From: a virus | DNA length: 64,000 bases | IMG/VR virus record: IMGVR_UViG_3300033074_002003 | Direction: 5' to 3' (one strand) | Shown: positions 1-64,000 of the stretch, piece by piece | Layout of the letters: every line of letters begins with the position of its first letter | Numbering within the stretch: the stretch's first letter is position 1 | Made by a program: the position numbers and the translations under genes | The notes under the pieces: model-generated | The model's database searches: none | Told to the model about the DNA's origin: nothing | The model's input: only the letters and a program-made list of their open reading frames with translations

Positions 1-324
1 ATGGCGTGCCCGCGATTGACGATAGGTATGCGACAAACGAACGATTGAAGAGAGCGCCCTCTCGACTGTGTTGAACTATTGCTGCACAGCGAGACCCGGC
101 AAATCCGGTGAGGTAGTGAATTGCGAGAGCGCTGACAACGCCCGAGCGATTGAGTCCCTGGTGACACGTTACGAGCGCAGTCTTTCCCTCTCTTACTGCG
201 GCGGCAACAGCCTGTGCGGCAGAGTGCCAAGACGAAATCCAGTGCTCTGGGATGACACACTCCGCGTCGATCGAAGGTGCTCTGATCACTTGGACGCCCG
301 GGAATCCGAGATCCTGTGGTCCGT

Positions 325-1230
325 CTACTTGGTACTCTTTCGCACAGAGGACAACCACATCGATCCCGGAATCACGCAGGCTGTTTCCTTGCGGTGGGCG
401 AGGACCCTGGTAGATCCTCTGGAAAACCATATCAGCACTGTATTGCACTTGTCACTGGCCTTTTCTGGCTCTCGCGCGGATGGTGTCGAATGACTCCGGC
501 GCGGCGAGGTTGCCAGCATTGTACACCTCGCGCATGATAGAGTAAGGCACTTTCGCGGCACCATCCCGGAGAACAGCGCGCGAATCCTATCCGCGTCGCT
601 GCCCGATGTATTGCTCTCGTGCGCGCAGTAGTTGAAATACGGCCTGCGTCCCGTTGCAGCGTGCCAGAGCTCTCCCTCTCGCGCGATCTGCGCGAGCGTC
701 AGCTTTGCCCTGAACGGCACGAGAGCATTTCGAGCCTCGTCGGTGCTCTCATGGACAGAAAACTGCAACCCGACTGTCGGAACATCGACAGACAGCTTTC
801 TCATCTGCGAATAATCAACGTCGGGTGCACTCGTGCTGACAAGTAGGGCCGCCTTGGGATAGAGCGAGTGCAACTTTCGAACTGCAACATCGAGCTCTTT
901 CATGTTGAGCAGTGGTTCTCCCATGCTCATGAACATGATCTGCAGCTTATCGACCGCACTTGCGTCGATATTGTTCGCAGCGAAGAGGTGCGCGGGCTGC
1001 TCGACGATCTCGTCTGAGGTGAGACTTCGCACGAAGGAGTCGCCAGCACCGCAGAATCGGCATCCGACTGGGCACCCGCTCTGGGTCGAGATGCACATCA
1101 CCGTCCTCTGTTCGTACGTCGGGTACTTGTAGAGGACGGATTCGGCGACAGCATCACCTCGTTCGAAGACGTACTTCAGAACGTTGGCATCGGAGCTGCG
1201 GACGACGCGGGTAGAGTCCCAGTGTTTCAT
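325..1230 (-). CDS. radical SAM enzyme of the RlmN/Cfr RNA methyltransferase family; N-terminally short, and the last ~80 codons are compositionally odd so the C-terminal boundary is uncertain
   Basis: CPVGCRFC (CxxxCxxC) at aa 52-59; MSMGEPLL SAM-binding motif; LLVSTSAP and LQFSVHESTDEARNALVP resemble the RlmN STSG and SLHAPNDELR..LVP motifs. Confidence 0.55.
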   Translation of the reverse strand: MKHWDSTRVVRSSDANVLKYVFERGDAVAESVLYKYPTYEQRTVMCISTQSGCPVGCRFCGAGDSFVRSLTSDEIVEQPAHLFAANNIDASAVDKLQIMFMSMGEPLLNMKELDVAVRKLHSLYPKAALLVSTSAPDVDYSQMRKLSVDVPTVGLQFSVHESTDEARNALVPFRAKLTLAQIAREGELWHAATGRRPYFNYCAHESNTSGSDADRIRALFSGMVPRKCLTLSCARCTMLATSPRRSHSTPSAREPEKASDKCNTVLIWFSRGSTRVLAHRKETACVIPGSMWLSSVRKSTK

Positions 1231-1239
1231 TGCAGCCTC

Positions 1240-2271
1240 CTAGAACTTCTGCGCGAAGTGCGTGATGATGTGGAAGTGGTCCTCAAAGAAAGAGGCCTCG
1301 CTAGCGAACACCTCATTGAGTGGCATCCACCACGCTTTTTCGGCGTCATCGCTACCCCTGACACGCGGCAATTCGCCCGTGCCGAGATCAATTGCAAATG
1401 CGTGTGTGATCGTACGACCCCGGAGAGAGCGACCTGGGTGATCGAACACGTGAGAATCGACGATCGCAGATGACAGTTGCGCGTTTGAGACCTTGATGCC
1501 CGTCTCTTCACGAAGCTCTCGGATCGCACCGGCTCTGATCGTCTCTTTCTGATTGAGGAACCCACCCGGGAGCGCAAAGAGGCCCTTCCCGGGATTGCCC
1601 TTCCTCTTTACGACGAGGACGTGACCGCTCTTGAACACGACGGCATCGACGGTCACAAACATGGGCGGGAACGGAGCGCCTCTCCATGCTTCTTTGTACG
1701 ATTCGATGAAGTGAAACTCTTCCTTGAGAGCCTCAAACTTATCACTCTTGCTGAACTTGAGCAAGAAGTCCGTCACAGCCGCGGGCAAGTAGTTTTGAAA
1801 CTCAGCATCGCCGCGAAAATACAGCTCGCGAATCTCGGTCGCGCCCTTCACACCCTTGATCTCGTCCGTCTCAACGAACTTCCACTGCGGGAAGATGCGA
1901 AGGTAGAAAGAGCTGTCGTCTTTCTCATGGCCGAAAAGAGCTATCGTGGGTGAGGCGTGCTCGGTGGCACCAGTCGTAATTTCGCTCACCTGGCGCTGCA
2001 CCGACGTCACCCACACGTTGTCGTTGTAGAGGTGATCGTTTGCCAACACAAACCTGATGTGCTGCTGCTCTTCGTACGTCAGCGAGTTGAGAATCATCGC
2101 GCCGCGCTCTGCAGCGGTCCAGGGATTCTTGGTCGTCCTGGGTTTGTTGCAGCTACCGATCACAACAATCAGGGTCTCACACCGCTCGAGCGCAAATTTG
2201 ACAGACGCCAGGTGCGCGACGTGAAACGGCTCGAAACGACCGATGTAGACACCAAAATCAAACTTTTCCAT
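1240..2271 (-). CDS. nadM: bifunctional NMN adenylyltransferase / Nudix ADP-ribose pyrophosphatase (NadM-Nudix, NatV-like)
   Basis: N-terminal GRFEPFHVAHL nucleotidyltransferase (H/T)xGH motif; C-terminal Nudix box GGFLNQKETIRAGAIRELREETG. Confidence 0.8.
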   Translation of the reverse strand: MEKFDFGVYIGRFEPFHVAHLASVKFALERCETLIVVIGSCNKPRTTKNPWTAAERGAMILNSLTYEEQQHIRFVLANDHLYNDNVWVTSVQRQVSEITTGATEHASPTIALFGHEKDDSSFYLRIFPQWKFVETDEIKGVKGATEIRELYFRGDAEFQNYLPAAVTDFLLKFSKSDKFEALKEEFHFIESYKEAWRGAPFPPMFVTVDAVVFKSGHVLVVKRKGNPGKGLFALPGGFLNQKETIRAGAIRELREETGIKVSNAQLSSAIVDSHVFDHPGRSLRGRTITHAFAIDLGTGELPRVRGSDDAEKAWWMPLNEVFASEASFFEDHFHIITHFAQKF

Positions 2272-2392
2272 GACACACTCTCCGTGTATTAGGCGTCACT
2301 CGCTCACTGCAAGTATCGACACCAGAGCAGCTTCTCGTGCTCCTGACTATAGGATATGGCGACCCGTGAGTTTGTACACAAAATGCTCTAAC

Positions 2393-3511
2393 TCAGGACG
2401 CCTTTTCAGTATCATCCTTGGTTGAATCGAGCTCAATCTTCACTGCACCCGTCGGAGTGACCTTCTTGAACGCAAGCGCCTCGAAGTACTTCACTGCCTC
2501 CTGATCTTCAAGATTCACGGGTCCACCCATTCTCTTCGAAACGGCGCGACCGAACATTCTCTCCCAATCGCGGTGCTCGGGTGCCCTAACTTCGAGGTTC
2601 TTCTTCCAGGATGCTTCGATGACTGTCGGCGCAATTCCGAGCTGCTTCGCCTGATAGACAAGCGCATTTACGTCCTTCGGGAAACAGTGACCGCCATAGC
2701 CCCGCGAGCCGTCAGGACCCGGCACTGCCCAGTGAGAAGTTCCGAGCCGCTCATCGAGCCGAGCGTATTCAACGACCTTGTCGTAGTCGATATTCGCGCC
2801 CGTGGCATCGAGTGCCTCACAGATCTGTGACATCTCGTTCGCGAAGGCAACCTTCGTGGCGAGGAAGCAATTCGTCACGTACTTTACCATCTCGGCTGTC
2901 GTCGAGCTCGTCTTGATGAGCTTCACGCTCGGGAATGCAGACTGGAAGATCTCCTTCACCTTGTTGATGTGGGGACGCGGCCCGCCGAGGACGATCCTGT
3001 TCTGGTTCCTCATGTCATCGAGAGCGTTTGCCTCTGTGAGGAACTCGGGGCTGAATACGACGCGGAGACCTGTGCCGGCGTACTTCTTGTTCCACGCTTC
3101 TGTCGAGCCAGGTGGAACGGTAGACTTCACGACCGCGATGCGCGAGCCGGGAACTTTTGCAAGTTCATCGAGCGTTGACTCTACGATAGAGAGGTCGGCA
3201 GCACCGTCCTCATACATGGGTGTCGGAAGGCAGACGAAGTAGACGCCCGAGAAAAGGTGCTGTCTCTCACACTCTTCGACAAAGCCGCGCGTATTGGGAA
3301 CCTCTGCTTGTTCCGCGGGCAGAGTGTCGAGGCCGGCATTCTTTTGCATCTGCTCGAACGAGATAGAAGCTGCAATGAGCGCAGTGCCCCCCTCGGCGAC
3401 CTTTCCCATCTTGTCGTAGACAAACACGGTAAACCCGCGCTCATTCATGACAGTAGTGAGAGACCCGCCGACAAAACCTTGACCAATGATCGCTAGCGAT
3501 TGATTTTTCAT
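2393..3511 (-). CDS. ugd: UDP-glucose 6-dehydrogenase (makes UDP-glucuronic acid)
   Basis: N-terminal Rossmann IIGQGFVGG; catalytic-Cys motif GGHCFPKD; overall UDPG/MGDP dehydrogenase layout. Confidence 0.85.
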   Translation of the reverse strand: MKNQSLAIIGQGFVGGSLTTVMNERGFTVFVYDKMGKVAEGGTALIAASISFEQMQKNAGLDTLPAEQAEVPNTRGFVEECERQHLFSGVYFVCLPTPMYEDGAADLSIVESTLDELAKVPGSRIAVVKSTVPPGSTEAWNKKYAGTGLRVVFSPEFLTEANALDDMRNQNRIVLGGPRPHINKVKEIFQSAFPSVKLIKTSSTTAEMVKYVTNCFLATKVAFANEMSQICEALDATGANIDYDKVVEYARLDERLGTSHWAVPGPDGSRGYGGHCFPKDVNALVYQAKQLGIAPTVIEASWKKNLEVRAPEHRDWERMFGRAVSKRMGGPVNLEDQEAVKYFEALAFKKVTPTGAVKIELDSTKDDTEKAS

Positions 3512-4296
3512 TGTTCGTTCCTAATCCAGCTACGATAGCCCAACACTTCTAGCTCACCCTGAGTAACCCAACGATAACTCATTTGCTTAGTTTCAGCAAA
3601 TTTATGAAGCGCAAAACGTTTGAATTCAGCATTTTTATCACGACCCTTTACTTCTTCAATCGATACTCGATCACGAGTTACCAAGAAATCAGGGACAAAC
3701 ATTTTCGGAACGCCATCACAATTTGTGTATGGTATGCGAATACCATGACGTTTTGTCCACATCACAACAGTGACATCACTATCAAGTCTTTGCATGTAAA
3801 ACTTTTCAAGCATTGAATCATAGAAGAAAGATTCACTTGATTTTGATGATGTATACCAACCTTTACGCCCATACCCATTTGTATTGGGTATTGTCCCGTC
3901 AGCAATGCCGCGAGCTCGAGACTCTGACATTCTTTGACACGTTTCTGCTGTGTGGTGTTTTCCAAAGAAAGGATTATTTTCACCCGTAAAACGTTGGCTA
4001 TTTAGCGCAATTTTTCTACGAGCTTCTTCAGTGTGTGTTTTGCCGAAAAAAGAATTTCCTTCGCCTTTACGAGCTAAAGACATCTTAGCACGAGTTTCAA
4101 GTGATGCTTTCTTCCCACGTTTAGATGCGCTCAGCTTTGCTTTACTTTCAATAGAAAAATGCTTTCCGCGAAATGGATTGTTCCTTGTTGTGAAGCAACT
4201 TCGGCACTCTTGCTTTCGTTGTTCAGCACGTAAAAATGCTTGTTCACCCTTGTATGTCAACTCACGATTACATGTTGGACAATTTCGCACAAACAC
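3508..4296 (-). CDS. homing-endonuclease-like protein: N-terminal Zn finger, three NUMOD3 DNA-binding repeats and a C-terminal putative PD-(D/E)XK-like nuclease domain
   Basis: CPTCN..CRSC finger; repeats NPFRGKHFSIESKAKLS / NSFFGKTHTEEARRKIA / NPFFGKHHTAETCQRMS; C-terminal FVPDFLV..IEEVKG; local GC ~42% versus ~55% in flanks; ATGA overlap with ugd. Confidence 0.6.
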   Translation of the reverse strand: MFVRNCPTCNRELTYKGEQAFLRAEQRKQECRSCFTTRNNPFRGKHFSIESKAKLSASKRGKKASLETRAKMSLARKGEGNSFFGKTHTEEARRKIALNSQRFTGENNPFFGKHHTAETCQRMSESRARGIADGTIPNTNGYGRKGWYTSSKSSESFFYDSMLEKFYMQRLDSDVTVVMWTKRHGIRIPYTNCDGVPKMFVPDFLVTRDRVSIEEVKGRDKNAEFKRFALHKFAETKQMSYRWVTQGELEVLGYRSWIRNEQ

Positions 4297-4357
4297 ATTT
4301 AATCCCTTATCTTACAGTTCATGTTGAGCTCACTGTATATCGAGATGCTTCGAGTGT

Positions 4358-5020
4358 TTATTTCCCGCCGAGATGTTCGTGAAGGGCTTCTGACTCGTAC
4401 CTGTCTAGAGCACGCTCATATTTGGGCTCGCGCCCGAGCGAAATTTCTCGCACAGCGACAGACGACGCGAGCGACGGGCGGTGAAGCGTCGACTTTTCGC
4501 CGGCCTCGTTCAACGCAATCGCGACCCTGCTAGAGTAGCACCTGATGCCGCCGAGGATCGCATTCTTTGTGTCGTACCTCCAGAAGGAAGAAAGCCAGAC
4601 GTTCTTCAGAGACTTCTCGGCCTCGAGGTGCCAGTTCTGTTCAGAACAATCGATCACACAACCAGTAATGACGGTGTCATCATCGAGCAACAGGCAGTGT
4701 CGCCAGTCGTCTACGATGACAAAATCACACGATGCTGCGAAGATTTCCGCTAGCGCCTCGCGTGTGGGCTCGGGAACAGAGATGATCCTGCGCGACTTTC
4801 CCAGGATCTGAGAGAGCGCAATGAGTTGTGGAGAAGATCCGATTGCCACAACCAGCGCGGCTTCTGCCGCAGCGGACTTCTTCGCTGCTTTCCTCGCCGT
4901 TTCCTCGGCCCTAAATTTCTTGTTGGCCTCTCGAATCGCTTTCTTCTCGAGGCGCTTCTTCTCGTATTCTGCGATCCGCGCCGCCCGCTCTTCGAGAGAC
5001 AGTTTCACACCTCTGGGCAT
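4358..5020 (-). CDS. hypothetical protein with a basic K/A/E-rich N-terminal region
   Basis: ORF fits the operon phasing; no recognisable catalytic motifs. Confidence 0.4.
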   Translation of the reverse strand: MPRGVKLSLEERAARIAEYEKKRLEKKAIREANKKFRAEETARKAAKKSAAAEAALVVAIGSSPQLIALSQILGKSRRIISVPEPTREALAEIFAASCDFVIVDDWRHCLLLDDDTVITGCVIDCSEQNWHLEAEKSLKNVWLSSFWRYDTKNAILGGIRCYSSRVAIALNEAGEKSTLHRPSLASSVAVREISLGREPKYERALDRYESEALHEHLGGK

Positions 5021-5051
5021 GTTCAGATTTTACGCCGTCAGTGAGGTGTGT

Positions 5052-5822
5052 TCAGCGAAACCTATTTCTCATGATCGAGACAGCCTGTTCGTTGCTATCG
5101 ACCAAGATGCACGTTCGACCCGTATTCAGCGCCGCCTGTCCTGTCGTTCCTGAACCCGCAAAAAAATCTAGGACCGTCCCACCCACCGGGCAAGAGGCTC
5201 TGATCGCTCGCTCAACGAGCTTCACGGGCTTCTGCGTTGGGTAGTGCCCACCGAACTCCCTCTCTTTACTCTGCGTTCCGACAATAGACATCCACCACAC
5301 GTCTGTCGGATTTTTTCCTGCGGCCGCTCGGTCGGCATCTTTCTGCAGTCCGGGCGCCATGTAGGGAATCTTGTCAATGTCATCCCAGTTGAATACGTGC
5401 CCACCGAACGATTTCACGTACACAAGAATGTCATCGTGCTTCCTGGGCCACCGATTTTTCCCGCGCCCGCCGTAATCATAGGCCCAAATCACGTGGTTGA
5501 GGAAGTTGTGTCGACCGAAGATCTCATCGGCGACTGGTTTCACGTCAAACACCGAGTGATAGTCTAGGTGGATGTAGATCGTCCCACTGTCTTTCAATAC
5601 AGCGTGAGCTGCGCTGAGGTAATTTCGAGTGAATTGAACGTAGTCACCCACACTAAATGAGTCACGATAACGAACACCAGCATCCTCCGTAGATTTTTGC
5701 GTGTAACCGCAGTTGAAAGGCGGGTCGACGTAAATCATATCGATCGACTGTTTTGCGCGCGCAGACAGAAATTCCACACAATCACCGTGATGAATCTCTA
5801 GCGGCGAAGCGCCGCCACCCAT
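5052..5822 (-). CDS. beta-class DNA N6-adenine/N4-cytosine methyltransferase with no adjacent restriction enzyme; likely starts at the internal Met (MGGGASPLEIHHGDCVEF) of the longer ORF 5052..6053
   Basis: Motif IV IYVDPPF precedes C-terminal motif I FAGSGTTG (beta-class order); the upstream 77 codons are Arg-rich and overlap the ATP-grasp gene in another frame. Confidence 0.75.
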   Translation of the reverse strand: MGGGASPLEIHHGDCVEFLSARAKQSIDMIYVDPPFNCGYTQKSTEDAGVRYRDSFSVGDYVQFTRNYLSAAHAVLKDSGTIYIHLDYHSVFDVKPVADEIFGRHNFLNHVIWAYDYGGRGKNRWPRKHDDILVYVKSFGGHVFNWDDIDKIPYMAPGLQKDADRAAAGKNPTDVWWMSIVGTQSKEREFGGHYPTQKPVKLVERAIRASCPVGGTVLDFFAGSGTTGQAALNTGRTCILVDSNEQAVSIMRNRFR

Positions 5823-5845
5823 CTCATCTGGCGCTGGGCCTCTTC

Positions 5846-6646
5846 TCACGTGAGCACTTCTTTCCGCAGTGCGACGTACAGATCGAGAGCTTCGTTCATC
5901 GACAGCCCGGACTGTTGGCCGTCGTTCACTTCGACGACGATCCACCCGCCATCTTGCTTCTGTGCCACATCGACAGCAAAGAACGTGACGTGCTGCGCGA
6001 TGATCTCTGCAACAGATGCCAGAAATTCGGGTGGCGGTCGGGACGTGATCCACTCGGGAGGCACGTCTTCACCGTGCGTCGACCAGTAGTATCCCGTCGT
6101 CAGTTCTGTTGTCTTGTAGAAGAACGAGCGATACTCGCGTGTGATCGGGAGCCCGTGATCTGACCTGCAGTGTGTGAGCAGTGGGACGTACTCTCTGATG
6201 TAGATGTCCTGTTCACCCACAAGAGAATCGGCCGTGAGTCGTGAGTGGACTCGCACGGCGTCCTCGAAAGTCTCTGCGTACATGTGAGTGTCCCACAGAA
6301 ATTTCATCGAGTTCGTCGCGCCCTTCAGGACGAAAGGTCCCTTCGCGTCTCTTATATCCTGAAGCCTAAACCACGTCTTTGGCGTGAGGTCGCCGAGAGC
6401 CGTAGACCACTCGCGCATATCTGCACAGAACTGGTGTTCTCTGTATGTGTTTATGAGTGCACCACCGAGAAGTTCTATATCGTTCTCGAATTCCTTGAAG
6501 AAGGGCAGTGCAGAGTAGCGAGGCACGACAAAATCGCCAGGCTGTACGGCTGCGCGCTGGCGAATGACAGTGAATCCCGCCTGCTGCGCGGCCTCCCGTT
6601 CGTGGTCTTCTTCGCGACCCCCTCGCAGTAGCACTACAGTTCTCAC
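5846..6646 (-). CDS. ATP-grasp fold ligase-like protein
   Basis: C-terminal GGWIVVEVNDGQQSG resembles the ATP-grasp C-terminal strand (cf. RimK ..VMEVNASPG); ATGA overlap with glf. Confidence 0.45.
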   Translation of the reverse strand: MRTVVLLRGGREEDHEREAAQQAGFTVIRQRAAVQPGDFVVPRYSALPFFKEFENDIELLGGALINTYREHQFCADMREWSTALGDLTPKTWFRLQDIRDAKGPFVLKGATNSMKFLWDTHMYAETFEDAVRVHSRLTADSLVGEQDIYIREYVPLLTHCRSDHGLPITREYRSFFYKTTELTTGYYWSTHGEDVPPEWITSRPPPEFLASVAEIIAQHVTFFAVDVAQKQDGGWIVVEVNDGQQSGLSMNEALDLYVALRKEVLT

Positions 6647-7749
6647 AGGTGCCGTTTTGCGAGTGTCAGAGCAGAGGCGACGCAGGGACCCATGTCTGTG
6701 TAGGTGTACCTTCCCAGTCGCCCTCCGACTACATACTTCGGGTCTGAATCGGCGAGCCTCTTGTATTTCTGGTAGACCTCGCCGTTCTTATCGTCATTGA
6801 TCGGATAGTACGGGATCGCGTCGCGCGTCCACACTTCTGGGAACTCGCGCGTCACAACCGACGTGGGCAGGTTGTCCTTGAATTCGAAGTGCTTGTGTTC
6901 TACCTGACGCGTCCAGGGAACGTCGCGCTCTGTGTAGTTCACAGTTGCGGTTCCTTGCACATCGCCCAGGTTGACAGTGTGTTCGAACCTCAGTGTCCTG
7001 TACTCGAGCTCTCCATGAACGTACCCATAGAGCTTGTCGATGGGCCCAGTGTAGAGGATCTTGTCACACATCGCCTCGAGAGTGTGCTGCTCCTTGAAGA
7101 AGTCGACACCCAACTGAACTTCGATTCCTTCGAGCATGTTCTCGAAAATCTGTGTGTAGCCGCCGATGGGAATTCCCTGGTGCTTGTCGTTGAAATAGTT
7201 GTCGTCCCACGTGAGGCGAATTGGGAGGCGTCGCAGGATACTTGCCGGGAGCTTGTCTGGCGTGCGCATCCACTGCTTCGTTGTGTAGCCGTAGACGAAT
7301 GTCTCGTAGATCTGACGACCGACCTGTGTGAGCGCCCACTCTTCCATATTTCGCGGCTGTGGGTATCGCTCTCGGTAGCTACGCGTCACTTCTGCCAAGT
7401 GCATCTTCGCCTCTGCGGGCGTTGACACTCCCCAGAGTTGGTACAGCGTCATCATGTTGATCGGGAAAGAGAACATCTTTCCCTCATAGTTCACCTTCGG
7501 CCGGCAGACGAAGTGATTGAACTTCGTGAAGCGATTTACGTACCCCCACGTTTCGTCGTCGTTGCAGTGGAAGACGTGGGGACCGTGCATATGAACATGT
7601 GTACCTTCTATTTCCTTTGTGTAGCAATTACCACCGACATGTGATTGTTTGTCGATCACCAAACAACGCTTGCCCGCTTCCTTAGCCCTCTGAGCGAATG
7701 TTGAACCTGTAAGACCAGCACCAACAATCAGAAAATCATATTTTGACAT
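6643..7749 (-). CDS. glf: UDP-galactopyranose mutase (makes UDP-galactofuranose); probable start at MSKYDFLIVGAG
   Basis: Near-collinear similarity to Glf: FAD-binding DFLIVGAGLTGS, HVGGNCYT, HMHGPHVFHCND, YQGIPIGGYTQIFENML. Confidence 0.85.
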   Translation of the reverse strand: MSKYDFLIVGAGLTGSTFAQRAKEAGKRCLVIDKQSHVGGNCYTKEIEGTHVHMHGPHVFHCNDDETWGYVNRFTKFNHFVCRPKVNYEGKMFSFPINMMTLYQLWGVSTPAEAKMHLAEVTRSYRERYPQPRNMEEWALTQVGRQIYETFVYGYTTKQWMRTPDKLPASILRRLPIRLTWDDNYFNDKHQGIPIGGYTQIFENMLEGIEVQLGVDFFKEQHTLEAMCDKILYTGPIDKLYGYVHGELEYRTLRFEHTVNLGDVQGTATVNYTERDVPWTRQVEHKHFEFKDNLPTSVVTREFPEVWTRDAIPYYPINDDKNGEVYQKYKRLADSDPKYVVGGRLGRYTYTDMGPCVASALTLAKRHL

Positions 7750-8530
7750 CGAGTTTATTCCTGAGATACTGTACAAGATTATTTTGTGCTAGCTCACGCT
7801 GTGCTTCTAAATCTGTAATTCGGACGAGACGAATGTTTTGATTTTCGAACCACAATACTTGCTCTTGATCTCGAGCTCGCGTGTCTAAAATTACGCGATC
7901 GATGGGTTTATCACTCAACTGTATCGCTTCAACAGAACGATCCAGACCGTGCCAGAACACGCCGTCGACTTGAACATAGATCGTAGGCTCTTTGACTTTG
8001 AGATCAATTTCCCAACCGTTGATTCTGCTCGGCCATTCAACGAGATCTTCGCCGAAGATCGATGCTAGCGCATCACGCACGCTTCTCTCGATTTTGGAGT
8101 GTCGATAAGTTCCATTTTTGACGCGTGTCTGTCTTCCTTTTGCATAGTTCGCGGGCGAAAATGCATTTACTCTCCATTCATCAAATTTTGCTTTGCCTTC
8201 GCTTTCACCGTACTTGGAAATGAGCTTTTCAAGTCTTTCTTGATTTGTCAACCCAGCAGTACCGACCTTATTAGCAGTTTGCCATTTTGATCTACAAGAG
8301 AATCCACAAAATGCAATAGCACCCGCCGAAAGTCGCGCACCATTGATTCGTTGTGTGGTTTCTTGCTTACACTGTTTACACACAAACGTATAATCAACGG
8401 CAACCCATCCGTTCTTCTCTTGACGCTGCCGAACCCAGTAACTAGACAAACACGATTGCGAACAAAAGCGAAGTTTTCTGCCAATACCAGACGCGTCTTC
8501 AAAATCACACAAACAACGTGGACAGTTCAA
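7736..8530 (-). CDS. Zn-finger protein with a C-terminal Vsr/DUF559-like PD-(D/E)XK endonuclease domain (homing-endonuclease-like)
   Basis: CPRC..C..SC and CKQCK..C..SC fingers; C-terminal IYVQVDGVFWHG..DR..L...G..LVRI typical of DUF559/Vsr endonucleases; low local GC (~40%). Confidence 0.55.
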   Translation of the reverse strand: MNCPRCLCDFEDASGIGRKLRFCSQSCLSSYWVRQRQEKNGWVAVDYTFVCKQCKQETTQRINGARLSAGAIAFCGFSCRSKWQTANKVGTAGLTNQERLEKLISKYGESEGKAKFDEWRVNAFSPANYAKGRQTRVKNGTYRHSKIERSVRDALASIFGEDLVEWPSRINGWEIDLKVKEPTIYVQVDGVFWHGLDRSVEAIQLSDKPIDRVILDTRARDQEQVLWFENQNIRLVRITDLEAQRELAQNNLVQYLRNKLDVKI

Positions 8531-8549
8531 AGTGTATTCCCATATGTCA

Positions 8550-8915
8550 TCAGCAGTACCTCACGTTCCCGCTACGACAGCGGCCCACTTCTCTTCCCAT
8601 GACATTGAGTCGCTTCTCAATTGCATCTAGACGGATCACCAACATCGGATCGATCGCCTGCGGAGACGGTGGAATGTTCTCTGCGGGGAGCGCAGGTGCG
8701 GGATCGGCGGCGTCCTCTTGCCGTGCATCACCTTCAGCTGGTGTCAGATTGACATCTTCGGCTGAGAGGGTTGTTACCTTCTCGAAGGTCAGTTGGAGGT
8801 GTTCTTTGATCACGCGGGCTTGCGCTGCGCTGATTGAACCAGAACCGCTCGGCTGCAGTTCAAAGTAACCCTGTAGCCAGTAGCAGAATTGTTCTGGTGT
8901 CATTTGCTCTCCCAC
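8550..8915 (-). CDS. hypothetical protein (conserved small phage protein, MTPEQFCYWLQGYFEL N-terminus)
   Basis: ORF in operon phase; no catalytic motif. Confidence 0.4.
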   Translation of the reverse strand: MGEQMTPEQFCYWLQGYFELQPSGSGSISAAQARVIKEHLQLTFEKVTTLSAEDVNLTPAEGDARQEDAADPAPALPAENIPPSPQAIDPMLVIRLDAIEKRLNVMGREVGRCRSGNVRYC

Positions 8916-9286
8916 ACGTAGTTTGTTGTTGTGACCGTGTCGTCAAATCTGTCCGCTAGAGTGTGGAAGTAAATTTTGGGACGCACGTTCGACCTAAGAT
9001 ACTTTTGCACCATCATGTCCTGCAAGAAAAACGACCACACGCGCAGTTCATCGTTGATCCCTGCATTTGGCAGGCGATAAGCGTCCATGTGCATCATTAC
9101 GGGATTGCCGTGCCCAGTCCAGAATTTGGGCGTTGAAACGATTTCGCAATCGATCTCGTCGGGAATGAGAATTTTCTCGATAATGAGCAACTCAGACTCG
9201 GAGGGCTCAGCCCTTCCACTTTTAGTCTTGCTCTCGTGAAGAGTTTTCAGCAAGAGCTCTTTTTCGTCGCTGTTAAAGTGTCTCAT
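8900..9286 (-). CDS. hypothetical protein
   Basis: ORF in operon phase, overlaps its neighbours by a few codons. Confidence 0.35.
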   Translation of the reverse strand: MRHFNSDEKELLLKTLHESKTKSGRAEPSESELLIIEKILIPDEIDCEIVSTPKFWTGHGNPVMMHMDAYRLPNAGINDELRVWSFFLQDMMVQKYLRSNVRPKIYFHTLADRFDDTVTTTNYVWESK

Positions 9287-10187
9287 GCAATGCTCGAATG
9301 ACGTCAGACCACCCGCCCTGTGATTTTATCTCCTCAACACCCTGTTGTATCGCCTTGTCGTTTCTAGTGGGATCTCTGCCGAGAACGCTTCTGATATTTG
9401 TGACGAGCGAATCGAGGTCCTCAAATGGCCTGATCGTTTCGATCGTTTCACAGCCATAAGTGAACACCTGATCGTCAAATGATCGCATCGAGAAGCAGCC
9501 TCGAGCCGCGGCTTCGATGTCTTTGATCCACGGTGGGCTCGCGTTGATCTTTTCGCCGTCAACAGTGCACTCAAAGTTCTCGCTGTGCACAAACACTTTC
9601 ATCTGCGAAAGCGTCGCGAGATAGCTCTGGTAGTCTACCTGTGGAGCGATAGTGACGTCAATGCCGCGAGATTTGAGACCCTCAAACAATTCTCTGCGAT
9701 ACGGGTGAAGTGTACCACAGAATCCGACGTCAATTTTTCTATCGGAAAACTTGGGACCTACGCTGCAGTACTGCGGCAACATCCACATCCTGACAAACTT
9801 CGACGGGATTCCGCGCGAGACGACGAAGTTCGACCACCACGAAGACGTTGTCAGGAATGTTGCGAGGTTCAACCTGCGCTTGATGACATCGTACGTTCCC
9901 TTGAATGGCGACTCGTCGCGGAACGACTCCCACACGTCCTGCTCGTAGAAAAGTGTCCGCGCGCCGCCAAGAAATGATTCGATAGCATCGATCTCACGGT
10001 GAATGGTACGCAACTTCAGAAGTGACAGCGTTCGATCTGAACCCTTCTCGAGTCGCGATCCAGATCGCACGTCAGCGAGTTCATAGTACCTGACGCTGCA
10101 CTGCTGGTCTAGTGTTGCGAGGAGCTGGTGAATGTAGCAATTTGATCTCGCGTACTGGAGTGAGTCTACGATGACGTCTACTTTCAT
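9273..10187 (-). CDS. putative glycosyltransferase (GT-B C-terminal-domain-like, CgeB-like)
   Basis: Weak similarity to group-1 GT C-terminal half; embedded in the glycan operon. Confidence 0.3.
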   Translation of the reverse strand: MKVDVIVDSLQYARSNCYIHQLLATLDQQCSVRYYELADVRSGSRLEKGSDRTLSLLKLRTIHREIDAIESFLGGARTLFYEQDVWESFRDESPFKGTYDVIKRRLNLATFLTTSSWWSNFVVSRGIPSKFVRMWMLPQYCSVGPKFSDRKIDVGFCGTLHPYRRELFEGLKSRGIDVTIAPQVDYQSYLATLSQMKVFVHSENFECTVDGEKINASPPWIKDIEAAARGCFSMRSFDDQVFTYGCETIETIRPFEDLDSLVTNIRSVLGRDPTRNDKAIQQGVEEIKSQGGWSDVIRALHETL

Positions 10188-10906
10188 TGTGCGCTCCCGA
10201 ATTTCGCTACTGCCTCCGCGAGCGCTTCTTTGAACCTTGTAGATGTGTAAGAGTTGGCGGCCGCGAACTTTATTGGATTTGCTGCGACGACGCGAGCACC
10301 CTCTAGAGCAAGCTCTCTGGCGCGGTGCGGAGCAACAGCATTGTGCTGCAGCACCTGTGACAATACGTGAACCTGGCCTTTCAGTGCACGGTGGAGACCG
10401 AAGTGAAAGGCCTGTTCATCGTTGGGATACAGACAGTGAAATCCCGCGGGTTCCATGACCGCGTGGCGCCCGAGACTTTCACCCTTGAGAACGATGTCGT
10501 GATTCCCGTCGACGTGGTCACAGAATAGTTCTTGGCTACGCGCAAAGGTCACTCGAGGCGTGAAGAAATTTAGGCCCGCAATGAGACCGCCCGTGTAGAA
10601 GTCTTGGAGTCTGAGCTGCAAACCGGTGACTCGCTTGTTTTGCGCGAAAATCTCAAACCACGCACGGGCGATTACGGTTTCGTGCGCAAGAACTGTATCG
10701 GCGTCGACCTTCACAAAGAGATCGTGTGTCGCCTTGTGAGCGTCCCAAGCGTCCCAGAGCGCGTTGTGTGCTTCTTTTTCTGGTAGACCTGCCACGACAT
10801 GGTGTGTAATCGAGACCTGCTCCTGTGCGGCAATGAGACGTTTGCACTCTTCGAACTCGGCTTCGCCCGAGTGTAGTGTTCCGACAAACACTCTTGGTTG
10901 TGTCAT
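10184..10906 (-). CDS. hypothetical protein, possible GT-A fold glycosyltransferase
   Basis: KVDADTVL DxD-like motif; ATGA coupling on both sides. Confidence 0.3.
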   Translation of the reverse strand: MTQPRVFVGTLHSGEAEFEECKRLIAAQEQVSITHHVVAGLPEKEAHNALWDAWDAHKATHDLFVKVDADTVLAHETVIARAWFEIFAQNKRVTGLQLRLQDFYTGGLIAGLNFFTPRVTFARSQELFCDHVDGNHDIVLKGESLGRHAVMEPAGFHCLYPNDEQAFHFGLHRALKGQVHVLSQVLQHNAVAPHRARELALEGARVVAANPIKFAAANSYTSTRFKEALAEAVAKFGSAQ

Positions 10907-11481
10907 GGGTGGTTCCTTGTCGCGTACTGTGTTCTCAACATGAACATGCAGATCTGATCCTCAAACTTGCCGTCCCTGTACAGAGACTCCACCAAGACAC
11001 CTTCTTGCAGGAATCCAAGGCGTGTATAGACTTTTCGACCAATTTCGTTGTACACGGCCGTCGTCAGCGACACGCGATGCATCCCTAGGTCGTTGAAACA
11101 GTGTGAGAGCATGAGCTCCCACATCAGGTACGAATATCCTTTGCCGCGATAGTCCCGATGAATATCTGCACCTAGGACGCACGAGAAGTTATTCCTATCT
11201 ACCGTGAACTTGCAGAACCCAACATTTCTCCCGTTGATCGTGAAAATCTTTCGAATCTCGCGCTCTACGTTGAGAGAACGCCACCACTGCATGTGACGCT
11301 CCTCGGTGATGCGCGTCGGATCAGTGAGGTTGCGTAGCACGACTGGATCATTGTGCAGCTCGATTAGCCACGAGTGATCGCGATCATCTACGTCTACAAG
11401 TTCGGTGCGCAGCGTCGTAGAGCCGGGATGATCATCGTCTATTGTAATGGTGTATGACTCGCGACGCGATGAATCTGACAT
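10903..11481 (-). CDS. GNAT family N-acetyltransferase (RimL/PseH-like, probable amino-sugar N-acetylase)
   Basis: GNAT core VGFCKFTV..RGKGYSYLMWELMLSHCFNDLGMHRVSL..N..G..VYTRLGF; sits next to the DegT aminotransferase. Confidence 0.7.
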   Translation of the reverse strand: MSDSSRRESYTITIDDDHPGSTTLRTELVDVDDRDHSWLIELHNDPVVLRNLTDPTRITEERHMQWWRSLNVEREIRKIFTINGRNVGFCKFTVDRNNFSCVLGADIHRDYRGKGYSYLMWELMLSHCFNDLGMHRVSLTTAVYNEIGRKVYTRLGFLQEGVLVESLYRDGKFEDQICMFMLRTQYATRNHP

Positions 11482-12586
11482 CCGATTCCTCCAACCACCA
11501 ACCGCACGGTATCGAGAAGTGCCTGCGAGCGAACTTCCTCACTCCTGGGAGGTGAACTTTGTTTCTCAGGAAACACGTATAGTCGTCGTTCGGAACGTGA
11601 ACGAGTCCCGCTGCGATTCCGTCGTCGTTCAGTGACTTCACGATGTCATCGCGCGTCGCGCCGTCTTCAGAATCTGGTGCCAAGAGTGTGTACACCCAGT
11701 TGCTAGACTGTGACCTTACTGGCCGATAGATCGGCTGGACTCGCGATGTCTTGAAGATTTCGTCGTAGAGCGCGGCATTTAACCTGTGTGTCTGAATGAT
11801 CTTCTCGACGTGTCTCATCTGCGAGAGGCCGATGGCCGCCGAGATGTTGTTCATGTTGAACTTGTACCCCGCCTCCCGAATGTCGACGTCCCACTGCTGT
11901 CCCTTCCAGTCGCCCTTCGCGTCCTTGCCTACATCGCGATCGAGGCCGAACCACTTGAGGCACTTGGCTCGTGCGAGGTCTTTCTTAGACGCACAGACGA
12001 GTGCCCCACCGTCTCCCGTCGTGATGTGCTTGATCGCCTGAAATGAGTAACAGACGAAGTCTGCACTCTTTGAGAGGCACTCGCCGTCATATTTCGCTCC
12101 GAACGCGTGGGCCGCGTCTACGATAAGCTTCACGCCCTTCTGCTTGCAGACATCATAGATGACGTCCATCTCGCCGGGATTCCCGGCCCACGCGACAAAC
12201 ATCACCGCTTTCGTCTTCTCGGTGATCGCCTGCCTGATTGCCTCTGCGTAGACAGTACCAGTTGTCGGATCGATGTCAGCCCAGACGATCTTTGCACCGA
12301 GGTTCTTGATCGGTGTATTCGTGGCGACACACGTCATGGGGGTCGTGACGACGTGATCTCCGTGGCCGACACCCGCTAGCTTCAGCGCGACAGTGAGTGC
12401 CGAAGTGCAACTGTTCATCAGGACGAGATTGTGACCGTCTCCGAGGTGCTGTGAAAGCTCAGCCTGTAGCTGTGTGACGGTCTCACCCTCGTTGAGATAT
12501 CCAGACTCGAGAACGCTGTGAATGTGCTCCATCGCCGATGGTACATCGACGTGGACTTTGAAGAGTGGGTATTTCTTTGCTGTCAT
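11432..12586 (-). CDS. DegT/DnrJ/EryC1/StrS-family PLP-dependent nucleotide-sugar aminotransferase
   Basis: Full-length fold match; PLP-lysine motif SFQAIKHITTGDGGAL; DAAHAFGA. Confidence 0.85.
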   Translation of the reverse strand: MTAKKYPLFKVHVDVPSAMEHIHSVLESGYLNEGETVTQLQAELSQHLGDGHNLVLMNSCTSALTVALKLAGVGHGDHVVTTPMTCVATNTPIKNLGAKIVWADIDPTTGTVYAEAIRQAITEKTKAVMFVAWAGNPGEMDVIYDVCKQKGVKLIVDAAHAFGAKYDGECLSKSADFVCYSFQAIKHITTGDGGALVCASKKDLARAKCLKWFGLDRDVGKDAKGDWKGQQWDVDIREAGYKFNMNNISAAIGLSQMRHVEKIIQTHRLNAALYDEIFKTSRVQPIYRPVRSQSSNWVYTLLAPDSEDGATRDDIVKSLNDDGIAAGLVHVPNDDYTCFLRNKVHLPGVRKFARRHFSIPCGWWLEESDVRFIASRVIHHYNRR

Positions 12587-12595
12587 GTTTGTGTC

Positions 12596-13537
12596 TCAGT
12601 AGATTTCTTCGATGCCCATTTGAAAGTGCACCGCTTCCGGGAATTGCAGAGGCTCGTCGGCGCCCGTTCGCACAGCGAGAAGCTCCACAGAACTTCCTCG
12701 TTCGGCACCGGGTTTATACCCAGCTTCGAGTATGTTGTGCTTGTACAGTTCGTTATGAGCACACCAGATCGTGATCTCAGACCACTTGTGTCTGTAGGCG
12801 GTTTCTTCCACGGCGTCAAATAGATCTGTTAGCGACCAAGGATCACCTTCGACTTCAAGAACATGACACGCGTCTCCGTACGGTTTTAGGACGATGTAAC
12901 TACCATCCTCAGCCGAAAACTTGATGTAGTGATGGTACGGATGATGTTCCCAACGTGCGAGTCGATAGATGTCATCACACACAAACCCGTCGTAATCTGC
13001 TACAACACCGAGTCCCAAAGTGTTCTTGACACTGTCTGGTATTTTTCGATATCGATCCTGTCTCGGTTTGAGACTGTACATCTCTATTTCTTGAACACGT
13101 TCCCACCCAGACTTTAGGTGAGCATCAATCACAGGTTTGCCCGCCTGTGGGAAACCCAAGATGTAGTCAGTTAGATGGAGGTTGCGTTCACAAGCAATCG
13201 CGTACTTGCTCAGTTCAACGAATATGTTGCGCCTGCGATAGTTCGGATCGATGCCCACAGCGAAGCACCTTCCCACACTTGTCTGTTCACCCGCGCGGAG
13301 TAGTGCTTTTTGCTCGACACACCAGATACCCACAAGGTGCGTGCCGTCATACGCACCATATACACGAACATCGCGATCGAATGAACCTACAGTTGCGCGA
13401 CGCGGTCGCATATACCAATCGATCCACTCACGCGTAATGTCAGTGTTGGGAAAAAGCGTGGTGTGAAGAGCGAGAAACCGCAGCACTTCGTTGTAAGAGC
13501 TGAGCGCGACGCTGGAGAAATATATGTTTTCACTCAC
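12596..13537 (-). CDS. hypothetical protein, possible acyltransferase (GNAT/FemAB-like fold)
   Basis: Operon position between SDR and aminotransferase; weak fold-level resemblance only. Confidence 0.3.
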   Translation of the reverse strand: MSENIYFSSVALSSYNEVLRFLALHTTLFPNTDITREWIDWYMRPRRATVGSFDRDVRVYGAYDGTHLVGIWCVEQKALLRAGEQTSVGRCFAVGIDPNYRRRNIFVELSKYAIACERNLHLTDYILGFPQAGKPVIDAHLKSGWERVQEIEMYSLKPRQDRYRKIPDSVKNTLGLGVVADYDGFVCDDIYRLARWEHHPYHHYIKFSAEDGSYIVLKPYGDACHVLEVEGDPWSLTDLFDAVEETAYRHKWSEITIWCAHNELYKHNILEAGYKPGAERGSSVELLAVRTGADEPLQFPEAVHFQMGIEEIY

Positions 13538-14286
13538 AACCTGAGCCCTCCGTCAACGTGAAGTGTCTGTCCCGTAGTGTATCCGTTGTCACTATCGAGC
13601 AAGAACTTTACAGCGCTGTAGAAGTGTTGGATTGACCCAAACTTTTTCGCCGGAATCTTCTCTTTGATCTGCTCCTGGATTGCGGGCGGGATCGTGTTGA
13701 TGATACCCTGATCGAAGTAGCCAAGAGCGAGTGCGTTGACAGTGACGCCCTTCCCGATGAGCTCGAGCGCCGCTGACCTCGTGAATCCCTCGATTCCGGC
13801 CTTCGCTGCTGCGTAGTGTGATGCTCCCACGGCACCATTCGCGGCAACAACGCTCGATATGTTGATGATCCGCCCGTATTCCGCGTCACGCATTCCCGGG
13901 ATGAATTCGCGACAGACGAGAAACGTCGAGACGAGATTATCGTAGATTGCGCCCGTGAAGCTCTTGAGGTCAAGCTTCCAGCACATGCCATTCGAAGACG
14001 CGCCCGCCAGGTTGATCAGGTGCTGAACGCGCTGCCCGGTTGTGGACTCAATCGCTGCCCTGAGGTTGCGAACATCGCTCTCATTTGTCAGCTCTGCTTT
14101 GAAGCACCGCGAATCAAAGTTTCGAATCGGGTCTGATGTGATGTGTGCGTGCCTATCCCAGACGTCTTTCAATGCCGTGTAGTGATCTCTATACTGACAG
14201 ACAACGTCAAAGCCGTCGTCGAGCATCTTCTCTACGAGGGCACAACCCAGTCCGCCTCCAGCACCCGTAACTAGGACGATTGTCAC
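13534..14286 (-). CDS. classical short-chain dehydrogenase/reductase (FabG-like)
   Basis: TGAGGGLG cofactor motif; catalytic YAAAK; NISS. Confidence 0.8.
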   Translation of the reverse strand: MTIVLVTGAGGGLGCALVEKMLDDGFDVVCQYRDHYTALKDVWDRHAHITSDPIRNFDSRCFKAELTNESDVRNLRAAIESTTGQRVQHLINLAGASSNGMCWKLDLKSFTGAIYDNLVSTFLVCREFIPGMRDAEYGRIINISSVVAANGAVGASHYAAAKAGIEGFTRSAALELIGKGVTVNALALGYFDQGIINTIPPAIQEQIKEKIPAKKFGSIQHFYSAVKFLLDSDNGYTTGQTLHVDGGLRL

Positions 14287-15098
14287 TGCGCGCTCCGCAA
14301 CTGGGACGTGATGTAGACTTCACAAGCGTCGTAGAAAGTCTTTGAGAGCGGGTGCACCCTAAACTGCTTGCTCATTGAACCACGCTGGTGTGCTACGAAC
14401 GGTGTGCCGTCCGATAGCGTGTACTCTGTGTGATAGTCCTCACCCGTGAGTACGGCCTTCGCCTTGCCCGAGTTGGGCCTGACAAATTCTAGGGAGTAGT
14501 ACTTGATGGAGTTCTCATAGAGATACAACGGGAATTTCCAGCACGGTTCTCTGAAGAGAGAGAAGCCGATGGGAAGGTTGAATGCCTCGGACTGTTCTTT
14601 GGTTGTGATGGGCAGGAGGTTGCCCTTGTCTGCTGAAACGTCAAAGTCCCACGCGTGCCTCGTCGTAAGAGCACACCACGTGAAATTTGGCACGCGCTTG
14701 TAAGTCTGCGATACGCCCGTTCCAGAAGAGAACCCACCGATGTCCTCGTAGATCGTTCCGATGACATCTACGCCGCCAGCGACAATCTCTTCGAGCTTCG
14801 TGTCCCAGCCGCGAGCGAGCACGAGCGAGTCGCTGTCTGCAATGATGTTTACCTCACCCGCTTCCATGTTTGCAAGCGCGGCCTTGATACCCAGCATGTG
14901 TGCAATCGATCCCGAATTTCCGAGGGGAAGTAGCACAGCCTTCCCACCCGACGACAACACACGCTGGTAGCTGTCCTGATCGAGGCAGTATGCCACAAAA
15001 TCGAGCCGCTCTGGTTTCGCAGCGAGGCTGCGATGATTTGCTACGCAGTATTCGTAGTACTGGTACGTCACTGCTGACGTGACAATGTGAACTCTCAT
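14283..15098 (-). CDS. hypothetical protein, possible GT-A-fold glycosyltransferase
   Basis: IIADSDSLV DxD-like motif; ATGA coupled. Confidence 0.3.
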   Translation of the reverse strand: MRVHIVTSAVTYQYYEYCVANHRSLAAKPERLDFVAYCLDQDSYQRVLSSGGKAVLLPLGNSGSIAHMLGIKAALANMEAGEVNIIADSDSLVLARGWDTKLEEIVAGGVDVIGTIYEDIGGFSSGTGVSQTYKRVPNFTWCALTTRHAWDFDVSADKGNLLPITTKEQSEAFNLPIGFSLFREPCWKFPLYLYENSIKYYSLEFVRPNSGKAKAVLTGEDYHTEYTLSDGTPFVAHQRGSMSKQFRVHPLSKTFYDACEVYITSQLRSAQ

Positions 15099-16114
15099 TT
15101 TGAATCCTTCACGATTTCGTCGATCGCTCTGCCCGTGAATGACGACAGAGGCGCGTCCAAGATTCCGAGCTTTGTGAGGTGCTCGTGGAGCTCGTCCTTC
15201 GACATCACATCGTCGGCGCTCGTGTAATCGATCCGCAGCTCTCCGTCTGAAGCTTGCTTGTACGACGGCACGAGTGCGTAATGCTTCCCGTCGAAAATGA
15301 CGCGTTCCGAGGTGTTCAGAAGCGCTTCGTGCATCTTTTCTCCGGGTCGCAGGCCCACAACCTTGATTGGCTTACCAGACTTCTCAGAGAAGATTTCGGC
15401 CAAGTCTCCGATTCTCATCGCCTTCAGCTTCGGGATGTAGATCCTGTTGCTCACGCCGTGGTGGAGAGCGTGGAATATCAGGTTGACGGAGTCGTCGAGC
15501 GTCATGACGAACCTCGTCATGTCAGGATCTGTGACGGTGATGTGCTCTGCGTTCTCCGACTGGTACTTGAACAGTGGGATGATGCTACCGCGCGACTCGA
15601 GCACATTGCCGTACCTGACGCCGAGAAATCTCGTAGGTGACTGTGAACTCGTAATGAGTCTTTCTGAGATTGCCTTGCACATTCCGTAGACGTTGACTGG
15701 AGCGCAGGCTTTGTCGGTGCTGACAAAGAGAACGGATTCGATCGGCGGGTGTGATGATGCTCCTGCTGTCGCATTGTACTCGTGGACTGCGTCAACAACG
15801 TTCTGCGTTCCCGCGAGGTTCGTCAGGACACTCTCCGTGGGAGAGAGCTCACACGTATCCACCTGCTTCAGTGCAGCAGCAATGATAATCGTCTTCGGGC
15901 GGATCTGTCGTATTGTGGCAAGGACACGCTTCGAGTCCCGAATGTCGCCCACAACGAACTTGCGCGTCTGTTCGAGCGACACGCCGAGCTGAGAGCGCAG
16001 CGTCCAGTGCTTCGCCTCGTCGCGCGAGAAAGCATAAACGAGCTTCTGTGCAGGAAATCGCCTGAGAAGTGCATTGCCCAGCGATCCCGTTCCCCCAAAG
16101 ATGAGAACTGTCAT
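15095..16114 (-). CDS. UDP-GlcNAc 4,6-dehydratase/epimerase of the PseB/CapD/FlaA1 family (Polysacc_synt_2)
   Basis: IFGGTGSLGNAL Rossmann; YGMCKA (YxxxK); VRYGNVLESRGSIIPLF matches the PseB VRYGNV..SRGSVIP signature. Confidence 0.8.
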   Translation of the reverse strand: MTVLIFGGTGSLGNALLRRFPAQKLVYAFSRDEAKHWTLRSQLGVSLEQTRKFVVGDIRDSKRVLATIRQIRPKTIIIAAALKQVDTCELSPTESVLTNLAGTQNVVDAVHEYNATAGASSHPPIESVLFVSTDKACAPVNVYGMCKAISERLITSSQSPTRFLGVRYGNVLESRGSIIPLFKYQSENAEHITVTDPDMTRFVMTLDDSVNLIFHALHHGVSNRIYIPKLKAMRIGDLAEIFSEKSGKPIKVVGLRPGEKMHEALLNTSERVIFDGKHYALVPSYKQASDGELRIDYTSADDVMSKDELHEHLTKLGILDAPLSSFTGRAIDEIVKDSK

Positions 16115-16149
16115 TTCAGGAGTGATTCTAATGACAGTCCGCGCAGTGT

Positions 16150-17007
16150 TTACAATCTCTCTTTGGGGAGGATCCGCGAGTCTATCCTGTCAGCACGAGT
16201 GGGTCTGTAACCGAGTTCGGCTAACTTTGCTGGATTTGTGTAGCTTCCCGTGACGCTTCTCTCGTAGGAGCTCTTGCAGTTGTAGATCCCACCATCAAGA
16301 AGTGCTGTCTCCTCGTAGCCCATCGAGAAAAATCTCTGGAAGTCTGCCTCAGATATCCCTGCGTACTCTGACATCTTCTTCAGCTCATCGAACGCAAACT
16401 GCACTCTGCCTATCCTGTTGAGTGCTGGCAGTTGGGGCGCGAGGTTTGTGCGCCACACTTTTGGGTGGGCCGTCGGCGAGAAATACGCTTTCTTTCCCGT
16501 GAAGTGATTCGATAGCCGGGTCCACGCCCATCGCCTAGAGTCGGGTCTCTGCAACTCTTTGTCGTAGAGGTGCAACTCCTCGACAGAGAACTCCTGAAGC
16601 CGCACCGATGCAACGTCCCAGTTCAGCGGGTCATCGAGGAACGCCCGTGCTTCGGTGATCCTCTCATAACACGTGTGCACCATATCTGACTCTATGATGT
16701 AGATGTAGCTATAGTCGCCGCGGCATGACAGTCTGTAGTTCTGCAGAGCGTACCAGAGAGCGCCCCAATAGCCGTAATTTTTGTCTAGGACACACACGTG
16801 ATCTGTGACGCTTCGAAGGAGCTCCGTCACACCCTCGACAGTAGAGTTGTTATCGATAGCGTAGACGTCCTCGCGAGGGACGCGACCCTTGATGCTGTCG
16901 ATGCACTCTTTCAGGACCTCAAGCCGCGTCTCTTCGAGACAACACGAGACGATGACGTGTAAGATATCTCCCACGATCACTCCAGATTCGAGAGCATCCT
17001 GTCCCAA
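16150..17007 (-). CDS. putative GT-A fold glycosyltransferase
   Basis: N-terminal VIVSCCLEE..AIDNNS nucleotide-sugar-binding-like segment; operon context. Confidence 0.35.
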   Translation of the reverse strand: MGQDALESGVIVGDILHVIVSCCLEETRLEVLKECIDSIKGRVPREDVYAIDNNSTVEGVTELLRSVTDHVCVLDKNYGYWGALWYALQNYRLSCRGDYSYIYIIESDMVHTCYERITEARAFLDDPLNWDVASVRLQEFSVEELHLYDKELQRPDSRRWAWTRLSNHFTGKKAYFSPTAHPKVWRTNLAPQLPALNRIGRVQFAFDELKKMSEYAGISEADFQRFFSMGYEETALLDGGIYNCKSSYERSVTGSYTNPAKLAELGYRPTRADRIDSRILPKERL

Positions 17008-18152
17008 GCACTCCAGTACGAGTCGTCCTCAAAGAGACGACGGTGAACCTCGTACATTCCGAGCCTGAGCTTCGTGGCATACGCATCGTCTTTCGAGAGT
17101 CTCAAAACAGCGAGCGCTGCCTCTTCGGCTGTCTTCACGACGACACAGTTGTAATCGTGAATGAGCGTAGAGTGTGCGTGTGAGTTGTCGATGAAGTGTT
17201 GTGTGGTGATCATCGGCGTCGCCGCGAACCTCGAGTATGCTGGCACACCGCCCGACCAGTCTGTGTTCTTCAGGTGGACGACGGCCCTGATCGAGAGGAA
17301 CTTCTTTGCAGCCTGTCGCGGGCTCAGCGTCTCATAGTTGCCCGTGAGGCCGGCGTCACCTGCATACTTGACGTCTGCACCGTGACCCCTGATGTTCCCG
17401 CCGTGATTCGGAACGTGGATCCCGTGGGGCGCGAGCAGCTCGTTCATCGCCGCAAACATCGGATAACCGATCGCGTGCGGTTGCCTGATCGCGTAGTTGT
17501 GATTGAACGAACCGAATCCCTCGCGAGGGCCGGCGATCATCGCGTGTTTGTCACGCTTCACGCCGTAGAGGTCGAACTCTGTGTGGTGACGATAGAAGTT
17601 GCAGGCGTGAAGAGGCTCGGCGTACTGAAATTCGGTATCGTAGTTTGCGGGCAGGTTGCGGCAAATGTTCTTTGGTTTGAGCCCAAGCGGGTAGTGCTCC
17701 CACGAGTTGAACGACGAACTGATCCACTTCGCACCGGGCATGAACGGCTTGACGTAGTTCTCGAAGATGTTGCCAAGCTCAGTGACAGCATTACACGTCG
17801 TGTGAAAGGCGTCGATCTCAATCTTGTCCTTCGACATGTCGACGAGATCGCACTCTGCTTCGCTTGTGTATAGCACTCCCATTTCAGGGAGTTCCTGCTC
17901 GATGAACCGATCCTCACCAAAGATGACGTCATCACCCTTCGCGTACCCGTGAATCTCGAGGTTGCGCTTCGTCGGTTCGCTCTGTGAGCGCATGAGGAGC
18001 CGCGGCCAGACTGGGATGCGACGCCAATCGAGTCCCGGAGATCCGGGCTTCGGCATGAACACATTGTGGCCGAGCTTTCGATAGTGATAAGGTAGGCCCG
18101 CCTGACCGCCACGATCATCGCTGTCAATGATCATGATATTGAGCTTCTTCAT
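16977..18152 (-). CDS. putative GT-B fold glycosyltransferase
   Basis: C-terminal LKNTDWSGGVPAYSRFAATPMIT resembles the group-1 GT E..G..LEAMA.G.P motif. Confidence 0.4.
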   Translation of the reverse strand: MKKLNIMIIDSDDRGGQAGLPYHYRKLGHNVFMPKPGSPGLDWRRIPVWPRLLMRSQSEPTKRNLEIHGYAKGDDVIFGEDRFIEQELPEMGVLYTSEAECDLVDMSKDKIEIDAFHTTCNAVTELGNIFENYVKPFMPGAKWISSSFNSWEHYPLGLKPKNICRNLPANYDTEFQYAEPLHACNFYRHHTEFDLYGVKRDKHAMIAGPREGFGSFNHNYAIRQPHAIGYPMFAAMNELLAPHGIHVPNHGGNIRGHGADVKYAGDAGLTGNYETLSPRQAAKKFLSIRAVVHLKNTDWSGGVPAYSRFAATPMITTQHFIDNSHAHSTLIHDYNCVVVKTAEEAALAVLRLSKDDAYATKLRLGMYEVHRRLFEDDSYWSAWDRMLSNLE

Positions 18153-18430
18153 CGCGTCTCTTCTTTCACCTTGATAGTAATTTGATGCGGAGAGATGTGA
18201 ATCTCACCTCGAATATCTTCGGTGTGTGCACCAGCTGGGCAACAACACGATCCGAATCTCGTCCACACTCCGTGCTCTCGCAATGCGGTAATGATTTCAC
18301 TATTGCTTTCGAGGGTTGAAAGCGATTCTAGCTCTGCCTTCGTAATTTCGCCCTCGACAAACATCATAACAAGCTTGCGGAATGTTTCAAATTTCATGAT
18401 TTCGCATTTCCAATAGTGATGTGAAAGCAA
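18149..18430 (-). CDS. hypothetical small protein (lower GC)
   Basis: ATGA coupled to the upstream glycosyltransferase. Confidence 0.3.
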   Translation of the reverse strand: MLSHHYWKCEIMKFETFRKLVMMFVEGEITKAELESLSTLESNSEIITALREHGVWTRFGSCCCPAGAHTEDIRGEIHISPHQITIKVKEETR

Positions 18431-18778
18431 TCACGAATCGAGACAACCTCCACCAGGGTGAAAGAAACCACACGATGAACAAGTTTCGCCAGGGATGTGA
18501 GCGGATCGCGTCCAATTGTCTTCTTTTACAGAGAGGTGCTCTGGGAGGATGTGCAAGGTCCCTGCAAAGCCCTCTAGGTCGAGGTGTTTCGTTGAAGACC
18601 TCGCGATCGTCGATGTGGGTCTATTGAAGGTGTGCTCGCCCTTCTCACGTAGAGACGCGATTCGCAGGACGACACACTCTGTGAGGAACTCTTCCGGTGT
18701 GATTGCTCCGAACTCGAGCAGGTTGAGAAGTGTCGTGAGACCCACGGGACGAAATGTGTTTTTTTCGACGTCAAACAT
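18431..18778 (-). CDS. hypothetical protein; start taken at internal MFDVEKN to avoid overlap
   Basis: ORF 18431..18895 trimmed to the Met next to the upstream stop. Confidence 0.3.
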   Translation of the reverse strand: MFDVEKNTFRPVGLTTLLNLLEFGAITPEEFLTECVVLRIASLREKGEHTFNRPTSTIARSSTKHLDLEGFAGTLHILPEHLSVKEDNWTRSAHIPGETCSSCGFFHPGGGCLDS

Positions 18779-19781
18779 CTGTTGCTCTCTTTCCGATCCC
18801 GGGTGAGGTGACACTGAACGGAGTCCGCCGCTCGAGGGTCTCAAAGAATTCTTTGAACGGCGCGAAACCTTGCGGCATGTAGAGACTCGATACACATTTC
18901 TCCGCGTGGTCCAGCTTGTTCATATCGTGTGACGACATCACGAGCTCAGCGAGGTTGTCACCGATCGAAGACGGGTGAAGAATTTGTGAGGCGGCGCCGA
19001 CATCGCGCGACACGATGGGTGTCCTTGTCGCGGCACACTCAAAGATTGCCTGTGGCCCGCCCTCGTAACGAGATGAGACGATGTAACAGTCTATCGCGTT
19101 GTAGAGCTCGTTGATCCTCTCGATGCTGGGCCTCTCTTCGTAGACAAATGGGATCCCGGCTTGTGTGAGTCGCTGTGTCACGTACTGCCGTCGCCAGCCT
19201 GCAAGAAGTACCGTGAGGCTCGGAATCTTCTTCTGCAGCTTGATGAGCTCGTCACACAGGATGTCAGGGCCCTTTTCGAGCTTCGGTGAGGTGAGATCGC
19301 TACCTTCGGTATCGCGCTGTGCCGAGCCCACGATAAATCGATCGGGTGCGATGCCAAACTTGGACGAGTGCAGAGTGCGAGGACCCGGGAGAGCGTGCCA
19401 GACGTCGGGATTCACCCAGAACGGCTGCGAAAAGATCGGCTTCTCGATGCCGTGTGACGAAAGAATCGCGTGCAGCTGCTCTCGCGTCTTCTCGGACGGG
19501 ACGTGATACGCAGTGATGTACTTGTCGCGGACAAGGAACTCGCCCAGCTCGCGGTGCCCGAACTTCTCTGGAACGATGTGGTGCACAGTTGCGACCACGG
19601 GTCGTCCCGACAGCAGAAATGTGGGCGGAACGTGATTCCACATCCAGTCGGCGATGAGCCACAAAATGTCAGCTTTATTTGGATCTAGTTCGCCCATGCC
19701 GCTCTTTTGCCACTCGCGACAGAAGCGGTCACAAATCCAGTCCTCTTGAGCGGGGAGCGCCCACACTTTCAAATCTGTCAT
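18771..19781 (-). CDS. glycosyltransferase family 1/4 (GT-B)
   Basis: EGGPQAIFECAATRTPIVSRDVG matches the GT1 EX7E-region motif. Confidence 0.7.
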   Translation of the reverse strand: MTDLKVWALPAQEDWICDRFCREWQKSGMGELDPNKADILWLIADWMWNHVPPTFLLSGRPVVATVHHIVPEKFGHRELGEFLVRDKYITAYHVPSEKTREQLHAILSSHGIEKPIFSQPFWVNPDVWHALPGPRTLHSSKFGIAPDRFIVGSAQRDTEGSDLTSPKLEKGPDILCDELIKLQKKIPSLTVLLAGWRRQYVTQRLTQAGIPFVYEERPSIERINELYNAIDCYIVSSRYEGGPQAIFECAATRTPIVSRDVGAASQILHPSSIGDNLAELVMSSHDMNKLDHAEKCVSSLYMPQGFAPFKEFFETLERRTPFSVTSPGIGKRATDV

Positions 19782-20716
19782 CTCTCGACTCCCAAAATTG
19801 AATCGAACACAGCTTCGTACTTCGAAGCTACGGCACCAATATCAAAGCGTCCAGCATCTGGCACAGGCTTCACATCAGGGAGCGCGACCATCTGCTTCAC
19901 ATTGATCTTTGGCGGCTTATCGTAGTATGTGAGTTCGAAATTGTACTCGCTGTCATCCTTCAATACGATGCCGTTCTCGGGACCGACAAGTTCTGCGGTA
20001 CCACCTTCAGAAGAGCAGATTACGGGCAGCCCCTGGGAGAGTGCCTCAATGACAACGTTGGGACAATGGTCGAGCCAAGCGAGGTGTAGGAACCAATCCG
20101 AGCTGCGATACATCTGCAGGCAGACTTCGGGAGTCTGCCGCCCGGCATAAAAGATGTCCGGATCTGCGACCGTCACGTCTGGGTTGGGACCCACAATCAC
20201 GAGACACGACGCGCCGTGAACAGCACGGAGGTGCTTAAAGAGCTCGATATTTGACTTCAGTCGCTTCTGCGGGTGCCATGATGAACTGCAGATGAAGACG
20301 TTCTTGTACGTCTTTCTTAGGCGTTCGAATCCGACCATGGGTGGTGCCGGTGTCGTGTCGATGCCGTTGTGAATGACGCTGAACGCCTTCGGCTCGTCCC
20401 ACCAGTTGATGACCATCTTCCGATCGAAGTCCGACTGAAAAATCACGTGGTTCGCGCGGCGGAAGAATTCCCTGATGGGACGGTTCCTCCTCTCAAACTC
20501 TTCGGGGGAGAACCAGATACCGTCTAGTCGGTGAACAGACGGCTTCCTTTTGTTGAGCTCTCGCGTTGGCTCTATGAAAACAAGTGCGATGTCATAGTCG
20601 TCAGGATCGGCGATTGTGTGGCCGTTGAGGGTAAGCCTCTCAGCCAAACGTGTGGCGAACGTGTTGGGCCCGCTGTTCGAGGAGAAGTTTACATTGTCAA
20701 AGTACACACGTCGCAT
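19778..20716 (-). CDS. glycosyltransferase family 1/4 (GT-B)
   Basis: CPNVVIEALSQGLPVICSSEGGTAELV GT1 motif; ATGA coupled. Confidence 0.7.
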   Translation of the reverse strand: MRRVYFDNVNFSSNSGPNTFATRLAERLTLNGHTIADPDDYDIALVFIEPTRELNKRKPSVHRLDGIWFSPEEFERRNRPIREFFRRANHVIFQSDFDRKMVINWWDEPKAFSVIHNGIDTTPAPPMVGFERLRKTYKNVFICSSSWHPQKRLKSNIELFKHLRAVHGASCLVIVGPNPDVTVADPDIFYAGRQTPEVCLQMYRSSDWFLHLAWLDHCPNVVIEALSQGLPVICSSEGGTAELVGPENGIVLKDDSEYNFELTYYDKPPKINVKQMVALPDVKPVPDAGRFDIGAVASKYEAVFDSILGVER

Positions 20717-20728
20717 GCTACGACAAAT

Positions 20729-21676
20729 TTACGGCGTAGCACTCAGTAGTTCATCGAAAATTGCGGCGAACTTTCCGATGCACGCTCTCCAGTCAGTAAA
20801 CTCAACAGCAGTGTTAGGAACAAAGGTTTCGCTGAGAAGCAGGCGCTCTAACTCCGCTTCAGACGAGAACGAGTGATCTTCACCGGCAAACTCTTTCGCG
20901 CCGCCGCCATTTGTATGGACGTACGTCGGAACACCACATGCGATCGATTCGATCACGTGGTTGGGCCCAGGGTCCCATCGACTCGCGCTGATGTAAACAT
21001 CGGCATTCGCGAGGTGCTCAGCCAGCTCGACACCATAGCACGGCGGGACGTGCGTCGTATTTTGCAGGGTACCCTTGTACCGACCGATGTAAGTGTACGA
21101 AAATCTGTCTCTGTACTTCGGAATGAAATACGAATCGAGCCACTGTGTGAAATCTGCGCCCTTCAGCGCGTTATCCGACCAGTGATGAGTGACAATCCGA
21201 ATTTTGTCAGTTCTGGGAGCACCGCGCGCGGGCGAAAAGACGCCCTTATCGACACCGTTGTAGATGATGTGATCGCTGGATCTGGCGTGGGTGAGGTCCA
21301 GTGACTGCGCCTCCCAAGAGTTCTTCAGGTAGTCGCAAAGCCAGTGGGAAACGAACACACACTCATCGACGTGCTTCCTGCACTTGAAAAGCATCGCATC
21401 TACGTCGGATGTACCTTTTCGAGCATCGCACTCGTTCAACCTTTGGATGACGGCGGCCCGCGGGTTGCTGCGCTTGTACGTCACGATTTCGTTGATGCTG
21501 GGATTCGCGTCCTCGTAGCGCGGGTCGACGATCAGAACTGCATCAGGGTTATCGACGAGCGACCCTACGACAGTGTACCCAAATCCAGAGAATAGGTCGT
21601 GTGCCGCCTGGACAAACAGGTTACCCCCGCCCCAGCTCTGGTTGCGCCGCGGAGTTCGATTGATGAAAATCTTCAT
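20729..21676 (-). CDS. glycosyltransferase family 1/4 (GT-B)
   Basis: GPNHVIESIACGVPTYVHTNGGGAKEF GT1 motif. Confidence 0.65.
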   Translation of the reverse strand: MKIFINRTPRRNQSWGGGNLFVQAAHDLFSGFGYTVVGSLVDNPDAVLIVDPRYEDANPSINEIVTYKRSNPRAAVIQRLNECDARKGTSDVDAMLFKCRKHVDECVFVSHWLCDYLKNSWEAQSLDLTHARSSDHIIYNGVDKGVFSPARGAPRTDKIRIVTHHWSDNALKGADFTQWLDSYFIPKYRDRFSYTYIGRYKGTLQNTTHVPPCYGVELAEHLANADVYISASRWDPGPNHVIESIACGVPTYVHTNGGGAKEFAGEDHSFSSEAELERLLLSETFVPNTAVEFTDWRACIGKFAAIFDELLSATP

Positions 21677-22407
21677 CTCACGAATCCTCGCTTACGAAGA
21701 AACTCTGCCTCACGCGCCTGAAACTTTGCGTCCGCTGTCTGAAAAGTCTCTGGCCTCATGTCGCACCTATACGCATACGTTACGACAGGCACGTAGACAC
21801 GATGTTTCGCTTCGTGTAGCACGGGAAGGAAAATCGCCTGATCTCCCGCTCGACGTATGTATCGCCCGTCTTCGCCCCTGAAGTTCGCATCTGAAACCCG
21901 TGAGATCAGTGACTTACGAAACGTCTTCAGATGGCTCGAGACCCACGGGTGTGTGTAAGGGTTCGCGCCGAGAGCCATGGGCCCAGATATGTTCTGCATC
22001 GTCACGCCGCGATCGTCAAACCAACGGTGTGCGGTCCACGCGGCGTCACAGAAGCCATCGCTGTACACACGATTCAATAGTTCAAGCGCGTTGAGATCAC
22101 AGAGGTAATCGTCGGGATCTATCCGACAGATGATGTCTGTCTCTTTGACAGTGGGGTGTGCGATACACTGCAGGACATTTTCGACCTCCCACAGTTTTTC
22201 GGTGTTGACATGAAGCTTCAACTTGTCTTCAATGCCGAGCTCGCGAAAGAGCCTCGCGATGCGCTCGACAGAATCGTCTGTCGAGAGGTCATCGACGACA
22301 ATGATTGACCAGTCATTGTAAGACTGTCCGGCGAGGCTCAGAACGAATTGCCTGAGGTACCTCGACGCATTGAACATCGGCGCGACGAAGGTGAAGTGAT
22401 TTGACAT
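21673..22407 (-). CDS. glycosyltransferase family 2 (GT-A)
   Basis: FVAPMFNASRYL..SIIVVDDLSTDDS and RIDPDDY motifs. Confidence 0.75.
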   Translation of the reverse strand: MSNHFTFVAPMFNASRYLRQFVLSLAGQSYNDWSIIVVDDLSTDDSVERIARLFRELGIEDKLKLHVNTEKLWEVENVLQCIAHPTVKETDIICRIDPDDYLCDLNALELLNRVYSDGFCDAAWTAHRWFDDRGVTMQNISGPMALGANPYTHPWVSSHLKTFRKSLISRVSDANFRGEDGRYIRRAGDQAIFLPVLHEAKHRVYVPVVTYAYRCDMRPETFQTADAKFQAREAEFLRKRGFVR

Positions 22408-22408
22408 G

Positions 22409-23188
22409 TCACTTGTCGTTGAGCCACTCCGAGACGTAAGCCTCCTCCGGACTCTCTTCTACGAGCGGCTTCTTGCGCGTCATGAGGACCTGACCGTAGT
22501 CGATCTGATCGTCCGTATACCCGCGCTCGTCCATGAAAATTCGGCGATCCATCTTGATGAGCTGCTTCTCGTGTGAGTCAAACTGTGACTCATCGATCTC
22601 GTCGATCGCCCGCGCACACTCGATCGCCTCCTCTTTCTTTGTCGGGAGGTGATAGTCGTCGAAGAGAATGTGACGTGACCACTTGTCCTTCAGTAGTTCC
22701 CAGTCGCGCTTCACTGCGTCGTACCTGTGATCACCGTCGACATAGACGAGATCGAACTTCTCTGGAATTCGCGGAAGCGCGTCCTCTGACTTGTCTGTCA
22801 CGAAAACAATGCCCTTGAACCACTCCTCTGGGAAGATCCTGGCGAGGCTCTGCACGTAATCACGGTTTAGCGATGGGTCGATCGTCGTGATTCGGCCCGT
22901 CTTCCCGAGGTCTGCGAACGCCTTCGCCGCACACATTGTGCTGTAGCCCCGGCCGAAGCCGATCTCGAGGAACGAGTCGAGATTTCCGGTGACGATGAGG
23001 TAGTAAATGAGAATACCTCTCTCGTAATTGCTGCGATAGAAAGCTCCCACAGTATCGAAGAGCTTGTTCCCAGGCTCACGATTTCTCTTCGCCGTGAACT
23101 CGCCGATCGAGTCGAAATGGCCCAGTGAAATGTCAGATACTTTTACGCCGAGCTCCTCGAGCTTCTGTTGGATCTTCAGTGTCTTCAT
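22409..23188 (-). CDS. class I SAM-dependent methyltransferase (Methyltransf_24/CmcI-like; candidate sugar O-methyltransferase)
   Basis: Motif I LEIGFGRGYST; acidic LVYVDGDH. Confidence 0.65.
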   Translation of the reverse strand: MKTLKIQQKLEELGVKVSDISLGHFDSIGEFTAKRNREPGNKLFDTVGAFYRSNYERGILIYYLIVTGNLDSFLEIGFGRGYSTMCAAKAFADLGKTGRITTIDPSLNRDYVQSLARIFPEEWFKGIVFVTDKSEDALPRIPEKFDLVYVDGDHRYDAVKRDWELLKDKWSRHILFDDYHLPTKKEEAIECARAIDEIDESQFDSHEKQLIKMDRRIFMDERGYTDDQIDYGQVLMTRKKPLVEESPEEAYVSEWLNDK

Positions 23189-23784
23189 TGTGTTGGCTTT
23201 CTAAAAAGAACGACGGGTTCGCCGCCGATGGGTGCTGATGCCGTCCACGACAGGTTGTTTCCGAGAAATTCGTCTACTGCGGCTTTTACGCCCACCTTGT
23301 CAGTCTTCACTACGGGTGTGGCGCTCTCGATCTGCGAGTGTGTGTCGCGCTCGGAGTAAAAGAGGTCGCGCTCTGACCATTTTCCGAAGTAGTCATCTAC
23401 GATGAGGAGTCCATCGGGACTCAACAGGTCTTTCAAGAGGTCCAGCTCGCGACTCACCGTATAGTAGTTGTGATCGCCGTCGAGGAAGATGAGGTCGAAT
23501 TTCTCTGTGTTCGGTCCGAGAGTCGGCAGGTAATTCAAGCTGTTGTCAACAACGAACTTGAACTTGTCACTATCAAGAAATCCTGTGTACTTCAGGATCA
23601 CTTCAAGTGAGGCATCAAATCGAATATCGACGGACGTCACTTTGAAATCATTCTTCACGCGTGACAGCCAGAAGAGCATCGGAACGAGCGTCTGCCCACG
23701 GTCCACACCGATTTCAAGAATGTTTGGTCTTGAGACTCGTGAGAGAAACTGTTGTGCGACGGGAATGTAACCGTGATGGCTCAT
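23185..23784 (-). CDS. class I SAM-dependent methyltransferase, paralogue of 22409..23188; start at MSHHGYIP gives an ATGA overlap with the upstream gene
   Basis: ILEIGVDRGQT motif I; LIFLDGDHNY parallels LVYVDGDHRY in the paralogue. Confidence 0.65.
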   Translation of the reverse strand: MSHHGYIPVAQQFLSRVSRPNILEIGVDRGQTLVPMLFWLSRVKNDFKVTSVDIRFDASLEVILKYTGFLDSDKFKFVVDNSLNYLPTLGPNTEKFDLIFLDGDHNYYTVSRELDLLKDLLSPDGLLIVDDYFGKWSERDLFYSERDTHSQIESATPVVKTDKVGVKAAVDEFLGNNLSWTASAPIGGEPVVLFRKPTQ

Positions 23785-24050
23785 AGATTTTGCTCTCGCT
23801 TCTCGATTCCAATGATCTCTTGTCGACGAACGCAAAAGAGCAATTCGCCATCAACGGTGATCTGCTGCATGTGTGCAGATTTTGGAACAAAAATGATATC
23901 GTCCTCGATCGGAAGGGCCCCAACACACGAGATGACGCGCATCCTCTTACACGAAGAAGACGATGAATCGATCATGATGAGATCAGAATCAGAGCTCTTC
24001 TCTTCGATCTCTTTCACGAGAATGAAATCGTTCAGCATCTGTACGGGCAT
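23781..24050 (-). CDS. GroES/Cpn10-like co-chaperonin (analogue of T4 gp31)
   Basis: [22 protein letters not shown] aligns to GroES [31 protein letters not shown] ~ [25 protein letters not shown] ~ EEVLIMSESDILAIV; stop/start overlaps on both sides. Confidence 0.5.
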   Translation of the reverse strand: [89 protein letters not shown]

Positions 24051-25990
24051 CAGTGTTCCCTGTCGTTAGTCCAGCCAATGATATCGCGCGGAAGCGATCT
24101 GTTCACAGAAATGTGAGGCGTTGACGTCTTCCCGTCCCACTTCCTGTGCCAAACCCACCCGCCGAGGACACTCTTCATTAGTGCGGCCCTCTCACGAATA
24201 TCTTCGTCAGACACGTCCGACCACTTCTTGTCAAACATGAAGTTATTTTCTGGTGTGTCTGTGACAGTGACGTCAAACAGAGATTTCCAGTGACGAGCCC
24301 AGTACCCGCGGTACGTCTTGATTTTCCTCTCGAGATCCCACCAAGAGAAGTGAAACACGCCTGGGATCTTGTCTACGACGAAGTTGAACCACTGTTCGTA
24401 GTTTGCAAGTGCGCTGGCGTTGCCCATCATTGCAGCGTGCTTCAACCTTTCGATGTCTGGGGTGTAGAAAGACGAAAATGGGATGGGATCACTGGTGACA
24501 GAGTCGATATAATCGCAGCCGTCTGTGCCCTGCGCTGCGTAGGTGTGTCCCAATGAATCGATTCGCCGAAGCGCGCGGGGGATCCCGTGTGTTATCGCGG
24601 GGTCGTTGCGACTGATCCTCCACTTCCACGGGTTGATGTCCAACCTGACTTTTTCGATCCCGCCCCAATATTCGATGACGGGCAGCGCGAGAAGAGCGGC
24701 ATTCGCCGGGAACCTCATGACGAGGTCCTTGATTTTTTCACAGTCGTCTTCGTGGACAACCTCGTCAGAGTCCTGCTGCCAGCAGAAATCTCCCGTGCAC
24801 ATCTTGCGAGCCTCGGCTTTCTGGAGGCCGTCGAACACTGCATGGCGAGGGTGGTCCCAGTCGCGAGTGATCTGCTTGACCTTCAGGCGCTGTGTCACTG
24901 TACCGTCGACGTTTTGCGTCATATAACCGAGAGCCATCTGTTGCAGTCGGCTCCACGTGCTGTCTGTCGATCCGCCGTCCACGACGCAGACCTCATCGCA
25001 GAATGCAAGCATGCTTTCGATGCTTTCGCGAAATGGGTATCCCTGGTCGACGCAGTTGTACGTCGTCGTGTAGCCACTGATCTTCGGGCGATCCAAGTGA
25101 GACTTGGTATCGGCCCAGAACCTGGAGCGGCTGAGAAATAGGTACGATTCGGTGTCGACGCGGTCGGGCGATGTGAACCACTCCTCGGCCGCATGTTCGA
25201 CATTTTCATTGAGGTGCAGCTCACATCCGAGGAGTTTTGCCTCGATCACCATTCGTGGGCATGTATCTCCGCCGAGGGGCAGGTAAACGAATCCTGTGGC
25301 CCGCGCGAGCCTGTCAAGAAGTTCATCGTACGGCAAGTTCCACACGATGTCGTAGTCTTTGCCCGTAGACTTACACCATTCGACCGCCGCGTCGAAACCC
25401 TTCACCCACGACTTCGATCCGAGAACAATCCACTTTCCGTCGCGGGGACTGTCAGCATATTTCTTGTTCAACTGGGCAACCTTGACGAAAAATTGGTCAT
25501 CAAACACCGACGAGAGGACTGTGTTGTTGCACTGCTGGATCTCAGGAATCTTTGCGATGTACCTGCTTCTCTGGCGTTCGGACATCCACCAGATCGACTG
25601 GGCGCCGCAGAAGAACGTCGAAATTAGCTTCCCGTGTGCCTCGTTTTCGCAGTTGCATGGATTTCCTTCGATGGCGGCGTGTTTCTCTGGGGAGCGGTAT
25701 TTGCAGTACTTGTAGTCGTACTCCAGGATTGCGTACTTGATCCCAGAGGAAACGATCACGGGTAGAAGCGAGATGTCCATGCCCGCAAAATTGCCAAAGA
25801 TCCAGAAACGATCTTTTCCCTCTTCAAGGATCGATCTCGTAACACTGGATGACTTCAACTTGAGAAGCGGGAAGGGTGCAGAGTCGATGATCGCCTGCGA
25901 TGTTAGCTCTGCTCCACCGACGTACTCGTCAACGAAGAAGTCAGAAACGAAGACAAATTTGACGTCGGCTTGGATTTGGCCTGGAACCAT
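24050..25990 (-). CDS. two-domain glycosyltransferase (N-terminal GT-B-like plus C-terminal GT2-like); first gene of the leftward operon
   Basis: C-terminal half carries GT2 motifs CVVDGGSTDS and QQDSDEVV; the N-terminal ~300 aa resemble a separate glycosyltransferase domain. Confidence 0.55.
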   Translation of the reverse strand: MVPGQIQADVKFVFVSDFFVDEYVGGAELTSQAIIDSAPFPLLKLKSSSVTRSILEEGKDRFWIFGNFAGMDISLLPVIVSSGIKYAILEYDYKYCKYRSPEKHAAIEGNPCNCENEAHGKLISTFFCGAQSIWWMSERQRSRYIAKIPEIQQCNNTVLSSVFDDQFFVKVAQLNKKYADSPRDGKWIVLGSKSWVKGFDAAVEWCKSTGKDYDIVWNLPYDELLDRLARATGFVYLPLGGDTCPRMVIEAKLLGCELHLNENVEHAAEEWFTSPDRVDTESYLFLSRSRFWADTKSHLDRPKISGYTTTYNCVDQGYPFRESIESMLAFCDEVCVVDGGSTDSTWSRLQQMALGYMTQNVDGTVTQRLKVKQITRDWDHPRHAVFDGLQKAEARKMCTGDFCWQQDSDEVVHEDDCEKIKDLVMRFPANAALLALPVIEYWGGIEKVRLDINPWKWRISRNDPAITHGIPRALRRIDSLGHTYAAQGTDGCDYIDSVTSDPIPFSSFYTPDIERLKHAAMMGNASALANYEQWFNFVVDKIPGVFHFSWWDLERKIKTYRGYWARHWKSLFDVTVTDTPENNFMFDKKWSDVSDEDIRERAALMKSVLGGWVWHRKWDGKTSTPHISVNRSLPRDIIGWTNDREH

Positions 25991-26015
25991 AGCACGATGT
26001 TACAGCATTTGTCCC

Positions 26016-26152
26016 GATCTGTTCATTAAATTTGAACACCTGAGATCTCCCCTTAAATTAAGATCCAGATCAGATCTAGATCATTTAACAGATCGATCTC
26101 TTAACTGGTTAACCACTAGATCAGTTAATAGATCTGGAAGAGATCTAGATCA
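26016..26152. promoter_or_regulatory. GATC-saturated palindromic/iterated strand-switch region (divergent promoter region and/or origin-like element)
   Basis: 12 GATC sites in 137 bp; AGATCT four times; TAGATCA three times; AGATCTAGATCA twice; GGTTAACC palindrome at 26107-26114; lies between divergent operon starts. Confidence 0.6.
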
Positions 26153-26171
26153 GAAAGTGTATGTATCCTGA

Positions 26172-26633
26172 GTGCCTCCCCAAGTACCTCGTCGAGATCC
26201 GCGTGAAGAACCTCTCGAGGGGGAGAGATTTCATACTCCCCTGAGCGGGCAGGTCGGTATTTTTGAGGTTCTCTACTCTATCAAGGCAGAAGTAGGAACC
26301 GTTCACAAGCGCATCGACGAGATGCAACACACGATGACGCGCATAGGCGAGGAATCGTCTGTCAACGGACACAAGCTAACGAACCTCTCAGAGAAGCTCC
26401 TCGAACCAGACGAGGGACTGTTTGCCCGCGTTCGTGATATCGAGCGCAAGATCGAGCTCACCGAGAAGATAACGGAGAAGAAGGGCGACGAGACAGAAGC
26501 CGCTGTCAAACAAGTCGACAAGCTCGTCACGTGGAAAGACACGTGGGGCAAGGTGGGGTGGTACGTCCTCATCGCACTTGTCGGAGTTGTTTTGAAGTAC
26601 ATCTTTGATTTTCTGGTTACAAAGCCTAAGTGA
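26172..26633 (+). CDS. hypothetical coiled-coil protein with C-terminal transmembrane anchor (start may be ATG 26322)
   Basis: C-terminal hydrophobic VGWYVLIALVGVVLKYIFDFLV; the tool's start is GTG; stop overlaps the next gene's start (GTGA). Confidence 0.4.
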   Translation: MPPQVPRRDPREEPLEGERFHTPLSGQVGIFEVLYSIKAEVGTVHKRIDEMQHTMTRIGEESSVNGHKLTNLSEKLLEPDEGLFARVRDIERKIELTEKITEKKGDETEAAVKQVDKLVTWKDTWGKVGWYVLIALVGVVLKYIFDFLVTKPK

Positions 26634-27883
26634 CAGTCGAGATAGTTACGTCTTCTGACATCTCCGGACTTATTTGTGAAGTTGGAGAGCGACTCGAGAA
26701 TTTTTCCTCTCTTGTCGGGAGACTTAGCCCACAGCAGCTGTCTGCCGCGACTCTCGCGTTCCAAGATGGCTCCGAGAAGGTTGTCGCCCAACTGATGTTA
26801 GAGGCGGGATTTCGCGCCGAACGTGTCTGTCCGTACTCAGCTAGGGCTGCAATCCAGCTGGTCCTTGGTCACTCGAGAAAATTCTCTGGTGTACGTTCGG
26901 TGTACACAGCCGAAGGGCTGGAAGAATTCTTGAGTGACGTGACGAGGAAGATAGCACACGTGAGGGGCGCGTCGTTCTTTCCGAATGCGAGCGAATTTTG
27001 GGATGTTGTCTCTTCACACGCGTCTCACCGAGCTCTCGGTGTACTGCGCGACGCAATTTCGCTTGGCGGTTTTGACAGCAGATATGTCATCGAGAGAAGC
27101 AGCTCGCCTAACCCTGATGTCACTGTTGAGACTGTTTTAGGATACAACTTTTCGCTCGATTCGGCGGTGAACATCGATAGTTGGGAAGCTGAGAACGTGT
27201 CTCTTCTCATGGTCGACGGTGTGATCGAGTCTGTCACTGAGATTCATCGCGTCCTGACATTCGCCGCCGAGAAAAAAGTTCCGATTGTCATCGTCGCTCG
27301 TTCGTTTGCCGACGATGTGAGGCAGACGATCGTGACAAATAATGCCCGAAGGTCGTTCTCCGTCCTCCCAATTGTCGTACCAGCTGATGCTAGAAACATC
27401 AATACGATACGAGACATCTCTATCGTGTGTGGATCGAGCGTCGTTTCTTCGATAACTGGTGAGGTGCTGTCCGGAAAAACTGGCGAGTCACTGATCTCTG
27501 TGAACGCGGTGAGATTTTTGCGAGGAAACTTGACGATCGTGGGCGGAGAAAGAACTGCTGCTGCTACAGATGCTCACCGGTGCTCTTTGGTAGAGAGCAG
27601 GCAAGAGGCGCACCACGAGATGTTGCCACACTTTGACTCTCGCATCAAGTCGCTTACGCCGAATCACGTCTTGGTTCGCGTGCCGAGTCGAGGTCTTGAA
27701 GATTCAGGCCTATTTGACGACATCACGGACGTCTTCAGACTTGTGAGAGCAATTCACGAGTATGGTGTGCACATCGATGAAAATGGTGACATCGACGTCA
27801 CGCTCAGAGCGCTGTCGGCGCTTCGATTTGCCAAAGCACAGCTAAAGTTGCTATTTTCGCTCGGAGCGATCGTTGTAAACTAG
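26630..27883 (+). CDS. truncated, degenerate GroEL/Cpn60-like protein (apical plus intermediate domains, reduced equatorial domain)
   Basis: [14 protein letters not shown] ~ GroEL [61 protein letters not shown] ~ [58 protein letters not shown] ~ NKDTTTIIDGVGE; the GDGTTT ATP motif is replaced by QDGSEK; no GGG motif. Confidence 0.5.
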   Translation: [417 protein letters not shown]

Positions 27884-27886
27884 GGC

Positions 27887-28855
27887 TTACTTCGCTGCTG
27901 GTTTGAAGACTTTCAGCGCTTGATCGGGAGACATTTGTAGCTTCTGAAGCGCCGACGCGGCCCAATACAGGGCGCCTCTGGCGTCTCTCTTCTTGAGAGC
28001 CGAGTTCATACCGTTCAGCTGCTGCGCGACAGAGTGCTCTGGATCGCCGCCCTCGTCTCCTGTTTCGATCGGTCCGTCTTCTGGCGTACTCCGTGATGTC
28101 GTTCCTTGTGTGCTCTGCGATTGCCCCGCTTGATCTGCGGGTGCAGCTGCTTCAGGACTGCCCATTGTAGCCGCAACATCTGCCGGAGGGGGCGCCCCCA
28201 CACTGCGAATTTCTTGTGCAAATGCACGGAGCTGCGAAGGCTTGAGATTTGCGAGGTCATTCGCAAACATATCGCCGATCGAACCTTTCAACCCGAGAAG
28301 CTGGCTGAGCTTGCCGCCCGCGAGGCCCGAAAGTGAAGAGGTGTGTCCCGGATCGAAGGCTTTCTTTAGCGCAGCGATGACGTTGCCGCTGGCGGGTCCG
28401 TCCTGATCTGTCAGTGGATCGTCAGTCAATTTCTTTCCCTGCTGGTCGAGAAGCGTTCCGACGAGCTCCATGCCTGAAGACAGAAGTGTCTCAAGGGCCG
28501 CAGCTTTTGCGAGCGGGTTATTTGTCGAGGAGAGCGACCTCTTGAGGCGATCCCACCATCCTGCTCCCTGGTACGCGTTCAGTTCACTGACAACACCCGA
28601 GATCATTTTTGAGATGTTGGGCAACTGTCCGCCCTCACCGCCGAATTTTTCGAGCACAGACTCGAGACGCGAGACAGCTTTTGCAATCTTCTTTGCTTCG
28701 CCGCTGTCGATCTTCTCCTCATAGATCAGAGAGAGCGTCTCGTTCAACATCACCATTCGACCGTCAAACCGCTGGCGTGCCTCTCGCATGACAGTCGCCT
28801 TGGTCACAATCTCGTTCAGTTTGCGTGCGCGGTACGATTCTTCGAGCGTTTTCAT
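27887..28855 (-). CDS. hypothetical protein (coiled-coil N-terminus, G/S/A/P-rich low-complexity C-terminus); the only minus-strand gene in this stretch
   Basis: Long ORF with a consistent frame; no catalytic motifs. Confidence 0.4.
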   Translation of the reverse strand: MKTLEESYRARKLNEIVTKATVMREARQRFDGRMVMLNETLSLIYEEKIDSGEAKKIAKAVSRLESVLEKFGGEGGQLPNISKMISGVVSELNAYQGAGWWDRLKRSLSSTNNPLAKAAALETLLSSGMELVGTLLDQQGKKLTDDPLTDQDGPASGNVIAALKKAFDPGHTSSLSGLAGGKLSQLLGLKGSIGDMFANDLANLKPSQLRAFAQEIRSVGAPPPADVAATMGSPEAAAPADQAGQSQSTQGTTSRSTPEDGPIETGDEGGDPEHSVAQQLNGMNSALKKRDARGALYWAASALQKLQMSPDQALKVFKPAAK

Positions 28856-28927
28856 CTACACTCTAGATATGTTCGATTTACGCTACGGGAACGATGTTTA
28901 CAGTCTTGATCCAGTGCTGAGGAAAAC

Positions 28928-29173
28928 ATGAGCGTAAATGCGGTAAACAGGACAGTGAAGGGTATTTTCGACGTCACGAAATCAAAGGTGACACAGGCTG
29001 TCATCAAAGCAGTAGCCTCCGGTGAGGTGAAGACGCTCGAACAGGCTGATATCGAGAGGCTGTGCAAGATCATTGATGCCACGATCGATCAGAGCCTCTC
29101 AAACGGCTTCCCGGCGATTAATCGCTCCGTCCAGGATTCTATCAACAGCGGATCGAAAAAAAACACTCCCTGA
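28928..29173 (+). CDS. hypothetical small protein
   Basis: ORF with an upstream divergent promoter region. Confidence 0.35.
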   Translation: MSVNAVNRTVKGIFDVTKSKVTQAVIKAVASGEVKTLEQADIERLCKIIDATIDQSLSNGFPAINRSVQDSINSGSKKNTP

Positions 29174-29208
29174 TCGAGGCGCTGATGGGCTTCTTGAGAG
29201 CAGATTGA

Positions 29209-29679
29209 ATGGAAGCACTGAAACATCTCATAGAGTGCAACTGTATCCTCGCACAATTTGCGAAATCGCCCTCGCCGCCCTTTCACAAGTTTGTCGTATT
29301 TTCGCAGGTTGAAGACGACGGTCGCGTACTTGAAAAGCACGCGCAGTGTTCAAACTGCGGAGCAATTCACCGTGTCTACGACGTGTGCAAGAGCGAGGTA
29401 ATACCGAGAAAAGAGAGCTCTGCGATCGTAATGACGATCGATGACGTAAAGCCATCGCTCTCAAAAGACGTCTGCGACCTGCTCGAGAAGAATAACTGCG
29501 ATGTTTCGACGTGGGAGCACGTGCAGTTTATCATCGAGAACCAAAAGTGGGGAGAGCACGTAGTTCTCTCGTCTGAGAAAACAGGTACAGGGAAAGAGGG
29601 CAAGATCCTCAGGATTCTTGGCAACTCACTATTTCGCGTCCAGCCTTTCACGATAACAAATGAGGTAGAAATTGGCTAG
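29209..29679 (+). CDS. hypothetical Cys-rich (possible Zn-binding) protein
   Basis: ECNC and CSNC pairs. Confidence 0.35.
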   Translation: MEALKHLIECNCILAQFAKSPSPPFHKFVVFSQVEDDGRVLEKHAQCSNCGAIHRVYDVCKSEVIPRKESSAIVMTIDDVKPSLSKDVCDLLEKNNCDVSTWEHVQFIIENQKWGEHVVLSSEKTGTGKEGKILRILGNSLFRVQPFTITNEVEIG

Positions 29680-29917
29680 CCCACTCTTTGGCGAACTGAA
29701 CACAGAGCGCCTTGCAGCAGAAAATCTGAAGTGCCGTGAGATCGTTAGAGAGATTGTCAACTTTGGTGTTACAGAGAGGCAGTTGTTTGTCATTATCAAG
29801 CTTCTAGCTTATGAGCTCGAAAGTGTTGATGCGATGCGCGAGCTTGTTGCGCACGTAGATGAACTCTGTAACGAGATCGGTATTTCGTCAAATAGTACAT
29901 CAGGAGAAGCACGATAA
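29672..29917 (+). CDS. hypothetical small protein
   Basis: ATGA-coupled to clpP. Confidence 0.3.
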   Translation: MASPLFGELNTERLAAENLKCREIVREIVNFGVTERQLFVIIKLLAYELESVDAMRELVAHVDELCNEIGISSNSTSGEAR

Positions 29918-30492
29918 TGGGAAGGCAAGCTGCTAAAACAACCGGAGACAGTGAATTCGGCGAAGCTCCCTCGATGGGAATTGCGCTAGCAGAAGACAGG
30001 ATCGTATTTCTGTCTGGTGACGTTACAGAACACTCAATCACGCAAGTGCAAGCACAGCTAATTTCGCTCGCAAATCACAGCAAGTTGCCGATTACGCTAG
30101 TCGTGAGCACATACGGTGGTTCGGTGGACGAGATGTTCAGTCTGTATGACACGATCAAGTTTATCGGCGTGCCCATTCATACAGTCGGGCTCGGAAAGAT
30201 CATGTCAGCTGGTGTCTTGCTTCTCGCTGCGGGTGCAAAAGGCAAGAGACTCATTGGGACTCACGCGCGCATCATGATTCATCCGCTCTCGGGTGGATCT
30301 GGCGGCAATGTTTTCGAGATGCAAAATGACACGGCCGAACACCAGCGCCTGCAGGAGCTTCTCGTCAAAGCGATGTTGCAAGAGACGAAGTTTAAGAGGC
30401 CTGATCTCGAGAAGCTCATGAAATCTGGTTACGACTGCTACCTCACCGCGCAAGACGCGATTCGCCATGGAATCGTAGATAGTCAAATCTGA
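29917..30492 (+). CDS. clpP: ClpP-family serine protease subunit
   Basis: Ser motif GKIMSAG; His motif RIMIHPLSGG; C-terminal Asp in GIVDSQI; collinear with ClpP. Confidence 0.8.
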   Translation: MGRQAAKTTGDSEFGEAPSMGIALAEDRIVFLSGDVTEHSITQVQAQLISLANHSKLPITLVVSTYGGSVDEMFSLYDTIKFIGVPIHTVGLGKIMSAGVLLLAAGAKGKRLIGTHARIMIHPLSGGSGGNVFEMQNDTAEHQRLQELLVKAMLQETKFKRPDLEKLMKSGYDCYLTAQDAIRHGIVDSQI

Positions 30493-30620
30493 GCTCGACG
30501 AGATAAGAAAAAAAAGTGAGCCCATCGAAGTTTTTGTGGGATTTTCTTTTTACACTTTGGGATAGCGAGGTATTTATACTCTGAGCGTTGCAAAGCAAAA
30601 AGCTCGCAAGGAGAATCAAC

Positions 30621-30869
30621 ATGTCTGATACGGACGTACTCGTGAATTGGGATGGTGTGAAGGCGACTGTTACTGCTCTTGAGGAGGATGTCGTGAAGAA
30701 CCTCGTCAAGGGAAATGCGTCGGCTGGTGTTCGCGCACGCAAGGGCCTTCGCGCTCTCCGCGGGCAGCTCACCCTGATCGTGAAGCAGTCGATGGAGGCA
30801 GCAAAGGCTGCCCGCGCGGCCAAGCCGCCGAAGGCTCCGAAGGAGCCCAAGGCGAAGAAGAGCGCCTGA
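30621..30869 (+). CDS. histone H1-like (Hc1 family) DNA-binding protein
   Basis: KGNASAGVRARKGLRALRGQL ~ chlamydial Hc1 KGNKAAAQRVRTESIKL; K/A/P-rich tail AKAARAAKPPKAPKEPKAKK; AAGGAG RBS 7 nt upstream of the ATG. Confidence 0.55.
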   Translation: MSDTDVLVNWDGVKATVTALEEDVVKNLVKGNASAGVRARKGLRALRGQLTLIVKQSMEAAKAARAAKPPKAPKEPKAKKSA

Positions 30870-30891
30870 ACCGAAGCTCAGTTTGACATTT

Positions 30892-30931
30892 CGGGGACCA
30901 ACTTGAATGAGTTGGTCCCCGAAACCATTTT
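30892..30931 (+). terminator. rho-independent terminator after the Hc1-like gene
   Basis: Perfect 12-bp stem CGGGGACCAACT / AGTTGGTCCCCG with loop TGAATG, followed by AAACCATTTT. Confidence 0.6.
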
Positions 30932-30962
30932 GGCGATTATTTAGACTCGAGGTCACACAAAG

Positions 30963-31208
30963 ATGCCATCACCAAGAAGCGTTCTCATTGATATCACGGA
31001 GAAGAATCTTGATCCTGAAGTTGCTCACGCACGTGTGGGTGCAAATGGACGACTTCGTTCCCCGACCGATGCAGAGACCGTAGAAGAGCAGGCGGTTGAA
31101 GTAGAAGCCGAAAAGCCCGTCAAGGCAGGACTTGTAGAGCTGGCAGACGCGCCGGTCGTCAAGAAAGAGCCAAAGGCGAAGAAGAAGCAGTCAGTCGACG
31201 ACGCGTAA
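30963..31208 (+). CDS. hypothetical protein with a lysine-rich C-terminus
   Basis: ORF following the terminator. Confidence 0.35.
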   Translation: MPSPRSVLIDITEKNLDPEVAHARVGANGRLRSPTDAETVEEQAVEVEAEKPVKAGLVELADAPVVKKEPKAKKKQSVDDA

Positions 31209-31478
31209 GCGGCGCTTGATCGTTCCTTCAATCTGACAGATTCTCATACGTGTGAGTCCATACAATTTTCCCACCTCTTCGAGGGTCTTCGCACCCTCGG
31301 ATGCAGAAATGATCGAGCAATTTTGTGCAGACGCCGCGGCAGCCAGCCAGTGTCTGCACGTGCTCTTTTTGCACGGTACGCGGTGCTTTGCGTGAGTCTC
31401 ATAACATGTGGGCATTTGTAGATCATCTCTCCGGTTACGCCTTAGAATCTCATACGTGACGCGTTGTTGTTCAAACAT
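31191..31478 (-). CDS. small Zn-finger protein whose C-terminus is a sigma-70 region 4.2-like HTH
   Basis: TLEEVGKLYGLTRMRICQIEGTIKRRL versus RpoD [28 protein letters not shown]; N-terminal C/H cluster PTCYETHAKHRVPCKKSTCRH. Confidence 0.6.
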   Translation of the reverse strand: MFEQQRVTYEILRRNRRDDLQMPTCYETHAKHRVPCKKSTCRHWLAAAASAQNCSIISASEGAKTLEEVGKLYGLTRMRICQIEGTIKRRLRVVD

Positions 31479-31493
31479 GAAAGAGTGTTCTTG

Positions 31494-32888
31494 ATGTCAA
31501 ATGCCGTGGAAAAGTGCTTTGTTCTAGACACAAATGTCCTTCTCAGCGATCCTTCGTCAATTTACTCGTTTGAAGAGCACACTGTAGTGATTCCGCTCAT
31601 TGTCCTCGAGGAACTCGATAGGCAGAAGAGCAGGCAGGACGAGGTCGGTAAGAGCGCTCGTGCGGTCGCGCGCGAGCTCGACGATCTGAGGGCGACTGGC
31701 AATTTGTTCGACGGAGTTCGCCTCGCTCACGGAACAGCGACGGGAATTCTTCAGATCAAAAGCCTCTCTAGCACGCTTTCACTCGATAAGCTACCACCTG
31801 AGCTTCGAACCGGAAGTGCTGACAATATCATCATTTCGCTTGCAAAGCTCCTTACTGACGTGCTGACGTCAAAAAAAGTCGTTCTTGTGTCGAAAGACAT
31901 CAACGTCAGGCTGAAGGCCGATTCTATCGGTGTGGTAGCAGATGACTACCTCAAGATGAGGGTGACCACAGACAAGGAACACATCTACGGCGGAGTGATG
32001 AGACTCGACGTGCCAGCCGACGTTCTTGAGAGGTTCTACACCGAAAAGAAGGTCGACGCCGTGGGCGATTTCTTTGACGTGCACGAATTTCAACCGAATC
32101 AGTTTGTCGTCATGAAGGACGTCGCCGCACCGGGAAAATCGGCCATCGGTCGGTTTGTCTTGGTGAATGGAATGCCGACGATCCAGCAGTTCAAGTTTGC
32201 TCGCGAAGCTATGGCTGTCTTCGGTGGGCTCGCTCCAAAGAACAAGGAGCAGATCTTTGCCCTTGAGTTGCTGCTCGATCCGAGCGTGAAGCTCGTGACG
32301 CTTCTCGGTGCCGCGGGAACAGGTAAGACACTCTTGTCTGTTGCTGCGGGACTGAACCAAGTAAGTGGCATCTCGGGGGTCGCAAACGCGCCGTACAGCA
32401 AGCTCATCGTGACGCGGCCGATCCAACCTCTCGGAAAGGACATCGGGTTCCTTCCCGGAACGCTCGAAGAGAAGATGGACCCGTGGATCTCACCGATCAA
32501 GGATTCACTCAACTTTCTCTTCGGGAAGCCGAAGGCAAAGCGTGAGGACGAGACGATGCTATCGATGCACCTCGAGAAAAAGAAGATCGAGATCGAAGCG
32601 CTGACATACATCCGCGGGCGCTCTATTCCAGACTCTTTCATCATCATCGACGAGGCACAGAACCTATCTGTTCACGAGCTGAAGACGATCATTACTCGCG
32701 TGAGCGAGGGAACGAAGATCGTCCTGACGGGAGACATTGAGCAGATCGACAACACGCACGTCGATGTATACTCGAACGGTCTGACACACGCCGTCGAGAA
32801 ATTCAAGTACTATCCGATTTCTGGGCACGTGACCATGCGAAAGGGCGAGCGTAGCGAGTTGGCGACGTTGGCCGCTAGTATTCTGTGA
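31494..32888 (+). CDS. phoH: PIN-domain / PhoH-like ATPase fusion (PhoH2/YlaK-like)
   Basis: N-terminal PIN FVLDTNVLLSD..IPLIVLEELD; Walker A LLGAAGTGKT; Walker B IIIDEAQN. Confidence 0.8.
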   Translation: MSNAVEKCFVLDTNVLLSDPSSIYSFEEHTVVIPLIVLEELDRQKSRQDEVGKSARAVARELDDLRATGNLFDGVRLAHGTATGILQIKSLSSTLSLDKLPPELRTGSADNIIISLAKLLTDVLTSKKVVLVSKDINVRLKADSIGVVADDYLKMRVTTDKEHIYGGVMRLDVPADVLERFYTEKKVDAVGDFFDVHEFQPNQFVVMKDVAAPGKSAIGRFVLVNGMPTIQQFKFAREAMAVFGGLAPKNKEQIFALELLLDPSVKLVTLLGAAGTGKTLLSVAAGLNQVSGISGVANAPYSKLIVTRPIQPLGKDIGFLPGTLEEKMDPWISPIKDSLNFLFGKPKAKREDETMLSMHLEKKKIEIEALTYIRGRSIPDSFIIIDEAQNLSVHELKTIITRVSEGTKIVLTGDIEQIDNTHVDVYSNGLTHAVEKFKYYPISGHVTMRKGERSELATLAASIL

Positions 32889-32925
32889 TCGACGCGAGAT
32901 TGTGTGCGTACCTACTTAGAACGAT

Positions 32926-33843
32926 ATGGGCATACTAGACTCAAAGTCGCGAATTCTTGACACCATACTGACACCCGAGGGCCGCAAGCAGCTCTCGGAG
33001 GGAAGCTTGCGGATCAAGTTTGCGACTGTGAGCGATGCCTCGACGTTTTATGAATATGACGCGGTCAGTGGTTCATCGGATCACACTGCACGAATTTATC
33101 TAGAGTCAGCAGGTCTGCCCCAAGATACCATCACCTTCTCGGCTGATGATTCTGGAAAACTGAGGCCATTTCCCAATCCTTCGGGATTGAACGTGATCGC
33201 TGGGAAGCTGGTGTCAGGCTCAAGCGTTGTGCCCGCCGATGGGACACAGTTTTCTAGTCTCGCTGGCGATCTGCTTGGCTCAAACATCGAAAATCTCAAG
33301 AGGCTTTCGATAGTCTCTACGATCGACGACCTATTTGAGGACGATCAGTTTGAGCTATCACGGAGGAAGATTACATTCGGTTTGACAGACTCCAAACCCG
33401 CAGAGTCGACGAAGATTTCGCGCGTGACAGTGCTCGACATTCCTTCGCTTCAACAGGATCCGCGACTGATCCACACGCCTAACTTTCGTTTCCTTCCGCC
33501 CGTTGTCAGTGGGAATGACAAAAAACGCGTTCCCGTTGCCGATTTTGCTCCACTTTCATCCTTTCTCTCTGATGATGCATTCTACACAGCACTCAAAGCG
33601 AGGCTGGCGAAGCTCGATTCAGAAGGTTCGGGATGTCACGTGACGCTGCATCCGACGTCGCACGATAGCAATGTGTTCTACCAGATGTTTGAGGTGAATC
33701 CTGACGGAACGCTCACGAAGCTAGATACACTCATCTTCAAGCACAGTACGGATTCTGATAAGTCAGCGATCTTCGCTGGGAAGATTGTTCGCGATGCCGA
33801 AGAGTACAAGTTCGTGTGTCTATTTACGCTTGTGCTGTCCTGA
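32926..33843 (+). CDS. putative virion structural protein (N-terminal domain paralogous to 41881..42594)
   Basis: Shared N-terminal motif MGILDSKSRILDTILTPEGRKQLS. Confidence 0.35.
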   Translation: MGILDSKSRILDTILTPEGRKQLSEGSLRIKFATVSDASTFYEYDAVSGSSDHTARIYLESAGLPQDTITFSADDSGKLRPFPNPSGLNVIAGKLVSGSSVVPADGTQFSSLAGDLLGSNIENLKRLSIVSTIDDLFEDDQFELSRRKITFGLTDSKPAESTKISRVTVLDIPSLQQDPRLIHTPNFRFLPPVVSGNDKKRVPVADFAPLSSFLSDDAFYTALKARLAKLDSEGSGCHVTLHPTSHDSNVFYQMFEVNPDGTLTKLDTLIFKHSTDSDKSAIFAGKIVRDAEEYKFVCLFTLVLS

Positions 33844-33858
33844 TAGGATCAAAAACAC

Positions 33859-36243
33859 ATGAGGGTCACGCAGAAAGAAAAGAAGCAACTTATCTCGACT
33901 GTATCCTCATTTTTGAAGGTCGTCGAGCTCGGCGAGAAGCACACAGCACTCGAAATCCAATATTCTGTTCTTTTGGCCGAGGTGTTGCGGCGCAAGCTCT
34001 CGACCGTTCGTGTGACGCTCAGCCCACCAGCGGGTCCCACACCGTCATTGATCGACGGAACGAGCGGAGACAGCGACAAGATAGTCACGGGCATCCTGAC
34101 GGGGTATTCGCTTGTGCGAGACTCTGTGAAGAAAAAGAGTGCAGCTGTCATCAAGACATACGACAGTGACATTACGAGAGCGATCAGCAACTCATCTACG
34201 TCAGCCAGCGATCCCACGTCAGCAAAGACAGTGCTACGTGCGGTACCATCAGCCTCCGTTAAAAGCAGCATCGTAGGAACAAATCGGCTGGCTCACGTTC
34301 CAACACCAGATCGCACGGCGCAATTCCTGGCGACGAAGCTACTCGTTGACGAGTTTGACCCGGCGATGGTTACAAAAATTGGAGCGCAGGTCACGACAGT
34401 TCGTGATCTGGTTGCCGGTGTGATGAAACACGTGCGTACGCAACTGTCATCGTATGATGATCAGCTCGCGTATCTAAAAGCGATATCGTCAGCGACAACA
34501 CCCGTGATTACGGTATCTGGAACGTCGACAGAGGTTATCAGCGAACAGCAGAGCGAAGTGCTGCTTGTTGATGTGGTAGACATCCCCGTTCGTATTGATT
34601 CTTTGAGCGAAATTTCGGTAACATTTGAGCTGCTCAACGCTGATGGATCTGTTTTTTCGAGCCTTGCACGAACAGTGAAAACATCGCGCGTCGTTGCTTC
34701 GGCAGCAAATGTCTGCGTTCCACCCTCCCTAAGTGTTGGTACAAGTGAGACGGGAGCGTGTGTCGTTCAGGTGAAACAGCTAGACAGAGCCGGTAAGTTT
34801 GTTTCGCTGTATAAACGCGATGTCTTTGACAGTTTGCTCGACGCGGAGGCAAAATACGAACTTTTGACGACGCGCAAGCTGTCTTCTGCTGACGGTGTCC
34901 TTGTAGCAGAGCTAGATGTCGGATTTGCGTCGAGTATCATAGTAAGAGCTGTGGGTTCTGGTTCTGATGCAGAACTTACATCGGGAGAATTTTCTGGTGT
35001 TGTTGTGCGCCGCGATGCAAAAGCGATGAGACAGACGTTCTCGTCTTTGACTTCAAGACCCACAAGCGAAGGAGTTTCGATCGATCTCAGAAACATTCCC
35101 TATGACGTTGTGTCAGTTGCTATCAAGCGCCGCGACGCTATGGGAGCCGCAAGTGAATGGGAGACTTTGACGGTGTTTTCTGTCGCAGATCGACGAGACG
35201 TGTATCCTTTTACGGATACTACTGTCCTGCAGGGAAGAACGTACGAGTATACGTGTGATCTATCGACGGCTGGGGGAAGTGTTCTGCGCGGAAGCACTGA
35301 GATCGTAGAGTTCAGATCGGTGTCAACAAAATTGGTTGACACTCGAATCGAGAGCCTGTCAGTGTCTCAATCTGATGACGACATTGATGTTGCATTCAAA
35401 ATCACGTCATCGATCGTTCCGAAGACGCTCGAACTCACTCGCGCTGCTATGGTCGAACAAGGGCTGGCAGATTTTTACACAGATGAACTCCTTTCGGCAC
35501 GCGAGAGCCTGCAGGCCCTCATCGCGCACTCCGTCACAAGGGTCAATATGCTCACTGGTGAGCGTGAATCGTTTGGTGTACAACTCAGCGGTGATTTTTC
35601 TGATAGTGCAGTGGGGCCTTCTTTGGGCGTGTCTGCGCTCAAGAGGGGCGTAACGTATCGTTATGAGGTCACAGCGCTCTTGCGCCACCCAGAGACTATG
35701 TTGCCGGATTACGTGAAGACCGCGACAGACGGTAGATCAAAGCGATCGTATGCGTTCAAACCCGCAAAATTCAAGCATCCCGTGGTGTTTTCAGATGGCA
35801 GCATCACGACACCAGGATCTCTCACACGGAATCACAGCAAGGATCAATTTTCATTCGGCAATACGGGCAACTATGTCTGTGTTGACGTCCCAATTTCCAC
35901 ACCAACTCCCACAATAACAACACCGTCTGCGTCTCAAGTCGACGCAGAGACGATCGAAATTGTGTGGAAAGTTATCTCATCAATCTCTTCGATCGATCAC
36001 TTCCTCATTTTCAAGTGTTCTTCTGATGGCAGAGAACTGGTCGGGAAGACACACACGTTTTTCGACGGTGATTTTTCCTTTGTGTATCGCATTTCACCGG
36101 CAGACGTCGGAGACATCACATTTGTTGTCTTTCCGATATTTGCCGATTTCTCGCGAGGACAAGAGTTGTCAACGAACCACATATTCATAGCCGAAAGTGA
36201 CGGGCTTCACCGGCGCCGGCCGACAAGAGTGACAGGATACTGA
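33859..36243 (+). CDS. large putative virion structural protein with Ig/FN3-like segments (tail or fibre-associated)
   Basis: 794-aa ORF, beta-rich S/T/V composition; YEYTCDLS and VTYRYEVTAL FN3-like strands. Confidence 0.35.
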   Translation: MRVTQKEKKQLISTVSSFLKVVELGEKHTALEIQYSVLLAEVLRRKLSTVRVTLSPPAGPTPSLIDGTSGDSDKIVTGILTGYSLVRDSVKKKSAAVIKTYDSDITRAISNSSTSASDPTSAKTVLRAVPSASVKSSIVGTNRLAHVPTPDRTAQFLATKLLVDEFDPAMVTKIGAQVTTVRDLVAGVMKHVRTQLSSYDDQLAYLKAISSATTPVITVSGTSTEVISEQQSEVLLVDVVDIPVRIDSLSEISVTFELLNADGSVFSSLARTVKTSRVVASAANVCVPPSLSVGTSETGACVVQVKQLDRAGKFVSLYKRDVFDSLLDAEAKYELLTTRKLSSADGVLVAELDVGFASSIIVRAVGSGSDAELTSGEFSGVVVRRDAKAMRQTFSSLTSRPTSEGVSIDLRNIPYDVVSVAIKRRDAMGAASEWETLTVFSVADRRDVYPFTDTTVLQGRTYEYTCDLSTAGGSVLRGSTEIVEFRSVSTKLVDTRIESLSVSQSDDDIDVAFKITSSIVPKTLELTRAAMVEQGLADFYTDELLSARESLQALIAHSVTRVNMLTGERESFGVQLSGDFSDSAVGPSLGVSALKRGVTYRYEVTALLRHPETMLPDYVKTATDGRSKRSYAFKPAKFKHPVVFSDGSITTPGSLTRNHSKDQFSFGNTGNYVCVDVPISTPTPTITTPSASQVDAETIEIVWKVISSISSIDHFLIFKCSSDGRELVGKTHTFFDGDFSFVYRISPADVGDITFVVFPIFADFSRGQELSTNHIFIAESDGLHRRRPTRVTGY

Positions 36244-39200
36244 TGGCACTGTTTACAGCGAGCAAAATTCTCCCAGTGGCGCCCAGCATTGTGGCGTCGG
36301 TCAGTACTGTCTCAAGTGACCTCAAAACGCCGTCACCGGCAAAAGATCCACTCGTCGATAAAGTGATAGCCAGCGTTATCGATCCTCCCTCGCCCGGGAA
36401 GATTCCGATGTCTCCGCTGTCACCCCTTCACTCAACGAAGCCGGTCATTCCTGGAAAAGCTGAGTTTATCGATTTTACTCCCGAAGTTGCAATTGCGTCT
36501 GATATTGCGCTCCGGAGCGTTGACCGCGAAAAGAAGAATTTCAACCCACTCGGCGATACGTCGGGCATCACCTCACAGAGGCCTATCGTACTCGCTGTCA
36601 CACAGTTCAATCCTCTTTTCGTTCGTGACGTGTCCAAAGACAGCGTTGCGTCCGGCAGTCCTTTCACAGATATGGGAAATCACTTCCTCGATCAGTTTTT
36701 CACAAAGAAACTGATCTGGGAAAACATCGCTCGTATCGTAGATGAGCTCGGCAAAGCTCCCGACACGGCAAATAAGGTCGCTCTCTTGAATCGCGGGTTC
36801 AGGACGGGCTTCGAAAAGAGTATCGTCCCAGTTCAGTCGCTGTTTCTTGCTTTGCGCTCGCTCGAAGCTCTCAAGAAAGAGTTCGAGTTCAAGAGATACG
36901 AGGCAGTCAGCTCTACTACGATCGAATCGCTGAAACCATCAGTGCTAAAGAGCGTCGTCGGAACACACGATACGGCTGTTGCGACGTTGAGCGACGTGTT
37001 CACAGATGACCTGAAGTTCAGCGATAGCGCGTTCAGAAAGTTTTCTAACACAAAGGTGATCTATCAGCTCATCTACGAGCTTCAACACTTTGCTAGAAAT
37101 CACAGTTACGATCTTGTAAAGACAGATGTATCGGCTCACACGAGTGACGATACAGACTCTAAGATCGTCAAAAATTACGATGTGACGCCGAAGTTCTCTG
37201 TCGGATTCATGGAGAGATTCAAGCAGTTGAAGCTCACACAGTCTGATCTCGTATCGTTGTTTTCGGGTGATGACAAGGAACCCGCTTACAAACGGCTTCA
37301 GGCTGCGTTCAAATACATCTCGAGCGAACTGCCGACAAATACAGTTGAGAAAATTCAGCTCCTTGCTCTACTAGTAAGCCGCGAATTTAGGTGCAGCTCA
37401 GGATTGAGCAATGTTGATTTTCAGAACAGACTTCGCTCGGCGGGATTTGATCCCGATTCAGAAAAAAGCATTCTAGAGCAGCTTGCGGGTGATATTCCGG
37501 AGAGTGTGACTGACGTTCTCCTTGCGCAACCGAGGGGCGCGCTCTCAAACGTCGCGCAGATCAGAGCAGATGGTGCGGCTGTCCTGCCGTTTGAGACGAA
37601 ATTCATAGACTCCGAGAACGGGACGTACACACCTGGATCACTGTATATGATCGATTCGATCGTCAACGATCCCGCGTCGGCTCTCAACACTGATCGTCTG
37701 AAGTCGTACGTTTCTACATTGTCAACGTGTCTTGCGGCTCTGCAGGATACGCTAACACAGCTGAAACTCGTCAACTCATACGCGACACCCCTCCCGATGG
37801 GATTGAATCGCTCGGACGTATTTTTCTTCAGGCTGTTTTCCGAGTTGCTGCGTGCCACAATGTCAACCGGCGACCTAGGAGCTGGAATCCTTGTCGGAAC
37901 ACAAAATGAAGTGTTGGTATCGACATTCGCACAGGCAGCTGCTGATGACGTGCTCAAGAGCCAGATTTTTGCCCTTCTGTGGGATGCAGATAGTGCAGAG
38001 CTTGACACGATCATCGATGTTGATGCAGTGAACAGAATTTTCAATCGAGTGACAACTGTTCTCGGGGCGCTGAGAGCTGATACTACGAAATCTACGTCGG
38101 GTCTCAAGAAAACGCCGCTAGCGGGACCGGGTGTGAAACTCGATTTCACTGAGCTGGTGAAAGACATCGGAACAGCCACACGCAGAGATGTCAGCGAGGA
38201 AGAGTTCAGAGCTGCTTTCAGTAGCGCTGAATTCAAAAATGTCAAGGCACTGTTCAAATCGATCGCGTCGACATTCGAAATAAAGAAGAGCTACACAGAC
38301 GCTGGTACGACAAGACTCAGCAAAGTCAACTCGATCGCGGTTCAGATGCTGCTCGTAGACGAATTTGTCTCTATCGCGAGCAGGTTCATGTTTTCCAAAT
38401 TTAAGCTCGGGTCAGACAGCAGATTGCAGGTAGAGAGCTCGGGATCGAAGATTTTCGGCGTGCGTACCGTGCTAGACAAGCTGGCGGTTGCGCCCGACCT
38501 GCAACAGGCAATTCAAGTCAACAACGCAGACGAGCTGGATGCCGTAGATCCGCAGCTACGACAGATTGCCTTCAAGCTCAATGATGAGGAGATGGCACTC
38601 AAGAAAATCTACATCTCTCTCGTAAATCTGCTCTCAGGTGTTATCAGGTCAGCTGAGACAACTCTCGCGCAGTTCGCGCCGGGAACGGGCGTTCACGCCA
38701 AGCTGTTTGATGACCTGTCTGACATCATAGACAAGAGGCTGGTGAATTTGCTTGACGCAGCTCAGATACGCCTCGCGTCGTTCAAAACGCTCGACACCAC
38801 GTCACGCGTCGTTGCGGGTCTCGCTAAGGGTGAGAGAGTTACGATGCTTGACGATACAGTGATGCAGTTGCCGACGCTGCTCGCATTGGGTTCAGCTCTG
38901 TCGGAGAAGAGGTTTCAACAGCTCGCTGCGCAGAATCTGCGAATCATCAGCGTTGGACTCCCGGCGGGATTTTCAAAGCAACTTCAAGAGCGCGTCGACG
39001 TGCGCTTGACCAAAGGGACGACGAAACTTCAGCGCAAAGAGCAGGACGTCGTTACGATCAACGTGTACAAGCGTGACGCCGGGTATCCCGAAATCGTGTT
39101 CAAACCGCAGAAGTTCGTGTTTGAGCTCTCTAGATTCGTGTTTGTTGACTCGGCGTTTGCCCTCGCTGCCTCAAAAGAGCCGAGTTTCATGTCTTTTTCG

Positions 39201-39929
39201 AAGTTGATGGAGATCGCTAGGACGGTCGATCTGGGTGATACGATCGTATCACCAGACGTCCTGACGTCTTCAGACAAAGACCTTCGCGACAGTTCGGAGT
39301 ACGATTTCTTGAGTCCTGACGAAAAAGAGGCGCTAAGAGCAAATCACGTGATGAGTGCTCTTCTGACACAGTACATCAAGATGATTTCGGGAGTCTCTCT
39401 TGACGAGAGCGCATTTCCGATCAGTTTCGGTGACATCACTGTCCCAGTGGCAGTGACAGATCCGGCGCTTCTGAAAGAGCTTATCGAAGCGCGTGTGAAG
39501 ACAGTCGCAAACATTCCAGCATTTGACGCCGCCACAGACAGTGTCTCGAGCCTCGACATCTCTGCGGAGAAAAAGAACAAGATTGCGTGTGATGTCAAAC
39601 ACCTCGCGGCGCTCGCTTTTTCAAGAACAACACTGGGAGATCCCACAGCAGAAACAAAGGCCGCGCTGACACCAAAGCTCTTCGAGAGAATCTTCAATGT
39701 CCCAGTCGATCCAGACGACTTCCTTGTTGATGTCGAACTAACTCGCAAGAGCACATCGGGTGCTGCTGCTCTGGATGCTTACGTCGCCTCGGGCGAATTT
39801 CAACACATCGACGATCGCGATGGCACGGTGACATCTTACGCTCTTGCTGACAAAAATAGGCAGCGTACAGACACTGTTCTGGAGCAGTACTTTGTCACCA
39901 TATCTACAACCCTCGGGACAAGTACATGA
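36243..39929 (+). CDS. very large putative virion structural protein (1228 aa)
   Basis: Long uninterrupted ORF, ATGA coupled to both neighbours. Confidence 0.35.
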   Translation: MALFTASKILPVAPSIVASVSTVSSDLKTPSPAKDPLVDKVIASVIDPPSPGKIPMSPLSPLHSTKPVIPGKAEFIDFTPEVAIASDIALRSVDREKKNFNPLGDTSGITSQRPIVLAVTQFNPLFVRDVSKDSVASGSPFTDMGNHFLDQFFTKKLIWENIARIVDELGKAPDTANKVALLNRGFRTGFEKSIVPVQSLFLALRSLEALKKEFEFKRYEAVSSTTIESLKPSVLKSVVGTHDTAVATLSDVFTDDLKFSDSAFRKFSNTKVIYQLIYELQHFARNHSYDLVKTDVSAHTSDDTDSKIVKNYDVTPKFSVGFMERFKQLKLTQSDLVSLFSGDDKEPAYKRLQAAFKYISSELPTNTVEKIQLLALLVSREFRCSSGLSNVDFQNRLRSAGFDPDSEKSILEQLAGDIPESVTDVLLAQPRGALSNVAQIRADGAAVLPFETKFIDSENGTYTPGSLYMIDSIVNDPASALNTDRLKSYVSTLSTCLAALQDTLTQLKLVNSYATPLPMGLNRSDVFFFRLFSELLRATMSTGDLGAGILVGTQNEVLVSTFAQAAADDVLKSQIFALLWDADSAELDTIIDVDAVNRIFNRVTTVLGALRADTTKSTSGLKKTPLAGPGVKLDFTELVKDIGTATRRDVSEEEFRAAFSSAEFKNVKALFKSIASTFEIKKSYTDAGTTRLSKVNSIAVQMLLVDEFVSIASRFMFSKFKLGSDSRLQVESSGSKIFGVRTVLDKLAVAPDLQQAIQVNNADELDAVDPQLRQIAFKLNDEEMALKKIYISLVNLLSGVIRSAETTLAQFAPGTGVHAKLFDDLSDIIDKRLVNLLDAAQIRLASFKTLDTTSRVVAGLAKGERVTMLDDTVMQLPTLLALGSALSEKRFQQLAAQNLRIISVGLPAGFSKQLQERVDVRLTKGTTKLQRKEQDVVTINVYKRDAGYPEIVFKPQKFVFELSRFVFVDSAFALAASKEPSFMSFSKLMEIARTVDLGDTIVSPDVLTSSDKDLRDSSEYDFLSPDEKEALRANHVMSALLTQYIKMISGVSLDESAFPISFGDITVPVAVTDPALLKELIEARVKTVANIPAFDAATDSVSSLDISAEKKNKIACDVKHLAALAFSRTTLGDPTAETKAALTPKLFERIFNVPVDPDDFLVDVELTRKSTSGAAALDAYVASGEFQHIDDRDGTVTSYALADKNRQRTDTVLEQYFVTISTTLGTST

Positions 39930-41779
39930 GCACGTCATTTCCCAGCACACCCATCACAATTGCGGACGTGCCCGAAGTTTCGAAATTTCCACAACCACAG
40001 TTCGTCTACAACTACTACGTTGAGAATGAGACTGTTGATGAGACGGGTGAGCCACCCGCTGGGACCCTGCGTCGAAGCACGAGCTACATGAATGACGGCT
40101 CAAACTTGGTGCAGTACGCTCGCAGGATGCCGCGTCACGTAAAAATCGCGTTCTCGCCGGTTGTGATTTCGTCTGTGTCGACGGAGAAGAGAAAAAACGC
40201 CTCTTACATCCGTAGCAACGAATCAAAAATTGTCCACGAGGAGCACTTCAGCAACAACAAATACACCGGTGTGAACTTTGAACCAGTTGATGCTGAGGCA
40301 AAGTTGTTCGCACTAGTCTCTGGATCAGCGGCGTCTGTCGGCTCTTCTAGTCCGACGCTCGAAAAGACGGTTAGCGCAAAATCGTCGCTAGCCGAAAGGG
40401 TCGGCGGTGCTACGAGCGAAGAGATCCCACCCGGATTTCTCAGCAAAGTAATGGCTTCGCGTGTCGTTCAAGATCACGCAATTCGCGCGCACGATCCAAT
40501 TCCACCCGATCTATCACTCCGTGTGCAGTTTGACAATAGATTCGTGAAATCAGCCGTTCAGACGTCTATGTTTGATCCCTTTTCGATCTACAACGAAGAC
40601 ATCAGATCACTGTGGACGTCCCTACAAGAAGTGCAGCGTAAGGCGATTTCGTCCGCGAAGAGTACGACCATTCATAGCAAAGAGTTTGATCCTGAGGTGC
40701 AGTGGATCTCCGTCGAAAAACAGACCGACACCACAACACCAGGTCCGCTGCAGACGAAAATCGTGGGATATATCGTCGACAAGTGGGAAATTTCAAGCGA
40801 TGGCACGTTCAAGAGTGTCAAGCCGTCGATAATTCTCGAAAATCCGCTCGCGTGTGAGTACCTGGATTTTTCGGTAAAGTACGGCTGTGAATACTGCTAC
40901 GCTGTGCGAACCATAGCTGAGATTCGCGTGTCAATGCTCGTTGAGAGTGCTGACGGTAGTGTCGTCCCGTCGATCGTGACGCTGCTGGTCTCTTCGCGGC
41001 CGACGCCAAAGCAGTATGTCCAGACGATCGAAAAAGTTGCACCTCCGCCCCCGACAGACGTGGATTTCGTGTGGAACTTTCAGGACAAGCTCCTGAGCGT
41101 TGTCTGGTCATTTCCCGTCAACACGCAGCGCGACATCAAGAAGTTTCAGGTGTTTCGGAGGAGAGACATCTCTTCTCCGTTTGAGCTGTTGCAGCTGATA
41201 GACTTTTCGGACGCCCGCGCGGCAAAATTTCCCGATCCGGAGAGCGATGCGCTGCCGAGCTCTGTCGTGAGGCGCGTCACATCGCCGGTTACCATGTTTG
41301 TCGACGAAGAGTTCACACGTGACTCGGAGTTCATCTATGCTGTTGCGGCGATAGATGCACATGGCCTCGCTTCTGCTTATTCGCAGCAGTTCAAGGTTTC
41401 GTTCGATAAGTTCCGCAACAAACTCATTAGAGAGCAGATTTCTCCATCGGGCGCTCCGAAGCCCTACCCAAACTATCACCTTCTCGTCGACACATTTGCC
41501 GATGTTGTACACAGTACAAAGAAACAAACGGTGTCTGTGTATTTTACTCCTGACGCTGTTTCGATCATAGATCGTTCAAATGCGAAGAAGCAGATGCTCG
41601 AGACGGATGCTACGGGTGGGAAGTACTACTTGCAGGTGACGAACACAGATCTGCAGAAGCAGAGGATCTGTGAAATCTCTGTCGTGGATCTGAGAACGAC
41701 TGTCGGTTCTCCGAGCGCTGTTGGAAAGTTCCTCGGCGACATCAGTACAATATCTGCAGCACGCCCGAGATTCGGTTGA
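39926..41779 (+). CDS. putative virion structural protein with FN3-like segments
   Basis: CEYCYAVRTIAE and SEFIYAVAAIDAHG strands. Confidence 0.35.
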   Translation: MSTSFPSTPITIADVPEVSKFPQPQFVYNYYVENETVDETGEPPAGTLRRSTSYMNDGSNLVQYARRMPRHVKIAFSPVVISSVSTEKRKNASYIRSNESKIVHEEHFSNNKYTGVNFEPVDAEAKLFALVSGSAASVGSSSPTLEKTVSAKSSLAERVGGATSEEIPPGFLSKVMASRVVQDHAIRAHDPIPPDLSLRVQFDNRFVKSAVQTSMFDPFSIYNEDIRSLWTSLQEVQRKAISSAKSTTIHSKEFDPEVQWISVEKQTDTTTPGPLQTKIVGYIVDKWEISSDGTFKSVKPSIILENPLACEYLDFSVKYGCEYCYAVRTIAEIRVSMLVESADGSVVPSIVTLLVSSRPTPKQYVQTIEKVAPPPPTDVDFVWNFQDKLLSVVWSFPVNTQRDIKKFQVFRRRDISSPFELLQLIDFSDARAAKFPDPESDALPSSVVRRVTSPVTMFVDEEFTRDSEFIYAVAAIDAHGLASAYSQQFKVSFDKFRNKLIREQISPSGAPKPYPNYHLLVDTFADVVHSTKKQTVSVYFTPDAVSIIDRSNAKKQMLETDATGGKYYLQVTNTDLQKQRICEISVVDLRTTVGSPSAVGKFLGDISTISAARPRFG

Positions 41780-41880
41780 GGGCTTTACGATCTCACACTG
41801 TGGTATACACTACAAATACTCACGAGTGTCATACGAAGCTAATACGTAGCTGTTGTTCGCGCCTCGCGCACGGAGTGTAA

Positions 41881-42594
41881 ATGGGATTTCTAGATCAGTC
41901 TACAAATAGCATCTTGCTCGATTCTGTCTTGACTGATTACGGTCGACAGGCTCTGTCAAGGAACGACGGGTCTTTTTCCGTCGTGAAGTTCGCGGTGAGT
42001 GACGAAGAGGTAGACTACTCGATCATCACAAAGTACGGCCGAACAGTCGGCAAAGAGAAGATCGAGAAAAATACGCCCGTGTTTGAGGCAATCACCAACC
42101 AGAATTACGCTCAGAAATATCGTCTGGTGTCTCTGTCAAATCCATACCTCATTCGCCTCCCTAACTTTACGCTAGAGGGTGCCGGTGTCGATTCTAGCTC
42201 GGACACCGTGTCTATGGGTCGCCTCTACACCAAGTCGGCAACGCTGACGGTGACGCAGACAATCACAAACGAGTCTTCGATCGACAACGAGCTGCGCGAT
42301 CAGTCTTTCATCGTTGAGGTGAACAACTCGTTCCTGCAGATCGCAAAGTCACGTCCGAACAACATCGACGGACAGCAGCGTGCGAGGTACATTCTTACGC
42401 GAGCGCCCGTTGAGACGTCGCTCGGCGGGTCAACCGTGACGTTCACGCTGCAGGTGAAGTCGCTGACCGAAGCACAGTTTCAGGTGTTCGGAAGCACAAG
42501 CAACAAGAATCGAATCACGACATACGTTCGTGTCACTGGCGTGCAGAGCGGGGCCGTGAAAGAGTTTCGCGTAAACATCGACAAGACTGCGTGA
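41881..42594 (+). CDS. putative structural protein (N-terminal paralogue of 32926..33843)
   Basis: MGFLDQSTNSILLDSVLTDYGRQALS. Confidence 0.35.
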   Translation: MGFLDQSTNSILLDSVLTDYGRQALSRNDGSFSVVKFAVSDEEVDYSIITKYGRTVGKEKIEKNTPVFEAITNQNYAQKYRLVSLSNPYLIRLPNFTLEGAGVDSSSDTVSMGRLYTKSATLTVTQTITNESSIDNELRDQSFIVEVNNSFLQIAKSRPNNIDGQQRARYILTRAPVETSLGGSTVTFTLQVKSLTEAQFQVFGSTSNKNRITTYVRVTGVQSGAVKEFRVNIDKTA

Positions 42595-42604
42595 TCGGGG
42601 AGAA

Positions 42605-43867
42605 ATGGCAACATTCAAAGAAATTAGCTCAGAAGACGTCAAGACGCAGCGGTCGTTTCTCGAACAGATTGTTGACGTTCTCCAACAGAGCATCAGCGGT
42701 TCGTCTACACGCCGGAAATATCAGGTCTTCGTCACGGGTGGCCTGGGACCAGGCGTAACGTCGTCTCTCTTTCAAACTGTCTACGATCAGGATTTCACGC
42801 TGCAGACGGCAAACCCAGTCTTTGACATGTCTGTCGGCCTGTACTACAGCGGCTCTACTGCACTCGGCGCGCAGGTTGGCACAGACACGTCAGGGAAACC
42901 GCTCTTCCCCAGCAATACCCTCATGATGAGGGAGAAGATTGACGTCTACAAGCAGTTTGCCCAGGCACTTCTCGGTGAATCGACGGCACAGTTCGTTGCA
43001 CCTTTCGACTCTACAACGGACGCGGACAAATTTGATTCCGCTCTCTTCCTCTCGTTCAAGCGACTCTTTGCTCGCGACAAGATGAAGCGCGAGACGTTCT
43101 CGATGGTCTTCTACAAGGGTGCCGCACACACTGAGATGGGTGGGTTCGCGGCGGGTTCGTCTCTTCCCAACCTCGCACAGACGTCTATCATCAGCGCTTC
43201 GATCCTCACTGACTTCGGAGCGTCCGGTGATAGGGTGGTGACGCCGGGCGGAGAGGTCGGAAATCTCTACAACGCTACAGACACAACTACGACAGTCGGT
43301 CAGATCTTCTACGACAGGGGCGTTGTTGTCCTCAATCTCGCTCGTGTCATCTCCGGAAGCCAACACGTCTCAGGCGTCATCAGCTACGTTTCTGGCGGTT
43401 CTGCGACGGGATACTCGATTGGCCAAACGATCATCGGAGCACACTCTGGTGGTGGCGCGGATCCAAACTTCCCGCTCGCAAATCCGAACGCGAAGTTCAT
43501 TCCCGATCTCATGGTATCGGGCTCCATCGATAACATCATCGATCACTTCGCGACAGCGAGGTTCCAGTCGGGCTCCCTTTCGGCGATGACGTTCCAGAAC
43601 CTCACGACGATCAACTCGTCGCTGTACTTTGCACGCCTCACAGCAGATGAGTTCAACTACAGCACCAACCCAACATTCACAGATTCTGAGAACAGGATTG
43701 TTGTGATCGACGAGGGTCAGGAAGACACGCAGCAGTCGTTCACATTCGTGACCACGATCGGCCTCTACGATGCGAACGATAACCTTCTGGCTGTCGGAAA
43801 GCTCTCGCGCCCTGTTGAGAAAAACTCTGAGAAGGACCTCACGTTCAGGATCAGATTGGATTTTTGA
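42605..43867 (+). CDS. putative tail/structural protein (C-terminal domain paralogous to 43935..46280)
   Basis: Shared C-terminal motifs GQIFYDRGVVVLNLARV and FVTTIGLYDANDNLLAVGKLSRPVEK. Confidence 0.35.
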   Translation: MATFKEISSEDVKTQRSFLEQIVDVLQQSISGSSTRRKYQVFVTGGLGPGVTSSLFQTVYDQDFTLQTANPVFDMSVGLYYSGSTALGAQVGTDTSGKPLFPSNTLMMREKIDVYKQFAQALLGESTAQFVAPFDSTTDADKFDSALFLSFKRLFARDKMKRETFSMVFYKGAAHTEMGGFAAGSSLPNLAQTSIISASILTDFGASGDRVVTPGGEVGNLYNATDTTTTVGQIFYDRGVVVLNLARVISGSQHVSGVISYVSGGSATGYSIGQTIIGAHSGGGADPNFPLANPNAKFIPDLMVSGSIDNIIDHFATARFQSGSLSAMTFQNLTTINSSLYFARLTADEFNYSTNPTFTDSENRIVVIDEGQEDTQQSFTFVTTIGLYDANDNLLAVGKLSRPVEKNSEKDLTFRIRLDF

Positions 43868-43934
43868 AAGTTTTACGAATTCTGCTCAACGAGCAAAGGA
43901 TTGGCGTCGCGTTAGAGCGAGTACTTAAGTTGCG

Positions 43935-46280
43935 ATGTCATTTTTCAAAATCTCCCCCGATCAGATTGAGACATTCACGATTGTTACAAATCCGTATCGA
44001 TCGTATGCCACATCGTCAGCGGGTGCTTTTGGTTCGATCTATGTGTTCCCACGTCGCTCTCCATTTGAGCGTGACGTAGTAGAGACGGGGACAGAAGCGA
44101 CGCGCTTCTCTGACGGTACGATCGATCAGCTCATTCAGGATATCAAGTCTTCTCTAACTTCGTCTACTGACATAAGTTCGGCTGTCAGTTCGTACATGGC
44201 AGCCGTTCACTCTAGACCGCAGTCGAAGAGAAATACGGCTACACTACCGATAGTGAGGTATGTACCAGGCAACATCTTCTCCGAGAGTACGCTGCGCAAA
44301 AATACCGTCAGGAAGCTTCTCTGTCCCTACTATCGCACAGAGATGCCGACGGCACACTGGGCGTATACAAACTACCACTCGATCAACTTTGCTCGTTCGG
44401 CGAACCTTTCGACGGGGTCTGCGCTGTTGTTTCCAAATGCTCCGATTTCGAACAGCACATTTGCGTCGGGCACGTATGTCGTAACGGGTGGGTTCACCTT
44501 TGAGTTCTCTGTCAACCCGCGGTTCGTAGCCAATTCTCCCACGACTGAATTCAGGGCGTCAACGCTGATGCACCTATCATCGTGCTTTGCTGTATCGATC
44601 GTGTCCGGCTCGGAGCGCGATCACAACAACAACACGCGTGGTTTCAGGGTGCTGCTTCAGTTGAGCCACAGCGCCGATATTTCTCCGTCTGTTGCTGCTG
44701 CGGGTACGTACCCACGTAACTTGGTCTTTTTGTCGGATGACAACTCGCTGAAGGCAAATACGTGGAGCAGGGTCGTGATCCGTTGGGGCACCAATTCTGT
44801 GAACCACGGAACTGGAACCATCCTCATTGACGGCGTGACACGCGGCACGTTCGTTGTGCCGTCATCGTCGATTGCCCCACGCTCGATGGCAGCGTTCGGA
44901 AACCCAGACGTGCTCTGCGTCGGAAATTTCTACGAAGGAACCAACGCCGGAACGTCACAGCTCGCGTACTTCTTTGCTGCTAACACCGCTGCAAGAGAGG
45001 GCCTCGTTCCGCTGACGAGCGATACGTCACGGGACGAGCCGGCGACCTACAGCTTCTCTCACCCTTTCAACGCCGAATTCCACGACCTCATCATACGTGA
45101 TGGGTACGCACCAGATGACCTCGTATTCAGCGGTTCGGGCGTCGGACCGGAAAATCTAGACGGTGTGAAGTTCTTCCTCCCGCCGTTCTTTACGAGCGAG
45201 TCTCCGTTCAGGAGGCAGGTGGGAACGAAGGGTGGTGTCCTTCAGACACCGTTCTTCTCGGTCGACGGCACGACAGACGATCCGTTCAACGCTGCGCTTG
45301 CGTTCGGTGTCGGCGGTCACTATATCAACGCAGAGAACTTCGTCCGCGATTTTGCTACGGGCCGGTACCCACTTCTTCACCAGCTGTCCGCGTCAGAGAT
45401 TACGACAACGACTGATGCCCTGTCGACTAACGAGACGTTCTACAGGGATCCCAACGTGAGGCGAAGGAACACTTTCATCCTCCCGTGCGATGATGGCAGC
45501 TACGTTCCGAATTTCGGATTGCTTCTCACGAGCTCCGCGACGTCATCGTTCTACGACGATCTGGGGGCTGACGATCCAAGCTTCATCTCGCTGAATGACA
45601 TGATTCCGAGCGGCAACTTTCTCGGATTCCTGCAACACGATTCCGGTTCATATTTTCAGCAGCTCGCGGGAGCGTCCCCGGAGTCTCCTGGCGTTGACCC
45701 GGGCTCTGTCCTCACAATCTTCCAGAGGACTCGCGATAACTCATCGAACCAAGTGACGCTGTTCAACATCAGCAACCTGTACTACGGCAACAGGATCAAA
45801 CCCGGGACGTTCTCTGTCAGTGACTCATCACTTTCCGGAACGGCGGGGGCTATTGGGATCACGCTGCGCGATGACGGTTACGGAAACCTCTATCGAGCAG
45901 ATTGTAGCGGATCGCACGCTAAGTGGAACTCAGTGGGCAACATCTTCTACAATGAGGGTGTCGTCGTCGTGAAGTCACCTCACCTTAACTTTTTTGGTGC
46001 AGACGCGTTCTCAATGACATTTCAGGGTGAACAGACGATTCACACCACGAAGATCAACGTCATCATCGGTAGCAATACACTAAACTCTTCTTCAAACACG
46101 TCATTTTCGCCGATTTCGGCCTCCTTTGCGGCGAACGAGACTGACGGACGGTTCGTGTACGTGACAGATGTCTACCTGATGGACGAGAACATGAACGTTG
46201 TCATGAAGACAGCTCTCGCACAGCCGATCTTGAAGCGGTACGGCGAAAAATACCTCGTGAGAGTCCAGCATGACTATTAA
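43935..46280 (+). CDS. putative tail/baseplate or fibre structural protein
   Basis: 781-aa ORF; C-terminal GNIFYNEGVVVVKSPHL and YVTDVYLMDENMNVVMKTALAQPILK paralogous to the previous gene. Confidence 0.35.
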   Translation: MSFFKISPDQIETFTIVTNPYRSYATSSAGAFGSIYVFPRRSPFERDVVETGTEATRFSDGTIDQLIQDIKSSLTSSTDISSAVSSYMAAVHSRPQSKRNTATLPIVRYVPGNIFSESTLRKNTVRKLLCPYYRTEMPTAHWAYTNYHSINFARSANLSTGSALLFPNAPISNSTFASGTYVVTGGFTFEFSVNPRFVANSPTTEFRASTLMHLSSCFAVSIVSGSERDHNNNTRGFRVLLQLSHSADISPSVAAAGTYPRNLVFLSDDNSLKANTWSRVVIRWGTNSVNHGTGTILIDGVTRGTFVVPSSSIAPRSMAAFGNPDVLCVGNFYEGTNAGTSQLAYFFAANTAAREGLVPLTSDTSRDEPATYSFSHPFNAEFHDLIIRDGYAPDDLVFSGSGVGPENLDGVKFFLPPFFTSESPFRRQVGTKGGVLQTPFFSVDGTTDDPFNAALAFGVGGHYINAENFVRDFATGRYPLLHQLSASEITTTTDALSTNETFYRDPNVRRRNTFILPCDDGSYVPNFGLLLTSSATSSFYDDLGADDPSFISLNDMIPSGNFLGFLQHDSGSYFQQLAGASPESPGVDPGSVLTIFQRTRDNSSNQVTLFNISNLYYGNRIKPGTFSVSDSSLSGTAGAIGITLRDDGYGNLYRADCSGSHAKWNSVGNIFYNEGVVVVKSPHLNFFGADAFSMTFQGEQTIHTTKINVIIGSNTLNSSSNTSFSPISASFAANETDGRFVYVTDVYLMDENMNVVMKTALAQPILKRYGEKYLVRVQHDY

Positions 46281-46701
46281 GCGCCCGCGCCGAGCGAAGA
46301 AAAAGAGATTTCACACAGGCACTTACGTGTCTACGAAAACCGGGAAATCGATGGTCTACAGGAGTTCGTGGGAGCTCGAATTCATGGAGTACCTCGATGC
46401 TGACGATACAGTGACATCGTACTCTTACGAGTCGGTCATCGTCCCGTATCGACGGTCGTTGAGATCGATTCGCATCAGCAAGTACATCGTCGATTTTAGG
46501 GTCGAGTACAGTTCTGGTGTCACTACGCTGTATGAAATCAAATCGTCGTCATTTGTGAACAGGCGTGTCAACCTCGCCAAGTTCAGCGCGTGTAGGACGT
46601 ACTGCACACAACACGGTTGGCAATTTTCTGTGCTGACAGAGGTAGAGCTTCGCGCGATGGGCCTGCTGAAACGAAAGGCTCCGGGTACGTTACAATCATA
46701 G
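46270..46701 (+). CDS. PD-(D/E)XK family endonuclease (TnsA-N / Hjc-like)
   Basis: Motifs YIVDFRVEY and LYEIKSS (D...E.K). Confidence 0.4.
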   Translation: MTIKRPRRAKKKRFHTGTYVSTKTGKSMVYRSSWELEFMEYLDADDTVTSYSYESVIVPYRRSLRSIRISKYIVDFRVEYSSGVTTLYEIKSSSFVNRRVNLAKFSACRTYCTQHGWQFSVLTEVELRAMGLLKRKAPGTLQS

Positions 46702-47457
46702 TTGATGAAGAAGCGATTTCTTGGGCTTGATATCAGCACATCGTGCACGGGTTGGACAGTGTTGGGTGAGGAGGGCGAGCTCATCAAGATGGGACACATC
46801 CTCTTCAAGGGCTGCGCGACACTCTGGGACAAAGTAGATCTCGCAAGGGAAGCACTAGCGGAAGTGCAGACAGAATTTGCGCCCGCGCAGGTTTTCATCG
46901 AAGAATCTCTCCAGGGATTCAGACCTGGGATGTCTTCTGCAAATACGCTCTTGATGCTCGCAAAGTTCAATGGCATCATCAGCTATGATATGCGCCACCT
47001 CACCGGTGTAGATCCGGTGTATATTTCTTCGGGCGAGGCGCGCAAGAGATGCGGAGTGAAGCTGATCCGTGAGAAGAAAAAACATCCCCGTCAGCTAGGA
47101 TACAAGCACCAGACCTTCAACGTAATTTCTAGCGGCCTTCTGGACGGTTACAGCTGGCCAGAGAAGAAGGGGAAAGATGACCCAGCTGCCACTCTGGCCG
47201 AACGTGTTGTCGATTGGGCACTAGATGAGGTCGATTCTTACGTCATCGCGCGGGCGGGCTGGCTTTCAACGCTGAACAAAACAGTACGTGCGGAGAAAAA
47301 TAAGGAGGATGTTCGCCCTCTCAGACAAAGTAAAGTTCATCGAAAGGGTGTTCGGAAAGGGGGACGTGACTCGCAACCTGACGAACATTCAGGTGACGTG
47401 CCCAATTTGTCTTCAGCAGAGTCAGAAGTGGTCGCAGAAGAGAAAGCTGGCGGTTAG
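46702..47457 (+). CDS. RuvC-fold Holliday-junction resolvase-like protein; the 3' ~150 nt overlap the primase gene
   Basis: LGLDISTSCTGWTVL ~ RuvC ILGIDPG..TG first-strand Asp motif; FIEESL second acidic site. Confidence 0.5.
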   Translation: MMKKRFLGLDISTSCTGWTVLGEEGELIKMGHILFKGCATLWDKVDLAREALAEVQTEFAPAQVFIEESLQGFRPGMSSANTLLMLAKFNGIISYDMRHLTGVDPVYISSGEARKRCGVKLIREKKKHPRQLGYKHQTFNVISSGLLDGYSWPEKKGKDDPAATLAERVVDWALDEVDSYVIARAGWLSTLNKTVRAEKNKEDVRPLRQSKVHRKGVRKGGRDSQPDEHSGDVPNLSSAESEVVAEEKAGG

Positions 47458-48286
47458 GCTCTCAGACGATCTTGTGCACTGTTGGGTCTGTGGCTATAGT
47501 TCGAGGAACCTTGTCCCGCTTCTCAGGAAGTTTGGAAGCCACGATGACCTGAGTTTCTACATCGAGAAGTCTGGGTCATCTCTCACATTTCAGAAGCCCG
47601 CCGAAGACGAAAGCGTTCCACTGAAGTTGCCCGAGGGGTTCAGGTTGATCGCCCCACTCATCGGCCGCGGCGATCGAGACGTTGTTCGTGCGATGCGATA
47701 CCTCAAGGAGCGCGGGCTCACAGCGTCAGACGCGTGGTACTACAAGTTTGGTGTCGCTCCGACGCTCCCAGATCGCGTCATCATGCCCTCATTCGATCAA
47801 GTGGGTGGGCTAAATTTCTGGACGGCCCGTTCGATCGTTGACGCTCGTCCGAAGTACATCGATCCCCCGAAGGAGTGTGTGAGGAAGAATGAGATCATCT
47901 TCAATGAGATCAACATTGACTGGAAGAAGGAGCTTGTCATCGTCGAGGGCCCATTTGACCTGACGAAGTGTCCCACCAATACGACAGCCCTTCGAGGCAA
48001 CCAACTCTCTGAAGAGTCTCGGCTACTTATACAGATCGTGATCCACGAGACTCCTTGTGTCGTGATGCTTGACGACGATGCAACTGATCGCGCCGGGAAA
48101 ATCGTGAGGACATTGGCGTCGTACGGCGTCACTGCAAAGCGCGCTAACCTCGGCGAATTTCACGATCCGGGCGAGATGACGAAGAAACAGGTTGCCGACT
48201 GCGTAAAAGCCGCACGTGAGCTACAATGGGAAGATCACCTCTCCGACAAGCTTTCTAAATTGGATCGCCTTCACCTCTCGTTTTGA
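47309..48286 (+). CDS. DnaG-type DNA primase (Zn ribbon plus TOPRIM), T4 gp61-like
   Basis: CPICLQQ..HCWVCGY zinc ribbon; TOPRIM ELVIVEGPFD and VVMLDDDATDRAG. Confidence 0.7.
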   Translation: MFALSDKVKFIERVFGKGDVTRNLTNIQVTCPICLQQSQKWSQKRKLAVRLSDDLVHCWVCGYSSRNLVPLLRKFGSHDDLSFYIEKSGSSLTFQKPAEDESVPLKLPEGFRLIAPLIGRGDRDVVRAMRYLKERGLTASDAWYYKFGVAPTLPDRVIMPSFDQVGGLNFWTARSIVDARPKYIDPPKECVRKNEIIFNEINIDWKKELVIVEGPFDLTKCPTNTTALRGNQLSEESRLLIQIVIHETPCVVMLDDDATDRAGKIVRTLASYGVTAKRANLGEFHDPGEMTKKQVADCVKAARELQWEDHLSDKLSKLDRLHLSF

Positions 48287-51200
48287 GGCACATGAAAATC
48301 TGTCACATCGCAGACATCCACATCCGTTCGATCAGCAGGCACGATGAGTACCGAACTGTGTTTCAGAGTCTCATCGACGACCTGAAAAAAGATCCCGTTG
48401 ACGTTATCTTTGTCGGGGGCGATGTCTGGCACACGAAAACAGCTGGGCTCACACCTGAGTACATCGACTTCATGCGGTGGTGGCTGACAGAGCTCGCGAA
48501 TTGTGCCGAGCTGTTTGTTACTCTTGGAAATCACGACGGAAATCTCGTCAACACTGACAGGCAGGATGCAGTGTCGCCGATCGTCGCCGCCCTCGCAAAC
48601 CCGCGCGTGAAGCTGTACAAGAAGAGCGGTGTATATGAGTTCAAGAAGGGCTGGAACTTCTGCGTCTACTCGCTATTCGATCGCGAGGGGTGGAAGAATG
48701 TATCACCCGAGAAGGGGAAGATCAACATCGCGTGCTATCACGGCGGTGTCAGGTCTTCTCTGACCGAGACGGGTTGGCCAATCGAAGAGGGCCCGTCTGT
48801 CGACTTCTTCGACGGGTATGACCTTGTCCTCCTCGGTGACATCCATCGCCAGCAGTTTCTCGGCAGCCCGAAGAACGGACAGCCGTGGATCGCGTACCCC
48901 GGAACGCCAGTCTGTCAGAACTACGCAGAGGGCTACCAGAAGCACGGGTACCTAAAATGGGTGCTGAATGATGACGGTGTCGTAAGCTCTGTTGATTTCG
49001 TCGAGCTGAAGCAACCGAACCCGTTCGTGACAGTCGACTGGGAGGGCGATCGAGAGAAGTTCGTCAAAGATATCGAGGAGCTTCCGGAGGCAGCGAGGTT
49101 CCGTGTCAAGAGCTCTGTGTTCGTATCACAGGATGACATGGGTGTCATCTCTGCGACACTGAAGAAGAAGAAATCGGCGATCGAAGTCGTCTTGAAGTCT
49201 GAGGTGACACACAAGAAGGACGTGTTCTCGGCGGGCGGCCTTGAGATGATGCGCGATGACTTGCGCAATGTCGAGGTCCTGACACTTCTCTTGAAGGATT
49301 TCTATCGCGGTATCTCTATCAGCAATTCTGAGTGGGATGACGTCACGAAACTCGTTGAGAAGTACTTGCGATCGGCTTCGAGTGACGACGAGTCACCGCG
49401 ACACGTCAAGTGGAGAATCGGCGAATTCTCGTTCGAGAACCTGTACTCTTACGGGCTCGGCAACAAGATCAACTTTGAGAAGCTGTCTGGTATCGTCGGA
49501 ATTTTCGGACCTAACAGGTCTGGGAAGTCATCGATCGTCGGGACGATGATGTATGGTCTCTTCAACACGACAGATCGCGGGGCGGTCAAAAACCTTCAGA
49601 TCGTAAATGACAGGAAGTCCTCCGGCGAGGCGAAGATCGCACTTCAGGTGGGTGAAGCGAAGTACGTGCTGACGCGTGAGACAAACAAAACAGACACGAA
49701 GAAGGGCATCACAGTCGCGGCCACTTCACTCGATCTGAGGCGTATCGCCGCTGACGGCTCTCTTGTGAACATGAACGGTGAGCAGAGAAATGACACCGAG
49801 AAGACGATCAGGAAGTTGATCGGTACACAGGACGATTTCCTGCTCACGTCAATGTCAACACAGGGTGATCTGAACAAGTTCATCAACGAGGGCTCTGCCT
49901 TCAGGAAACTGATTCTCACGAAGTTCCTCGACCTCGACATCTTTGAGAAGATGCACGAAGCAGCCAAAGCAGAGCTCAAAGCGGCGACAGCGATATCAAA
50001 GACGATCCCAAAGCGTGATTGGCCAGCAGAGCTAAAGAAGATCGACACAAAGCTGTCTAATTTTGATGACTTCGCAGAGAAGATCGAGACAAAGCTGTCT
50101 GAGCTTCGGGCATCGCTGCATACCGCACAGGTGAAGCTCGCGCTGTATAAAAACACCTCAACTGTGTCAGAGGACGAAATTTCTGCCGCAGTAGCTCTTC
50201 TAGAGTCGTACGTTGCTTCTTCTGAAGCGCTCGAAGTGCAGCTCAAGAAGCTTCGCCTCTCGCTGGAAAATGGTCACGATGCCCACGCTCGCGTCCTATC
50301 CCTTCTCGAGAACTACGACGCAGAACAGCTACGAATTGAGCGTGATAACGGCGTAGCACTAAAATCTGCGGCAAAGACGCTTGAGGCACAGCTCACTCGC
50401 GCGAAAGAGGATGTCGAGAGGTTGAAGAGGTCCGCAAAGAAGCTAAGTGTCGTCCCATGCGAAGACAAGTTTCCCACGTGCATGTTCATCAAAGACTCTC
50501 ACGTCGATAGGGGAGAACTACCCGCCGCAGAACAGAATGTCGCCGAACTAGAAAAATCTCTCGAGAGCACAAATTCGGCATTTTCTGACTGGCAGAAGCT
50601 CGATACGGAGAAGAAGTTCGCAGAGCACGCTCGCCTCCTGACAGAAGAGAGGTCACTCGCAAACGCTATCTCGGCGTCAGAGGTGTCGGTCACAAAGACA
50701 GAGAGCCAACTTAGTATTGCGAACGCGAAGCGCGGAGCACAGAAGATCAAGGTCGATGAGCTCGTCGAGGCTGCGGCTCGTGCGGAGAGTGTCGAGGCAC
50801 TTACTCTCCAGAGAGAGTGCGACTCGATCAACGAAGACATCAAGCGTTACGACAAAATGAAAGTCGATGCCGCCACCAGTCGCGGCAAATTTGAGACTGA
50901 GGCGAAGCAGCTGAAGTCACAGCAGTCACAGTACGAAAAAGTTCAGCATGACATTCACGTGACGGAGCTGATCTCAGAGGCTTTCTCGAAGCGCGGAATT
51001 CCCACGAAAATCATCAATTCGCAGCTGCCGGCGATAAACGCTACTGTCGCTGAAATTCTCCATGGCGTTGTGGATTACACGATTGAGTTCGTTGCGGACG
51101 AGGACTCGAACGCCCTTGACGTGATCTTGAACTACGGCGATTCAAAGAGGGTTATCGAGCTCGGATCTGGCATGGAGAAACTATTTGCGTCACTTGCAAT

Positions 51201-51438
51201 CAGGGTGGCACTTCACACGATCACCTCGCTCCCAAAGACCGACATGTTTGTCATTGACGAAGGATTTGGCTCTCTGGACGACCTCAATGTGGAGCCCTGT
51301 AATCGCCTCTTGAGATCGCTGAAGAGGTACTTCGGAACGGTGATTGTCATCACACACGTGGGTGGTATCAAGGATTCTGCCGACACGATCATTGAGATCG
51401 CTCGAGACGGAAAAGACTCGAAGGTGGTCGCAGAATGA
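48283..51438 (+). CDS. single-polypeptide fusion of Mre11/SbcD-like nuclease (T4 gp47-like) and Rad50/SbcC-like ABC ATPase (T4 gp46-like)
   Basis: N-terminal phosphoesterase motifs ICHIADIHI, FVGGDVWH, TLGNHD; Walker A FGPNRSGKSS at ~aa 410; long coiled coil with CEDKFPTC hook-like motif; signature GSGMEK; Walker B MFVIDEGFGSLD; H-loop IVITHV. Confidence 0.75.
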   Translation: MRHMKICHIADIHIRSISRHDEYRTVFQSLIDDLKKDPVDVIFVGGDVWHTKTAGLTPEYIDFMRWWLTELANCAELFVTLGNHDGNLVNTDRQDAVSPIVAALANPRVKLYKKSGVYEFKKGWNFCVYSLFDREGWKNVSPEKGKINIACYHGGVRSSLTETGWPIEEGPSVDFFDGYDLVLLGDIHRQQFLGSPKNGQPWIAYPGTPVCQNYAEGYQKHGYLKWVLNDDGVVSSVDFVELKQPNPFVTVDWEGDREKFVKDIEELPEAARFRVKSSVFVSQDDMGVISATLKKKKSAIEVVLKSEVTHKKDVFSAGGLEMMRDDLRNVEVLTLLLKDFYRGISISNSEWDDVTKLVEKYLRSASSDDESPRHVKWRIGEFSFENLYSYGLGNKINFEKLSGIVGIFGPNRSGKSSIVGTMMYGLFNTTDRGAVKNLQIVNDRKSSGEAKIALQVGEAKYVLTRETNKTDTKKGITVAATSLDLRRIAADGSLVNMNGEQRNDTEKTIRKLIGTQDDFLLTSMSTQGDLNKFINEGSAFRKLILTKFLDLDIFEKMHEAAKAELKAATAISKTIPKRDWPAELKKIDTKLSNFDDFAEKIETKLSELRASLHTAQVKLALYKNTSTVSEDEISAAVALLESYVASSEALEVQLKKLRLSLENGHDAHARVLSLLENYDAEQLRIERDNGVALKSAAKTLEAQLTRAKEDVERLKRSAKKLSVVPCEDKFPTCMFIKDSHVDRGELPAAEQNVAELEKSLESTNSAFSDWQKLDTEKKFAEHARLLTEERSLANAISASEVSVTKTESQLSIANAKRGAQKIKVDELVEAAARAESVEALTLQRECDSINEDIKRYDKMKVDAATSRGKFETEAKQLKSQQSQYEKVQHDIHVTELISEAFSKRGIPTKIINSQLPAINATVAEILHGVVDYTIEFVADEDSNALDVILNYGDSKRVIELGSGMEKLFASLAIRVALHTITSLPKTDMFVIDEGFGSLDDLNVEPCNRLLRSLKRYFGTVIVITHVGGIKDSADTIIEIARDGKDSKVVAE

Positions 51439-51725
51439 GCGGTCTAAAGGTGACAAGGGGTGAATCGTCGATTCTGCTTGTCAGAGAGGGAGCTACGTCA
51501 CCCATACCGTTGTTTTGTCCCGTCTGTGATCTCATGATGAGAACAGCCGAAGACGCCGCAGCGCATCGCGAGTCTACGTGTTGTGCTGCGTGCGCGAGGA
51601 AGTGGCGAGATTCAAATCGATCTCGATGGGCATCTGGTTGGAGACCTACCACAAAAGAAGTCAGTGAAGAGGTCTCTACAAGGAGAATTGTACCCATCTC
51701 GCTAAAGCTTGAGGAAGACGCATAG
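51435..51725 (+). CDS. small Zn-finger protein
   Basis: CPVC..HRESTCCAAC. Confidence 0.35.
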   Translation: MSGLKVTRGESSILLVREGATSPIPLFCPVCDLMMRTAEDAAAHRESTCCAACARKWRDSNRSRWASGWRPTTKEVSEEVSTRRIVPISLKLEEDA

Positions 51726-51746
51726 TTATCTCCGCACGGAGATAAA

Positions 51747-52139
51747 ATGGAACTCGAAAATGGCCTTGATGTAGATGCTTTGGGACAGGCGACGGACAAC
51801 ACGTTCGGGCGGTCGTCTACAACGGCGTGTGCGACAAACTCTGTAAAAATCAGGCTAGTCGGCGACGGTCTGCTGCAGGTAGATTACCTGTCTTCTGTCA
51901 CGTATGCGTCAGATGCGATGATGCGCGACGTGATGAAGAAGTACGGTGATGAGTCTGATTCTGCGATCAATTCTGCGATGAAGACGGTGAAAGCAGAGTA
52001 CCGCAGGATCTGCGACAAGCAGCTGAAAGCAAAAGCTGTAGGCAATCCCGACTCGTCGATCGAGGCTGTGAACATGTCGTCTCACAGTCCCATCAAGCGT
52101 GGTTTCTACCGGAAGCGCTGTGTGTTTGAGGTGAAGTGA
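51747..52139 (+). CDS. 16: terminase small subunit (T4 gp16-like)
   Basis: Sits immediately upstream of, and ATGA-coupled to, terminase large; N-terminus MELENGLDVDALGQ resembles T4 gp16 MEGLDINKLLDISDL. Confidence 0.5.
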   Translation: MELENGLDVDALGQATDNTFGRSSTTACATNSVKIRLVGDGLLQVDYLSSVTYASDAMMRDVMKKYGDESDSAINSAMKTVKAEYRRICDKQLKAKAVGNPDSSIEAVNMSSHSPIKRGFYRKRCVFEVK

Positions 52140-53806
52140 TGACTGCTCCCAAAGCAGCGGTCTCTACCAAAGAGATCATGCGAAAAGAGCTCATCGCGTG
52201 TGCCGAGAGCCCAGAGTACTTCCTGAAGACATACGCAAAAATCGTTCACCCTACAAGGGGGCGAATTCCATTTAAGACCTACGCATTTCAGGATGACTGT
52301 CTGAAGTCGTTCATGGATCACCGCTTCAATATCGTCCTGAAGTCGCGCCAGCTCGGTCTCTCGACCGTGACAGCGGGATTTGCCACGTGGTACGCTATGT
52401 TCGCGCGCGACAAGACAGTTCTTGTTATCGCGACGAAGCTAGACGTCGCGATGAACTTCATCAAGAAGGTGAAGACGATCCTCTCAAATCTCCCACCATG
52501 GTTCGGCAGCGTCGTCTCTATCAAAGGCGAGACAAAAAAGTCGATCGAGCTTGCGAATGGCTCTACGATCACCGCTATCCCGACTTCCGAAGACGCCGGT
52601 CGTTCAGAAGCGCTGTCACTCCTGATCGTAGATGAGGCGGCAATCATCAAGGACTTCGAAGAGGTATGGACAGGCCTCTATCCGACGATCTCAACGGGAG
52701 GTCGCGCCATCCTGCTCTCTACGCCGAAGGGCGCGATGGGACAGTTCTACGAAATCTGGCAGCAGGCGATAAACGGCGAGAACGATTTCAATGCCACAAA
52801 GTTGATGTGGTACGTGCACCCAGAGCACGACGAAGAGTGGTTCAAAAAAGAGACTCGGGGCTTCTCACCGCGTAAAATCAGCCAGGAATTTTTGTGCGAC
52901 TTCAACGCGTCCGGCGATACTTTCATCACAGTCGATGACATGGAATGGTTGCGCTCGCAAGTCCAAGCGTGTGTGGATCGCTGGGGAGATGACGGGAACG
53001 TGTGGGTGTGGGAGAAGCCGCAGTACGGTGAGAAGTATTGCCTGTCGGGCGACGTGTCTCGAGGCAATGCGGAGGACTTTTCTACATTCCACGTTTTCAA
53101 GATGTCTACAAATGAGCTCGTCGCTGAGTACAAGGGTAAGTTGCCTCCTGATGAATTCGGCATGCTCATCAACGACATCGGCAAGAGGTACAATACCGCG
53201 CTAGTGTGTCCAGAGAACAACACGTTCGGATACTCTACGATCAGAGCACTGAAGACCGCGGGATACAAGAACCTCTACTACGAGGGTAGGCGACCAGGCT
53301 ACGTTCCGTATGACGAGAAAGAGATGGCGGGATTCTCGACGCAGAAAAATACGCGTGAGAAGATTCTAACCAACCTAGAGAGAGCCATCAGAAACAAGAC
53401 GATCAAGCTTCGCTCTGAGAGGTTGTACCTAGAGCTGAAGACATTCGTATGGATTGGCCAACGTGCCCGGGCACAGGACGGAAATCACGATGACCTCGTG
53501 ATGAGTGCAGCCATCGGTGCTTACCTTCTGGATCCGAACGGTGGGGCTGTTGACAATGGTGATGCTGCTGGCTTGCTCGGTGCAATGTCCGTGTCGTCTC
53601 GCGACGCGGGTGAGATTTCTGGCATGGGCAGGGATATCACCGCGCTTACGAATCCCAACATGATGGTCGCTGCAACGAACCGGGTCGCGATGCGACCCAT
53701 CATGGGATCTGAGACGATCGGAGTACAGGAGCAGCTGCGCAACATGGGATTTGGGGCGCGAGATCAGAGCCTTAGCGATTTTTCGTGGGTGCTCAAGGGA
53801 CGCTGA
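52136..53806 (+). CDS. 17: terminase large subunit (T4 gp17-like ATPase/nuclease)
   Basis: KSRQLGLSTVTAGF ~ gp17 SRQLGKTTVVAIF; ELANGSTITA ~ ELDNGSSIGA; LLIVDEAAII Walker B; HDDLVMSAAIGAYL ~ gp17 HDDLVMSLVIFGWL. Confidence 0.9.
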   Translation: MMTAPKAAVSTKEIMRKELIACAESPEYFLKTYAKIVHPTRGRIPFKTYAFQDDCLKSFMDHRFNIVLKSRQLGLSTVTAGFATWYAMFARDKTVLVIATKLDVAMNFIKKVKTILSNLPPWFGSVVSIKGETKKSIELANGSTITAIPTSEDAGRSEALSLLIVDEAAIIKDFEEVWTGLYPTISTGGRAILLSTPKGAMGQFYEIWQQAINGENDFNATKLMWYVHPEHDEEWFKKETRGFSPRKISQEFLCDFNASGDTFITVDDMEWLRSQVQACVDRWGDDGNVWVWEKPQYGEKYCLSGDVSRGNAEDFSTFHVFKMSTNELVAEYKGKLPPDEFGMLINDIGKRYNTALVCPENNTFGYSTIRALKTAGYKNLYYEGRRPGYVPYDEKEMAGFSTQKNTREKILTNLERAIRNKTIKLRSERLYLELKTFVWIGQRARAQDGNHDDLVMSAAIGAYLLDPNGGAVDNGDAAGLLGAMSVSSRDAGEISGMGRDITALTNPNMMVAATNRVAMRPIMGSETIGVQEQLRNMGFGARDQSLSDFSWVLKGR

Positions 53807-53831
53807 TAGTTAAAGGGACGGTGGGACTAGA

Positions 53832-54260
53832 ATGACAAAGATTGTCAATGTAGACGAAAAATTGCTCCGCAAGATCATCCGTGAGGAACTTGAAGCAGAG
53901 CCGCCAAAGAACACACTGAACCACGAAGAGGCAGTATCGATTGTCTCAGCAGCTAGCAAGCTTCTGGGTGCGGTCGAGGCATTCGAAGAAAAAGCACCGC
54001 AATCCGCAAAAGACCTGATGGCAAGCAGAGTACCAGACCTACGCAAAGCACTCGAAGACATGGTGACAAATCCCGGAGCTTACGTTTCAAGAGTCAACCC
54101 ACAGAACGTCAAAGTGTCAGACACAGCACAAAATATCGTAGATCCGAGTCCCGCCGTAACAGCATCACCAGCAGGCAAGAAACCAGTTCTCGATCACAAG
54201 ACAGCAACAGAGTCAATCAACAGGCGCCTGCGTCAGAACGCAAAGAACACCAAGACTTAA
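53832..54260 (+). CDS. hypothetical head-module protein with capsid-targeting-like N-terminus
   Basis: VDEKLLRKIIREELEAE motif is shared with 58390 and 59038 proteins. Confidence 0.35.
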   Translation: MTKIVNVDEKLLRKIIREELEAEPPKNTLNHEEAVSIVSAASKLLGAVEAFEEKAPQSAKDLMASRVPDLRKALEDMVTNPGAYVSRVNPQNVKVSDTAQNIVDPSPAVTASPAGKKPVLDHKTATESINRRLRQNAKNTKT

Positions 54261-54296
54261 CAACTTCGCAAATAGAGGGTACTTATCTTTCTGAAT

Positions 54297-54312
54297 GGTG
54301 ACGTTCGTCACC
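54297..54312 (+). terminator. short GC hairpin upstream of the portal gene (weak terminator or regulatory stem)
   Basis: GGTGACG tt CGTCACC followed by TTCAGACTTT. Confidence 0.3.
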
Positions 54313-54356
54313 TTCAGACTTTAAGGGCGGTGCGACAATGGCACGCTGGAGCGAAT

Positions 54357-56381
54357 ATGTCAACAAGGCAACGTGAGACTCTTTTTCGCAGGCTTACCAA
54401 ACTTTTCAAGTCTGGGCCCGTAGTAAAGAGAAAGGTAAAGCAGCAAGATACGAGGCAGGCGGGGCCCGATCCCGATAAGTCGTCAGCTGTTCTAACGTTC
54501 CAGAAGTCATATTCGCCCATCTACAACACGATCGTCAGTAATGCGTTCAACCTTTCAGAAAGGCTAGCGCGATACCAAGATTTCAACTCGATGGAAATGA
54601 CGCCGGAAATTTCCAAGGCGCTAGACCTCTACGCCGACGAAAGTGTGGCCCAAGACGATGTGGGACGTACACTTCACATCTACTCCGACAACCCGAAGGT
54701 GAAAGGTCTACTTGAGGAGCTCTTCTACGATACGCTGAACGTTGAATTCAACCTCAGACCGTGGGTGCGGAACCTGGTTAAATACGGCGACCTGTTCCTC
54801 TTTAACGACGTGCATCCCAGGTTTGGCCTGATCAACGTGATCCCGATCCCTGTGAATGAGCTCGAGCGCGAAGAGGGATTTGACAGGGAAGATCCAACAG
54901 CGGTCAGGTTTCGCTGGACGACGATGAACAACAACCTGCTCGAGAACTGGCAGGTGACACACATCAGGCTCATGAGCAATGACATGTTCTTGCCTTACGG
55001 TACGAGCATGATCGAGTCAGCAAGGAAGATCTGGCGACAGCTGATGCTCATCGAGGACGCGATGCTCGTATATCGCGTCGTCCGTGCACCCGAGCGTCGA
55101 GTCTTCTACATTGACGTCGGAAATACGCCAAATGATGAGGTGCCAAACCTCATGGAACAGGCGAGAATGAAACTTCGCACGTCACAGGTGATAGACCAGT
55201 CGACATCACGTGTAGATGTCAGATACAATCCCCTGAGCGTTGATGAGGATTATTTCATACCTCGGCGCGGAGCTGAGGGTGGAACAAAGATCGAGACGCT
55301 GGCGGGCGGGCAGAACACCGCTGCTGTCGAGGACGTTCAGTACATTCAGAGGAAGCTCTTCGCAGCACTGGGAATCCCAAAGGCGTACCTAGGCTACGAC
55401 GAGATGCTCTCCAGCAAGGCGACACTCGCTCAGGAGGACATTAGATTTTCGCGCACAGTGAACATGATCCAGCGCACTCTGATCTCAGAGCTCAACAAGA
55501 TGGCGATCATTCACCTTGCCGCGCACGGGTTTGACGGTGAAGACCTGCTGAACTTCCGACTTCACCTCTCAAATCCTTCTACAGTTGCTCAACAGCAGAA
55601 GCTTGAGCTCTACCGGACGAAGTTTGAGATTGCCGCTGCTGGACAGCAGGTCGAGAACCTCGTCGACATGCAGTTCCTCAGAAAGAAGATTTTGGGCCTC
55701 ACTGACGAAGAGATCGATGAGATCAAGTCTGGACAGCTTACTGACGCAGAGTTCCTTGCGGGTGTAGAAGCTGGCGGCGAGGGTGGTGGAGGCGGAGGTC
55801 TTGGTGGGGGAGGCGGCGGAGGTGGAGGCGGGGGTCCATTTGGCGATGAAGACGCTCCCGACGAAGAGGGTGCCGACACCGAAGATGAACCAGAGAAAGA
55901 AGAGGGTGACGATGTCGAACCGGGCGTCGAGCTCATCAGAAGCGGTGACGATGATAGTGGAAGCGGAAAACCGCTGAAAATCTCGATCGCCGACCCGTCA
56001 GCACCACTGAAGACAAAGGCTACCGTGTTGGGTGCGGCTCTTACGAAGAGGCGTCGCAAGAAGCACCATGGCAATGAGATCGAGCAGAGACCCGATTTCT
56101 TGAGGATGACGTCGATGAAGGGTCACAGAGACGACGATCCTTTCGATATGTCATGGATCAAGACATCCGCACGCAACCCACTGGGCGAGGGCCTCGCTCC
56201 GACCCTGAGCTGGAACCTCAGCTCAATGATCGATCGCATGGCGAAGAAGATCGGAATACGCCGCGGGTACACCGCGTCGCCAGTTCCTGCGAATATCCTC
56301 TCAGAGGGCGTTGAAGACGTTGAAATCGATATCAACATTGATGGCGAAGAACAAGACGATAGTTATGACGGAGACACCTGA
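54357..56381 (+). CDS. 20: portal vertex protein (T4 gp20-like) with a ~150-aa C-terminal poly-Gly/acidic extension
   Basis: LDLYADESVAQDD ~ gp20 VSEIVSDAIVYEDD; GGAG RBS 6 nt before ATG 54357; GGEGGGGGGLGGGGGGGGGGGPFGDEDAPDEEGADTEDEPEKEEGDD at aa ~473-520. Confidence 0.8.
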   Translation: MSTRQRETLFRRLTKLFKSGPVVKRKVKQQDTRQAGPDPDKSSAVLTFQKSYSPIYNTIVSNAFNLSERLARYQDFNSMEMTPEISKALDLYADESVAQDDVGRTLHIYSDNPKVKGLLEELFYDTLNVEFNLRPWVRNLVKYGDLFLFNDVHPRFGLINVIPIPVNELEREEGFDREDPTAVRFRWTTMNNNLLENWQVTHIRLMSNDMFLPYGTSMIESARKIWRQLMLIEDAMLVYRVVRAPERRVFYIDVGNTPNDEVPNLMEQARMKLRTSQVIDQSTSRVDVRYNPLSVDEDYFIPRRGAEGGTKIETLAGGQNTAAVEDVQYIQRKLFAALGIPKAYLGYDEMLSSKATLAQEDIRFSRTVNMIQRTLISELNKMAIIHLAAHGFDGEDLLNFRLHLSNPSTVAQQQKLELYRTKFEIAAAGQQVENLVDMQFLRKKILGLTDEEIDEIKSGQLTDAEFLAGVEAGGEGGGGGGLGGGGGGGGGGGPFGDEDAPDEEGADTEDEPEKEEGDDVEPGVELIRSGDDDSGSGKPLKISIADPSAPLKTKATVLGAALTKRRRKKHHGNEIEQRPDFLRMTSMKGHRDDDPFDMSWIKTSARNPLGEGLAPTLSWNLSSMIDRMAKKIGIRRGYTASPVPANILSEGVEDVEIDINIDGEEQDDSYDGDT

Positions 56382-56384
56382 GAC

Positions 56385-57248
56385 ATGAGCAGCAAAGCAC
56401 ACAACAAGCGTAGGAATGCGGGACTCCTGTACGAGTTTCTCTTCAGAGCCGCATCAACTGCGATCGTCGATGGCGATCACGAAAAGAGTGCAGCCGCCCT
56501 TGCGATCATCAAGAAGTATTTCAACAAGGACGGCGAGCTCTACAGAGAGTATCGGCTCTTCAATTCGTTGATGAAGGTCGAAGTGAAGTCTGAGGCCGTC
56601 GCGTCAACTATCCTTCGTGAGGCCGCGCTCGCGGCGAAATCTCTTCAGACAGAGGCCGTTCAGAAGAAGAAGACGGCACTGATCAACGAAATCAACAAGA
56701 CGTTCGATGATCCCACGTTCTGGGACGCGCCGATCGCTAACTACAAGATTTACGCTACGATCGGTACTCTGATCTCGGAGTGGTCAGAGCAGTCTGGCAA
56801 GGTAGACATTCAGAGGCTTGCGGAGCTCGAAGACAGGCTGGTATCTTGGCTCCGTGAGAACAAGTCAGCGGTGCAGGAAGCAGAGCCGACGAAGAGGGAC
56901 GGAACAGAGAGGCTTGCCCTCCGACTGGCACTCAGAAAATTCAACGAGAAATATGCCGGTACTCTACAGACAGAGCAAAAGGACATTATCAGGTTGTGGG
57001 CCCTGTCACACCAGAGCGGGAAAGCCGAACCTGTCACCAAGTTTCTCGCAGAGGTAAAATCGTCCACACTTGCAGCGATAGACGTTGCGGTAAAAGACCC
57101 CGAGCTGGCTCTTCTTCACGAGGGGATCAAGTCTACGCGTGAGAAGATCGAATCCGAAAAACTTGAAGAGGTGAATGACGAGACGGTCACTAGGTTTGTC
57201 CTCTATTCGCACCTCAAATCTGAGCTCACAAAGCGAGGGGACACATGA
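56385..57248 (+). CDS. putative prohead core / internal protein
   Basis: Between portal and prohead protease, ATGA coupled; helical K/E-rich composition. Confidence 0.35.
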   Translation: MSSKAHNKRRNAGLLYEFLFRAASTAIVDGDHEKSAAALAIIKKYFNKDGELYREYRLFNSLMKVEVKSEAVASTILREAALAAKSLQTEAVQKKKTALINEINKTFDDPTFWDAPIANYKIYATIGTLISEWSEQSGKVDIQRLAELEDRLVSWLRENKSAVQEAEPTKRDGTERLALRLALRKFNEKYAGTLQTEQKDIIRLWALSHQSGKAEPVTKFLAEVKSSTLAAIDVAVKDPELALLHEGIKSTREKIESEKLEEVNDETVTRFVLYSHLKSELTKRGDT

Positions 57249-57877
57249 AACTTCTTGAGACATTCGACGAATTTGAGTACAAGCTCATCACAGAGGCCGC
57301 GCCCGTACCTGTAGAAGTAGAGGACGAGAGTGGTAACAAGGTTTCGCTTCCTGGCAAGCCGAAACTCATGATGAAGGGCATCTTGCAGAAGGCCGATACG
57401 CTCAACCAGAACGGCAGGATCTACCCTAAGGCGATCCTAGAGCGCGAGATTCGCAACTACCAGAAGTTCATCAACGAGAACCGCGCTCTGGGGGAAATTG
57501 ATCACCCGGACTCTTCTGTTGTGGAGCTGAAGCGCGTCTCTCACATTATTCGCGAGGCACACATGGAGGGAAATACCGTCATCGGAACGGTGGAAATTCT
57601 CCCAACACCCTCGGGCAATATTCTACGAGATCTGGTCGAGGCGAAGGTGAAGCTCGGAATCTCGTCGCGCGGTGTCGGCTCTACGAAGAAAGACGGTGAC
57701 TACTACGTCGTTCAGGACGATTTCCAACTGATCTGCTGGGACTTCGTGTCCGAGCCGTCGACACCGGGAGCGTTCATGATGGCCGAGGGCAAGACGTTGA
57801 CTGACAGCGAACTGCGCAAGATCTTCAATAGGTCTGACAGGATTTCGCGAATCCTAAACGACATCCTGGACAAGTGA
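57245..57877 (+). CDS. 21: prohead core protease (T4 gp21-like)
   Basis: Position between portal and scaffold; collinear resemblance to gp21-family proteases (GEIDHPDSS..SSRGVGS). Confidence 0.65.
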   Translation: MKLLETFDEFEYKLITEAAPVPVEVEDESGNKVSLPGKPKLMMKGILQKADTLNQNGRIYPKAILEREIRNYQKFINENRALGEIDHPDSSVVELKRVSHIIREAHMEGNTVIGTVEILPTPSGNILRDLVEAKVKLGISSRGVGSTKKDGDYYVVQDDFQLICWDFVSEPSTPGAFMMAEGKTLTDSELRKIFNRSDRISRILNDILDK

Positions 57878-57901
57878 TCGCGAGCGGTGTAATGTACAGG
57901 G

Positions 57902-58393
57902 ATGAATATCGTAAAATTCCCTAACACAGCGCTTCGCGTCCCATGTGTCGATGTCTCGCGCGAAGATGATATCTCTGATCTCATAAAAGAGATGATTGAT
58001 ACGATGTATGCGAACAACGGCGTCGGTCTTGCGGCACCGCAGGTAAATGTGCACAAAGCGCTGTTTGTGATGGATTGGACGGGCGGAGACAGGAATGACA
58101 CTCTGACTGTCGTCATCAACCCCGTGATCATCTCACACTCTGGAGACGACCAACAAGTCTCACCAGAAGGGTGTCTCTCGATCCCTGGTGTATTTGCGAA
58201 TGTCAACCGGCGGTCTTCTATTGTGGCTACGTGGTTCAACGAAAAAAGAGAACCCATCACAAAAGAACTATCGGGCCCCGAAGCGGCGATTTTTCAGCAC
58301 GAACTTGACCACCTCGGTGGTATTGTATTCACAGACAGGTTGTCTCAGTTTGCGAAGAAGCTCGCATTCAAAGGGTATGGAAATCAGTCATGA
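57902..58393 (+). CDS. def: peptide deformylase
   Basis: Three PDF motifs GVGLAAPQV, EGCLSIPG and QHELDHLGG. Confidence 0.9.
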   Translation: MNIVKFPNTALRVPCVDVSREDDISDLIKEMIDTMYANNGVGLAAPQVNVHKALFVMDWTGGDRNDTLTVVINPVIISHSGDDQQVSPEGCLSIPGVFANVNRRSSIVATWFNEKREPITKELSGPEAAIFQHELDHLGGIVFTDRLSQFAKKLAFKGYGNQS

Positions 58394-58956
58394 AGATAAA
58401 CAGGAATGATCTGAAGGCGATTGTCAAGGAGTGTCTCCTTGAGATCATGGTAGAGGGCCTCGGTGCGCGGGTCGAAGAGAAGATCGAAGAGAGCTACGCT
58501 GCACAACCTCGACAGGTTCAGAGACAGGTTCAGCAGCCTCGCGAGCGCCGGCCACTCACCACACCTTTCACACCCGCACCCTCTGGTCGGCCTCGTGCCG
58601 CAGCCGCTCGTCAGTCGGCCGCAGTGAGCGTCTTTGCGGGACAGTCTGTCGGTGCCGTATCTCTCACAGAGATCCTGAAAGACACAGAGACAAATACGTT
58701 GCCACAGATGGCAGCGGCGCCCGATCCAGAAGCGATGATGGGAAGGGCACAAATGATGTATGAGGGGCCTTCATACGACGAAGACGGTCCGTTGCCGCAA
58801 CCCACGGCCGATGATCCGTACCCGGGTCTCACAAACATGTCGGAGGAACAGAAGGCGTCCGTGTGGGACAGACTCATCACGGCACCAACGCGCATCGTTC
58901 ACCCGCCTGCACCCGCCTCGATTCCAAGGGAAGTGTTGGATGCGAAAGTGGGTTGA
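58390..58956 (+). CDS. hypothetical head-module protein (putative internal/core protein) with Q/P-rich middle
   Basis: N-terminal NRNDLKAIVKECLLEIMVEGL amphipathic motif; ATGA coupled to def. Confidence 0.35.
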   Translation: MKINRNDLKAIVKECLLEIMVEGLGARVEEKIEESYAAQPRQVQRQVQQPRERRPLTTPFTPAPSGRPRAAAARQSAAVSVFAGQSVGAVSLTEILKDTETNTLPQMAAAPDPEAMMGRAQMMYEGPSYDEDGPLPQPTADDPYPGLTNMSEEQKASVWDRLITAPTRIVHPPAPASIPREVLDAKVG

Positions 58957-59037
58957 TCTGTCAGCACACTGCGATCGAAGCGATACTTATCTGACGTCTC
59001 CGGTCGACATCGCCCGGACTATAACATGAGGGAATCC

Positions 59038-59316
59038 ATGAAAACTGTCAAGCTTGATGCGCGTCTCCTGAAGAAGCTTGTCCTCGAAGAGGTCGAGAAG
59101 ATGAAGCTTGAGGAAGCTGACGCACTTGAGACCGTCGAGTCTCGTGGGGATGATGCCGAAGAGCTGGATGATGCCGGCGATTACGCAGACACGCTTGAGA
59201 AGAAGATCGACTTCTACAAGGCGAATAAGGTGAAGGAGCAGAGGATTCTGCGCAACCTGAAGACGCTTCGTGAGACCCAGTCGCGTCTCAAGTCTGAAAT
59301 TGCGAAGAAGCTCTAA
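59038..59316 (+). CDS. small acidic coiled-coil head-module protein (putative prohead core protein)
   Basis: MKTVKLDARLLKKLVLEEVEKMKLEE; GAGGGA RBS upstream of ATG 59038. Confidence 0.4.
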   Translation: MKTVKLDARLLKKLVLEEVEKMKLEEADALETVESRGDDAEELDDAGDYADTLEKKIDFYKANKVKEQRILRNLKTLRETQSRLKSEIAKKL

Positions 59317-59357
59317 GAGCTATCGATTTAGCGATTTCTGTACAAGGGAGATGAACC

Positions 59358-59855
59358 ATGCCTGGTCAGGGAAAATACACACAGTTTGATCCGATTCCCA
59401 GCAAAGATCCTGCTGTGGGCAAGGCTACGGCCAACGTCTCCCGTCTCCGCGGCGCGTTCAAGACGTCGCCACTGAAGAACGACGGCACGAATCGCACCGA
59501 AGCAAACAAGCGCGGTGAGGCTTTTCTCACCCCTCCATCAGTTGATGACGGTGGCTATATGTTCGGTGTCGTGGACCTCGATTACAAGAAGGCACCCGAT
59601 TTCAAGGACGTAAAGACTGGTGGCGCTGGCCTTCCTTCGACAGCTTGGTCACCGAACGTGAACTCTCCGGGTGAGGGAAATGGCGCTGATCCCAAGAAGA
59701 TCGATGCGATGGATCCGAAAGACGTTCCCGTTGCCAACACGTCGCTTGATCCCGCAGGTGATGACCTCATGAATCCTATCGAGGCATCGAAGCAGGTGTC
59801 TGCTGTGAAGCTCGGTGATGCGCTTGTCCCGGGCCGTCGTCCTGGTGCTGTCTGA
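59358..59855 (+). CDS. hypothetical G/P/D-rich head-module protein
   Basis: ORF with RBS AGGGAG. Confidence 0.35.
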   Translation: MPGQGKYTQFDPIPSKDPAVGKATANVSRLRGAFKTSPLKNDGTNRTEANKRGEAFLTPPSVDDGGYMFGVVDLDYKKAPDFKDVKTGGAGLPSTAWSPNVNSPGEGNGADPKKIDAMDPKDVPVANTSLDPAGDDLMNPIEASKQVSAVKLGDALVPGRRPGAV

Positions 59856-59905
59856 GGGCCGACTTTTCGATCGTTGAAGCTAGTTATCGAATAGGTGTTC
59901 AATAA

Positions 59906-61681
59906 ATGTCAAAATCTATGATCGAAGAGGCACTGATTGATGCGCAGAAGCTCAAGGAGCTTGCTGTTGAGAATGCGCGTCGCGATATCATAGAGAAGAT
60001 TACGCCTCGAATCAAAGAACTCGTCGAGTCTCGCATGATGGAGGACTCGTCTGCGGAAGATTCTGGCGGTACTTCGGAACTAGACGAGGATGACGAGGTC
60101 ACTACTGAATCAGGTGACTACGAGATGAGCAGCGAGTCGCTGAAGACGATGGCTCCGATTCTGCGCGCCGCAGGCGACCAGAACAGCAAGCTTGAACTCA
60201 GCGTTGCCAACCTGGGGGAATCTGTGCAGCGTGCACTTCGCGTCTCTGACACAAAGAGACAAGAGTCCGAATTTATTTCGGGGATCTCGCAGTTGTTTTC
60301 GACAATTCAGGATATCTATTCACACGTGCACGAGTCAAGGACTCTGACAACCACCCGCAAAGCTGCGCTGGAACAGAAACTCGAATCGCACTTTGCTGAA
60401 CTGAACGAGGGATTCAAGGAGATTTCGATGAAGAAGCTGAGCTTGAGAGAGGCCGATGAGATGCTTGACGCGGGTGCTCCTGATGCCGGAGCTGCTCCTG
60501 CGCCGGGTGCAGAGGACGCGCAAGAGGGTCCCGAGGGTGAAGACGTAGTCATCACGCTCAAGGGTCTCAATGGCGTCGATGCCGAGTCTCTCAATGTTGA
60601 GGTTGAGGTCGAGTCTCCTGATGAGGAAGAGGGCGAAGAGGGCGGTGCAGACCTCCCGGCAGCTCCTGACGCTGATGGCGGTGGAGACGATGTGTTTGGT
60701 GAGGGTGAGGAACTCTCCGGTGACACAATCCTCGAAATTTCGGACGTAGAACTGAAGAAGGAGATCGCTCGCATGCGTAGGTTGTCTGAGGGCGACGAAG
60801 ATGTCGGTAAGAGGGTTCCCGCAACAGGCAAGCCCAAGCACCCTGTCGAGGACTTCGGCGGTGGTTCGGATGACGGCGATCCGTGGCTCGATCACGATGT
60901 GACTGTCGGAATGGCACACCTCGCGGGCAAGCCGGGCAAGAAGCTCAAGGAGTCTGACGAGGACATGGAAGAGTCGCTCGAAGTCGAGGGTGACGAGGAC
61001 ATGACAGAGGCCGAGGATATGGACGAGTCAGATGACTGCGATGAGTCGCAGGAGTTTGGCGGCGTCGCCGAGGCAGCGAAGAAGAGTGTCGTTGCCCGTC
61101 AGCTGAAGGCCGAGAAGGCCCGTCAGCTCGAGTCGCAGAAGAAGATTGCAGCGTACAAGACAGAGGCACGCAAGTGCCGCGGAACAGTACGCGAGACGCA
61201 CCTGAAGAAGCGTGCGGCAGCAGAGTTCAATCGCATCAAGGAGTCTCAGGCGAAGGTCGCGAAGCTCTCGGGTGCACTGAAGAAGGGAGCGTCTAACAGT
61301 GGCGCTTCGAACAAGCTCGTCAAGGAAAATGCCGAGCTACGCAACAGCCTTGATGAGCAGAAGCTCTTCAGCGCAAAACTTCTCTATGCCAATAAGCTCT
61401 TGCAGACCGAGGGTGTCAAGATCACCGCAGACATGCGCGACAAGATCTACGATTACCTTGACTCGGCGGAGAGCCTGAGAGAAGCGAAGGAACTGTACGT
61501 GAAGCTGTCCAAGAAGCTCACGAGCTCGGTGAACGAGTCTGTACGGTCTGCAAAGGCCGGACTCATCGCCGGATCGTCTTCGAGGTCAGGACGTACCGCG
61601 GGCACGACTCTCAATGAGTCGGCAGATGCAGAGAGCGTCGAACTGGATCGCTGGGCGACACTCGCGGGCATCAAGTCTTGA
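59906..61681 (+). CDS. 22: prohead scaffolding protein (gp22-like, unusually long and acidic)
   Basis: Immediately upstream of the major capsid gene; coiled-coil plus poly-acidic runs (DEEEGEEGG, EEDMDESDDCDE). Confidence 0.55.
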   Translation: MSKSMIEEALIDAQKLKELAVENARRDIIEKITPRIKELVESRMMEDSSAEDSGGTSELDEDDEVTTESGDYEMSSESLKTMAPILRAAGDQNSKLELSVANLGESVQRALRVSDTKRQESEFISGISQLFSTIQDIYSHVHESRTLTTTRKAALEQKLESHFAELNEGFKEISMKKLSLREADEMLDAGAPDAGAAPAPGAEDAQEGPEGEDVVITLKGLNGVDAESLNVEVEVESPDEEEGEEGGADLPAAPDADGGGDDVFGEGEELSGDTILEISDVELKKEIARMRRLSEGDEDVGKRVPATGKPKHPVEDFGGGSDDGDPWLDHDVTVGMAHLAGKPGKKLKESDEDMEESLEVEGDEDMTEAEDMDESDDCDESQEFGGVAEAAKKSVVARQLKAEKARQLESQKKIAAYKTEARKCRGTVRETHLKKRAAAEFNRIKESQAKVAKLSGALKKGASNSGASNKLVKENAELRNSLDEQKLFSAKLLYANKLLQTEGVKITADMRDKIYDYLDSAESLREAKELYVKLSKKLTSSVNESVRSAKAGLIAGSSSRSGRTAGTTLNESADAESVELDRWATLAGIKS

Positions 61682-61722
61682 AATTGGCATAGTAAACAGG
61701 AAGGTTTGGAAAGGGTTTTCTA

Positions 61723-63630
61723 ATGAAGAAGTTTTCACTCGAGCAGCTCTCGGAAGGTATCCGAGACCGCAATCTCTCAGCTGATGGCAAGCGTCTAGTT
61801 GAGAAGTGGAGCCGCACAGGACTCCTCAGGGGCCTCGATGGCGTGAAGCGCGACAACATGGCGCGTCTCCTCGAGAACCAGGCAGCGCAGCTCCTCAAGG
61901 AGACGAACGCAATCAGCACTGGTGCTGGTGGCCTCACGTCTTCGGGACAGATCCAGGGTTTCGCGAACATCGCGTTCCCAATGGTTCGCAGGGTTTTCGG
62001 TGGCCTCGTTGCCAACGAGCTCGTGTCGATCCAGCCGATGTCGCTCCCGTCGGGCCTCATCTTCTACGTCGACTACACCTACGGTAACAACGTCGGTGGT
62101 GACTCTGGCGTGGCACTGAGCTCGGGCGCAACGACCCCGACATATCAGCGCGGACAGTCGATCTACAACAACCCGGTGGGCCGCGGCATTCAGTCCGGTT
62201 CTCTCGCGGCTGGTGGTATGTACGACCTCGTCGGTGACGGTTACTCCAAGGTTCACCTCAACAGCACGACCCTCTCCGGATCGAACGTCTGGACGGGCGC
62301 GTGGACGACCGGTCCTTCCGAGTCGTGGACCGCTTCGGGTACAGTCGGTGCAGCAACTGACTTCACGGGCACAAACGCGGTGAACGCGCAGTTCGACCCA
62401 CAGGTCGAGGCTGACCTCGCCTCCAACACGCTCGACTTCACGTTCGTTCACATCCCGGTCTCTGACTTCAGGACCGCGATCCCGAACGGCGACCTCACGG
62501 CCCTCGACCAGATCAACCTCTACGGTGTCTCGATCACCCAGGGCGCGACGGCATGGGGTTCTTCGTACCAGGCAGGTGCAGGCGTCCTGAACCTTCGCAG
62601 GCTCACGCGCCGCGGTAACTTCTCCGCGACAGCGAAGACGTTCACCGTCGATCCGTTCAACGGAACGCACATCCAGTTCGTGGTTCGCCTCACCAACGGT
62701 GGAACGGCTCCGAACGTCGGTCTTGCAAACTCCGTGTCAATGGCAACAGCTGACGCAGTGAGGAACGCAGACCTCGGCACGCCGGGCACCGTCCTGACGA
62801 TTCCGTCGTTCGAGTCTGACTTCGGCGCGACACCTTCTCCGGCAATCCCAGAGATTGACATCAAGGTGGAGTCGATCGCCGTGACAGCGACCACGCGCAA
62901 GCTGCGCGCAAAGTGGACCCCTGAGCTTGCTCAGGACCTCAATGCGTACCAGTCGCTGGACGCAGAGGTTGAGCTCACGCAGATCCTCTCGGAGCAGATT
63001 GCTCTCGAGATTGACCGCGAGATCCTTCAGGACCTCCTGATGCAGGCAAACGGCGCATCGCTCTTCTGGAGCCGCGCACCTGGCAAGTTCGTGAACAAGA
63101 TCACCGGCTCGCCGGTTTCCCTTGCGAACAGCCTCTCGATCGGTCCGGCATTCACCGGCACCGTGCGCGACTGGTACGAGACGCTCATTGAGACGATCAT
63201 TGACGTGTCGAATACCATTCACCGCAAGACGCTCCGCGGCTCGGCGAACTTCATCGTGGTGTCTCCGGACGTCGCGACGATCCTCGAGGCAAGCGTTGCC
63301 TACAGGCCGAAGGTTTCGATCGACGGCGACGGGCAGGTCTCTGCGACCTTCTCGATCGGTGCGGAGGCTGTTGGCACGCTCAACAACCGCTTCACCGTGT
63401 ACAAGGACCCGTACTTCCCACGCAACAAGATCCTTGTTGGGTTCAAGGGCGGCGGATTCCTCGAGACCGGGTATGTGTACGCTCCGTACGTACCGCTCAT
63501 CGTCACCCCGACGCTCTTTGCGCCGGAGGACTTCACTCCACGTAAGGGCGTGATGACCCGCTACGGCAAGAAAATGGTCCGCTCGGACTTCTACGGCGTG
63601 GTCACGGTTCTCGACATGAATATCATTTAG
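61723..63630 (+). CDS. 23: major capsid protein (T4 gp23-like)
   Basis: AFPMVRRVFGGLVANELVSIQPMSLPSGLIFYVDY ~ gp23 P(I/M)IRRVFP.LIANEIVSVQPM..P.GL.FY signature. Confidence 0.85.
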   Translation: MKKFSLEQLSEGIRDRNLSADGKRLVEKWSRTGLLRGLDGVKRDNMARLLENQAAQLLKETNAISTGAGGLTSSGQIQGFANIAFPMVRRVFGGLVANELVSIQPMSLPSGLIFYVDYTYGNNVGGDSGVALSSGATTPTYQRGQSIYNNPVGRGIQSGSLAAGGMYDLVGDGYSKVHLNSTTLSGSNVWTGAWTTGPSESWTASGTVGAATDFTGTNAVNAQFDPQVEADLASNTLDFTFVHIPVSDFRTAIPNGDLTALDQINLYGVSITQGATAWGSSYQAGAGVLNLRRLTRRGNFSATAKTFTVDPFNGTHIQFVVRLTNGGTAPNVGLANSVSMATADAVRNADLGTPGTVLTIPSFESDFGATPSPAIPEIDIKVESIAVTATTRKLRAKWTPELAQDLNAYQSLDAEVELTQILSEQIALEIDREILQDLLMQANGASLFWSRAPGKFVNKITGSPVSLANSLSIGPAFTGTVRDWYETLIETIIDVSNTIHRKTLRGSANFIVVSPDVATILEASVAYRPKVSIDGDGQVSATFSIGAEAVGTLNNRFTVYKDPYFPRNKILVGFKGGGFLETGYVYAPYVPLIVTPTLFAPEDFTPRKGVMTRYGKKMVRSDFYGVVTVLDMNII

Positions 63631-63732
63631 CGTCATCTGAACGCTAGACGATAATCTCAGCCTAGAGAGTCCTGATGCAAATCGGGACTTTCGGCATTTA
63701 ACGCCTGAGATCTTCAGAGTATATTATCTGAA

Positions 63733-64000
63733 ATGGAACAATGCAAAGAATGCAGACGAGAGTGTGAATCGATAGAGTTTCTTTTACGTCACCTGAGAAC
63801 ACACAGGATGAAAGCATTTGATTATGTGCTCAAGTGGGAACACAACGGCATAAGACCGAAATGCAAATGCAAGTGCGGTCGTGAAACGGGATGGAACGTT
63901 GCTCAACGAAACTTTGCACAATTTCTTCCGGGACACTGCATGACAGGAACAAAGAGAAGCGACGAGACACGCAAGAAAATCGGGAAGACAAACGCAGTAA
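63733..64000 (+). CDS. 5' part of a homing-endonuclease-like gene (Zn finger plus NUMOD3), runs off the window end
   Basis: MEQCKECRREC..CKCKCGRETG finger followed by GTKRSDETRKKIGKTNA NUMOD3-like repeat; lower GC than the capsid gene. Confidence 0.45.
   Translation, partial: MEQCKECRRECESIEFLLRHLRTHRMKAFDYVLKWEHNGIRPKCKCKCGRETGWNVAQRNFAQFLPGHCMTGTKRSDETRKKIGKTNAV

Follow-up and report, generated by a model that had tools for sequence, protein, structure and literature searches.

The locus

In the window, the whole 64,000-nucleotide stretch of IMG/VR virus record IMGVR_UViG_3300033074_002003 that was analysed, a GroEL-like gene lies on the plus strand at 26630..27883, where a sequence-only reading had placed an open reading frame for a degenerate mini-GroEL. 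The gene starts with GTG, encodes 417 amino acids and belongs to type A of a short viral GroEL-like family; its downstream neighbour is on the opposite strand, 3 nt away. Immediately upstream, at 26172..26633 on the plus strand, is the gene of a 153-aa coiled-coil protein with a predicted C-terminal transmembrane helix, as read from sequence, synteny and hydrophobicity. The TGA stop codon of this partner and the GTG that begins the GroEL-like gene overlap; the earlier description of a coupled, membrane-anchored neighbour holds for the overlap and for the strong C-terminal hydrophobic helix, although the overlap is GTGA rather than ATGA.

The predicted tail-anchor helix of the partner spans residues 132-150 (26565..26621, plus strand), which leaves 3 residues before the C-terminus, and the cytoplasmic part is taken as aa 1-125. 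The Kyte-Doolittle 19-mer maximum, 2.25, is at residue 132, and in partner homologues the hydrophobic maximum likewise falls within ~17 aa of the C-terminus. A family alignment reveals a hallmark segment, L-E-P-D-E-G-L-F-A-R-V, at residues 77-87 (26400..26432, plus strand), which conforms to the pattern Y-[DE]-P-[DE]-x-G-[LI]-[FY]-[AS]-[RK]-[IVL]; this motif occurs in 46 of the 48 unique partners. The dN/dS of the partner is 0.029, and wherever a homologue was clustered (54 loci) it occupies gene offset -1. The upstream membrane protein thus appears to be the conserved companion of the GroEL-like gene, a link drawn from synteny and translational coupling. A relationship of the partner to XhlA ("hemolysin") was considered and rejected, since matches are confined to 3 of 20 members, at E>0.03, and PDB gave nothing significant. 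The type-B loci carry other genes further upstream, and several have a small membrane protein directly upstream of the GroEL-like gene; these proteins show no homology to the type-A partner. None of the small ORFs next upstream in type-B loci is a Cpn10, and in some loci a small membrane ORF is lacking.

A divergent intergenic region (25991..26171) separates the partner/GroEL-like operon from a GT2-like/Cpn10-like operon on the minus strand. Twelve GATC sites occur in it in the form of AGATCT/AGATCA repeats, and the orthologous locus L001 also has 12. The Cpn10/GroES-like gene itself (23781..24050, minus strand; 89 aa) matches Pfam, PHROG and NCBIfam models weakly: the Pfam Cpn10 score of 19.1 bits (E=0.0014) is under the cut-off of 21.1, and the GroES models of PHROG and NCBIfam give 2.8e-6 and 9.7e-5, respectively. 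In alignment, its product shows a segment resembling a mobile loop (…SDSDLIMIDSSSS…) and lacks a roof hairpin. A GroES/gp31-like gene had been proposed about 2.5 kb from the chaperonin; a weak Cpn10-like gene does lie 2.6 kb away on the other strand, but the association is not a feature of the family. The gene is found only in the window and in loci L001 and L004, and searches within ~8 kb in the other loci (jackhmmer on all ORFs; Pfam on small ORFs at -1 and -3) returned no Cpn10-like ORF. Its confinement to the sub-lineage of the window makes a tie to the GroEL-like gene doubtful, and it was discarded as a candidate for a conserved co-factor.

A viral family under purifying selection

The 417-aa protein matches family representatives with E-values from 6e-56 downwards; a threshold of E<=1e-3 admits 1006 representatives, and one of E<=1e-10 admits 656. 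With clusters drawn at 50% identity, the family comprises at least 656 of them, and nearly all of the top 150 representatives are 360-480 aa long. This length range, the motif E-x-x-x-[PA]-G-[SG] at the phosphate loop and the deletion of helices N-Q define the short viral GroEL-like family, and the 417-aa protein falls within it by motifs and position as well. There are 106 confirmed IMG/VR loci. A lineage of large aquatic T4-superfamily myoviruses carries the gene at a conserved position, upstream of orf156, ClpP and PhoH (synteny in 89 loci). Had the nearby ClpP been the prohead protease, it would have linked the module to head assembly; this was rejected because the capsid gene has a T4-type Peptidase_S77 next to it, and the ClpP is thus a separate function.

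No family member was found among GenBank phages or in BFVD, and a contig scan of 185,579 cellular genomes yielded no confirmed relative, which sets aside a cellular or prophage origin within the contigs scanned. Identity across the lineage is 25-30%. An orthologue with 89% identity to the 417-aa protein, seen on 4 independent contigs, is likewise 417 aa long, and at least 15 contigs, drawn from several samples, encode the identical protein. The dN/dS of the gene is 0.066 overall and 0.03-0.09 in each segment, and the gene is therefore functional. Sequence comparison thus portrays the family as large, old, restricted to viruses and under purifying selection. The single truncated chaperonin implied earlier is instead one member of this very large selected family.

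A chaperonin split into two genes would need GroEL residues 417-494 (~78 aa) to be supplied in trans. The candidates (the conserved ~81-aa neighbours, orf156, orf322 and the partner) were all negative: their profile HMMs gave negative bit scores against GroEL, and hhalign assigned the two ~81-aa ORFs a probability of ~0.1%. A tblastn search with GroEL found no further GroEL fragment in the window.

Curated models do not recognise these proteins as chaperonins. The Pfam Cpn60_TCP1 search that had been named as a check gave no match to the 417-aa protein even at E<=1, nor did Pfam match two type-B members. The group I thresholds (Pfam PF00118; NCBIfam TIGR02348 and related models) are not reached by the 417-aa protein, whose best NCBIfam score is 49.9 bits against a cut-off of 352 (the cut-offs across these models run from 352 to 1041).

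Domain architecture

According to structure models of the monomer, the 417-aa protein is predicted to be a complete three-domain GroEL-type subunit whose equatorial domain has been trimmed. Set beside group I GroEL/Cpn60 (E. coli GroEL; Chlamydomonas Cpn60-beta1, PDB 5cdi), it is shorter by 131 residues and shares their three-domain subunit fold, with 408 residues of the model aligning to a full Cpn60 chain; a single-sequence structure prediction was unusable (pLDDT 38.8). It had been taken for an apical-domain mini-protein covering GroEL residues ~45-420. Rather than being confined to the apical segment (GroEL 191-345/376), however, it has three domains, and the equatorial remnant and both intermediate segments are confidently modelled.

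The N-terminal equatorial part (aa 1-114; 26630..26971, plus strand, as for all segments below) contains the equivalents of strand 1, helix A and helices B-E in the secondary structure of the model, and shows the lowest conservation in the family (0.6-1.5 bits per site). The first ~40 residues of GroEL, previously reported as lost, are represented by a strand at residues 4-7 and a helix at 8-28, which correspond to strand 1 and helix A. What is missing at this end is an internal piece of ~18 aa, the LGPKG loop plus the stem-loop. Between helices A and B (model elements H8-28 and H34-42), a 5-residue loop, VGRLS (aa 29-33; 26714..26728), occupies the place of GroEL 29-52, which holds the T-L-G-P-K-G nucleotide loop and the stem-loop hairpin, and 63 residues precede the E64 column compared with 81 in GroEL.

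The first intermediate-domain segment (aa 115-170; 26972..27139) ends at the hinge glycine G171, the equivalent of GroEL G192, and is followed by the apical domain (aa 171-345; 27140..27664), the region of highest conservation. The second intermediate segment (aa 346-379; 27665..27766) is the helix M equivalent, bears the motif D-x-x-L-R and ends at hinge G379. Both hinge glycines are strongly conserved, G192 in 139 and G410 (G379 here) in 136 of the 141 family members.

Beyond the hinge is the C-terminal equatorial remnant (aa 380-417 and stop codon; 27767..27883), corresponding to helix R and the last strand (GroEL ~495-525). Within it lies the deletion junction DENGDI (aa 383-388; 27776..27793), where D-E-N aligns with GroEL G414-G-G416 and where GroEL 417-494 is absent, comprising helices N-Q, inter-ring contacts and the N479/A480 adenine pocket. 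The claim that the C-terminal equatorial half is wholly missing is thus right for GroEL ~417-494, but not for helix R and the terminal strand. The tail beyond the last conserved helix position measures 10 residues as against 35 in GroEL, and a Gly-Met-rich C-terminal tail is found in none of the 141 family members. None of the GroEL inter-ring contact residues (A109, E434, D435, R452, E461, S463, V464) has a column in the family, and the stem-loop used in GroEL intra-ring contacts is replaced by the 5-residue loop in the 417-aa protein. These absences bear indirectly on whether a heptameric ring and a back-to-back pair of rings could be built; with the ring-forming stem-loop and the inter-ring contacts deleted, a GroEL-like cage may not form.

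The nucleotide site

The nucleotide/Mg/K pocket of GroEL, which we take to consist of T30-P33, K51-G53, D87-T91, I150/S151, D398, G414-G416, I454, Y478-A481, I493 and D495, is reportedly outlined in the GroEL-ATPgammaS and GroEL-GroES-ADP structures. Among the 141 family members, 0 of 25 such positions are conserved, the best being G88 (32/141), and 8 of the 25 fall inside deleted segments; the 417-aa protein is identical to GroEL at 2 of the 25. The motif GDG[TS][TS] is absent from every family member. The alignments and column counts bear out the earlier view that canonical ATP-binding elements are lacking, while correcting one detail: QDGSEK, proposed as the replacement for GDGTTT, aligns with GroEL E63-N68, and the positional equivalent of the phosphate loop G86-D-G-T-T-T91 is CPYSAR (aa 67-72; 26828..26845). 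At this position the family consensus is [PA]-G-[SG], preceded by a near-invariant E64 (132/141), and E64 together with this loop could form a new ligand site. As judged from these columns, canonical nucleotide binding does not appear possible for the 417-aa protein, unlike known phage chaperonins.

The apical domain

Conservation in the family is distributed in a manner inverted from that in GroEL/Cpn60, with the apical domain above the equatorial: the apical domain averages 2.12 bits per site, and the helix H and I equivalents (aa 202-215 and 228-240) reach 2.3-2.6, compared with 0.6-1.5 in the equatorial remnants. The functional centre therefore seems to have moved to the apical domain. In GroEL, the groove between helices H and I that receives substrate and the GroES mobile loop is lined by Y199, Y203, F204, L234, L237, L259, V263 and V264, residues reportedly defined by Fenton et al. 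in 1994. In the viral proteins T233 and N237 (GroEL T261 and N265) are invariant (141/141 each), and GroEL L237 (125/141), R268 (123/141) and V264 (76/141) are also kept. Other groove positions are substituted, L234 by His (85 of 141) or Asp (36) and V263 by Lys/Arg (74), and Y199 falls in a gap. Family-specific apical motifs are D-G-x-[IV]-E-x-V-x-E-I-H and V-N-x-x-R. Such a partly polar groove favours a specific ligand over promiscuous hydrophobic binding, and on these alignments it argues against a general holdase. At the same time, the top-conserved residues are the hinges and the GroEL peptide/GroES binders (N265, L237, T261, R268), which suggests that a binding-and-hinge mechanism has been retained.

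Comparison with known chaperonins

Relative to GroEL/Cpn60, the viral protein is without LGPKG, GDGTTT, GGG, helices N-Q, inter-ring contacts and the GGM tail, and the stem-loop is absent in the sub-lineage of the window. The chaperonins of phages EL (Pseudomonas; gp146, PDB 6tmt), OBP (gp246, 6hdd) and AR9 (Bacillus), and the virioplankton GroELs (Marine et al. 2017, PMC5649160), are 511-609 aa long. Those of the EL/OBP/AR9 type are described as ATP-dependent (PMC7185714, PMC9598537), and the 417-aa protein is not of this full-length (~520-560 aa) kind. Known viral GroELs keep 21 of the 25 ATP/Mg-site residues (PMC5649160), whereas the short viral family conserves none. The cultured Flavobacterium phage immuto, which has a related capsid protein, encodes a canonical groES-groEL pair with GDGTTT.

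NCBIfam models for "variant chaperonin GroEL2/GroEL3" match the 417-aa protein and the family weakly. Chlamydial GroEL2 (Ct604) and GroEL3 (Ct755), however, are full length (model lengths 506-533), retain the whole equatorial domain, are cellular and have no membrane partner, unlike the viral family.

Engineered minichaperones (GroEL 191-345/376; PDB 1kid, 1jon), which according to work of Zahn et al. in 1996 are said to act without ATP, supply the precedent for a GroEL apical domain that works free of nucleotide. The superposition on the GroEL apical domain that had been suggested as a check gives 2.1-2.4 A at 23-25% identity. The viral protein differs from them in being natural, in keeping both intermediate segments, the hinges and a compact equatorial remnant, and in its partly polar groove. 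One paper on GroEL apical-domain minichaperones is PMC4973282.

T4 gp31 and RB49 CocO are GroES-like proteins of phages with gp23-type capsids, as is the Cpn10-like protein in the window, which is only weakly similar to them, lacks the roof hairpin and occurs in one sub-lineage. Folding of T4 gp23 requires host GroEL and gp31 (PMC3012670), and the gp23-type capsid protein of this phage (635 aa) is encoded at 61723..63630.

A proposed mechanism and its alternatives

It is highly probable that these proteins form a GroEL-derived functional family that has kept the fold and has no canonical ATP site. The ATP-independent viral holdase first envisaged is thereby strengthened in its core, descent from GroEL without canonical nucleotide binding, but its apical-only form, one-off truncation and link to GroES fall away, and a holdase role as such can only be conjectured. 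We propose instead that the 417-aa protein would act as an ATP-free binding module, in which the conserved apical helix H/I face would hold a specific client or partner segment. It would work with the tail-anchored coiled-coil partner translated just before it from the same message; because the partner is tail-anchored and co-translated, the probable site of action of the pair is the inner membrane, on its cytoplasmic face. Speculative candidates for the ligand are phage proteins needing folding help, such as the capsid protein, and the invariant P-x-x-G-[LI]-[FY] loop of the partner itself (in P79-V87), which may be likened to the mobile loop of GroES in its format, with hydrophobic residues after a glycine. 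Domain movements are implied by the conservation of the hinge glycines, and this proposal has no energy source for them. For the mechanism with its membrane partner, the arguments on either side seem evenly balanced.

A more ambitious version is tentative, and we would sooner expect it to fail than to hold: a whole clade of large aquatic phages would possess a nucleotide-independent GroEL-derived machine, with a trimmed subunit and perhaps no closed cage, recruited to the inner membrane by the dedicated tail-anchored coiled-coil protein, whose loop would dock in the apical groove as the GroES mobile loop does. This would constitute a new chaperone/co-factor system for phage morphogenesis or membrane-associated assembly.

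Conceivably, the GroEL fold has been turned to a non-chaperone role: anchored through the partner, it might, for example, be an adaptor or a platform for assembly close to the membrane, in the service of the neighbouring glycosyltransferase island or of the start of head assembly. The absence of the ATP site, the GGM tail and the ring contacts would suit such a scaffold, as would the presence of a membrane partner and a groove that is partly polar and carries family-specific invariants, among them the E-I-H motif and a K/R in place of V263. So would the conserved 646-aa GT2-like gene (Pfam) found at -2 in 52 type-A loci, but type-B loci keep the GroEL-like gene without this neighbour, and the glycosyltransferase link is therefore not universal. 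Since the best-conserved residues are, moreover, the very peptide/GroES-binding set and hinges of GroEL, we regard this reading as rather improbable.

Modulation of the host chaperonin is unlikely. Here the apical face would bind either host GroES or the Cpn10-like protein of the phage, or the protein would dock on host GroEL, diverting folding to phage clients. The apical H/I face is indeed the most conserved part of the protein, the phage has a capsid protein of the type that in T4 needs host GroEL and a phage co-chaperonin (PMC3012670), and a Cpn10-like gene lies in the divergent operon in this sub-lineage. In the other loci examined, however, no such gene is near the family gene, the stem-loop and equatorial contacts required for co-assembly into GroEL rings are deleted, and a monomeric decoy would require stoichiometric amounts. 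The hosts of so diverse a family must also differ widely, and the protein evolves fast.

A cryptic ATPase, meaning a nucleotide-driven chaperonin with a non-canonical site around E64 and the [PA]-G-[SG] loop, is very unlikely. E64 is indeed conserved, a small-residue loop persists where the helix D equivalent begins, both hinge glycines are kept across the family, and D367 and D389 of the 417-aa protein align with GroEL D398 and D495. These two aspartates are nevertheless unconserved in the family (2/141 and 5/141), D87, T89-T91, T30-P33, G414-G416, N479-A481 and I493/D495 are unconserved or deleted across it, and the entire adenine/ribose pocket (helices N-Q, strand 476-485) is gone. As for a decaying groEL pseudogene, or a full-length groEL that has been frameshifted or mis-assembled, which the short length, absent motifs and missing Cpn60_TCP1 match might suggest, it can be dismissed given the identical copies across samples, the equally long orthologue, the low dN/dS, the opposite-strand downstream gene, similarly short lengths across hundreds of family clusters, a compact and confident structure model, and the lack of a second GroEL piece in the window or of any neighbour encoding the missing segment.

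Implications

Textbooks present GroEL as the folding cage driven by ATP, and the phage chaperonins so far characterised are full-length ATPases. Searches of the open-access literature found no account of truncated or ATP-site-less viral chaperonins, and the family is apparently undescribed, although it may have been reported elsewhere. A family that keeps the fold, hinges and binding face while dropping the ATP pocket and ring contacts raises the question of what use the GroEL scaffold has without its engine, a question that a natural system could answer in place of engineered minichaperones. The analysis also provides a name and a testable hypothesis for a pair of "dark" hallmark genes in a widespread aquatic jumbo-phage lineage, and the family profile could annotate genes currently missed by curated models. 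Should the membrane partner indeed dock in the apical groove, a protein of the chaperonin fold would have a co-factor of a new type.

Domain architecture of the GroEL-like protein

The GroEL-like gene (26630..27883, + strand) comprises 417 codons and begins with GTG. Only 3 nt separate its stop codon from the end of a convergent gene on the opposite strand (27887..28855), which leaves no space for a lost C-terminal exon or for a continuation in another frame. The similarity to GroEL, first proposed from the sequence alone, is real: in a phmmer search of PDB sequences, residues 43-398 align with residues 60-424 of Thermus GroEL (E=4.7e-10), PHROG 5725 ('chaperonin groEL') matches at 1.2e-12, and NCBIfam GroEL models match with E-values down to 1.5e-13, at about 50 bits vs cut-offs of at least 352. 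Pfam Cpn60_TCP1, the model against which a check had been proposed, does not match the protein even at E<=1. With E. coli GroEL as the tblastn query, this gene is the one locus found in the 64-kb window. Of the features that define curated GroEL membership, the protein has only the fold, and it falls short in score thresholds, nucleotide site, C-terminal tail and groES adjacency; it is therefore classed as a variant of GroEL rather than as GroEL.

An AlphaFold2 model built from an alignment of 141 family members is confident (pLDDT 94.5, pTM 0.84) and matches whole GroEL/Hsp60 chains in Foldseek, with E-values down to 4e-26; the protein is thus a full subunit with all three domains. The corresponding single-sequence model is unusable (pLDDT 38.8). 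The 131 missing residues were placed using landmark-to-landmark segment lengths and the secondary structure of the model. Approximately 18 are gone between helices A and B, where a 5-residue loop stands in for the T-L-G-P-K-G loop and the stem-loop hairpin; approximately 75 are gone between the hinge glycine G410 and helix R (GroEL ~417-494, comprising helices N-Q and the following hairpin); approximately 25 are gone at the C-terminus (the Gly-Met tail); and the remaining ~13 are scattered elsewhere. The protein still contains strand 1, helix A, helices B-E, helix R and the terminal strand. The sequence-only reading had the C-terminal half of the equatorial domain missing altogether, which holds for GroEL ~417-494 but not beyond, as the alignment picks up again at I493-L-D-P-T-K-V; at the deletion junction, D-E-N stands opposite GroEL GGG414-416. 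Across the family, the segment from G410 to helix R is bimodal in length (~28 or ~45-58 residues, vs 104 in GroEL). The elements deleted from the window protein include those making the intra-ring (stem-loop) and inter-ring contacts of GroEL, and all inter-ring contact residues but K105 lie within deleted segments.

Loss of the ATP site and retention of the apical face

Twenty-five positions that make up the nucleotide, Mg and K sites in the GroEL-ATPgammaS and GroEL-GroES-ADP structures were mapped onto the family. None of the 25 is conserved, the best being G88 (32/141), and for 8 of them the family has no column. The window protein agrees with GroEL only at D398 and D495 (its own D367 and D389), both of which are unconserved among its relatives (2/141 and 5/141, respectively). 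No family member contains GDG[TS][TS] or a GGM tail. The proposal that QDGSEK replaces GDGTTT does not survive HMMER alignment, which pairs QDGSEK with GroEL E63-N68 and the phosphate loop, G86-DGTTT91, with C67-PYSAR72. At the old phosphate-loop position, the family instead carries a near-invariant glutamate of its own (E64, 132/141), followed by a [PA]-G-[SG] loop. Thus, the window protein is a GroEL-fold protein without the canonical nucleotide pocket. In known viral GroELs, by contrast, the ATP/ADP-Mg sites are the most conserved, with 21 of 25 positions identical or synonymous (Marine et al., 2017, PMC5649160).

The hinge glycines are kept (G192 in 139/141, G410 in 136/141), as are the apical residues T261 and N265 (both 141/141), L237 (125/141) and R268 (123/141), and position 257 is D or E in all 141 sequences. 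Within the groove, L234 is changed to His/Asp and V263 to Lys/Arg, and Y199 falls in a gap. Information content peaks in the apical domain (2.12 bits per site, with 2.3-2.6 in the equivalents of helices H and I) and is minimal in the equatorial remnants (0.6-1.5), which is the reverse of the gradient in canonical GroEL.

Against an orthologue of 89% identity, the gene displays a dS of 0.89, a dN of 0.058 and a dN/dS of 0.066, and dN/dS is 0.03-0.09 in each of four segments, equatorial remnants included. This orthologue, likewise 417 aa long and with the same neighbors, occurs on four independent aquatic-metagenome contigs, and at least 15 contigs carry the exact window protein. The gene is functional rather than decaying, and is under strong purifying selection.

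A virus-restricted family

A word-indexed search returned the identical cluster, the 89%-identical cluster, one distant full-length Cpn60 and nothing else. At E<=1e-3, exhaustive HMMER searching of 1.84 billion representatives yielded 1006 proteins, of which 656 remain at E<=1e-10 and 45 at E<=1e-30; nearly all of the best 150 matches are 360-480 aa long. Used as a profile, the 141-member alignment matches GroEL chains at an E of about 2e-42, from GroEL ~17 to ~519 with one large gap, and so these short GroEL homologues form a large family. In IMG/VR, scanning with sub-family alignments confirmed first 7 loci and later 106, the longest contigs reaching 340 kb. Essentially the same peptide pattern gave no confirmed member in 185,579 bacterial and archaeal species (one genome each); tblastn of 50,697 GenBank phage records with three different members turned up nothing but full-length, canonical GroELs (23-26% identity); and BFVD holds viral GroELs of 511-609 aa and one 782-aa CCT-like protein, but nothing else. 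The family is large and restricted to viruses, and no description of it was found in the searchable open-access literature.

Genomic context and a probable membrane-protein partner

Clustering of all ORFs by BLAST over 89 loci places the GroEL-like gene inside a conserved gene block. Its neighbors there include PhoH/PIN (82 loci), an ~81-aa ORF (76), a helicase (73), a 95-aa sigma-70 region-4 protein (70), ClpP (64) and orf156, which is present in 85 loci and lies at offset +2 or +3 in 80. Conservation within the block is strongest for orf156 (29209-29679, +; dN/dS 0.011), which encodes 156 aa with a C-x-C … C-x-x-C cysteine pattern and matches distant IMG/VR loci at E 1e-42 to 1e-47; it has no significant Pfam match (noise at E~0.1-0.3 alone) and none in PHROG, NCBIfam or, by tblastn, GenBank phages. 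The most widely shared neighbor after it is the 474-aa PIN-domain/PhoH fusion (31464-32888, +), which matches distant loci at E 1e-89 to 1e-106. Between ClpP and PhoH lie the genes for a chlamydial-type histone H1-like protein (Pfam Hc1, E 1.9e-8; 30588-30869, +) and for the 95-aa protein, which is sigma-70 region 4 alone (E 1.9e-6; 31191-31478, -).

Two arrangements are found. In type A, which includes the window, the GroEL-like protein is ~370-430 aa; ahead of its gene, a 145-215-aa protein (the partner) is encoded on the same strand, with a divergent 646-aa GT2-like (glycosyltransferase) gene further upstream. In type B, the protein is ~450-470 aa and its gene follows DUF444-like/SpoVR/PrkA genes, from which it is often separated by a small ORF bearing one or two N-terminal hydrophobic helices. 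This trio, homologous to the bacterial yeaG-yeaH-ycgB stress operon (PrkA E 4e-137, SpoVR E 1e-118), is directly upstream of the GroEL-like gene at L005 (2707-7162), with equivalents at L006, L007, L011, L067, L069, L075, L083 and L089. Ralstonia phage RsoM2USA, Thermus phages and uncultured huge phages have homologues of PrkA as well.

The type-A partner clusters across 54 loci and sits at offset -1 in 54/54, giving the GroEL-like gene a conserved membrane-protein neighbor. In every case, the most hydrophobic 19-mer of the partner is no more than ~17 residues from the C-terminus, and Y-[DE]-P-[DE]-x-G-[LI]-[FY]-[AS]-[RK]-[IVL] occurs in 46 of 48 unique sequences, a second shared motif being L-N-G-G-F. 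Pfam, PHROG, NCBIfam and PDB yield no family for it beyond coiled-coil noise. In the window, the partner (26172..26633, +; dN/dS 0.029) has a stop codon that overlaps the GroEL-like start; the coupling noticed earlier thus exists, but as GTGA rather than ATGA, since the partner ends in AAG TGA and GTG is the start.

The 181-nt divergent intergenic region upstream of this operon (25991-26171) contains 12 GATC sites as AGATCT/AGATCA repeats, the densest such cluster in the window, and the orthologous region of L001 (9360-9542), the locus of the 89%-identical orthologue, likewise has 12. GATC is about 2-fold over-represented window-wide (543 vs ~250 expected), and the repeats may form an array that a dedicated or methylation-sensitive regulator recognizes. 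Beyond the intergenic region, a long minus-strand run (1-25990) includes several glycosyltransferases (GT1, GT2, the 646-aa GT2-like protein) and class-I methyltransferases, the type in the orthologous locus being Methyltransf_24. In type-A loci, this sugar-modification island is conserved upstream of the GroEL-like gene; a GIY-YIG gene is inserted into it in L001 and in L004, another family locus, and is absent from the window.

The phage and its Cpn10-like gene

The window encodes a gp23-type major capsid protein, portal, large terminase and T4-type prohead protease, and the contig of this phage reaches 306 kb. The capsid protein (61723-63630, +; 635 aa) is closest to those of Microcystis phage Mel-JY01, uncultured huge phages and Flavobacterium phages. 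Its best PHROG 'major head protein' stretch is limited to aa 364-617, and so its N-terminal half is unusually divergent or extended relative to typical T4-like capsid proteins. Within the head-morphogenesis block, a peptide deformylase (Pep_deformylase, E 5.8e-45) directly follows the prohead protease (Peptidase_S77, E 7.5e-28) at 57245-58393 (+); a homologue at L006 (6293-6781) is two genes downstream of the GroEL-like gene. A single 1051-aa ORF (48283-51438, +), SbcD-like over aa 1-371 and SbcC-like over aa 261-1049, appears to be a fused Mre11/Rad50-type nuclease.

A weak GroES homologue, the Cpn10-like ORF (23781..24050, -), scores 19.1 bits in Pfam (cut-off 21.1), 2.8e-6 in PHROG and 9.7e-5 in NCBIfam. 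The second gene of a divergent operon, it encodes a mobile-loop-like segment and lacks the ~11-residue GroES roof hairpin. It is confined to the window, L001 and L004, and is therefore not a family-level partner. It evolves much faster than its neighbors (dN/dS 0.225 vs 0.01-0.07). By analogy with T4 gp31 (PMC3012670), the Cpn10-like protein may serve host GroEL.

Relationship to known chaperonins and possible function

For action without nucleotide, the closest functional parallel is the engineered apical-domain minichaperone. Among natural proteins, the closest parallels to a GroEL with a degenerate ATP site are chlamydial GroEL2 and GroEL3; unlike the viral protein, these are full length and cellular (PMC1892554). 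The known phage chaperonins of EL, OBP and AR9 also differ in being full-length ATPases (PMC7185714, PMC9598537). Flavobacterium phage immuto, whose capsid protein is one of the most similar among cultured phages (49% identity over 60% of the query), carries an ordinary groES-groEL pair whose 544-aa GroEL has GDGTTT. The family profile scores immuto GroEL slightly higher than E. coli GroEL (140.6 vs 125.5 bits), which is consistent with, though no proof of, an origin of the family from a phage-borne groEL.

The window protein probably works without ATP, by way of its conserved apical face, and together with its predicted tail-anchored partner at the membrane. Alternatively, it could be a scaffold that has taken on a new function, could modulate the host GroEL/GroES system or could be a cryptic, non-canonical ATPase; that the gene is an artefact is excluded. 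Conceivably, the Gly-hydrophobic loop of the partner docks in the apical groove in the fashion of the GroES mobile loop, and the clients of the protein might include the gp23-type capsid protein.

Follow-up and report, generated by a model that had tools for sequence, protein, structure and literature searches.

A predicted single-chain Mre11-Rad50 enzyme encoded beside the replication genes of a large aquatic phage

Could one viral gene encode both subunits of the Mre11-Rad50 (SbcD-SbcC) nuclease? This question is raised by a long open reading frame (ORF) in a 64,000-nt stretch of viral DNA (IMG/VR record IMGVR_UViG_3300033074_002003; hereafter the window), in which the original prediction recognized Mre11 and Rad50 encoded as one polypeptide. 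Fusions of Mre11 and Rad50 were described in 2011 for R555 of Mimivirus, for phages and for abundant aquatic viral homologues (Yoshida, Claverie and Ogata, Virol J 8:427, PMC3175470). It was therefore an overstatement to call such a covalent fusion rarely reported, since the class has been on record since that study and aquatic viral metagenomes contain very many members of the family. Both subunit names are already given to relatives in the JGI annotation. Here, we regard it as highly probable that this ORF specifies a naturally occurring single-chain Mre11-Rad50 enzyme of the R555-like viral fusion family, which would be homodimeric and have a role in recombination-dependent replication.

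One reading frame and its conservation

The ORF list contains a single uninterrupted ORF at 48283..51438 on the plus strand, whose mechanical TTG start gives 1051 aa. However, translation more probably begins with the ATG at 48292, because GAGG is located 3 nt upstream of it, the equivalent Met is the start of the homologues, and a 97%-identical relative (P0001) has 1048 aa. Thus, the predicted extent of the ORF stands, but the protein itself probably comprises 1048 aa (CDS 48292-51438, plus strand) and not 1051; residues are numbered according to the 1048-aa protein unless stated otherwise.

Then, could the single ORF be an artefact, with two separate genes, mre11-like and rad50-like, whose intervening stop and restart, or frameshift, is masked by an error of sequencing or assembly? 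Two-ORF arrangements do exist among the relatives, which lends this reading some support. For example, L090, a distant relative on a contig of 4.9 kb, has two ORFs, of 339 aa and 706 aa, that differ in frame by 1 nt, and 22 of the 150 best 50%-identity cluster representatives begin after motif V of the nuclease. However, these rare breaks fall inside domains, either in the loop after motif V (aa ~191-199) or in the loop of the helix-loop-helix region, and none is at the nuclease/ATPase boundary, where a split into two genes would have spoken against the fusion. The region at nt ~49350-49500 (aa ~353-403), suspected beforehand of masking a stop or frameshift, is in frame and encodes the invariant residues W374, N383, G388, N391, F395, G400 and G403. 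Compared with the 97%-identical relative, the gene shows 271 synonymous and 29 non-synonymous codon differences and zero indels; the ratio is 28 to 2 over aa 241-372, just upstream of the junction, and 15 to 1 over aa 321-372. An intact 1048-aa orthologue is also carried by three assemblies of separate samples. IMG/VR holds no fewer than 591 matching contigs, and in 76 of the 80 viral loci checked among them the frame is unbroken for at least 1000 codons; likewise, 119 of the 150 best representatives are single polypeptides with both halves. In the isolated Microcystis phage Mel-JY01, the homologue is one annotated CDS. The continuity of the frame, the codon ratios, the other assemblies and the isolated-phage CDS effectively refute the artefact, to which we assign hardly any probability at all. 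As judged from these comparisons, this is a genuine fusion that is conserved and evolves under purifying selection, and the proposal of one polypeptide is borne out by the single ORF, its conservation and selection, and the two sets of domains described below.

The family extends well beyond these loci. Matches come from no fewer than 1324 90%-identity clusters, of which the 120 listed are 1038-1059 aa long with coverage of 99-100%, and, at E<=1e-30, from 1972 50%-identity representatives. A search of bacterial and archaeal genomes gave no relatives, and no second copy of Mre11 or Rad50 was found in the window, which is part of a genome; in phage Mel-JY01 there is a single matching place. Inteins are inserted in the fusion gene of relatives.

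Nuclease half, linker, ATPase half and cysteine apex

Both sets of domains are recognized by searches in Pfam (Metallophos, E 2.6e-11, 44.8 bits vs. a cutoff of 21.5; AAA_23, 6e-10), in PHROG (SbcC-like, 3e-50; SbcD-like, 6e-23) and with the family profile against the PDB (SbcC, 2.9e-16; Rad50, 5e-16; SbcD/Mre11, 4e-9). At the level of sequence, these matches are far beyond chance, and the key motif residues are invariant or nearly so in a family alignment of 63 sequences. The AF2 model, with a mean pLDDT of 84.6 and a pTM of only 0.49, orders the parts as nuclease, cap, helix-loop-helix, 9-aa linker, Rad50 head, coiled coil and Cys apex, and Foldseek against solved structures finds Rad50/SbcC as well as full-length SbcD. 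The domain boundaries, left by the original prediction to be determined, are placed here at aa 1-240 for the nuclease and from aa 373 for the ATPase.

The nuclease core (aa 1-240, 48292..49011, plus strand) is of the Mre11/SbcD calcineurin-like type, according to Pfam, PHROG, the invariant residues and the Foldseek matches to E. coli SbcD (4lty/7yzo). In Mre11/SbcD, motifs I-V carry the metal ligands DxH, GDxxD, GNH[DE], H and GHxH. Here they read D8-x-H10, G43-D44-x-x-H47, G79-N80-H81-D82, H150 and G182-D183-I-H185, so that D-x-H, GD and GNHD are all present at the N-terminus as predicted, while two positions are substituted, namely Asp by His in motif II and the first His by Asp in motif V. 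Of the 234 members in the family set, 229 have GDxxH and 226 have GD[IVL]H. The same two substitutions are carried by R555, which has GDxxH, and Asp in place of His206 of P. furiosus Mre11 (PMC3175470).

The core is followed on the plus strand by a small alpha/beta domain (aa 245-320, 49024..49251), whose pLDDT is mostly 80-89 and which may represent a capping-like domain, judging from its position in the AF2 model and in Foldseek alignments to E. coli SbcD (355-419 columns, TM-target 0.58-0.66); weak sequence similarity to SbcD extends to ~aa 261 in the 1051-aa numbering. Next comes a helix-loop-helix (aa 321-363, 49252..49380, plus strand) at the position of the Rad50-binding domain of Mre11, with AF2 helices at 321-337 and 345-363 and with D323, L324, R325 and L333 conserved in the alignment of 63 sequences. 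By analogy with the T. maritima complex discussed in PMC3175470, it would be the Rad50-binding element. DSSP on the AF2 model leaves a linker of nine residues (aa 364-372, 49381..49407, plus strand) between the Mre11 part and the first Rad50 beta-strand, which fits the 9-12 residues predicted in PMC3175470.

The remainder is a Rad50/SbcC ATPase in the same frame. Its N-lobe (aa 373-548, 49408..49935, plus strand; Pfam AAA_23 and SMC_N; PDB Rad50 3qf7, 8e-13) contains the Walker A motif GPNRSGKSS with K412, and the Q-loop residue Q524. Its C-lobe (aa 898-1048, 50983..51435, plus strand; Pfam SbcC_Walker_B; PDB Rad50 3aux, 5e-10) contains the signature S959-G-M-E-K963, Walker B D989-E990, the D-loop D996 and the H-loop H1022. 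All of these residues are invariant among the 63 sequences, as expected for a split ABC head; the signature reads SGMEK, not the canonical SGGE-type. Between the lobes, AF2 models a long antiparallel coiled coil (49936..50982, plus strand) of ~170 residues per arm and ~25 nm, ascending over aa 549-720 and descending over aa 734-897, and C. thermophilum Rad50 (7zr1) is matched by Foldseek over ~800 columns. Therefore, Walker A, coiled coil, signature, Walker B and H-loop were all correctly foreseen.

The expectation of a Cys hook-like motif holds in part. The zinc hook of the cellular proteins is CxxC. The 13-residue apex loop of the AF2 model (aa 721-733, nt 50452-50490, plus strand) does have a conserved Cys pair, C723 (nt 50458-50460) and C730 (nt 50479-50481), but with the spacing Cx6C and not the canonical CxxC. 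Among 234 full-length members of the family, 225 have Cx6C and 179 have Cx6Cx6H; the pair is often followed by x6-H737. The Cx6C apex could bind zinc and mediate tip-to-tip dimerisation.

Gene neighbourhood and probable role

The genes around the fusion indicate the kind of virus that carries it. Upstream, all on the plus strand, are a T4 gp4-type head completion nuclease with a TnsA-like fold (46270..46701; phrog_218, Pfam Tn7_TnsA-like_N on orthologues, tblastn to gp4 of T4-like phages), which also gives a faint Phage_endo_I match, a RuvC-like Holliday junction resolvase (46702..47457; phrog_159, phrog_827) and, immediately before the fusion, a DNA primase (47288..48286; PHROG_47, 8e-34), the stop of which overlaps the mechanical TTG start. 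The primase matches Twort-like primases in tblastn, including phage G1 ORF026, which is given in PMC3175470 as a neighbour of R555 homologues. Downstream, the start of a 96-aa Cys-rich ORF (51435..51725, plus strand; CxxC...CCxxC, GWRP) overlaps the stop of the fusion (ATGA); the ORF has no PHROG match, both it and its synteny are conserved in three relatives (L002, L004, L007), and an accessory factor would be a speculative assignment for its product. The block continues with TerL, a T4-type portal and the major capsid protein (MCP), so that the fusion is located between replication genes and packaging/head genes, and this synteny is kept on a 298-kb contig. With its gp4, gp20, gp21 and gp23-type morphogenesis genes, the carrier is a large phage of aquatic origin whose head genes are of the T4 type.

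What, then, would such an enzyme do? Most likely, two copies would pair into a homodimer that corresponds to the usual M2R2 assembly. The N-terminal nuclease domains would dimerise, and each helix-loop-helix would dock on the base of a Rad50 coiled coil, for which the nine-residue linker would allow docking within the own chain. ATP would join both Rad50 heads around DNA, while the tips of the coiled coils would be linked via the conserved Cys pair. The enzyme could then trim or nick DNA ends as a 3'-5' exonuclease and endonuclease, and produce recombinogenic ends for recombination-dependent replication and phage genome repair, like T4 gp46/gp47.

Alternatively, a genuine nuclease-ATPase could serve mainly in genome-end maturation, by an SbcCD-like cleavage of hairpins or protein-blocked ends, in host DNA degradation or in counter-defence. 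Structures of E. coli SbcCD in the hairpin-bound and endonuclease states are among the Foldseek matches, the PHROG families are named as subunits of a 'palindrome specific endonuclease', the gene lies directly between replication and packaging/head genes, and no recombinase (UvsX/RecA-like) was found among the scanned share of the window ORFs. However, such a job is compatible with end resection and the two are not mutually exclusive; indeed, T4 gp46/47 serves recombination as well as host DNA breakdown. The adjoining RuvC-like resolvase and primase fit a recombination/replication module, and the sequence has no features that distinguish substrate preference. Accordingly weighed, a main job of any of these kinds is unlikely, and the end-processing role in recombination-dependent replication is preferred.

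It is far less probable still, to the point of being hard to entertain, that the protein belongs to a phage-carried conflict system, with an ABC-ATPase and a nuclease effector like those of Lamassu, Wadjet or OLD-type systems, and is not a core replication enzyme. Lamassu LmuACB and JetABC chains do appear at Foldseek ranks 21-46, as expected for any SMC-like ATPase, but Rad50 and SbcC rank best, and the nuclease belongs specifically to the Mre11/SbcD type, with a predicted cap and helix-loop-helix. The gene is also universally syntenic in the replication/packaging core of the lineage, it is targeted by inteins, which typically occupy essential conserved genes, and the lack of relatives in the bacterial and archaeal genomes searched points the same way.

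A further possibility, which we consider doubtful, is a distinct variant, in which a single-chain enzyme with a Cx6C(x6H) metal site at its tip takes up the downstream Cys-rich protein (51435-51725) as a third subunit, and in which the split at motif V reflects an Mre11 catalytic domain made of two polypeptides. If so, natural splitting, which recurs after motif V, would demonstrate that two polypeptides can make up the Mre11 catalytic domain, and the translationally coupled Cys-rich protein would be a previously unrecognised third subunit.

Comparison with known systems

The original prediction regarded the two halves as equivalents of gp47 and gp46, which holds at the level of the enzyme families. 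The T4 proteins and the Twort-like and SPO1-like pairs belong to the same families and presumably process DNA ends for recombination-dependent replication. However, the nearest detectable unfused phage homologues are the Twort-like and SPO1-like exonuclease subunits, and no T4-like record is among the organism names listed for BLAST matches at E<=1e-5. In these phages the subunits are two separate genes, in T4 in the order 46 (ATPase) then 47 (nuclease), whereas here the nuclease precedes the ATPase and is covalently joined to it. Bacterial SbcCD and archaeal/eukaryotic Mre11-Rad50 share the fold and all catalytic motifs, and the fusion is colinear with the sbcD-then-sbcC order of the E. coli sbcDC operon; for example, the sbcD and sbcC ORFs of Vibrio align with it in order across their intergenic stop. 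The cellular enzymes differ in being assembled from separate subunits and in having a CxxC hook instead of the Cx6C of the window family.

The R555 type resembles the window protein in several respects. Both have an N-terminal Mre11 followed by a C-terminal Rad50 in a single ORF, an arrangement that is kept in the relatives here, together with the two deviations from the Mre11 consensus, a region of cap/helix-loop-helix length and a linker of ~9-12 residues. The relatives come from aquatic/freshwater metagenomes and IMG/VR, in keeping with the abundance of the R555 type in aquatic viral fractions beside Twort/G1/SPO1-type primases, and phage primase/endonuclease neighbours are present here too. 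The best structure matches in BFVD, where the ranking favours longer fused targets, are full-length mimivirid fusions (Harvfovirus, 4e-55; Tupanvirus, Yasminevirus, Catovirus and TetV-1; E 4e-55 to 1e-45), and fusions of Tenacibaculum phages are also among the best. Membership of the R555 clade is suggested by the shared substitutions, the gene neighbours and this ranking. On the other hand, R555 has 1351 aa against 1048 aa here, the mimivirid proteins are ~18-21% identical to the window protein in the Foldseek alignments, R555 belongs to a giant eukaryotic virus and not to a tailed phage with T4-type head genes, and the Cx6C apex is not treated in PMC3175470. The literature searched holds no biochemical data on any natural Mre11-Rad50 fusion.

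Among isolated phages, the closest capsid is that of Mel-JY01, with which homologues in the huge-phage record LR756508 are grouped as close known systems. Its protein WWT39521 ('AAA domain containing protein') is likewise a single CDS, of 1066 aa, with an upstream primase and with GDxxH, GNHD, GDIH and SGMEK. However, it is only 26% identical to the window protein, its apex has the sequence CKHCC and so resembles a canonical CxxC, and the record is without a nuclease-ATPase fusion annotation. In summary, the fusion type is already known and very common in aquatic viruses, and the Cx6C apex and the recurrent split or intein sites in relatives are lineage-specific details of it.

Reading frame, motifs and predicted anatomy

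The plus-strand interval 48283..51438 is one open frame of 1051 aa in the ORF listing of the window, and begins with a TTG that overlaps the stop codon of the preceding primase gene. An ATG preceded by GAGG is found three codons past the TTG, at 48292, the homologues of the fusion start at the equivalent Met, and the protein of a 97%-identical relative (cluster P0001) is 1048 aa in length. Based on these features, the real product is most likely the 1048-aa protein beginning at ATG 48292, the numbering of which is used here unless the 1051-aa ORF is named. That is, the single frame of the original prediction stands, while its length is probably to be shortened to 1048 aa.

The observation itself and its reading as Mre11 followed by Rad50 are correct, with Pfam, PHROGs, NCBIfam and PDB in agreement. 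In Pfam, Metallophos (aa 4-189 of the 1051-aa ORF, E = 2.6e-11) and AAA_23 are above the cutoff, and SMC_N (across 384-1041) and SbcC_Walker_B are sub-threshold. The PHROGs matches are SbcC-like (3e-50) and SbcD-like (6e-23), the NCBIfam models sbcC, sbcD, Rad50 and Mre11 all match, and sequence searches of PDB return Rad50, SbcC, SbcD and Mre11, the family profile giving E-values of 2.9e-16 for SbcC, 5e-16 for Rad50 and 4e-9 for SbcD/Mre11. All of the nuclease and ATPase motifs that had been listed are present, and their key residues are invariant or nearly so in an alignment of 63 sequences of the fusion family. They comprise D8-x-H10, G43-D44-x-x-H47, G79-N-H-D82, H150 and G182-D183-I-H185 in the nuclease, and the Walker A K412, Q524, the signature S959-G-M-E-K963 (SGMEK in the window family), D989-E990, D996 and H1022 in the ATPase. 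The same alignment contains the apex Cys pair, C723 and C730, which belongs to a PC-x6-C motif, often extended by x6-H, in place of CxxC. No second Mre11 or Rad50 half was found within the window.

An AlphaFold2 model made on the family alignment is confident (mean pLDDT 84.6) and has a pTM of 0.49, the latter being expected because the coiled coil is long and flexible. In this model, the nuclease core (aa 1-~240) is followed by a small alpha/beta domain in place of the Mre11 cap (aa 245-320) and by two helices (aa 321-337 and 345-363) in place of the Rad50-binding helix-loop-helix (HLH). A linker of nine non-regular residues (aa 364-372) leads to the predicted Rad50 N-lobe (aa 373-548), the ascending coiled-coil helices (aa 549-720), a 13-residue apex loop with both conserved Cys (aa 721-733), the descending helices (aa 734-897) and the C-lobe (aa 898-1048). 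The predicted coiled coil is about 25 nm long, with about 170 residues per arm. Foldseek against PDB retrieved Rad50 of C. thermophilum (7zr1), human, M. jannaschii and T. maritima, as well as E. coli SbcC; the matches to E. coli SbcD cover 355-419 columns with a TM-target of 0.58-0.66.

Selection across the junction, and natural split sites

Could the fusion result from a sequencing error? A 1048-aa orthologue is present on contigs from three other samples, and over 3144 nt the window gene differs from it by no indels, the codon differences being 271 synonymous and 29 non-synonymous. In the cap region, 13 of the differences are synonymous and 1 is not; for the HLH together with the linker, the numbers are 15 and 1. 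Therefore, purifying selection acts in one frame straight across the nuclease/ATPase junction, the place where re-examination for a frameshift or stop had been advised. The frame is unbroken in relatives too. In a word-indexed search (E <= 1e-5), at least 1324 clusters match the fusion, the best 120 of which are 1038-1059 aa long with a coverage of 99-100% and an identity of 41-97%; several clusters already carry the JGI name "SbcCD ATPase subunit/SbcCD nuclease subunit". An exhaustive search of the 50%-identity representatives gave 9452 matches (E <= 1e-3), 1972 of which reach E <= 1e-30, and single polypeptides with the nuclease and both ATPase lobes, as judged from alignment coverage, make up 119 of the 150 best representatives. 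Relatives occur on at least 591 IMG/VR viral contigs. Among 80 such contigs retrieved, 76 have one frame of at least 1000 codons with both motif sets, and three of the remaining four are cut by contig ends. The codon comparison with assemblies from other samples, together with the unbroken frames in relatives, rules out a sequencing error, and the gene is a genuine, conserved and selected fusion.

Some relatives do contain breaks, none of which is at the Mre11/Rad50 boundary, where a break between the nuclease and the ATPase would have spoken against the fusion. The commonest one is after motif V, in a surface loop at aa ~191-199, and 22 of the 150 top representatives (e.g., P0179, P0185 and P0188) start at about aa 195. 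For example, the relative at locus L007 (2363-6583) has one ORF of 215 aa, for aa 1-190, and another of 860 aa, for aa 194-1048, with a 315-aa gene between them. The product of the latter combines a Ros/MucR-like zinc finger with a C-terminal half homologous to the gp4/TnsA-type nuclease (33% identity to window 46270-46701, E = 2e-13), and looks like a free-standing homing endonuclease. At another locus, L020 (255-3533), the two parts adjoin in the same frame without an insert. In addition, four representatives of 1400-1779 aa (P0207, P0235, P0236 and P0239) carry insertions of several hundred residues, in which Pfam identified intein-splicing domains, LAGLIDADG/Hom_end homing-endonuclease domains, or both. 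P0235 carries its insert behind GNHD (aa ~86), the other three at the lysine of Walker A (aa ~415). Inteins were also observed in the portal genes of L007 and of a further relative, L002. Finally, a relative with 37-43% identity on a 4.9-kb contig (L090, 785-3921; JGI 3300002231) is divided into a nuclease ORF of 339 aa and an ATPase ORF of 706 aa; the frame shifts by 1 nt in the loop of the HLH, where the two ORFs overlap at CCTTGA. Either the assembly is wrong by 1 nt or this is a two-gene variant translationally coupled through TTGA.

Genome context

The fusion gene lies within a tightly packed plus-strand block, in which a T4 gp4-type head-completion nuclease (46270-46701) is followed by a RuvC-like resolvase (46702-47457) and, just before the fusion, the primase (47288-48286). 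Next to the fusion is a conserved 96-aa Cys-rich ORF (51435-51725, +), whose ATG overlaps the TGA stop of the fusion, and 3' of it are the large terminase, the T4-type portal and the gp23-type capsid protein, all on the plus strand. The same gene order is found on a 298-kb freshwater contig and further contigs. The Cys-rich ORF, with the motif PLxCPxC...CCxxCAxxW...GWRP, is kept at the same position in the relatives L002, L004 and L007 and has no PHROG match; its product may be a zinc-binding accessory factor. A promoter/terminator scan of 46-54 kb of the window gave no signal above the shuffled expectation, and window 40-60 kb had no megablast match among phage records. The two most conserved peptide patterns retrieved no relatives of the fusion from GTDB bacterial and archaeal genomes, and consequently there is no host or prophage lead.

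Elsewhere in the window, the minus strand at ~1240-23800 holds a block of at least roughly 20 kb of nucleotide-sugar/glycan biosynthesis genes, a large metabolic island for a phage. It encodes UDP-glucose dehydrogenase, UDP-galactopyranose mutase, a DegT-type aminotransferase, a polysaccharide-biosynthesis epimerase/dehydratase and at least three group-1 glycosyltransferases, as well as a cytidylyltransferase-like/NUDIX protein and an N6/N4 DNA methyltransferase. On the plus strand, a chaperonin GroEL-like ORF (26630-27883; partial PHROG match, 1e-12) and a long PhoH-like protein of 474 aa (31464-32888; 5.5e-108) are followed by large ORFs of 794, 1228, 617, 420 and 781 aa (33859-46280), upstream of the gp4-type nuclease. 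These large ORFs are without PHROG matches, and presumably encode the structural proteins (of tail or fibres) of a lineage that has yet to be characterised.

Proposed role and comparison with known systems

The fusion would most likely form a homodimer reproducing the M2R2 architecture, with an apex that may bind metal. Its presumed activity is that of a nuclease that works on DNA ends under the control of ATP and, by comparison with gp46/gp47 of T4, may feed recombination-dependent replication and repair. As a well-conserved, compact and natural single-chain Mre11-Rad50, its fixed 1:1 stoichiometry could simplify expression, structural work and engineering. The family alignment offers natural experiments on hook chemistry (Cx6C versus CxxC), linker length and tolerated split or intein sites. 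A literature search found no biochemical study of R555, the Mimivirus Mre11/Rad50 fusion, or of any other natural fusion.

With the nuclease before the ATPase, the fusion is colinear with the sbcD-sbcC operons of bacteria: Vibrio sbcD and sbcC ORFs align to it in order across the stop codon. T4 has the two genes the other way round. Vibrio "plasmid" matches over aa 1-551 are not cellular fusions, but adjacent in-frame sbcD (386 aa) and sbcC (1013 aa) genes, and tblastn had read through the stop between them. Flavobacterium phage immuto was compared on account of its gene order (primase, "exonuclease", hypothetical, 907-aa "NadR") and rejected as a split fusion, BLASTP finding no relationship. 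The nearest isolated phage by capsid, Microcystis phage Mel-JY01, has a full-length homologue with a primase upstream, a 1066-aa single CDS that is 26% identical and, unlike the window family with its PC-x6-C, has the apex CKHCC. This CDS (PP395634.1, 183173-186373) is labelled "AAA domain containing protein", which misses the Mre11/SbcD nuclease half; relatives are mostly unnamed or AAA/ATPase-labelled like it, and could be confidently renamed.

The fusion had been considered rarely reported, which goes too far: a description of this kind dates from fifteen years ago, and aquatic viromes are now seen to contain it in great abundance. What remains new is the non-canonical apex, the Cys-rich ORF conserved just downstream, and the sites at which the gene is naturally split. 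R555 has Mre11 N-terminal and Rad50 C-terminal, and twelve further fusions were reported from eukaryotes, bacteria, plasmids and Bacillus phage 0305phi8-36 (Yoshida, Claverie and Ogata, Virol J 2011, PMC3175470). Among the Mimivirus-like genes of the GOS and BIOME aquatic metagenomes, R555 homologues were the most abundant; they were enriched in the viral fractions and lay on scaffolds shared with phage endonucleases and primases (of Staphylococcus phage G1 ORF26, Twort, SPO1, A511, LP65 and S-PM2), and a phage origin was concluded for many of them (PMC3175470). Similarly, the phage matches of the window primase include G1 ORF026 and other Twort-like primases. In R555, the third Asp of GDxxD is replaced by His, and the equivalent of P. 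furiosus Mre11 His206 by Asp (PMC3175470); likewise, of 234 members of the window family, 229 have GDxxH and 226 have GD[IVL]H. The predicted nine-residue linker agrees with the 9-12 residues estimated to bridge the Mre11 C-terminus and the Rad50 N-terminus (PMC3175470). Among full-length matches in a library of viral structures, mimivirid fusions rank best (Harvfovirus, Tupanvirus, Yasminevirus, Terrestrivirus, Catovirus, Tetraselmis virus 1, Klosneuvirus and Megavirus), with fused Tenacibaculum phage proteins next. Placement of the window family in the R555 clade is supported indirectly.

What the first reader, a model, noticed from the sequence alone, without database searches (positions are those of the whole stretch)
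53832..59316. Repeated capsid-targeting-like N-terminal motif in three small head-module proteins
Three proteins start with similar amphipathic helices rich in L/K/E that end in LEE/ELE. They begin at 53832 (VDEKLLRKIIREELEAE), 58390 (NRNDLKAIVKECLLEIMVEGL) and 59038 (LDARLLKKLVLEEVEKMKLEE). This is the pattern of T4 capsid-targeting sequences, which are cleaved after Glu by the gp21 protease. The proteins are probably packaged internal or core proteins that may be injected with the DNA, which would make them anti-defence cargo candidates.
Basis: inference. Interest (0 to 1): 0.5.

Follow-up and report, generated by a model that had tools for sequence, protein, structure and literature searches.

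The report
Shared head-targeting leader on phage proteins
Three small proteins in the T4-type head-gene cluster of an uncultured jumbo phage start with the same ~20-residue leader, which tags many unrelated small proteins in related uncultured phages and is probably a cleavable tag that loads proteins into the capsid.

Summary
P1 (53832-54260), P2 (58390-58956) and P3 (59038-59316) carry a related motif 7-11 residues from their start, and it occurs nowhere else in the six frames of the window. P1 and P2 are the two best window hits of a profile built only from other phages. P3 is borderline.

The motif is one copy of a clade-wide leader: M-K-[IL]-T-x-x-[KQ]-L-[RK]-x-I-I-[RK]-E-E-[IL]-x-x-[LI]-x-E, often followed by A or G. 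It heads more than 120 small proteins with mostly unrelated bodies. These are mostly encoded in or near head modules of the same type (gp20-like portal, S77 gp21-like protease, scaffold, gp23-like capsid protein), in arrays of up to about 10 genes. One 484-kb phage has about 25.

The leader often ends in the T4 protease site L/I-x-E. The capsid protein keeps that site at the position where T4 gp23 is cut. So a capsid-targeting, cleavable leader is the best reading, inferred and not shown.

The leader has no sequence similarity to the T4 capsid-targeting sequence. P1, P2 and P3 are conserved, syntenic head-module genes, so they are more likely prohead-core proteins than anti-defence cargo. I found no Pfam or PHROG family and no paper describing the leader.

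The parts
53832..54260 (+). P1, 142 aa, between large terminase and portal. The leader is aa 1-23 (53832-53900) and the core LRKIIREEL is at 53865-53891.
   Evidence: ORF. Orthologs keep I..(..)LR.IIREE, then a variable linker, then a conserved body. Independent leader profile: E 7.6e-4. AF2: helix 9-22, low-confidence linker 23-26, helical body 31-88. Family of 188 representative clusters.
58390..58956 (+). P2, 188 aa, after the protease and deformylase genes. The leader is aa 1-22 (58390-58455) and the core LKAIVKECL is at 58411-58437. Candidate sites are L-L-E18 and M-V-E22 followed by G.
   Evidence: ORF. Independent leader profile: E 3.5e-4, the best hit in the window. P2-type genes (LKxIVKECLVEILxEG) follow the protease in 37 of 80 unbiased loci. 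L8, K9, K13, E18 and E22 are invariant in alignment A5.
59038..59316 (+). P3, 92 aa (96 aa if started at 59026). The leader is aa 1-26 (59038-59115) and the core LKKLVLEEV is at 59068-59094. It has an acidic middle and a basic C-terminal helix.
   Evidence: ORF. Start choice. Reciprocal best hit with P1 at E about 0.05. Only 5.9 bits against the independent profile. Orthologs carry KLTPxxLKRIIEEE.
57245..57877 (+). Prohead protease, S77 (T4 gp21) family. It is the enzyme proposed to remove the leaders.
   Evidence: Pfam PF03420 at 7.5e-28. PHROG 207 at 1.7e-51. H87 and the S140-S141-R-G motif are invariant in the alignment with T4 gp21.
59906..61681 (+). Acidic 591-aa scaffold-like protein (position and character of T4 gp22), the proposed docking partner of the leaders.
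   Evidence: Position between the small proteins and the capsid protein, and composition. Its N-terminus is conserved in L002, Mel-JY01, immuto and LR756508 and resembles the T4 gp22 N-terminus by eye. No Pfam or PHROG hit.
61723..63630 (+). gp23-like major capsid protein. The predicted maturation cut is after L-K-E60 (codon 61900-61902).
   Evidence: Pfam PF07068 at 4.1e-76. E60 is invariant and aligns with E65 of T4 gp23 in LTE-AEIGG, which the T4 literature gives as the end of the 65-residue propeptide (PMC5694885). The residue two before it is always L, I or V.
54330..56381 (+). gp20-like portal protein (public gene calls start it 9 codons later).
   Evidence: Pfam PF07230 at 2.9e-72. Gene calls.
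56385..57248 (+). Conserved 287-aa head-module protein without a leader. It is a marker of this type of module.
   Evidence: Homologs between portal and protease in L002, Mel-JY01, immuto, LR756508 and 20 loci recovered by the motif scan.
59358..59855 (+). Conserved 165-aa head-module protein without a leader (80% identical in L002).

Best explanation
The three N-termini are copies of a clade-wide N-terminal leader of about 20 residues. Its consensus is M-K-[IL]-T-[KE]-[ST]-[KQ]-L-[RK]-x-I-[IV]-[RK]-E-E-[IL]-x-x-[LI]-x-E, often followed by A or G. The proposed mechanism has three steps:
1. The leader helix docks the newly made protein onto the scaffolding core while the prohead assembles. This is inferred.
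2. The gp21-type S77 protease encoded in the same module then cuts after a Glu of an [LIV]-x-E site at or near the end of the leader. This releases the body inside the shell, or starts its degradation. This is inferred.
3. This matches how T4 handles its internal proteins, Alt, gp24, gp67 and gp68 (established for T4: PMC9026906, PMC5694885).

In this window the tagged proteins P1, P2 and P3 are conserved, syntenic members of the head module. They are most likely prohead-core or internal structural proteins rather than variable injected effectors.

What is shown: the leader exists, is protein-level conserved, is N-terminal, is tied to this type of head module, and is attached to unrelated bodies. 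What is inferred: targeting and cleavage.
For: 1. Module identity: portal PF07230, protease PF03420 and capsid PF07068. The protease keeps the His and Ser-Ser-Arg-Gly motifs shared with T4 gp21.

2. Protease specificity is probably conserved. The capsid protein has an invariant [LIV]-x-E at the position of the T4 gp23 cleavage site.

3. The leader is real and N-terminal. A degenerate DNA pattern for K-L-R-x-I-I-R-E-E-h found 97 stretches in IMG/VR. Of the 104 matches, 89 have an in-frame ATG at most 12 codons upstream.

4. Link to the head module:
- 23 of those 97 short loci also hold portal, 287-aa homolog, protease, scaffold or capsid genes.
- In an unbiased set of 80 protease-centred loci (1.0 Mb) the core occurs 84 times on the protease strand and 5 times on the other strand. 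75 of the 84 lie within 13 residues of a Met, and 54 of 80 loci have at least one.
- All 80 N-terminal leader genes found with a slightly wider pattern lie upstream of the portal, between the 287-aa gene and the protease, or after the protease, before the scaffold gene where the locus reaches it.

5. Cleavage-type site at positions that were not used for selection. [LI]-x-E with its E at +13 or +14 from the core start is present in 51 of 122 leaders, against 1.2% per position downstream. 63 of 122 have such a site within +9 to +16, against 2-12 of about 120 in control windows. The next residue is A or G in 29 of 63. In the P1 family, 74 of 85 members have [LIVM]-x-E just before the conserved body motif V-D-H.

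6. Bodies are unrelated. 125 bodies fall into 95 BLAST clusters, and 0 of 162 within-array pairs are related.

7. Selection acts on the protein. Synonymous codons differ (42-69% identical codons for identical residues) and the upstream DNA is not conserved.

8. The AF2 model of P1 has a separate N-terminal helix (residues 9-22), then a low-confidence linker, then the body.

9. In P1, P2 and P3 the [LIV]-x-E sites cluster in the first 35 residues: 2 of 2, 4 of 5 and 3 of 5.
Against: - There is no experimental evidence of packaging or cleavage for any member. The phages are uncultured, and I found no proteome paper for the cultured relatives immuto and Mel-JY01.
- The window's own P1 lacks the canonical terminal L-x-E. 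It has E-A-E where the family has L-x-E, and only I-R-E18 inside the core fits.
- P3 matches the independent leader profile only weakly.
- [LIV]-x-E is a short motif in Glu- and Leu-rich helices. Its conservation could be structural rather than a cleavage site.
- 74 of the 97 motif-scan loci show no head gene in the short DNA held, and one lies on a contig labelled as a giant-virus MAG. In LR756508 about 16 of 25 leader genes lie outside the portal-to-capsid interval. The link to the head module is therefore strong but not exclusive.
- The leader set from the DNA scan is biased towards the canonical core.
Confidence: 0.55

Rival explanations
1. The shared N-terminus is an assembly or oligomerisation helix of prohead-core, scaffold-accessory or portal-associated proteins. 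It is not a removable targeting tag. It stays on the protein, or the whole protein is degraded, and the [LIV]-x-E pattern is only a feature of the helix.
For: P1, P2 and P3 are conserved structural-module genes. The E and L positions are conserved like structural residues. The window's P1 lacks the terminal L-x-E. The L-L-x-x-I-I-x-x-x-L spacing is coiled-coil-like (read from the sequence).
Against: The same leader is attached to about 95 unrelated body types, with up to about 10 different ones side by side in one array. That is hard to explain by a common structural role of the bodies. The L-x-E followed by A or G recurs at a fixed distance from the core irrespective of the body. AF2 separates the leader from the body by a flexible linker.
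Confidence: 0.25
2. One reading: P1, P2 and P3 are packaged internal proteins that are injected with the DNA and act against host defences, like T4 IPI.
For: The leader logic is the same as for the T4 internal proteins (PMC9026906). Related phages carry variable arrays of leader-tagged small proteins. The P1 body is mildly basic (pI 8.3 after the putative cut).
Against: The three genes are syntenic and conserved across many related head modules, at rates like scaffold and the 287-aa protein. The T4 internal proteins, by contrast, are a highly diverse set that share only the capsid-targeting sequence (PMC3012670). The bodies of P2 and P3 are acidic (pI about 5.1). P2 is largely low-complexity, and P2 and P3 lie between protease and scaffold like core proteins. 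Their bodies match no Pfam or PHROG family; anti-defence libraries were not searched.
Confidence: 0.1
3. Chance resemblance of K/E/L-rich N-terminal helices, or a DNA-level feature such as a recent duplication, gene conversion or a shared translation-initiation region.
For: The pairwise similarity inside the window is only borderline (E 0.05-0.07, and P2 is not found by P1 or P3). The regex was derived from the three sequences themselves.
Against: An independent profile picks P2 and P1 as the top 2 of 891 segments. There are many N-terminal copies in related modules and a strong strand and position bias. Codons differ at synonymous sites and the upstream DNA is unrelated.
Confidence: 0.03

Closest known systems
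T4 capsid-targeting sequence (CTS) of internal proteins IPI, IPII and IPIII and of Alt (Mullaney and Black 1996, as reviewed in PMC9026906 and PMC5694885)
   Same: A short N-terminal propeptide shared by proteins with unrelated mature parts. The phage has a gp21-type S77 protease. In T4 the leader ends in an L/I-x-E site, and the same site type recurs at the end of this leader. The T4 propeptides are 10-19 residues, in the same range as this leader of about 20.
   Different: No sequence similarity (T4 MKTYQEFIAE scores -2.1 bits against the leader profile). The leader is about twice the length of the 10-residue IPIII sequence. The tagged genes here lie mostly inside or next to the head module. 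In this window they are conserved core genes rather than a variable locus. Nothing has been tested experimentally.
T4 prohead core proteins gp67 and gp68
   Same: Small proteins encoded next to portal, protease and scaffold. They carry L/I-x-E sequences close to the N-terminus (LIE in gp67, IPE and VLE in gp68). They are part of the prohead core and are cut by gp21 (PMC9026906).
   Different: No detectable homology. hhalign probability is below 1% for P2 against gp68 and P3 against gp67, and there is no Pfam hit. The gene order differs: in T4 these genes lie between portal and protease, here P2 and P3 lie after the protease.
Conserved N-terminal propeptides of giant phiKZ-like phages (SPN3US gp53 and gp54 share MANFVKSKLARESVE; cleavage at A/S-x-E; PMC5694885)
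   Same: Diverged head proteins keep an identical or near-identical N-terminus that contains protease sites. This has been interpreted as a CTS-like role in a jumbo phage.
   Different: A different phage lineage and protease specificity (S/A-x-E). The propeptides are mostly more than 100 residues. The proteins are paralogs, not unrelated bodies.
Encapsulin cargo-loading peptides (from general knowledge, not tested here)
   Same: A short peptide tag that loads diverse cargo into an HK97-fold shell.
   Different: Those tags are usually C-terminal, bind the shell protein directly and are not removed. There is no sequence relation.

Membership tests
T4-type capsid-targeting propeptide (CTS) | Located at the extreme N-terminus, about 10-20 residues | tested here: met
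   The core starts 7-11 residues after the Met in P1, P2 and P3. 89 of 104 scan matches lie within 12 codons of an ATG.
T4-type capsid-targeting propeptide (CTS) | Shared by proteins whose mature parts are unrelated | tested here: met
   The bodies of P1, P2 and P3 share no BLAST similarity. 125 bodies fall into 95 clusters, and 0 of 162 within-array pairs are related.
T4-type capsid-targeting propeptide (CTS) | The phage encodes a gp21-type (S77) prohead protease with its catalytic residues | tested here: met
   PF03420 at 7.5e-28. H87 and S140/S141 align with T4 gp21.
T4-type capsid-targeting propeptide (CTS) | The leader ends in the protease site L/I-x-E | tested here: inconclusive
   Met at family level. 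Met for P2 (L-L-E18; its orthologs have L-x-E22 followed by G) and for P3 (L-E-E18, L-E-E26). The window's P1 has only I-R-E18 and lacks the terminal L-x-E of its family.
T4-type capsid-targeting propeptide (CTS) | Sequence similarity to the T4 CTS (MKTYQEFIAE) | tested here: not met
   The T4 IPIII N-terminus scores -2.1 bits against the leader profile.
T4-type capsid-targeting propeptide (CTS) | The leader is sufficient for packaging and is removed in the prohead | not testable with these tools
   Needs virion mass spectrometry, N-terminal sequencing or fusion experiments.
T4 gp67 / gp68 prohead core proteins | Sequence or profile homology | tested here: not met
   hhalign probability 0.4% (P2 family against gp68) and 0.3% (P3 family against gp67). 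No Pfam or PHROG family.
T4 gp67 / gp68 prohead core proteins | Small proteins encoded beside portal, protease and scaffold | tested here: met
   Gene order in the window and in relatives.
Leader family defined here (MK[IL]T..[KQ]L[RK].II[RK]EE[IL]..[LI].E) | Significant match to a profile built from independent members | tested here: met
   P2 at E 3.5e-4 and P1 at E 7.6e-4 among 891 segments. P3 is only borderline at 5.9 bits, E 0.5.
Leader family defined here (MK[IL]T..[KQ]L[RK].II[RK]EE[IL]..[LI].E) | Encoded in a head module with gp20-like portal, 287-aa protein, S77 protease, scaffold and gp23-like capsid protein | tested here: met

The most novel reading that the evidence does not exclude
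The leader is a general cargo-loading tag of a large, almost wholly uncultured clade of T4-type phages, many of them jumbo or huge. On this reading, any protein that starts with it is packed into the capsid and, after the leader is cut off, many are injected with the DNA. The arrays of unrelated tagged genes would then be a readable catalogue of early-acting effector and anti-defence proteins. These arrays hold up to about 10 genes in a row, and one 484-kb genome has about 25. The roughly 20-residue tag could also be used to load foreign proteins into such capsids.
Probability: 0.3. Interest if true: 0.8.

Novelty: new variant of a known kind. Interest (0 to 1): 0.6.

Why it matters
Capsid-targeting leaders have been shown experimentally essentially only in T4, with related inferences for phiKZ-like phages. 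Here a different and longer leader appears to do the same job in a large environmental clade of T4-type phages.

It can be recognised from sequence alone. That would allow the packaged proteome of uncultured jumbo phages, and possibly their injected proteins, to be predicted from metagenomes. It would also point to dozens of small proteins of unknown function as candidate host-takeover or anti-defence factors, and offer a new tag for loading proteins into capsids.

For this window specifically, it assigns a likely role (prohead-core or internal head proteins processed by the S77 protease) to three genes that have no database annotation.

Tried and rejected
- Close relatives of the portal in IMG/VR by single-protein search: none.
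- Megablast of the head module against GenBank phages: no match.
- tblastn of P1 and P2 against GenBank phages at E up to 1: no match.
- tblastn of a 22-aa consensus leader: only one chance-level hit.
- Pfam and PHROGs on P1, P2, P3 and 10 other leader proteins: nothing above threshold. The only hit was PHROG 36942 at E 0.009 for P2.
- Word-indexed homolog search for P2: only the identical protein.
- hhalign of P2 against gp68 and P3 against gp67: no homology.
- Literature search for six leader peptide strings: 0 papers.
- Literature search for capsid-targeting sequences in uncultured, T4-like or cyano phages: nothing relevant beyond the T4 and SPN3US papers.
- No paper found on immuto or Mel-JY01 virion proteomes.
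- XacN1 and RM378 head modules: no canonical leader.
- The scaffold N-terminus looked leader-like by eye, but it scores -5 bits against the leader profile and is a separate conserved feature.
- DNA-level repeat or shared regulatory region: rejected.
- Fold search of the P1 model: not run, because mean pLDDT is only 66.8.
- Hydrophobic-moment test: not significant for P2 and P3.

Full report
**Setting**

The region is the head-gene cluster of an uncultured phage of about 52-58% GC. All genes listed below are on the + strand.

| Coordinates | Product | Evidence |
|---|---|---|
| 52136-53806 | large terminase | PF03237 |
| 53832-54260 | P1 | no family |
| 54330-56381 | gp20-like portal | PF07230, 2.9e-72 |
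| 56385-57248 | conserved 287-aa protein | no family |
| 57245-57877 | S77 gp21-like prohead protease | PF03420, 7.5e-28 |
| 57902-58393 | peptide deformylase | PF01327 |
| 58390-58956 | P2 | no family |
| 59038-59316 | P3 | no family |
| 59358-59855 | conserved 165-aa protein | no family |
| 59906-61681 | acidic 591-aa scaffold-like protein | no family |
| 61723-63630 | gp23-like major capsid protein | PF07068, 4.1e-76 |

There is no nucleotide match in GenBank phages. The capsid protein is at most 51% identical, and only over part of its length, to those of Microcystis phage Mel-JY01, Flavobacterium phage immuto and two metagenomic huge phages. A protein identical to P2 lies on public contigs of up to 329 kb, so this is probably a jumbo phage.

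A relaxed core pattern occurs only at these three N-termini in all six frames, but that pattern was derived from them.

Three less circular tests were run:
- phmmer with each 30-residue N-terminus against all 891 six-frame segments of at least 40 aa makes P1 and P3 reciprocal best non-self hits at E 0.05-0.07. P2 is not recovered.
- A profile built from 114 leaders of other phages, excluding the window and its close relatives, ranks P2 (E 3.5e-4) and P1 (E 7.6e-4) first and second of the 891 segments.
- P3 is only borderline against that profile (5.9 bits). Its orthologs in closer relatives carry a more canonical KLTPxxLKRIIEEE.

Orthologs in a syntenic relative (L002) and in the databases keep the N-terminal motif while the following linker varies. 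I conclude that the shared motif is real for P1 and P2 and probable for P3.

'Amphipathic' is weakly supported, for P1 only.

**What it is**

While reading the head region of the huge metagenomic phage LR756508, I saw that many consecutive small genes begin MK.(T)E.KLR.IIREE..

A degenerate DNA pattern for K-L-R-x-I-I-R-E-E-h then found 97 stretches in IMG/VR. Of the 104 matches, 89 have an in-frame ATG at most 12 codons upstream. This gives the consensus M-K-[IL]-T-[KE]-[ST]-[KQ]-L-[RK]-x-I-I-R-E-E-[IL].

Using local profiles of the window-type head proteins, 23 of these 97 short loci also contain portal, 287-aa homolog, protease, scaffold or capsid genes. The tagged genes there sit just upstream of the portal (like P1), between the 287-aa gene and the protease, or between protease and scaffold (like P2 and P3).

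Arrays are common. L026 has 10 tagged genes after the protease plus one before it, L057 has 10 and L040 has 8.

A sample that is unbiased with respect to the motif gave the same picture. I took 80 IMG/VR loci centred on proteases 46-79% identical to the window's, 1.0 Mb in total:
- The core occurs 84 times on the protease strand and 5 times on the other strand.
- 75 of the 84 lie within 13 residues of a Met.
- 54 of 80 loci have at least one tagged gene.
- P2-type genes (LKxIVKECLVEILxEG) lie directly after the protease in 37 loci, and P3-type genes follow them.

The P1 family has 188 representative clusters at E up to 1e-3 in a full HMMER scan of 1.84 billion proteins. Most members are about 100 aa and match from residue 1.

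In the complete 484-kb LR756508 genome, a profile that excludes its own leaders finds 27 hits at E up to 0.1, all on one strand. 25 of them are N-terminal: 9 around the portal-to-capsid region (145-163 kb), 8 at 187-195 kb, 5 at 218-221 kb and 3 elsewhere.

**Properties that bear on mechanism**

1. The bodies are unrelated. 125 bodies fall into 95 BLAST clusters with 81 singletons, and 0 of 162 within-array pairs are related.
2. Conservation is at the protein level. Identical residues use identical codons only 42-69% of the time, and the upstream DNA is not conserved.
3. Downstream of the core, at positions that were not part of the search pattern, [LI]-x-E is strongly enriched.
   - Its Glu is at +13 or +14 in 51 of 122 leaders, against 1.2% per position further down.
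   - 63 of 122 have a site within +9 to +16, against 2-12 of about 120 in control windows.
   - The next residue is A or G in 29 of 63.
4. In the P1 family, 74 of 85 anchored members have [LIVM]-x-E just before the conserved body motif V-D-H. The Glu is at -3 in 61 of 85.
5. L/I-x-E followed by cleavage is the known specificity of T4 gp21, and T4's capsid-targeting propeptides are 10-19 residues ending in such a site (PMC9026906, PMC5694885).
6. The window's protease keeps the His and Ser-Ser-Arg-Gly motifs shared with gp21.
7. The capsid protein has an invariant [LIV]-x-E (L-K-E60 in the window) aligned with the L-T-E65 site of T4 gp23. The protease specificity is therefore probably conserved.
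8. The AF2 model of P1 (mean pLDDT 66.8) has the leader as a separate helix (residues 9-22), then a low-confidence linker (23-26), then a helical body.
9. In P1, P2 and P3 the [LIV]-x-E sites are concentrated in the first 35 residues.

**Most likely mechanism**

The leader is the functional counterpart of T4's capsid-targeting sequence. It would dock the protein to the scaffolding core during prohead assembly and then be removed by the S77 protease at [LIV]-x-E. Both steps are inferred, and my confidence is about 0.55.

P1, P2 and P3 themselves are conserved and syntenic. Against L002 they are 51%, 32% and 46% identical, compared with scaffold 55%, the 287-aa protein 56% and protease 77%. The bodies of P2 and P3 are acidic.

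I therefore read them as prohead-core or internal structural proteins in the role of T4 gp67/gp68, not as variable injected anti-defence cargo. The variable arrays in relatives are the better cargo candidates.

**Caveats**

- The window's P1 has E-A-E where its family has L-x-E, so only I-R-E18 fits the protease site.
- P3 is a weak match to the canonical leader.
- The motif-scan set is biased towards the canonical core.
- 74 of 97 scan loci show no head gene within the short DNA held, and one is on a contig labelled as a giant-virus MAG.
- About 16 of the 25 leader genes of LR756508 lie outside the portal-to-capsid interval.
- Nothing has been tested experimentally.

**Comparison with what is known**

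It works like the T4 capsid-targeting sequence but is not a sequence relative of it (-2.1 bits).

P2 and P3 are not detectable homologs of gp68 and gp67.

The conserved N-termini of SPN3US gp53 and gp54 are a looser parallel (PMC5694885).

No Pfam or PHROG family covers any of the 13 leader proteins tested. GenBank phages give no hit for P1 or P2. Searches for six leader peptide strings and for the concept in T4-like or uncultured phages found nothing.

I rate it a new variant of a known kind.

**Verdict**

The wider finding is a sequence-recognisable head-targeting tag that heads more than 120 mostly unrelated small proteins in the related uncultured phages sampled here. It is moderately to highly interesting and directly testable.

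Noticed in passing
window 57902-58393 (+): A peptide deformylase gene (PF01327, 5.8e-45) sits inside the head module between the protease and P2. L002 has one at the same place, and L106 has an ORF there that looks like a deformylase by eye. At a comparable place Mel-JY01 has an annotated ribosomal protein S21 gene and LR756508 an S21-like ORF by eye, and XacN1 has a peptidyl-tRNA hydrolase. So translation-related genes recur inside these head modules. Whether N-terminal deformylation matters for the leader is unknown.
   Followed up: partly
L008 35392-46384 and L007 559-3762 (LR756508 145-164 kb); also LR756508 187-195 kb and 218-221 kb: A huge 484-kb metagenomic phage has 25 N-terminal leader-tagged small genes on one strand, in three clusters. 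The four bodies compared within each of L007 and L008 are unrelated. This is the largest set seen.
   Followed up: yes
L006 8460-8681 (immuto), L005 7422-7958 (Mel-JY01), L008 43399-43911, L165 301, L167 8882: A sub-family between the 287-aa gene and the protease has the leader followed directly by a conserved T-G-A-V-A-G-Y-x-T-P-x-A-F motif. Because it occurs in cultured phages (immuto, Mel-JY01), it is the easiest member to test by proteomics.
   Followed up: partly
window 59906-59990 (+); L004 4118 (T4 gene 22): The scaffold N-terminus (MSKSMIEEALIDAQKLKELAVENARR) is conserved in L002, Mel-JY01, immuto and LR756508. By eye it resembles the T4 gp22 N-terminus MLKEQLIAEAQKI, whose LIAE-AQ matches the L/I-x-E cleavage motif. 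The window has L-I-D at that spot.
   Followed up: no
window 54330-56381 (+), about 55760-55960: The portal has a run of about 20 Gly followed by an acidic stretch in its C-terminal part. Related portals carry one or two inteins with HNH domains (L002, L190, LR756508), and a related terminase carries a Hint domain (L001). The window's copies are intein-free.
   Followed up: no
window 48283-51438 (+): A single 1051-aa protein combines a Metallophos (Mre11-like) N-terminus with SMC_N/AAA_23 (Rad50-like) domains. This looks like a fusion of the T4 gp47 and gp46 functions (Pfam marks on the near-identical gene in L188).
   Followed up: no
window 29917-30492 (+) and 29672-29917 (+): A ClpP-family protease (PF00574, 7.1e-37) lies far from the head module. 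The 81-aa ORF just upstream has a weak, non-N-terminal leader-like stretch (NLKCREIVREIV, E 0.14), which is probably chance.
   Followed up: partly
L188 15344-16138 (just beyond the window's 3' end): A TnsA-like endonuclease gene (PF08722) directly follows the capsid gene in near-identical contigs and varies in length between assemblies. Similar genes lie upstream of the recombination nuclease in L001 and L003.
   Followed up: no
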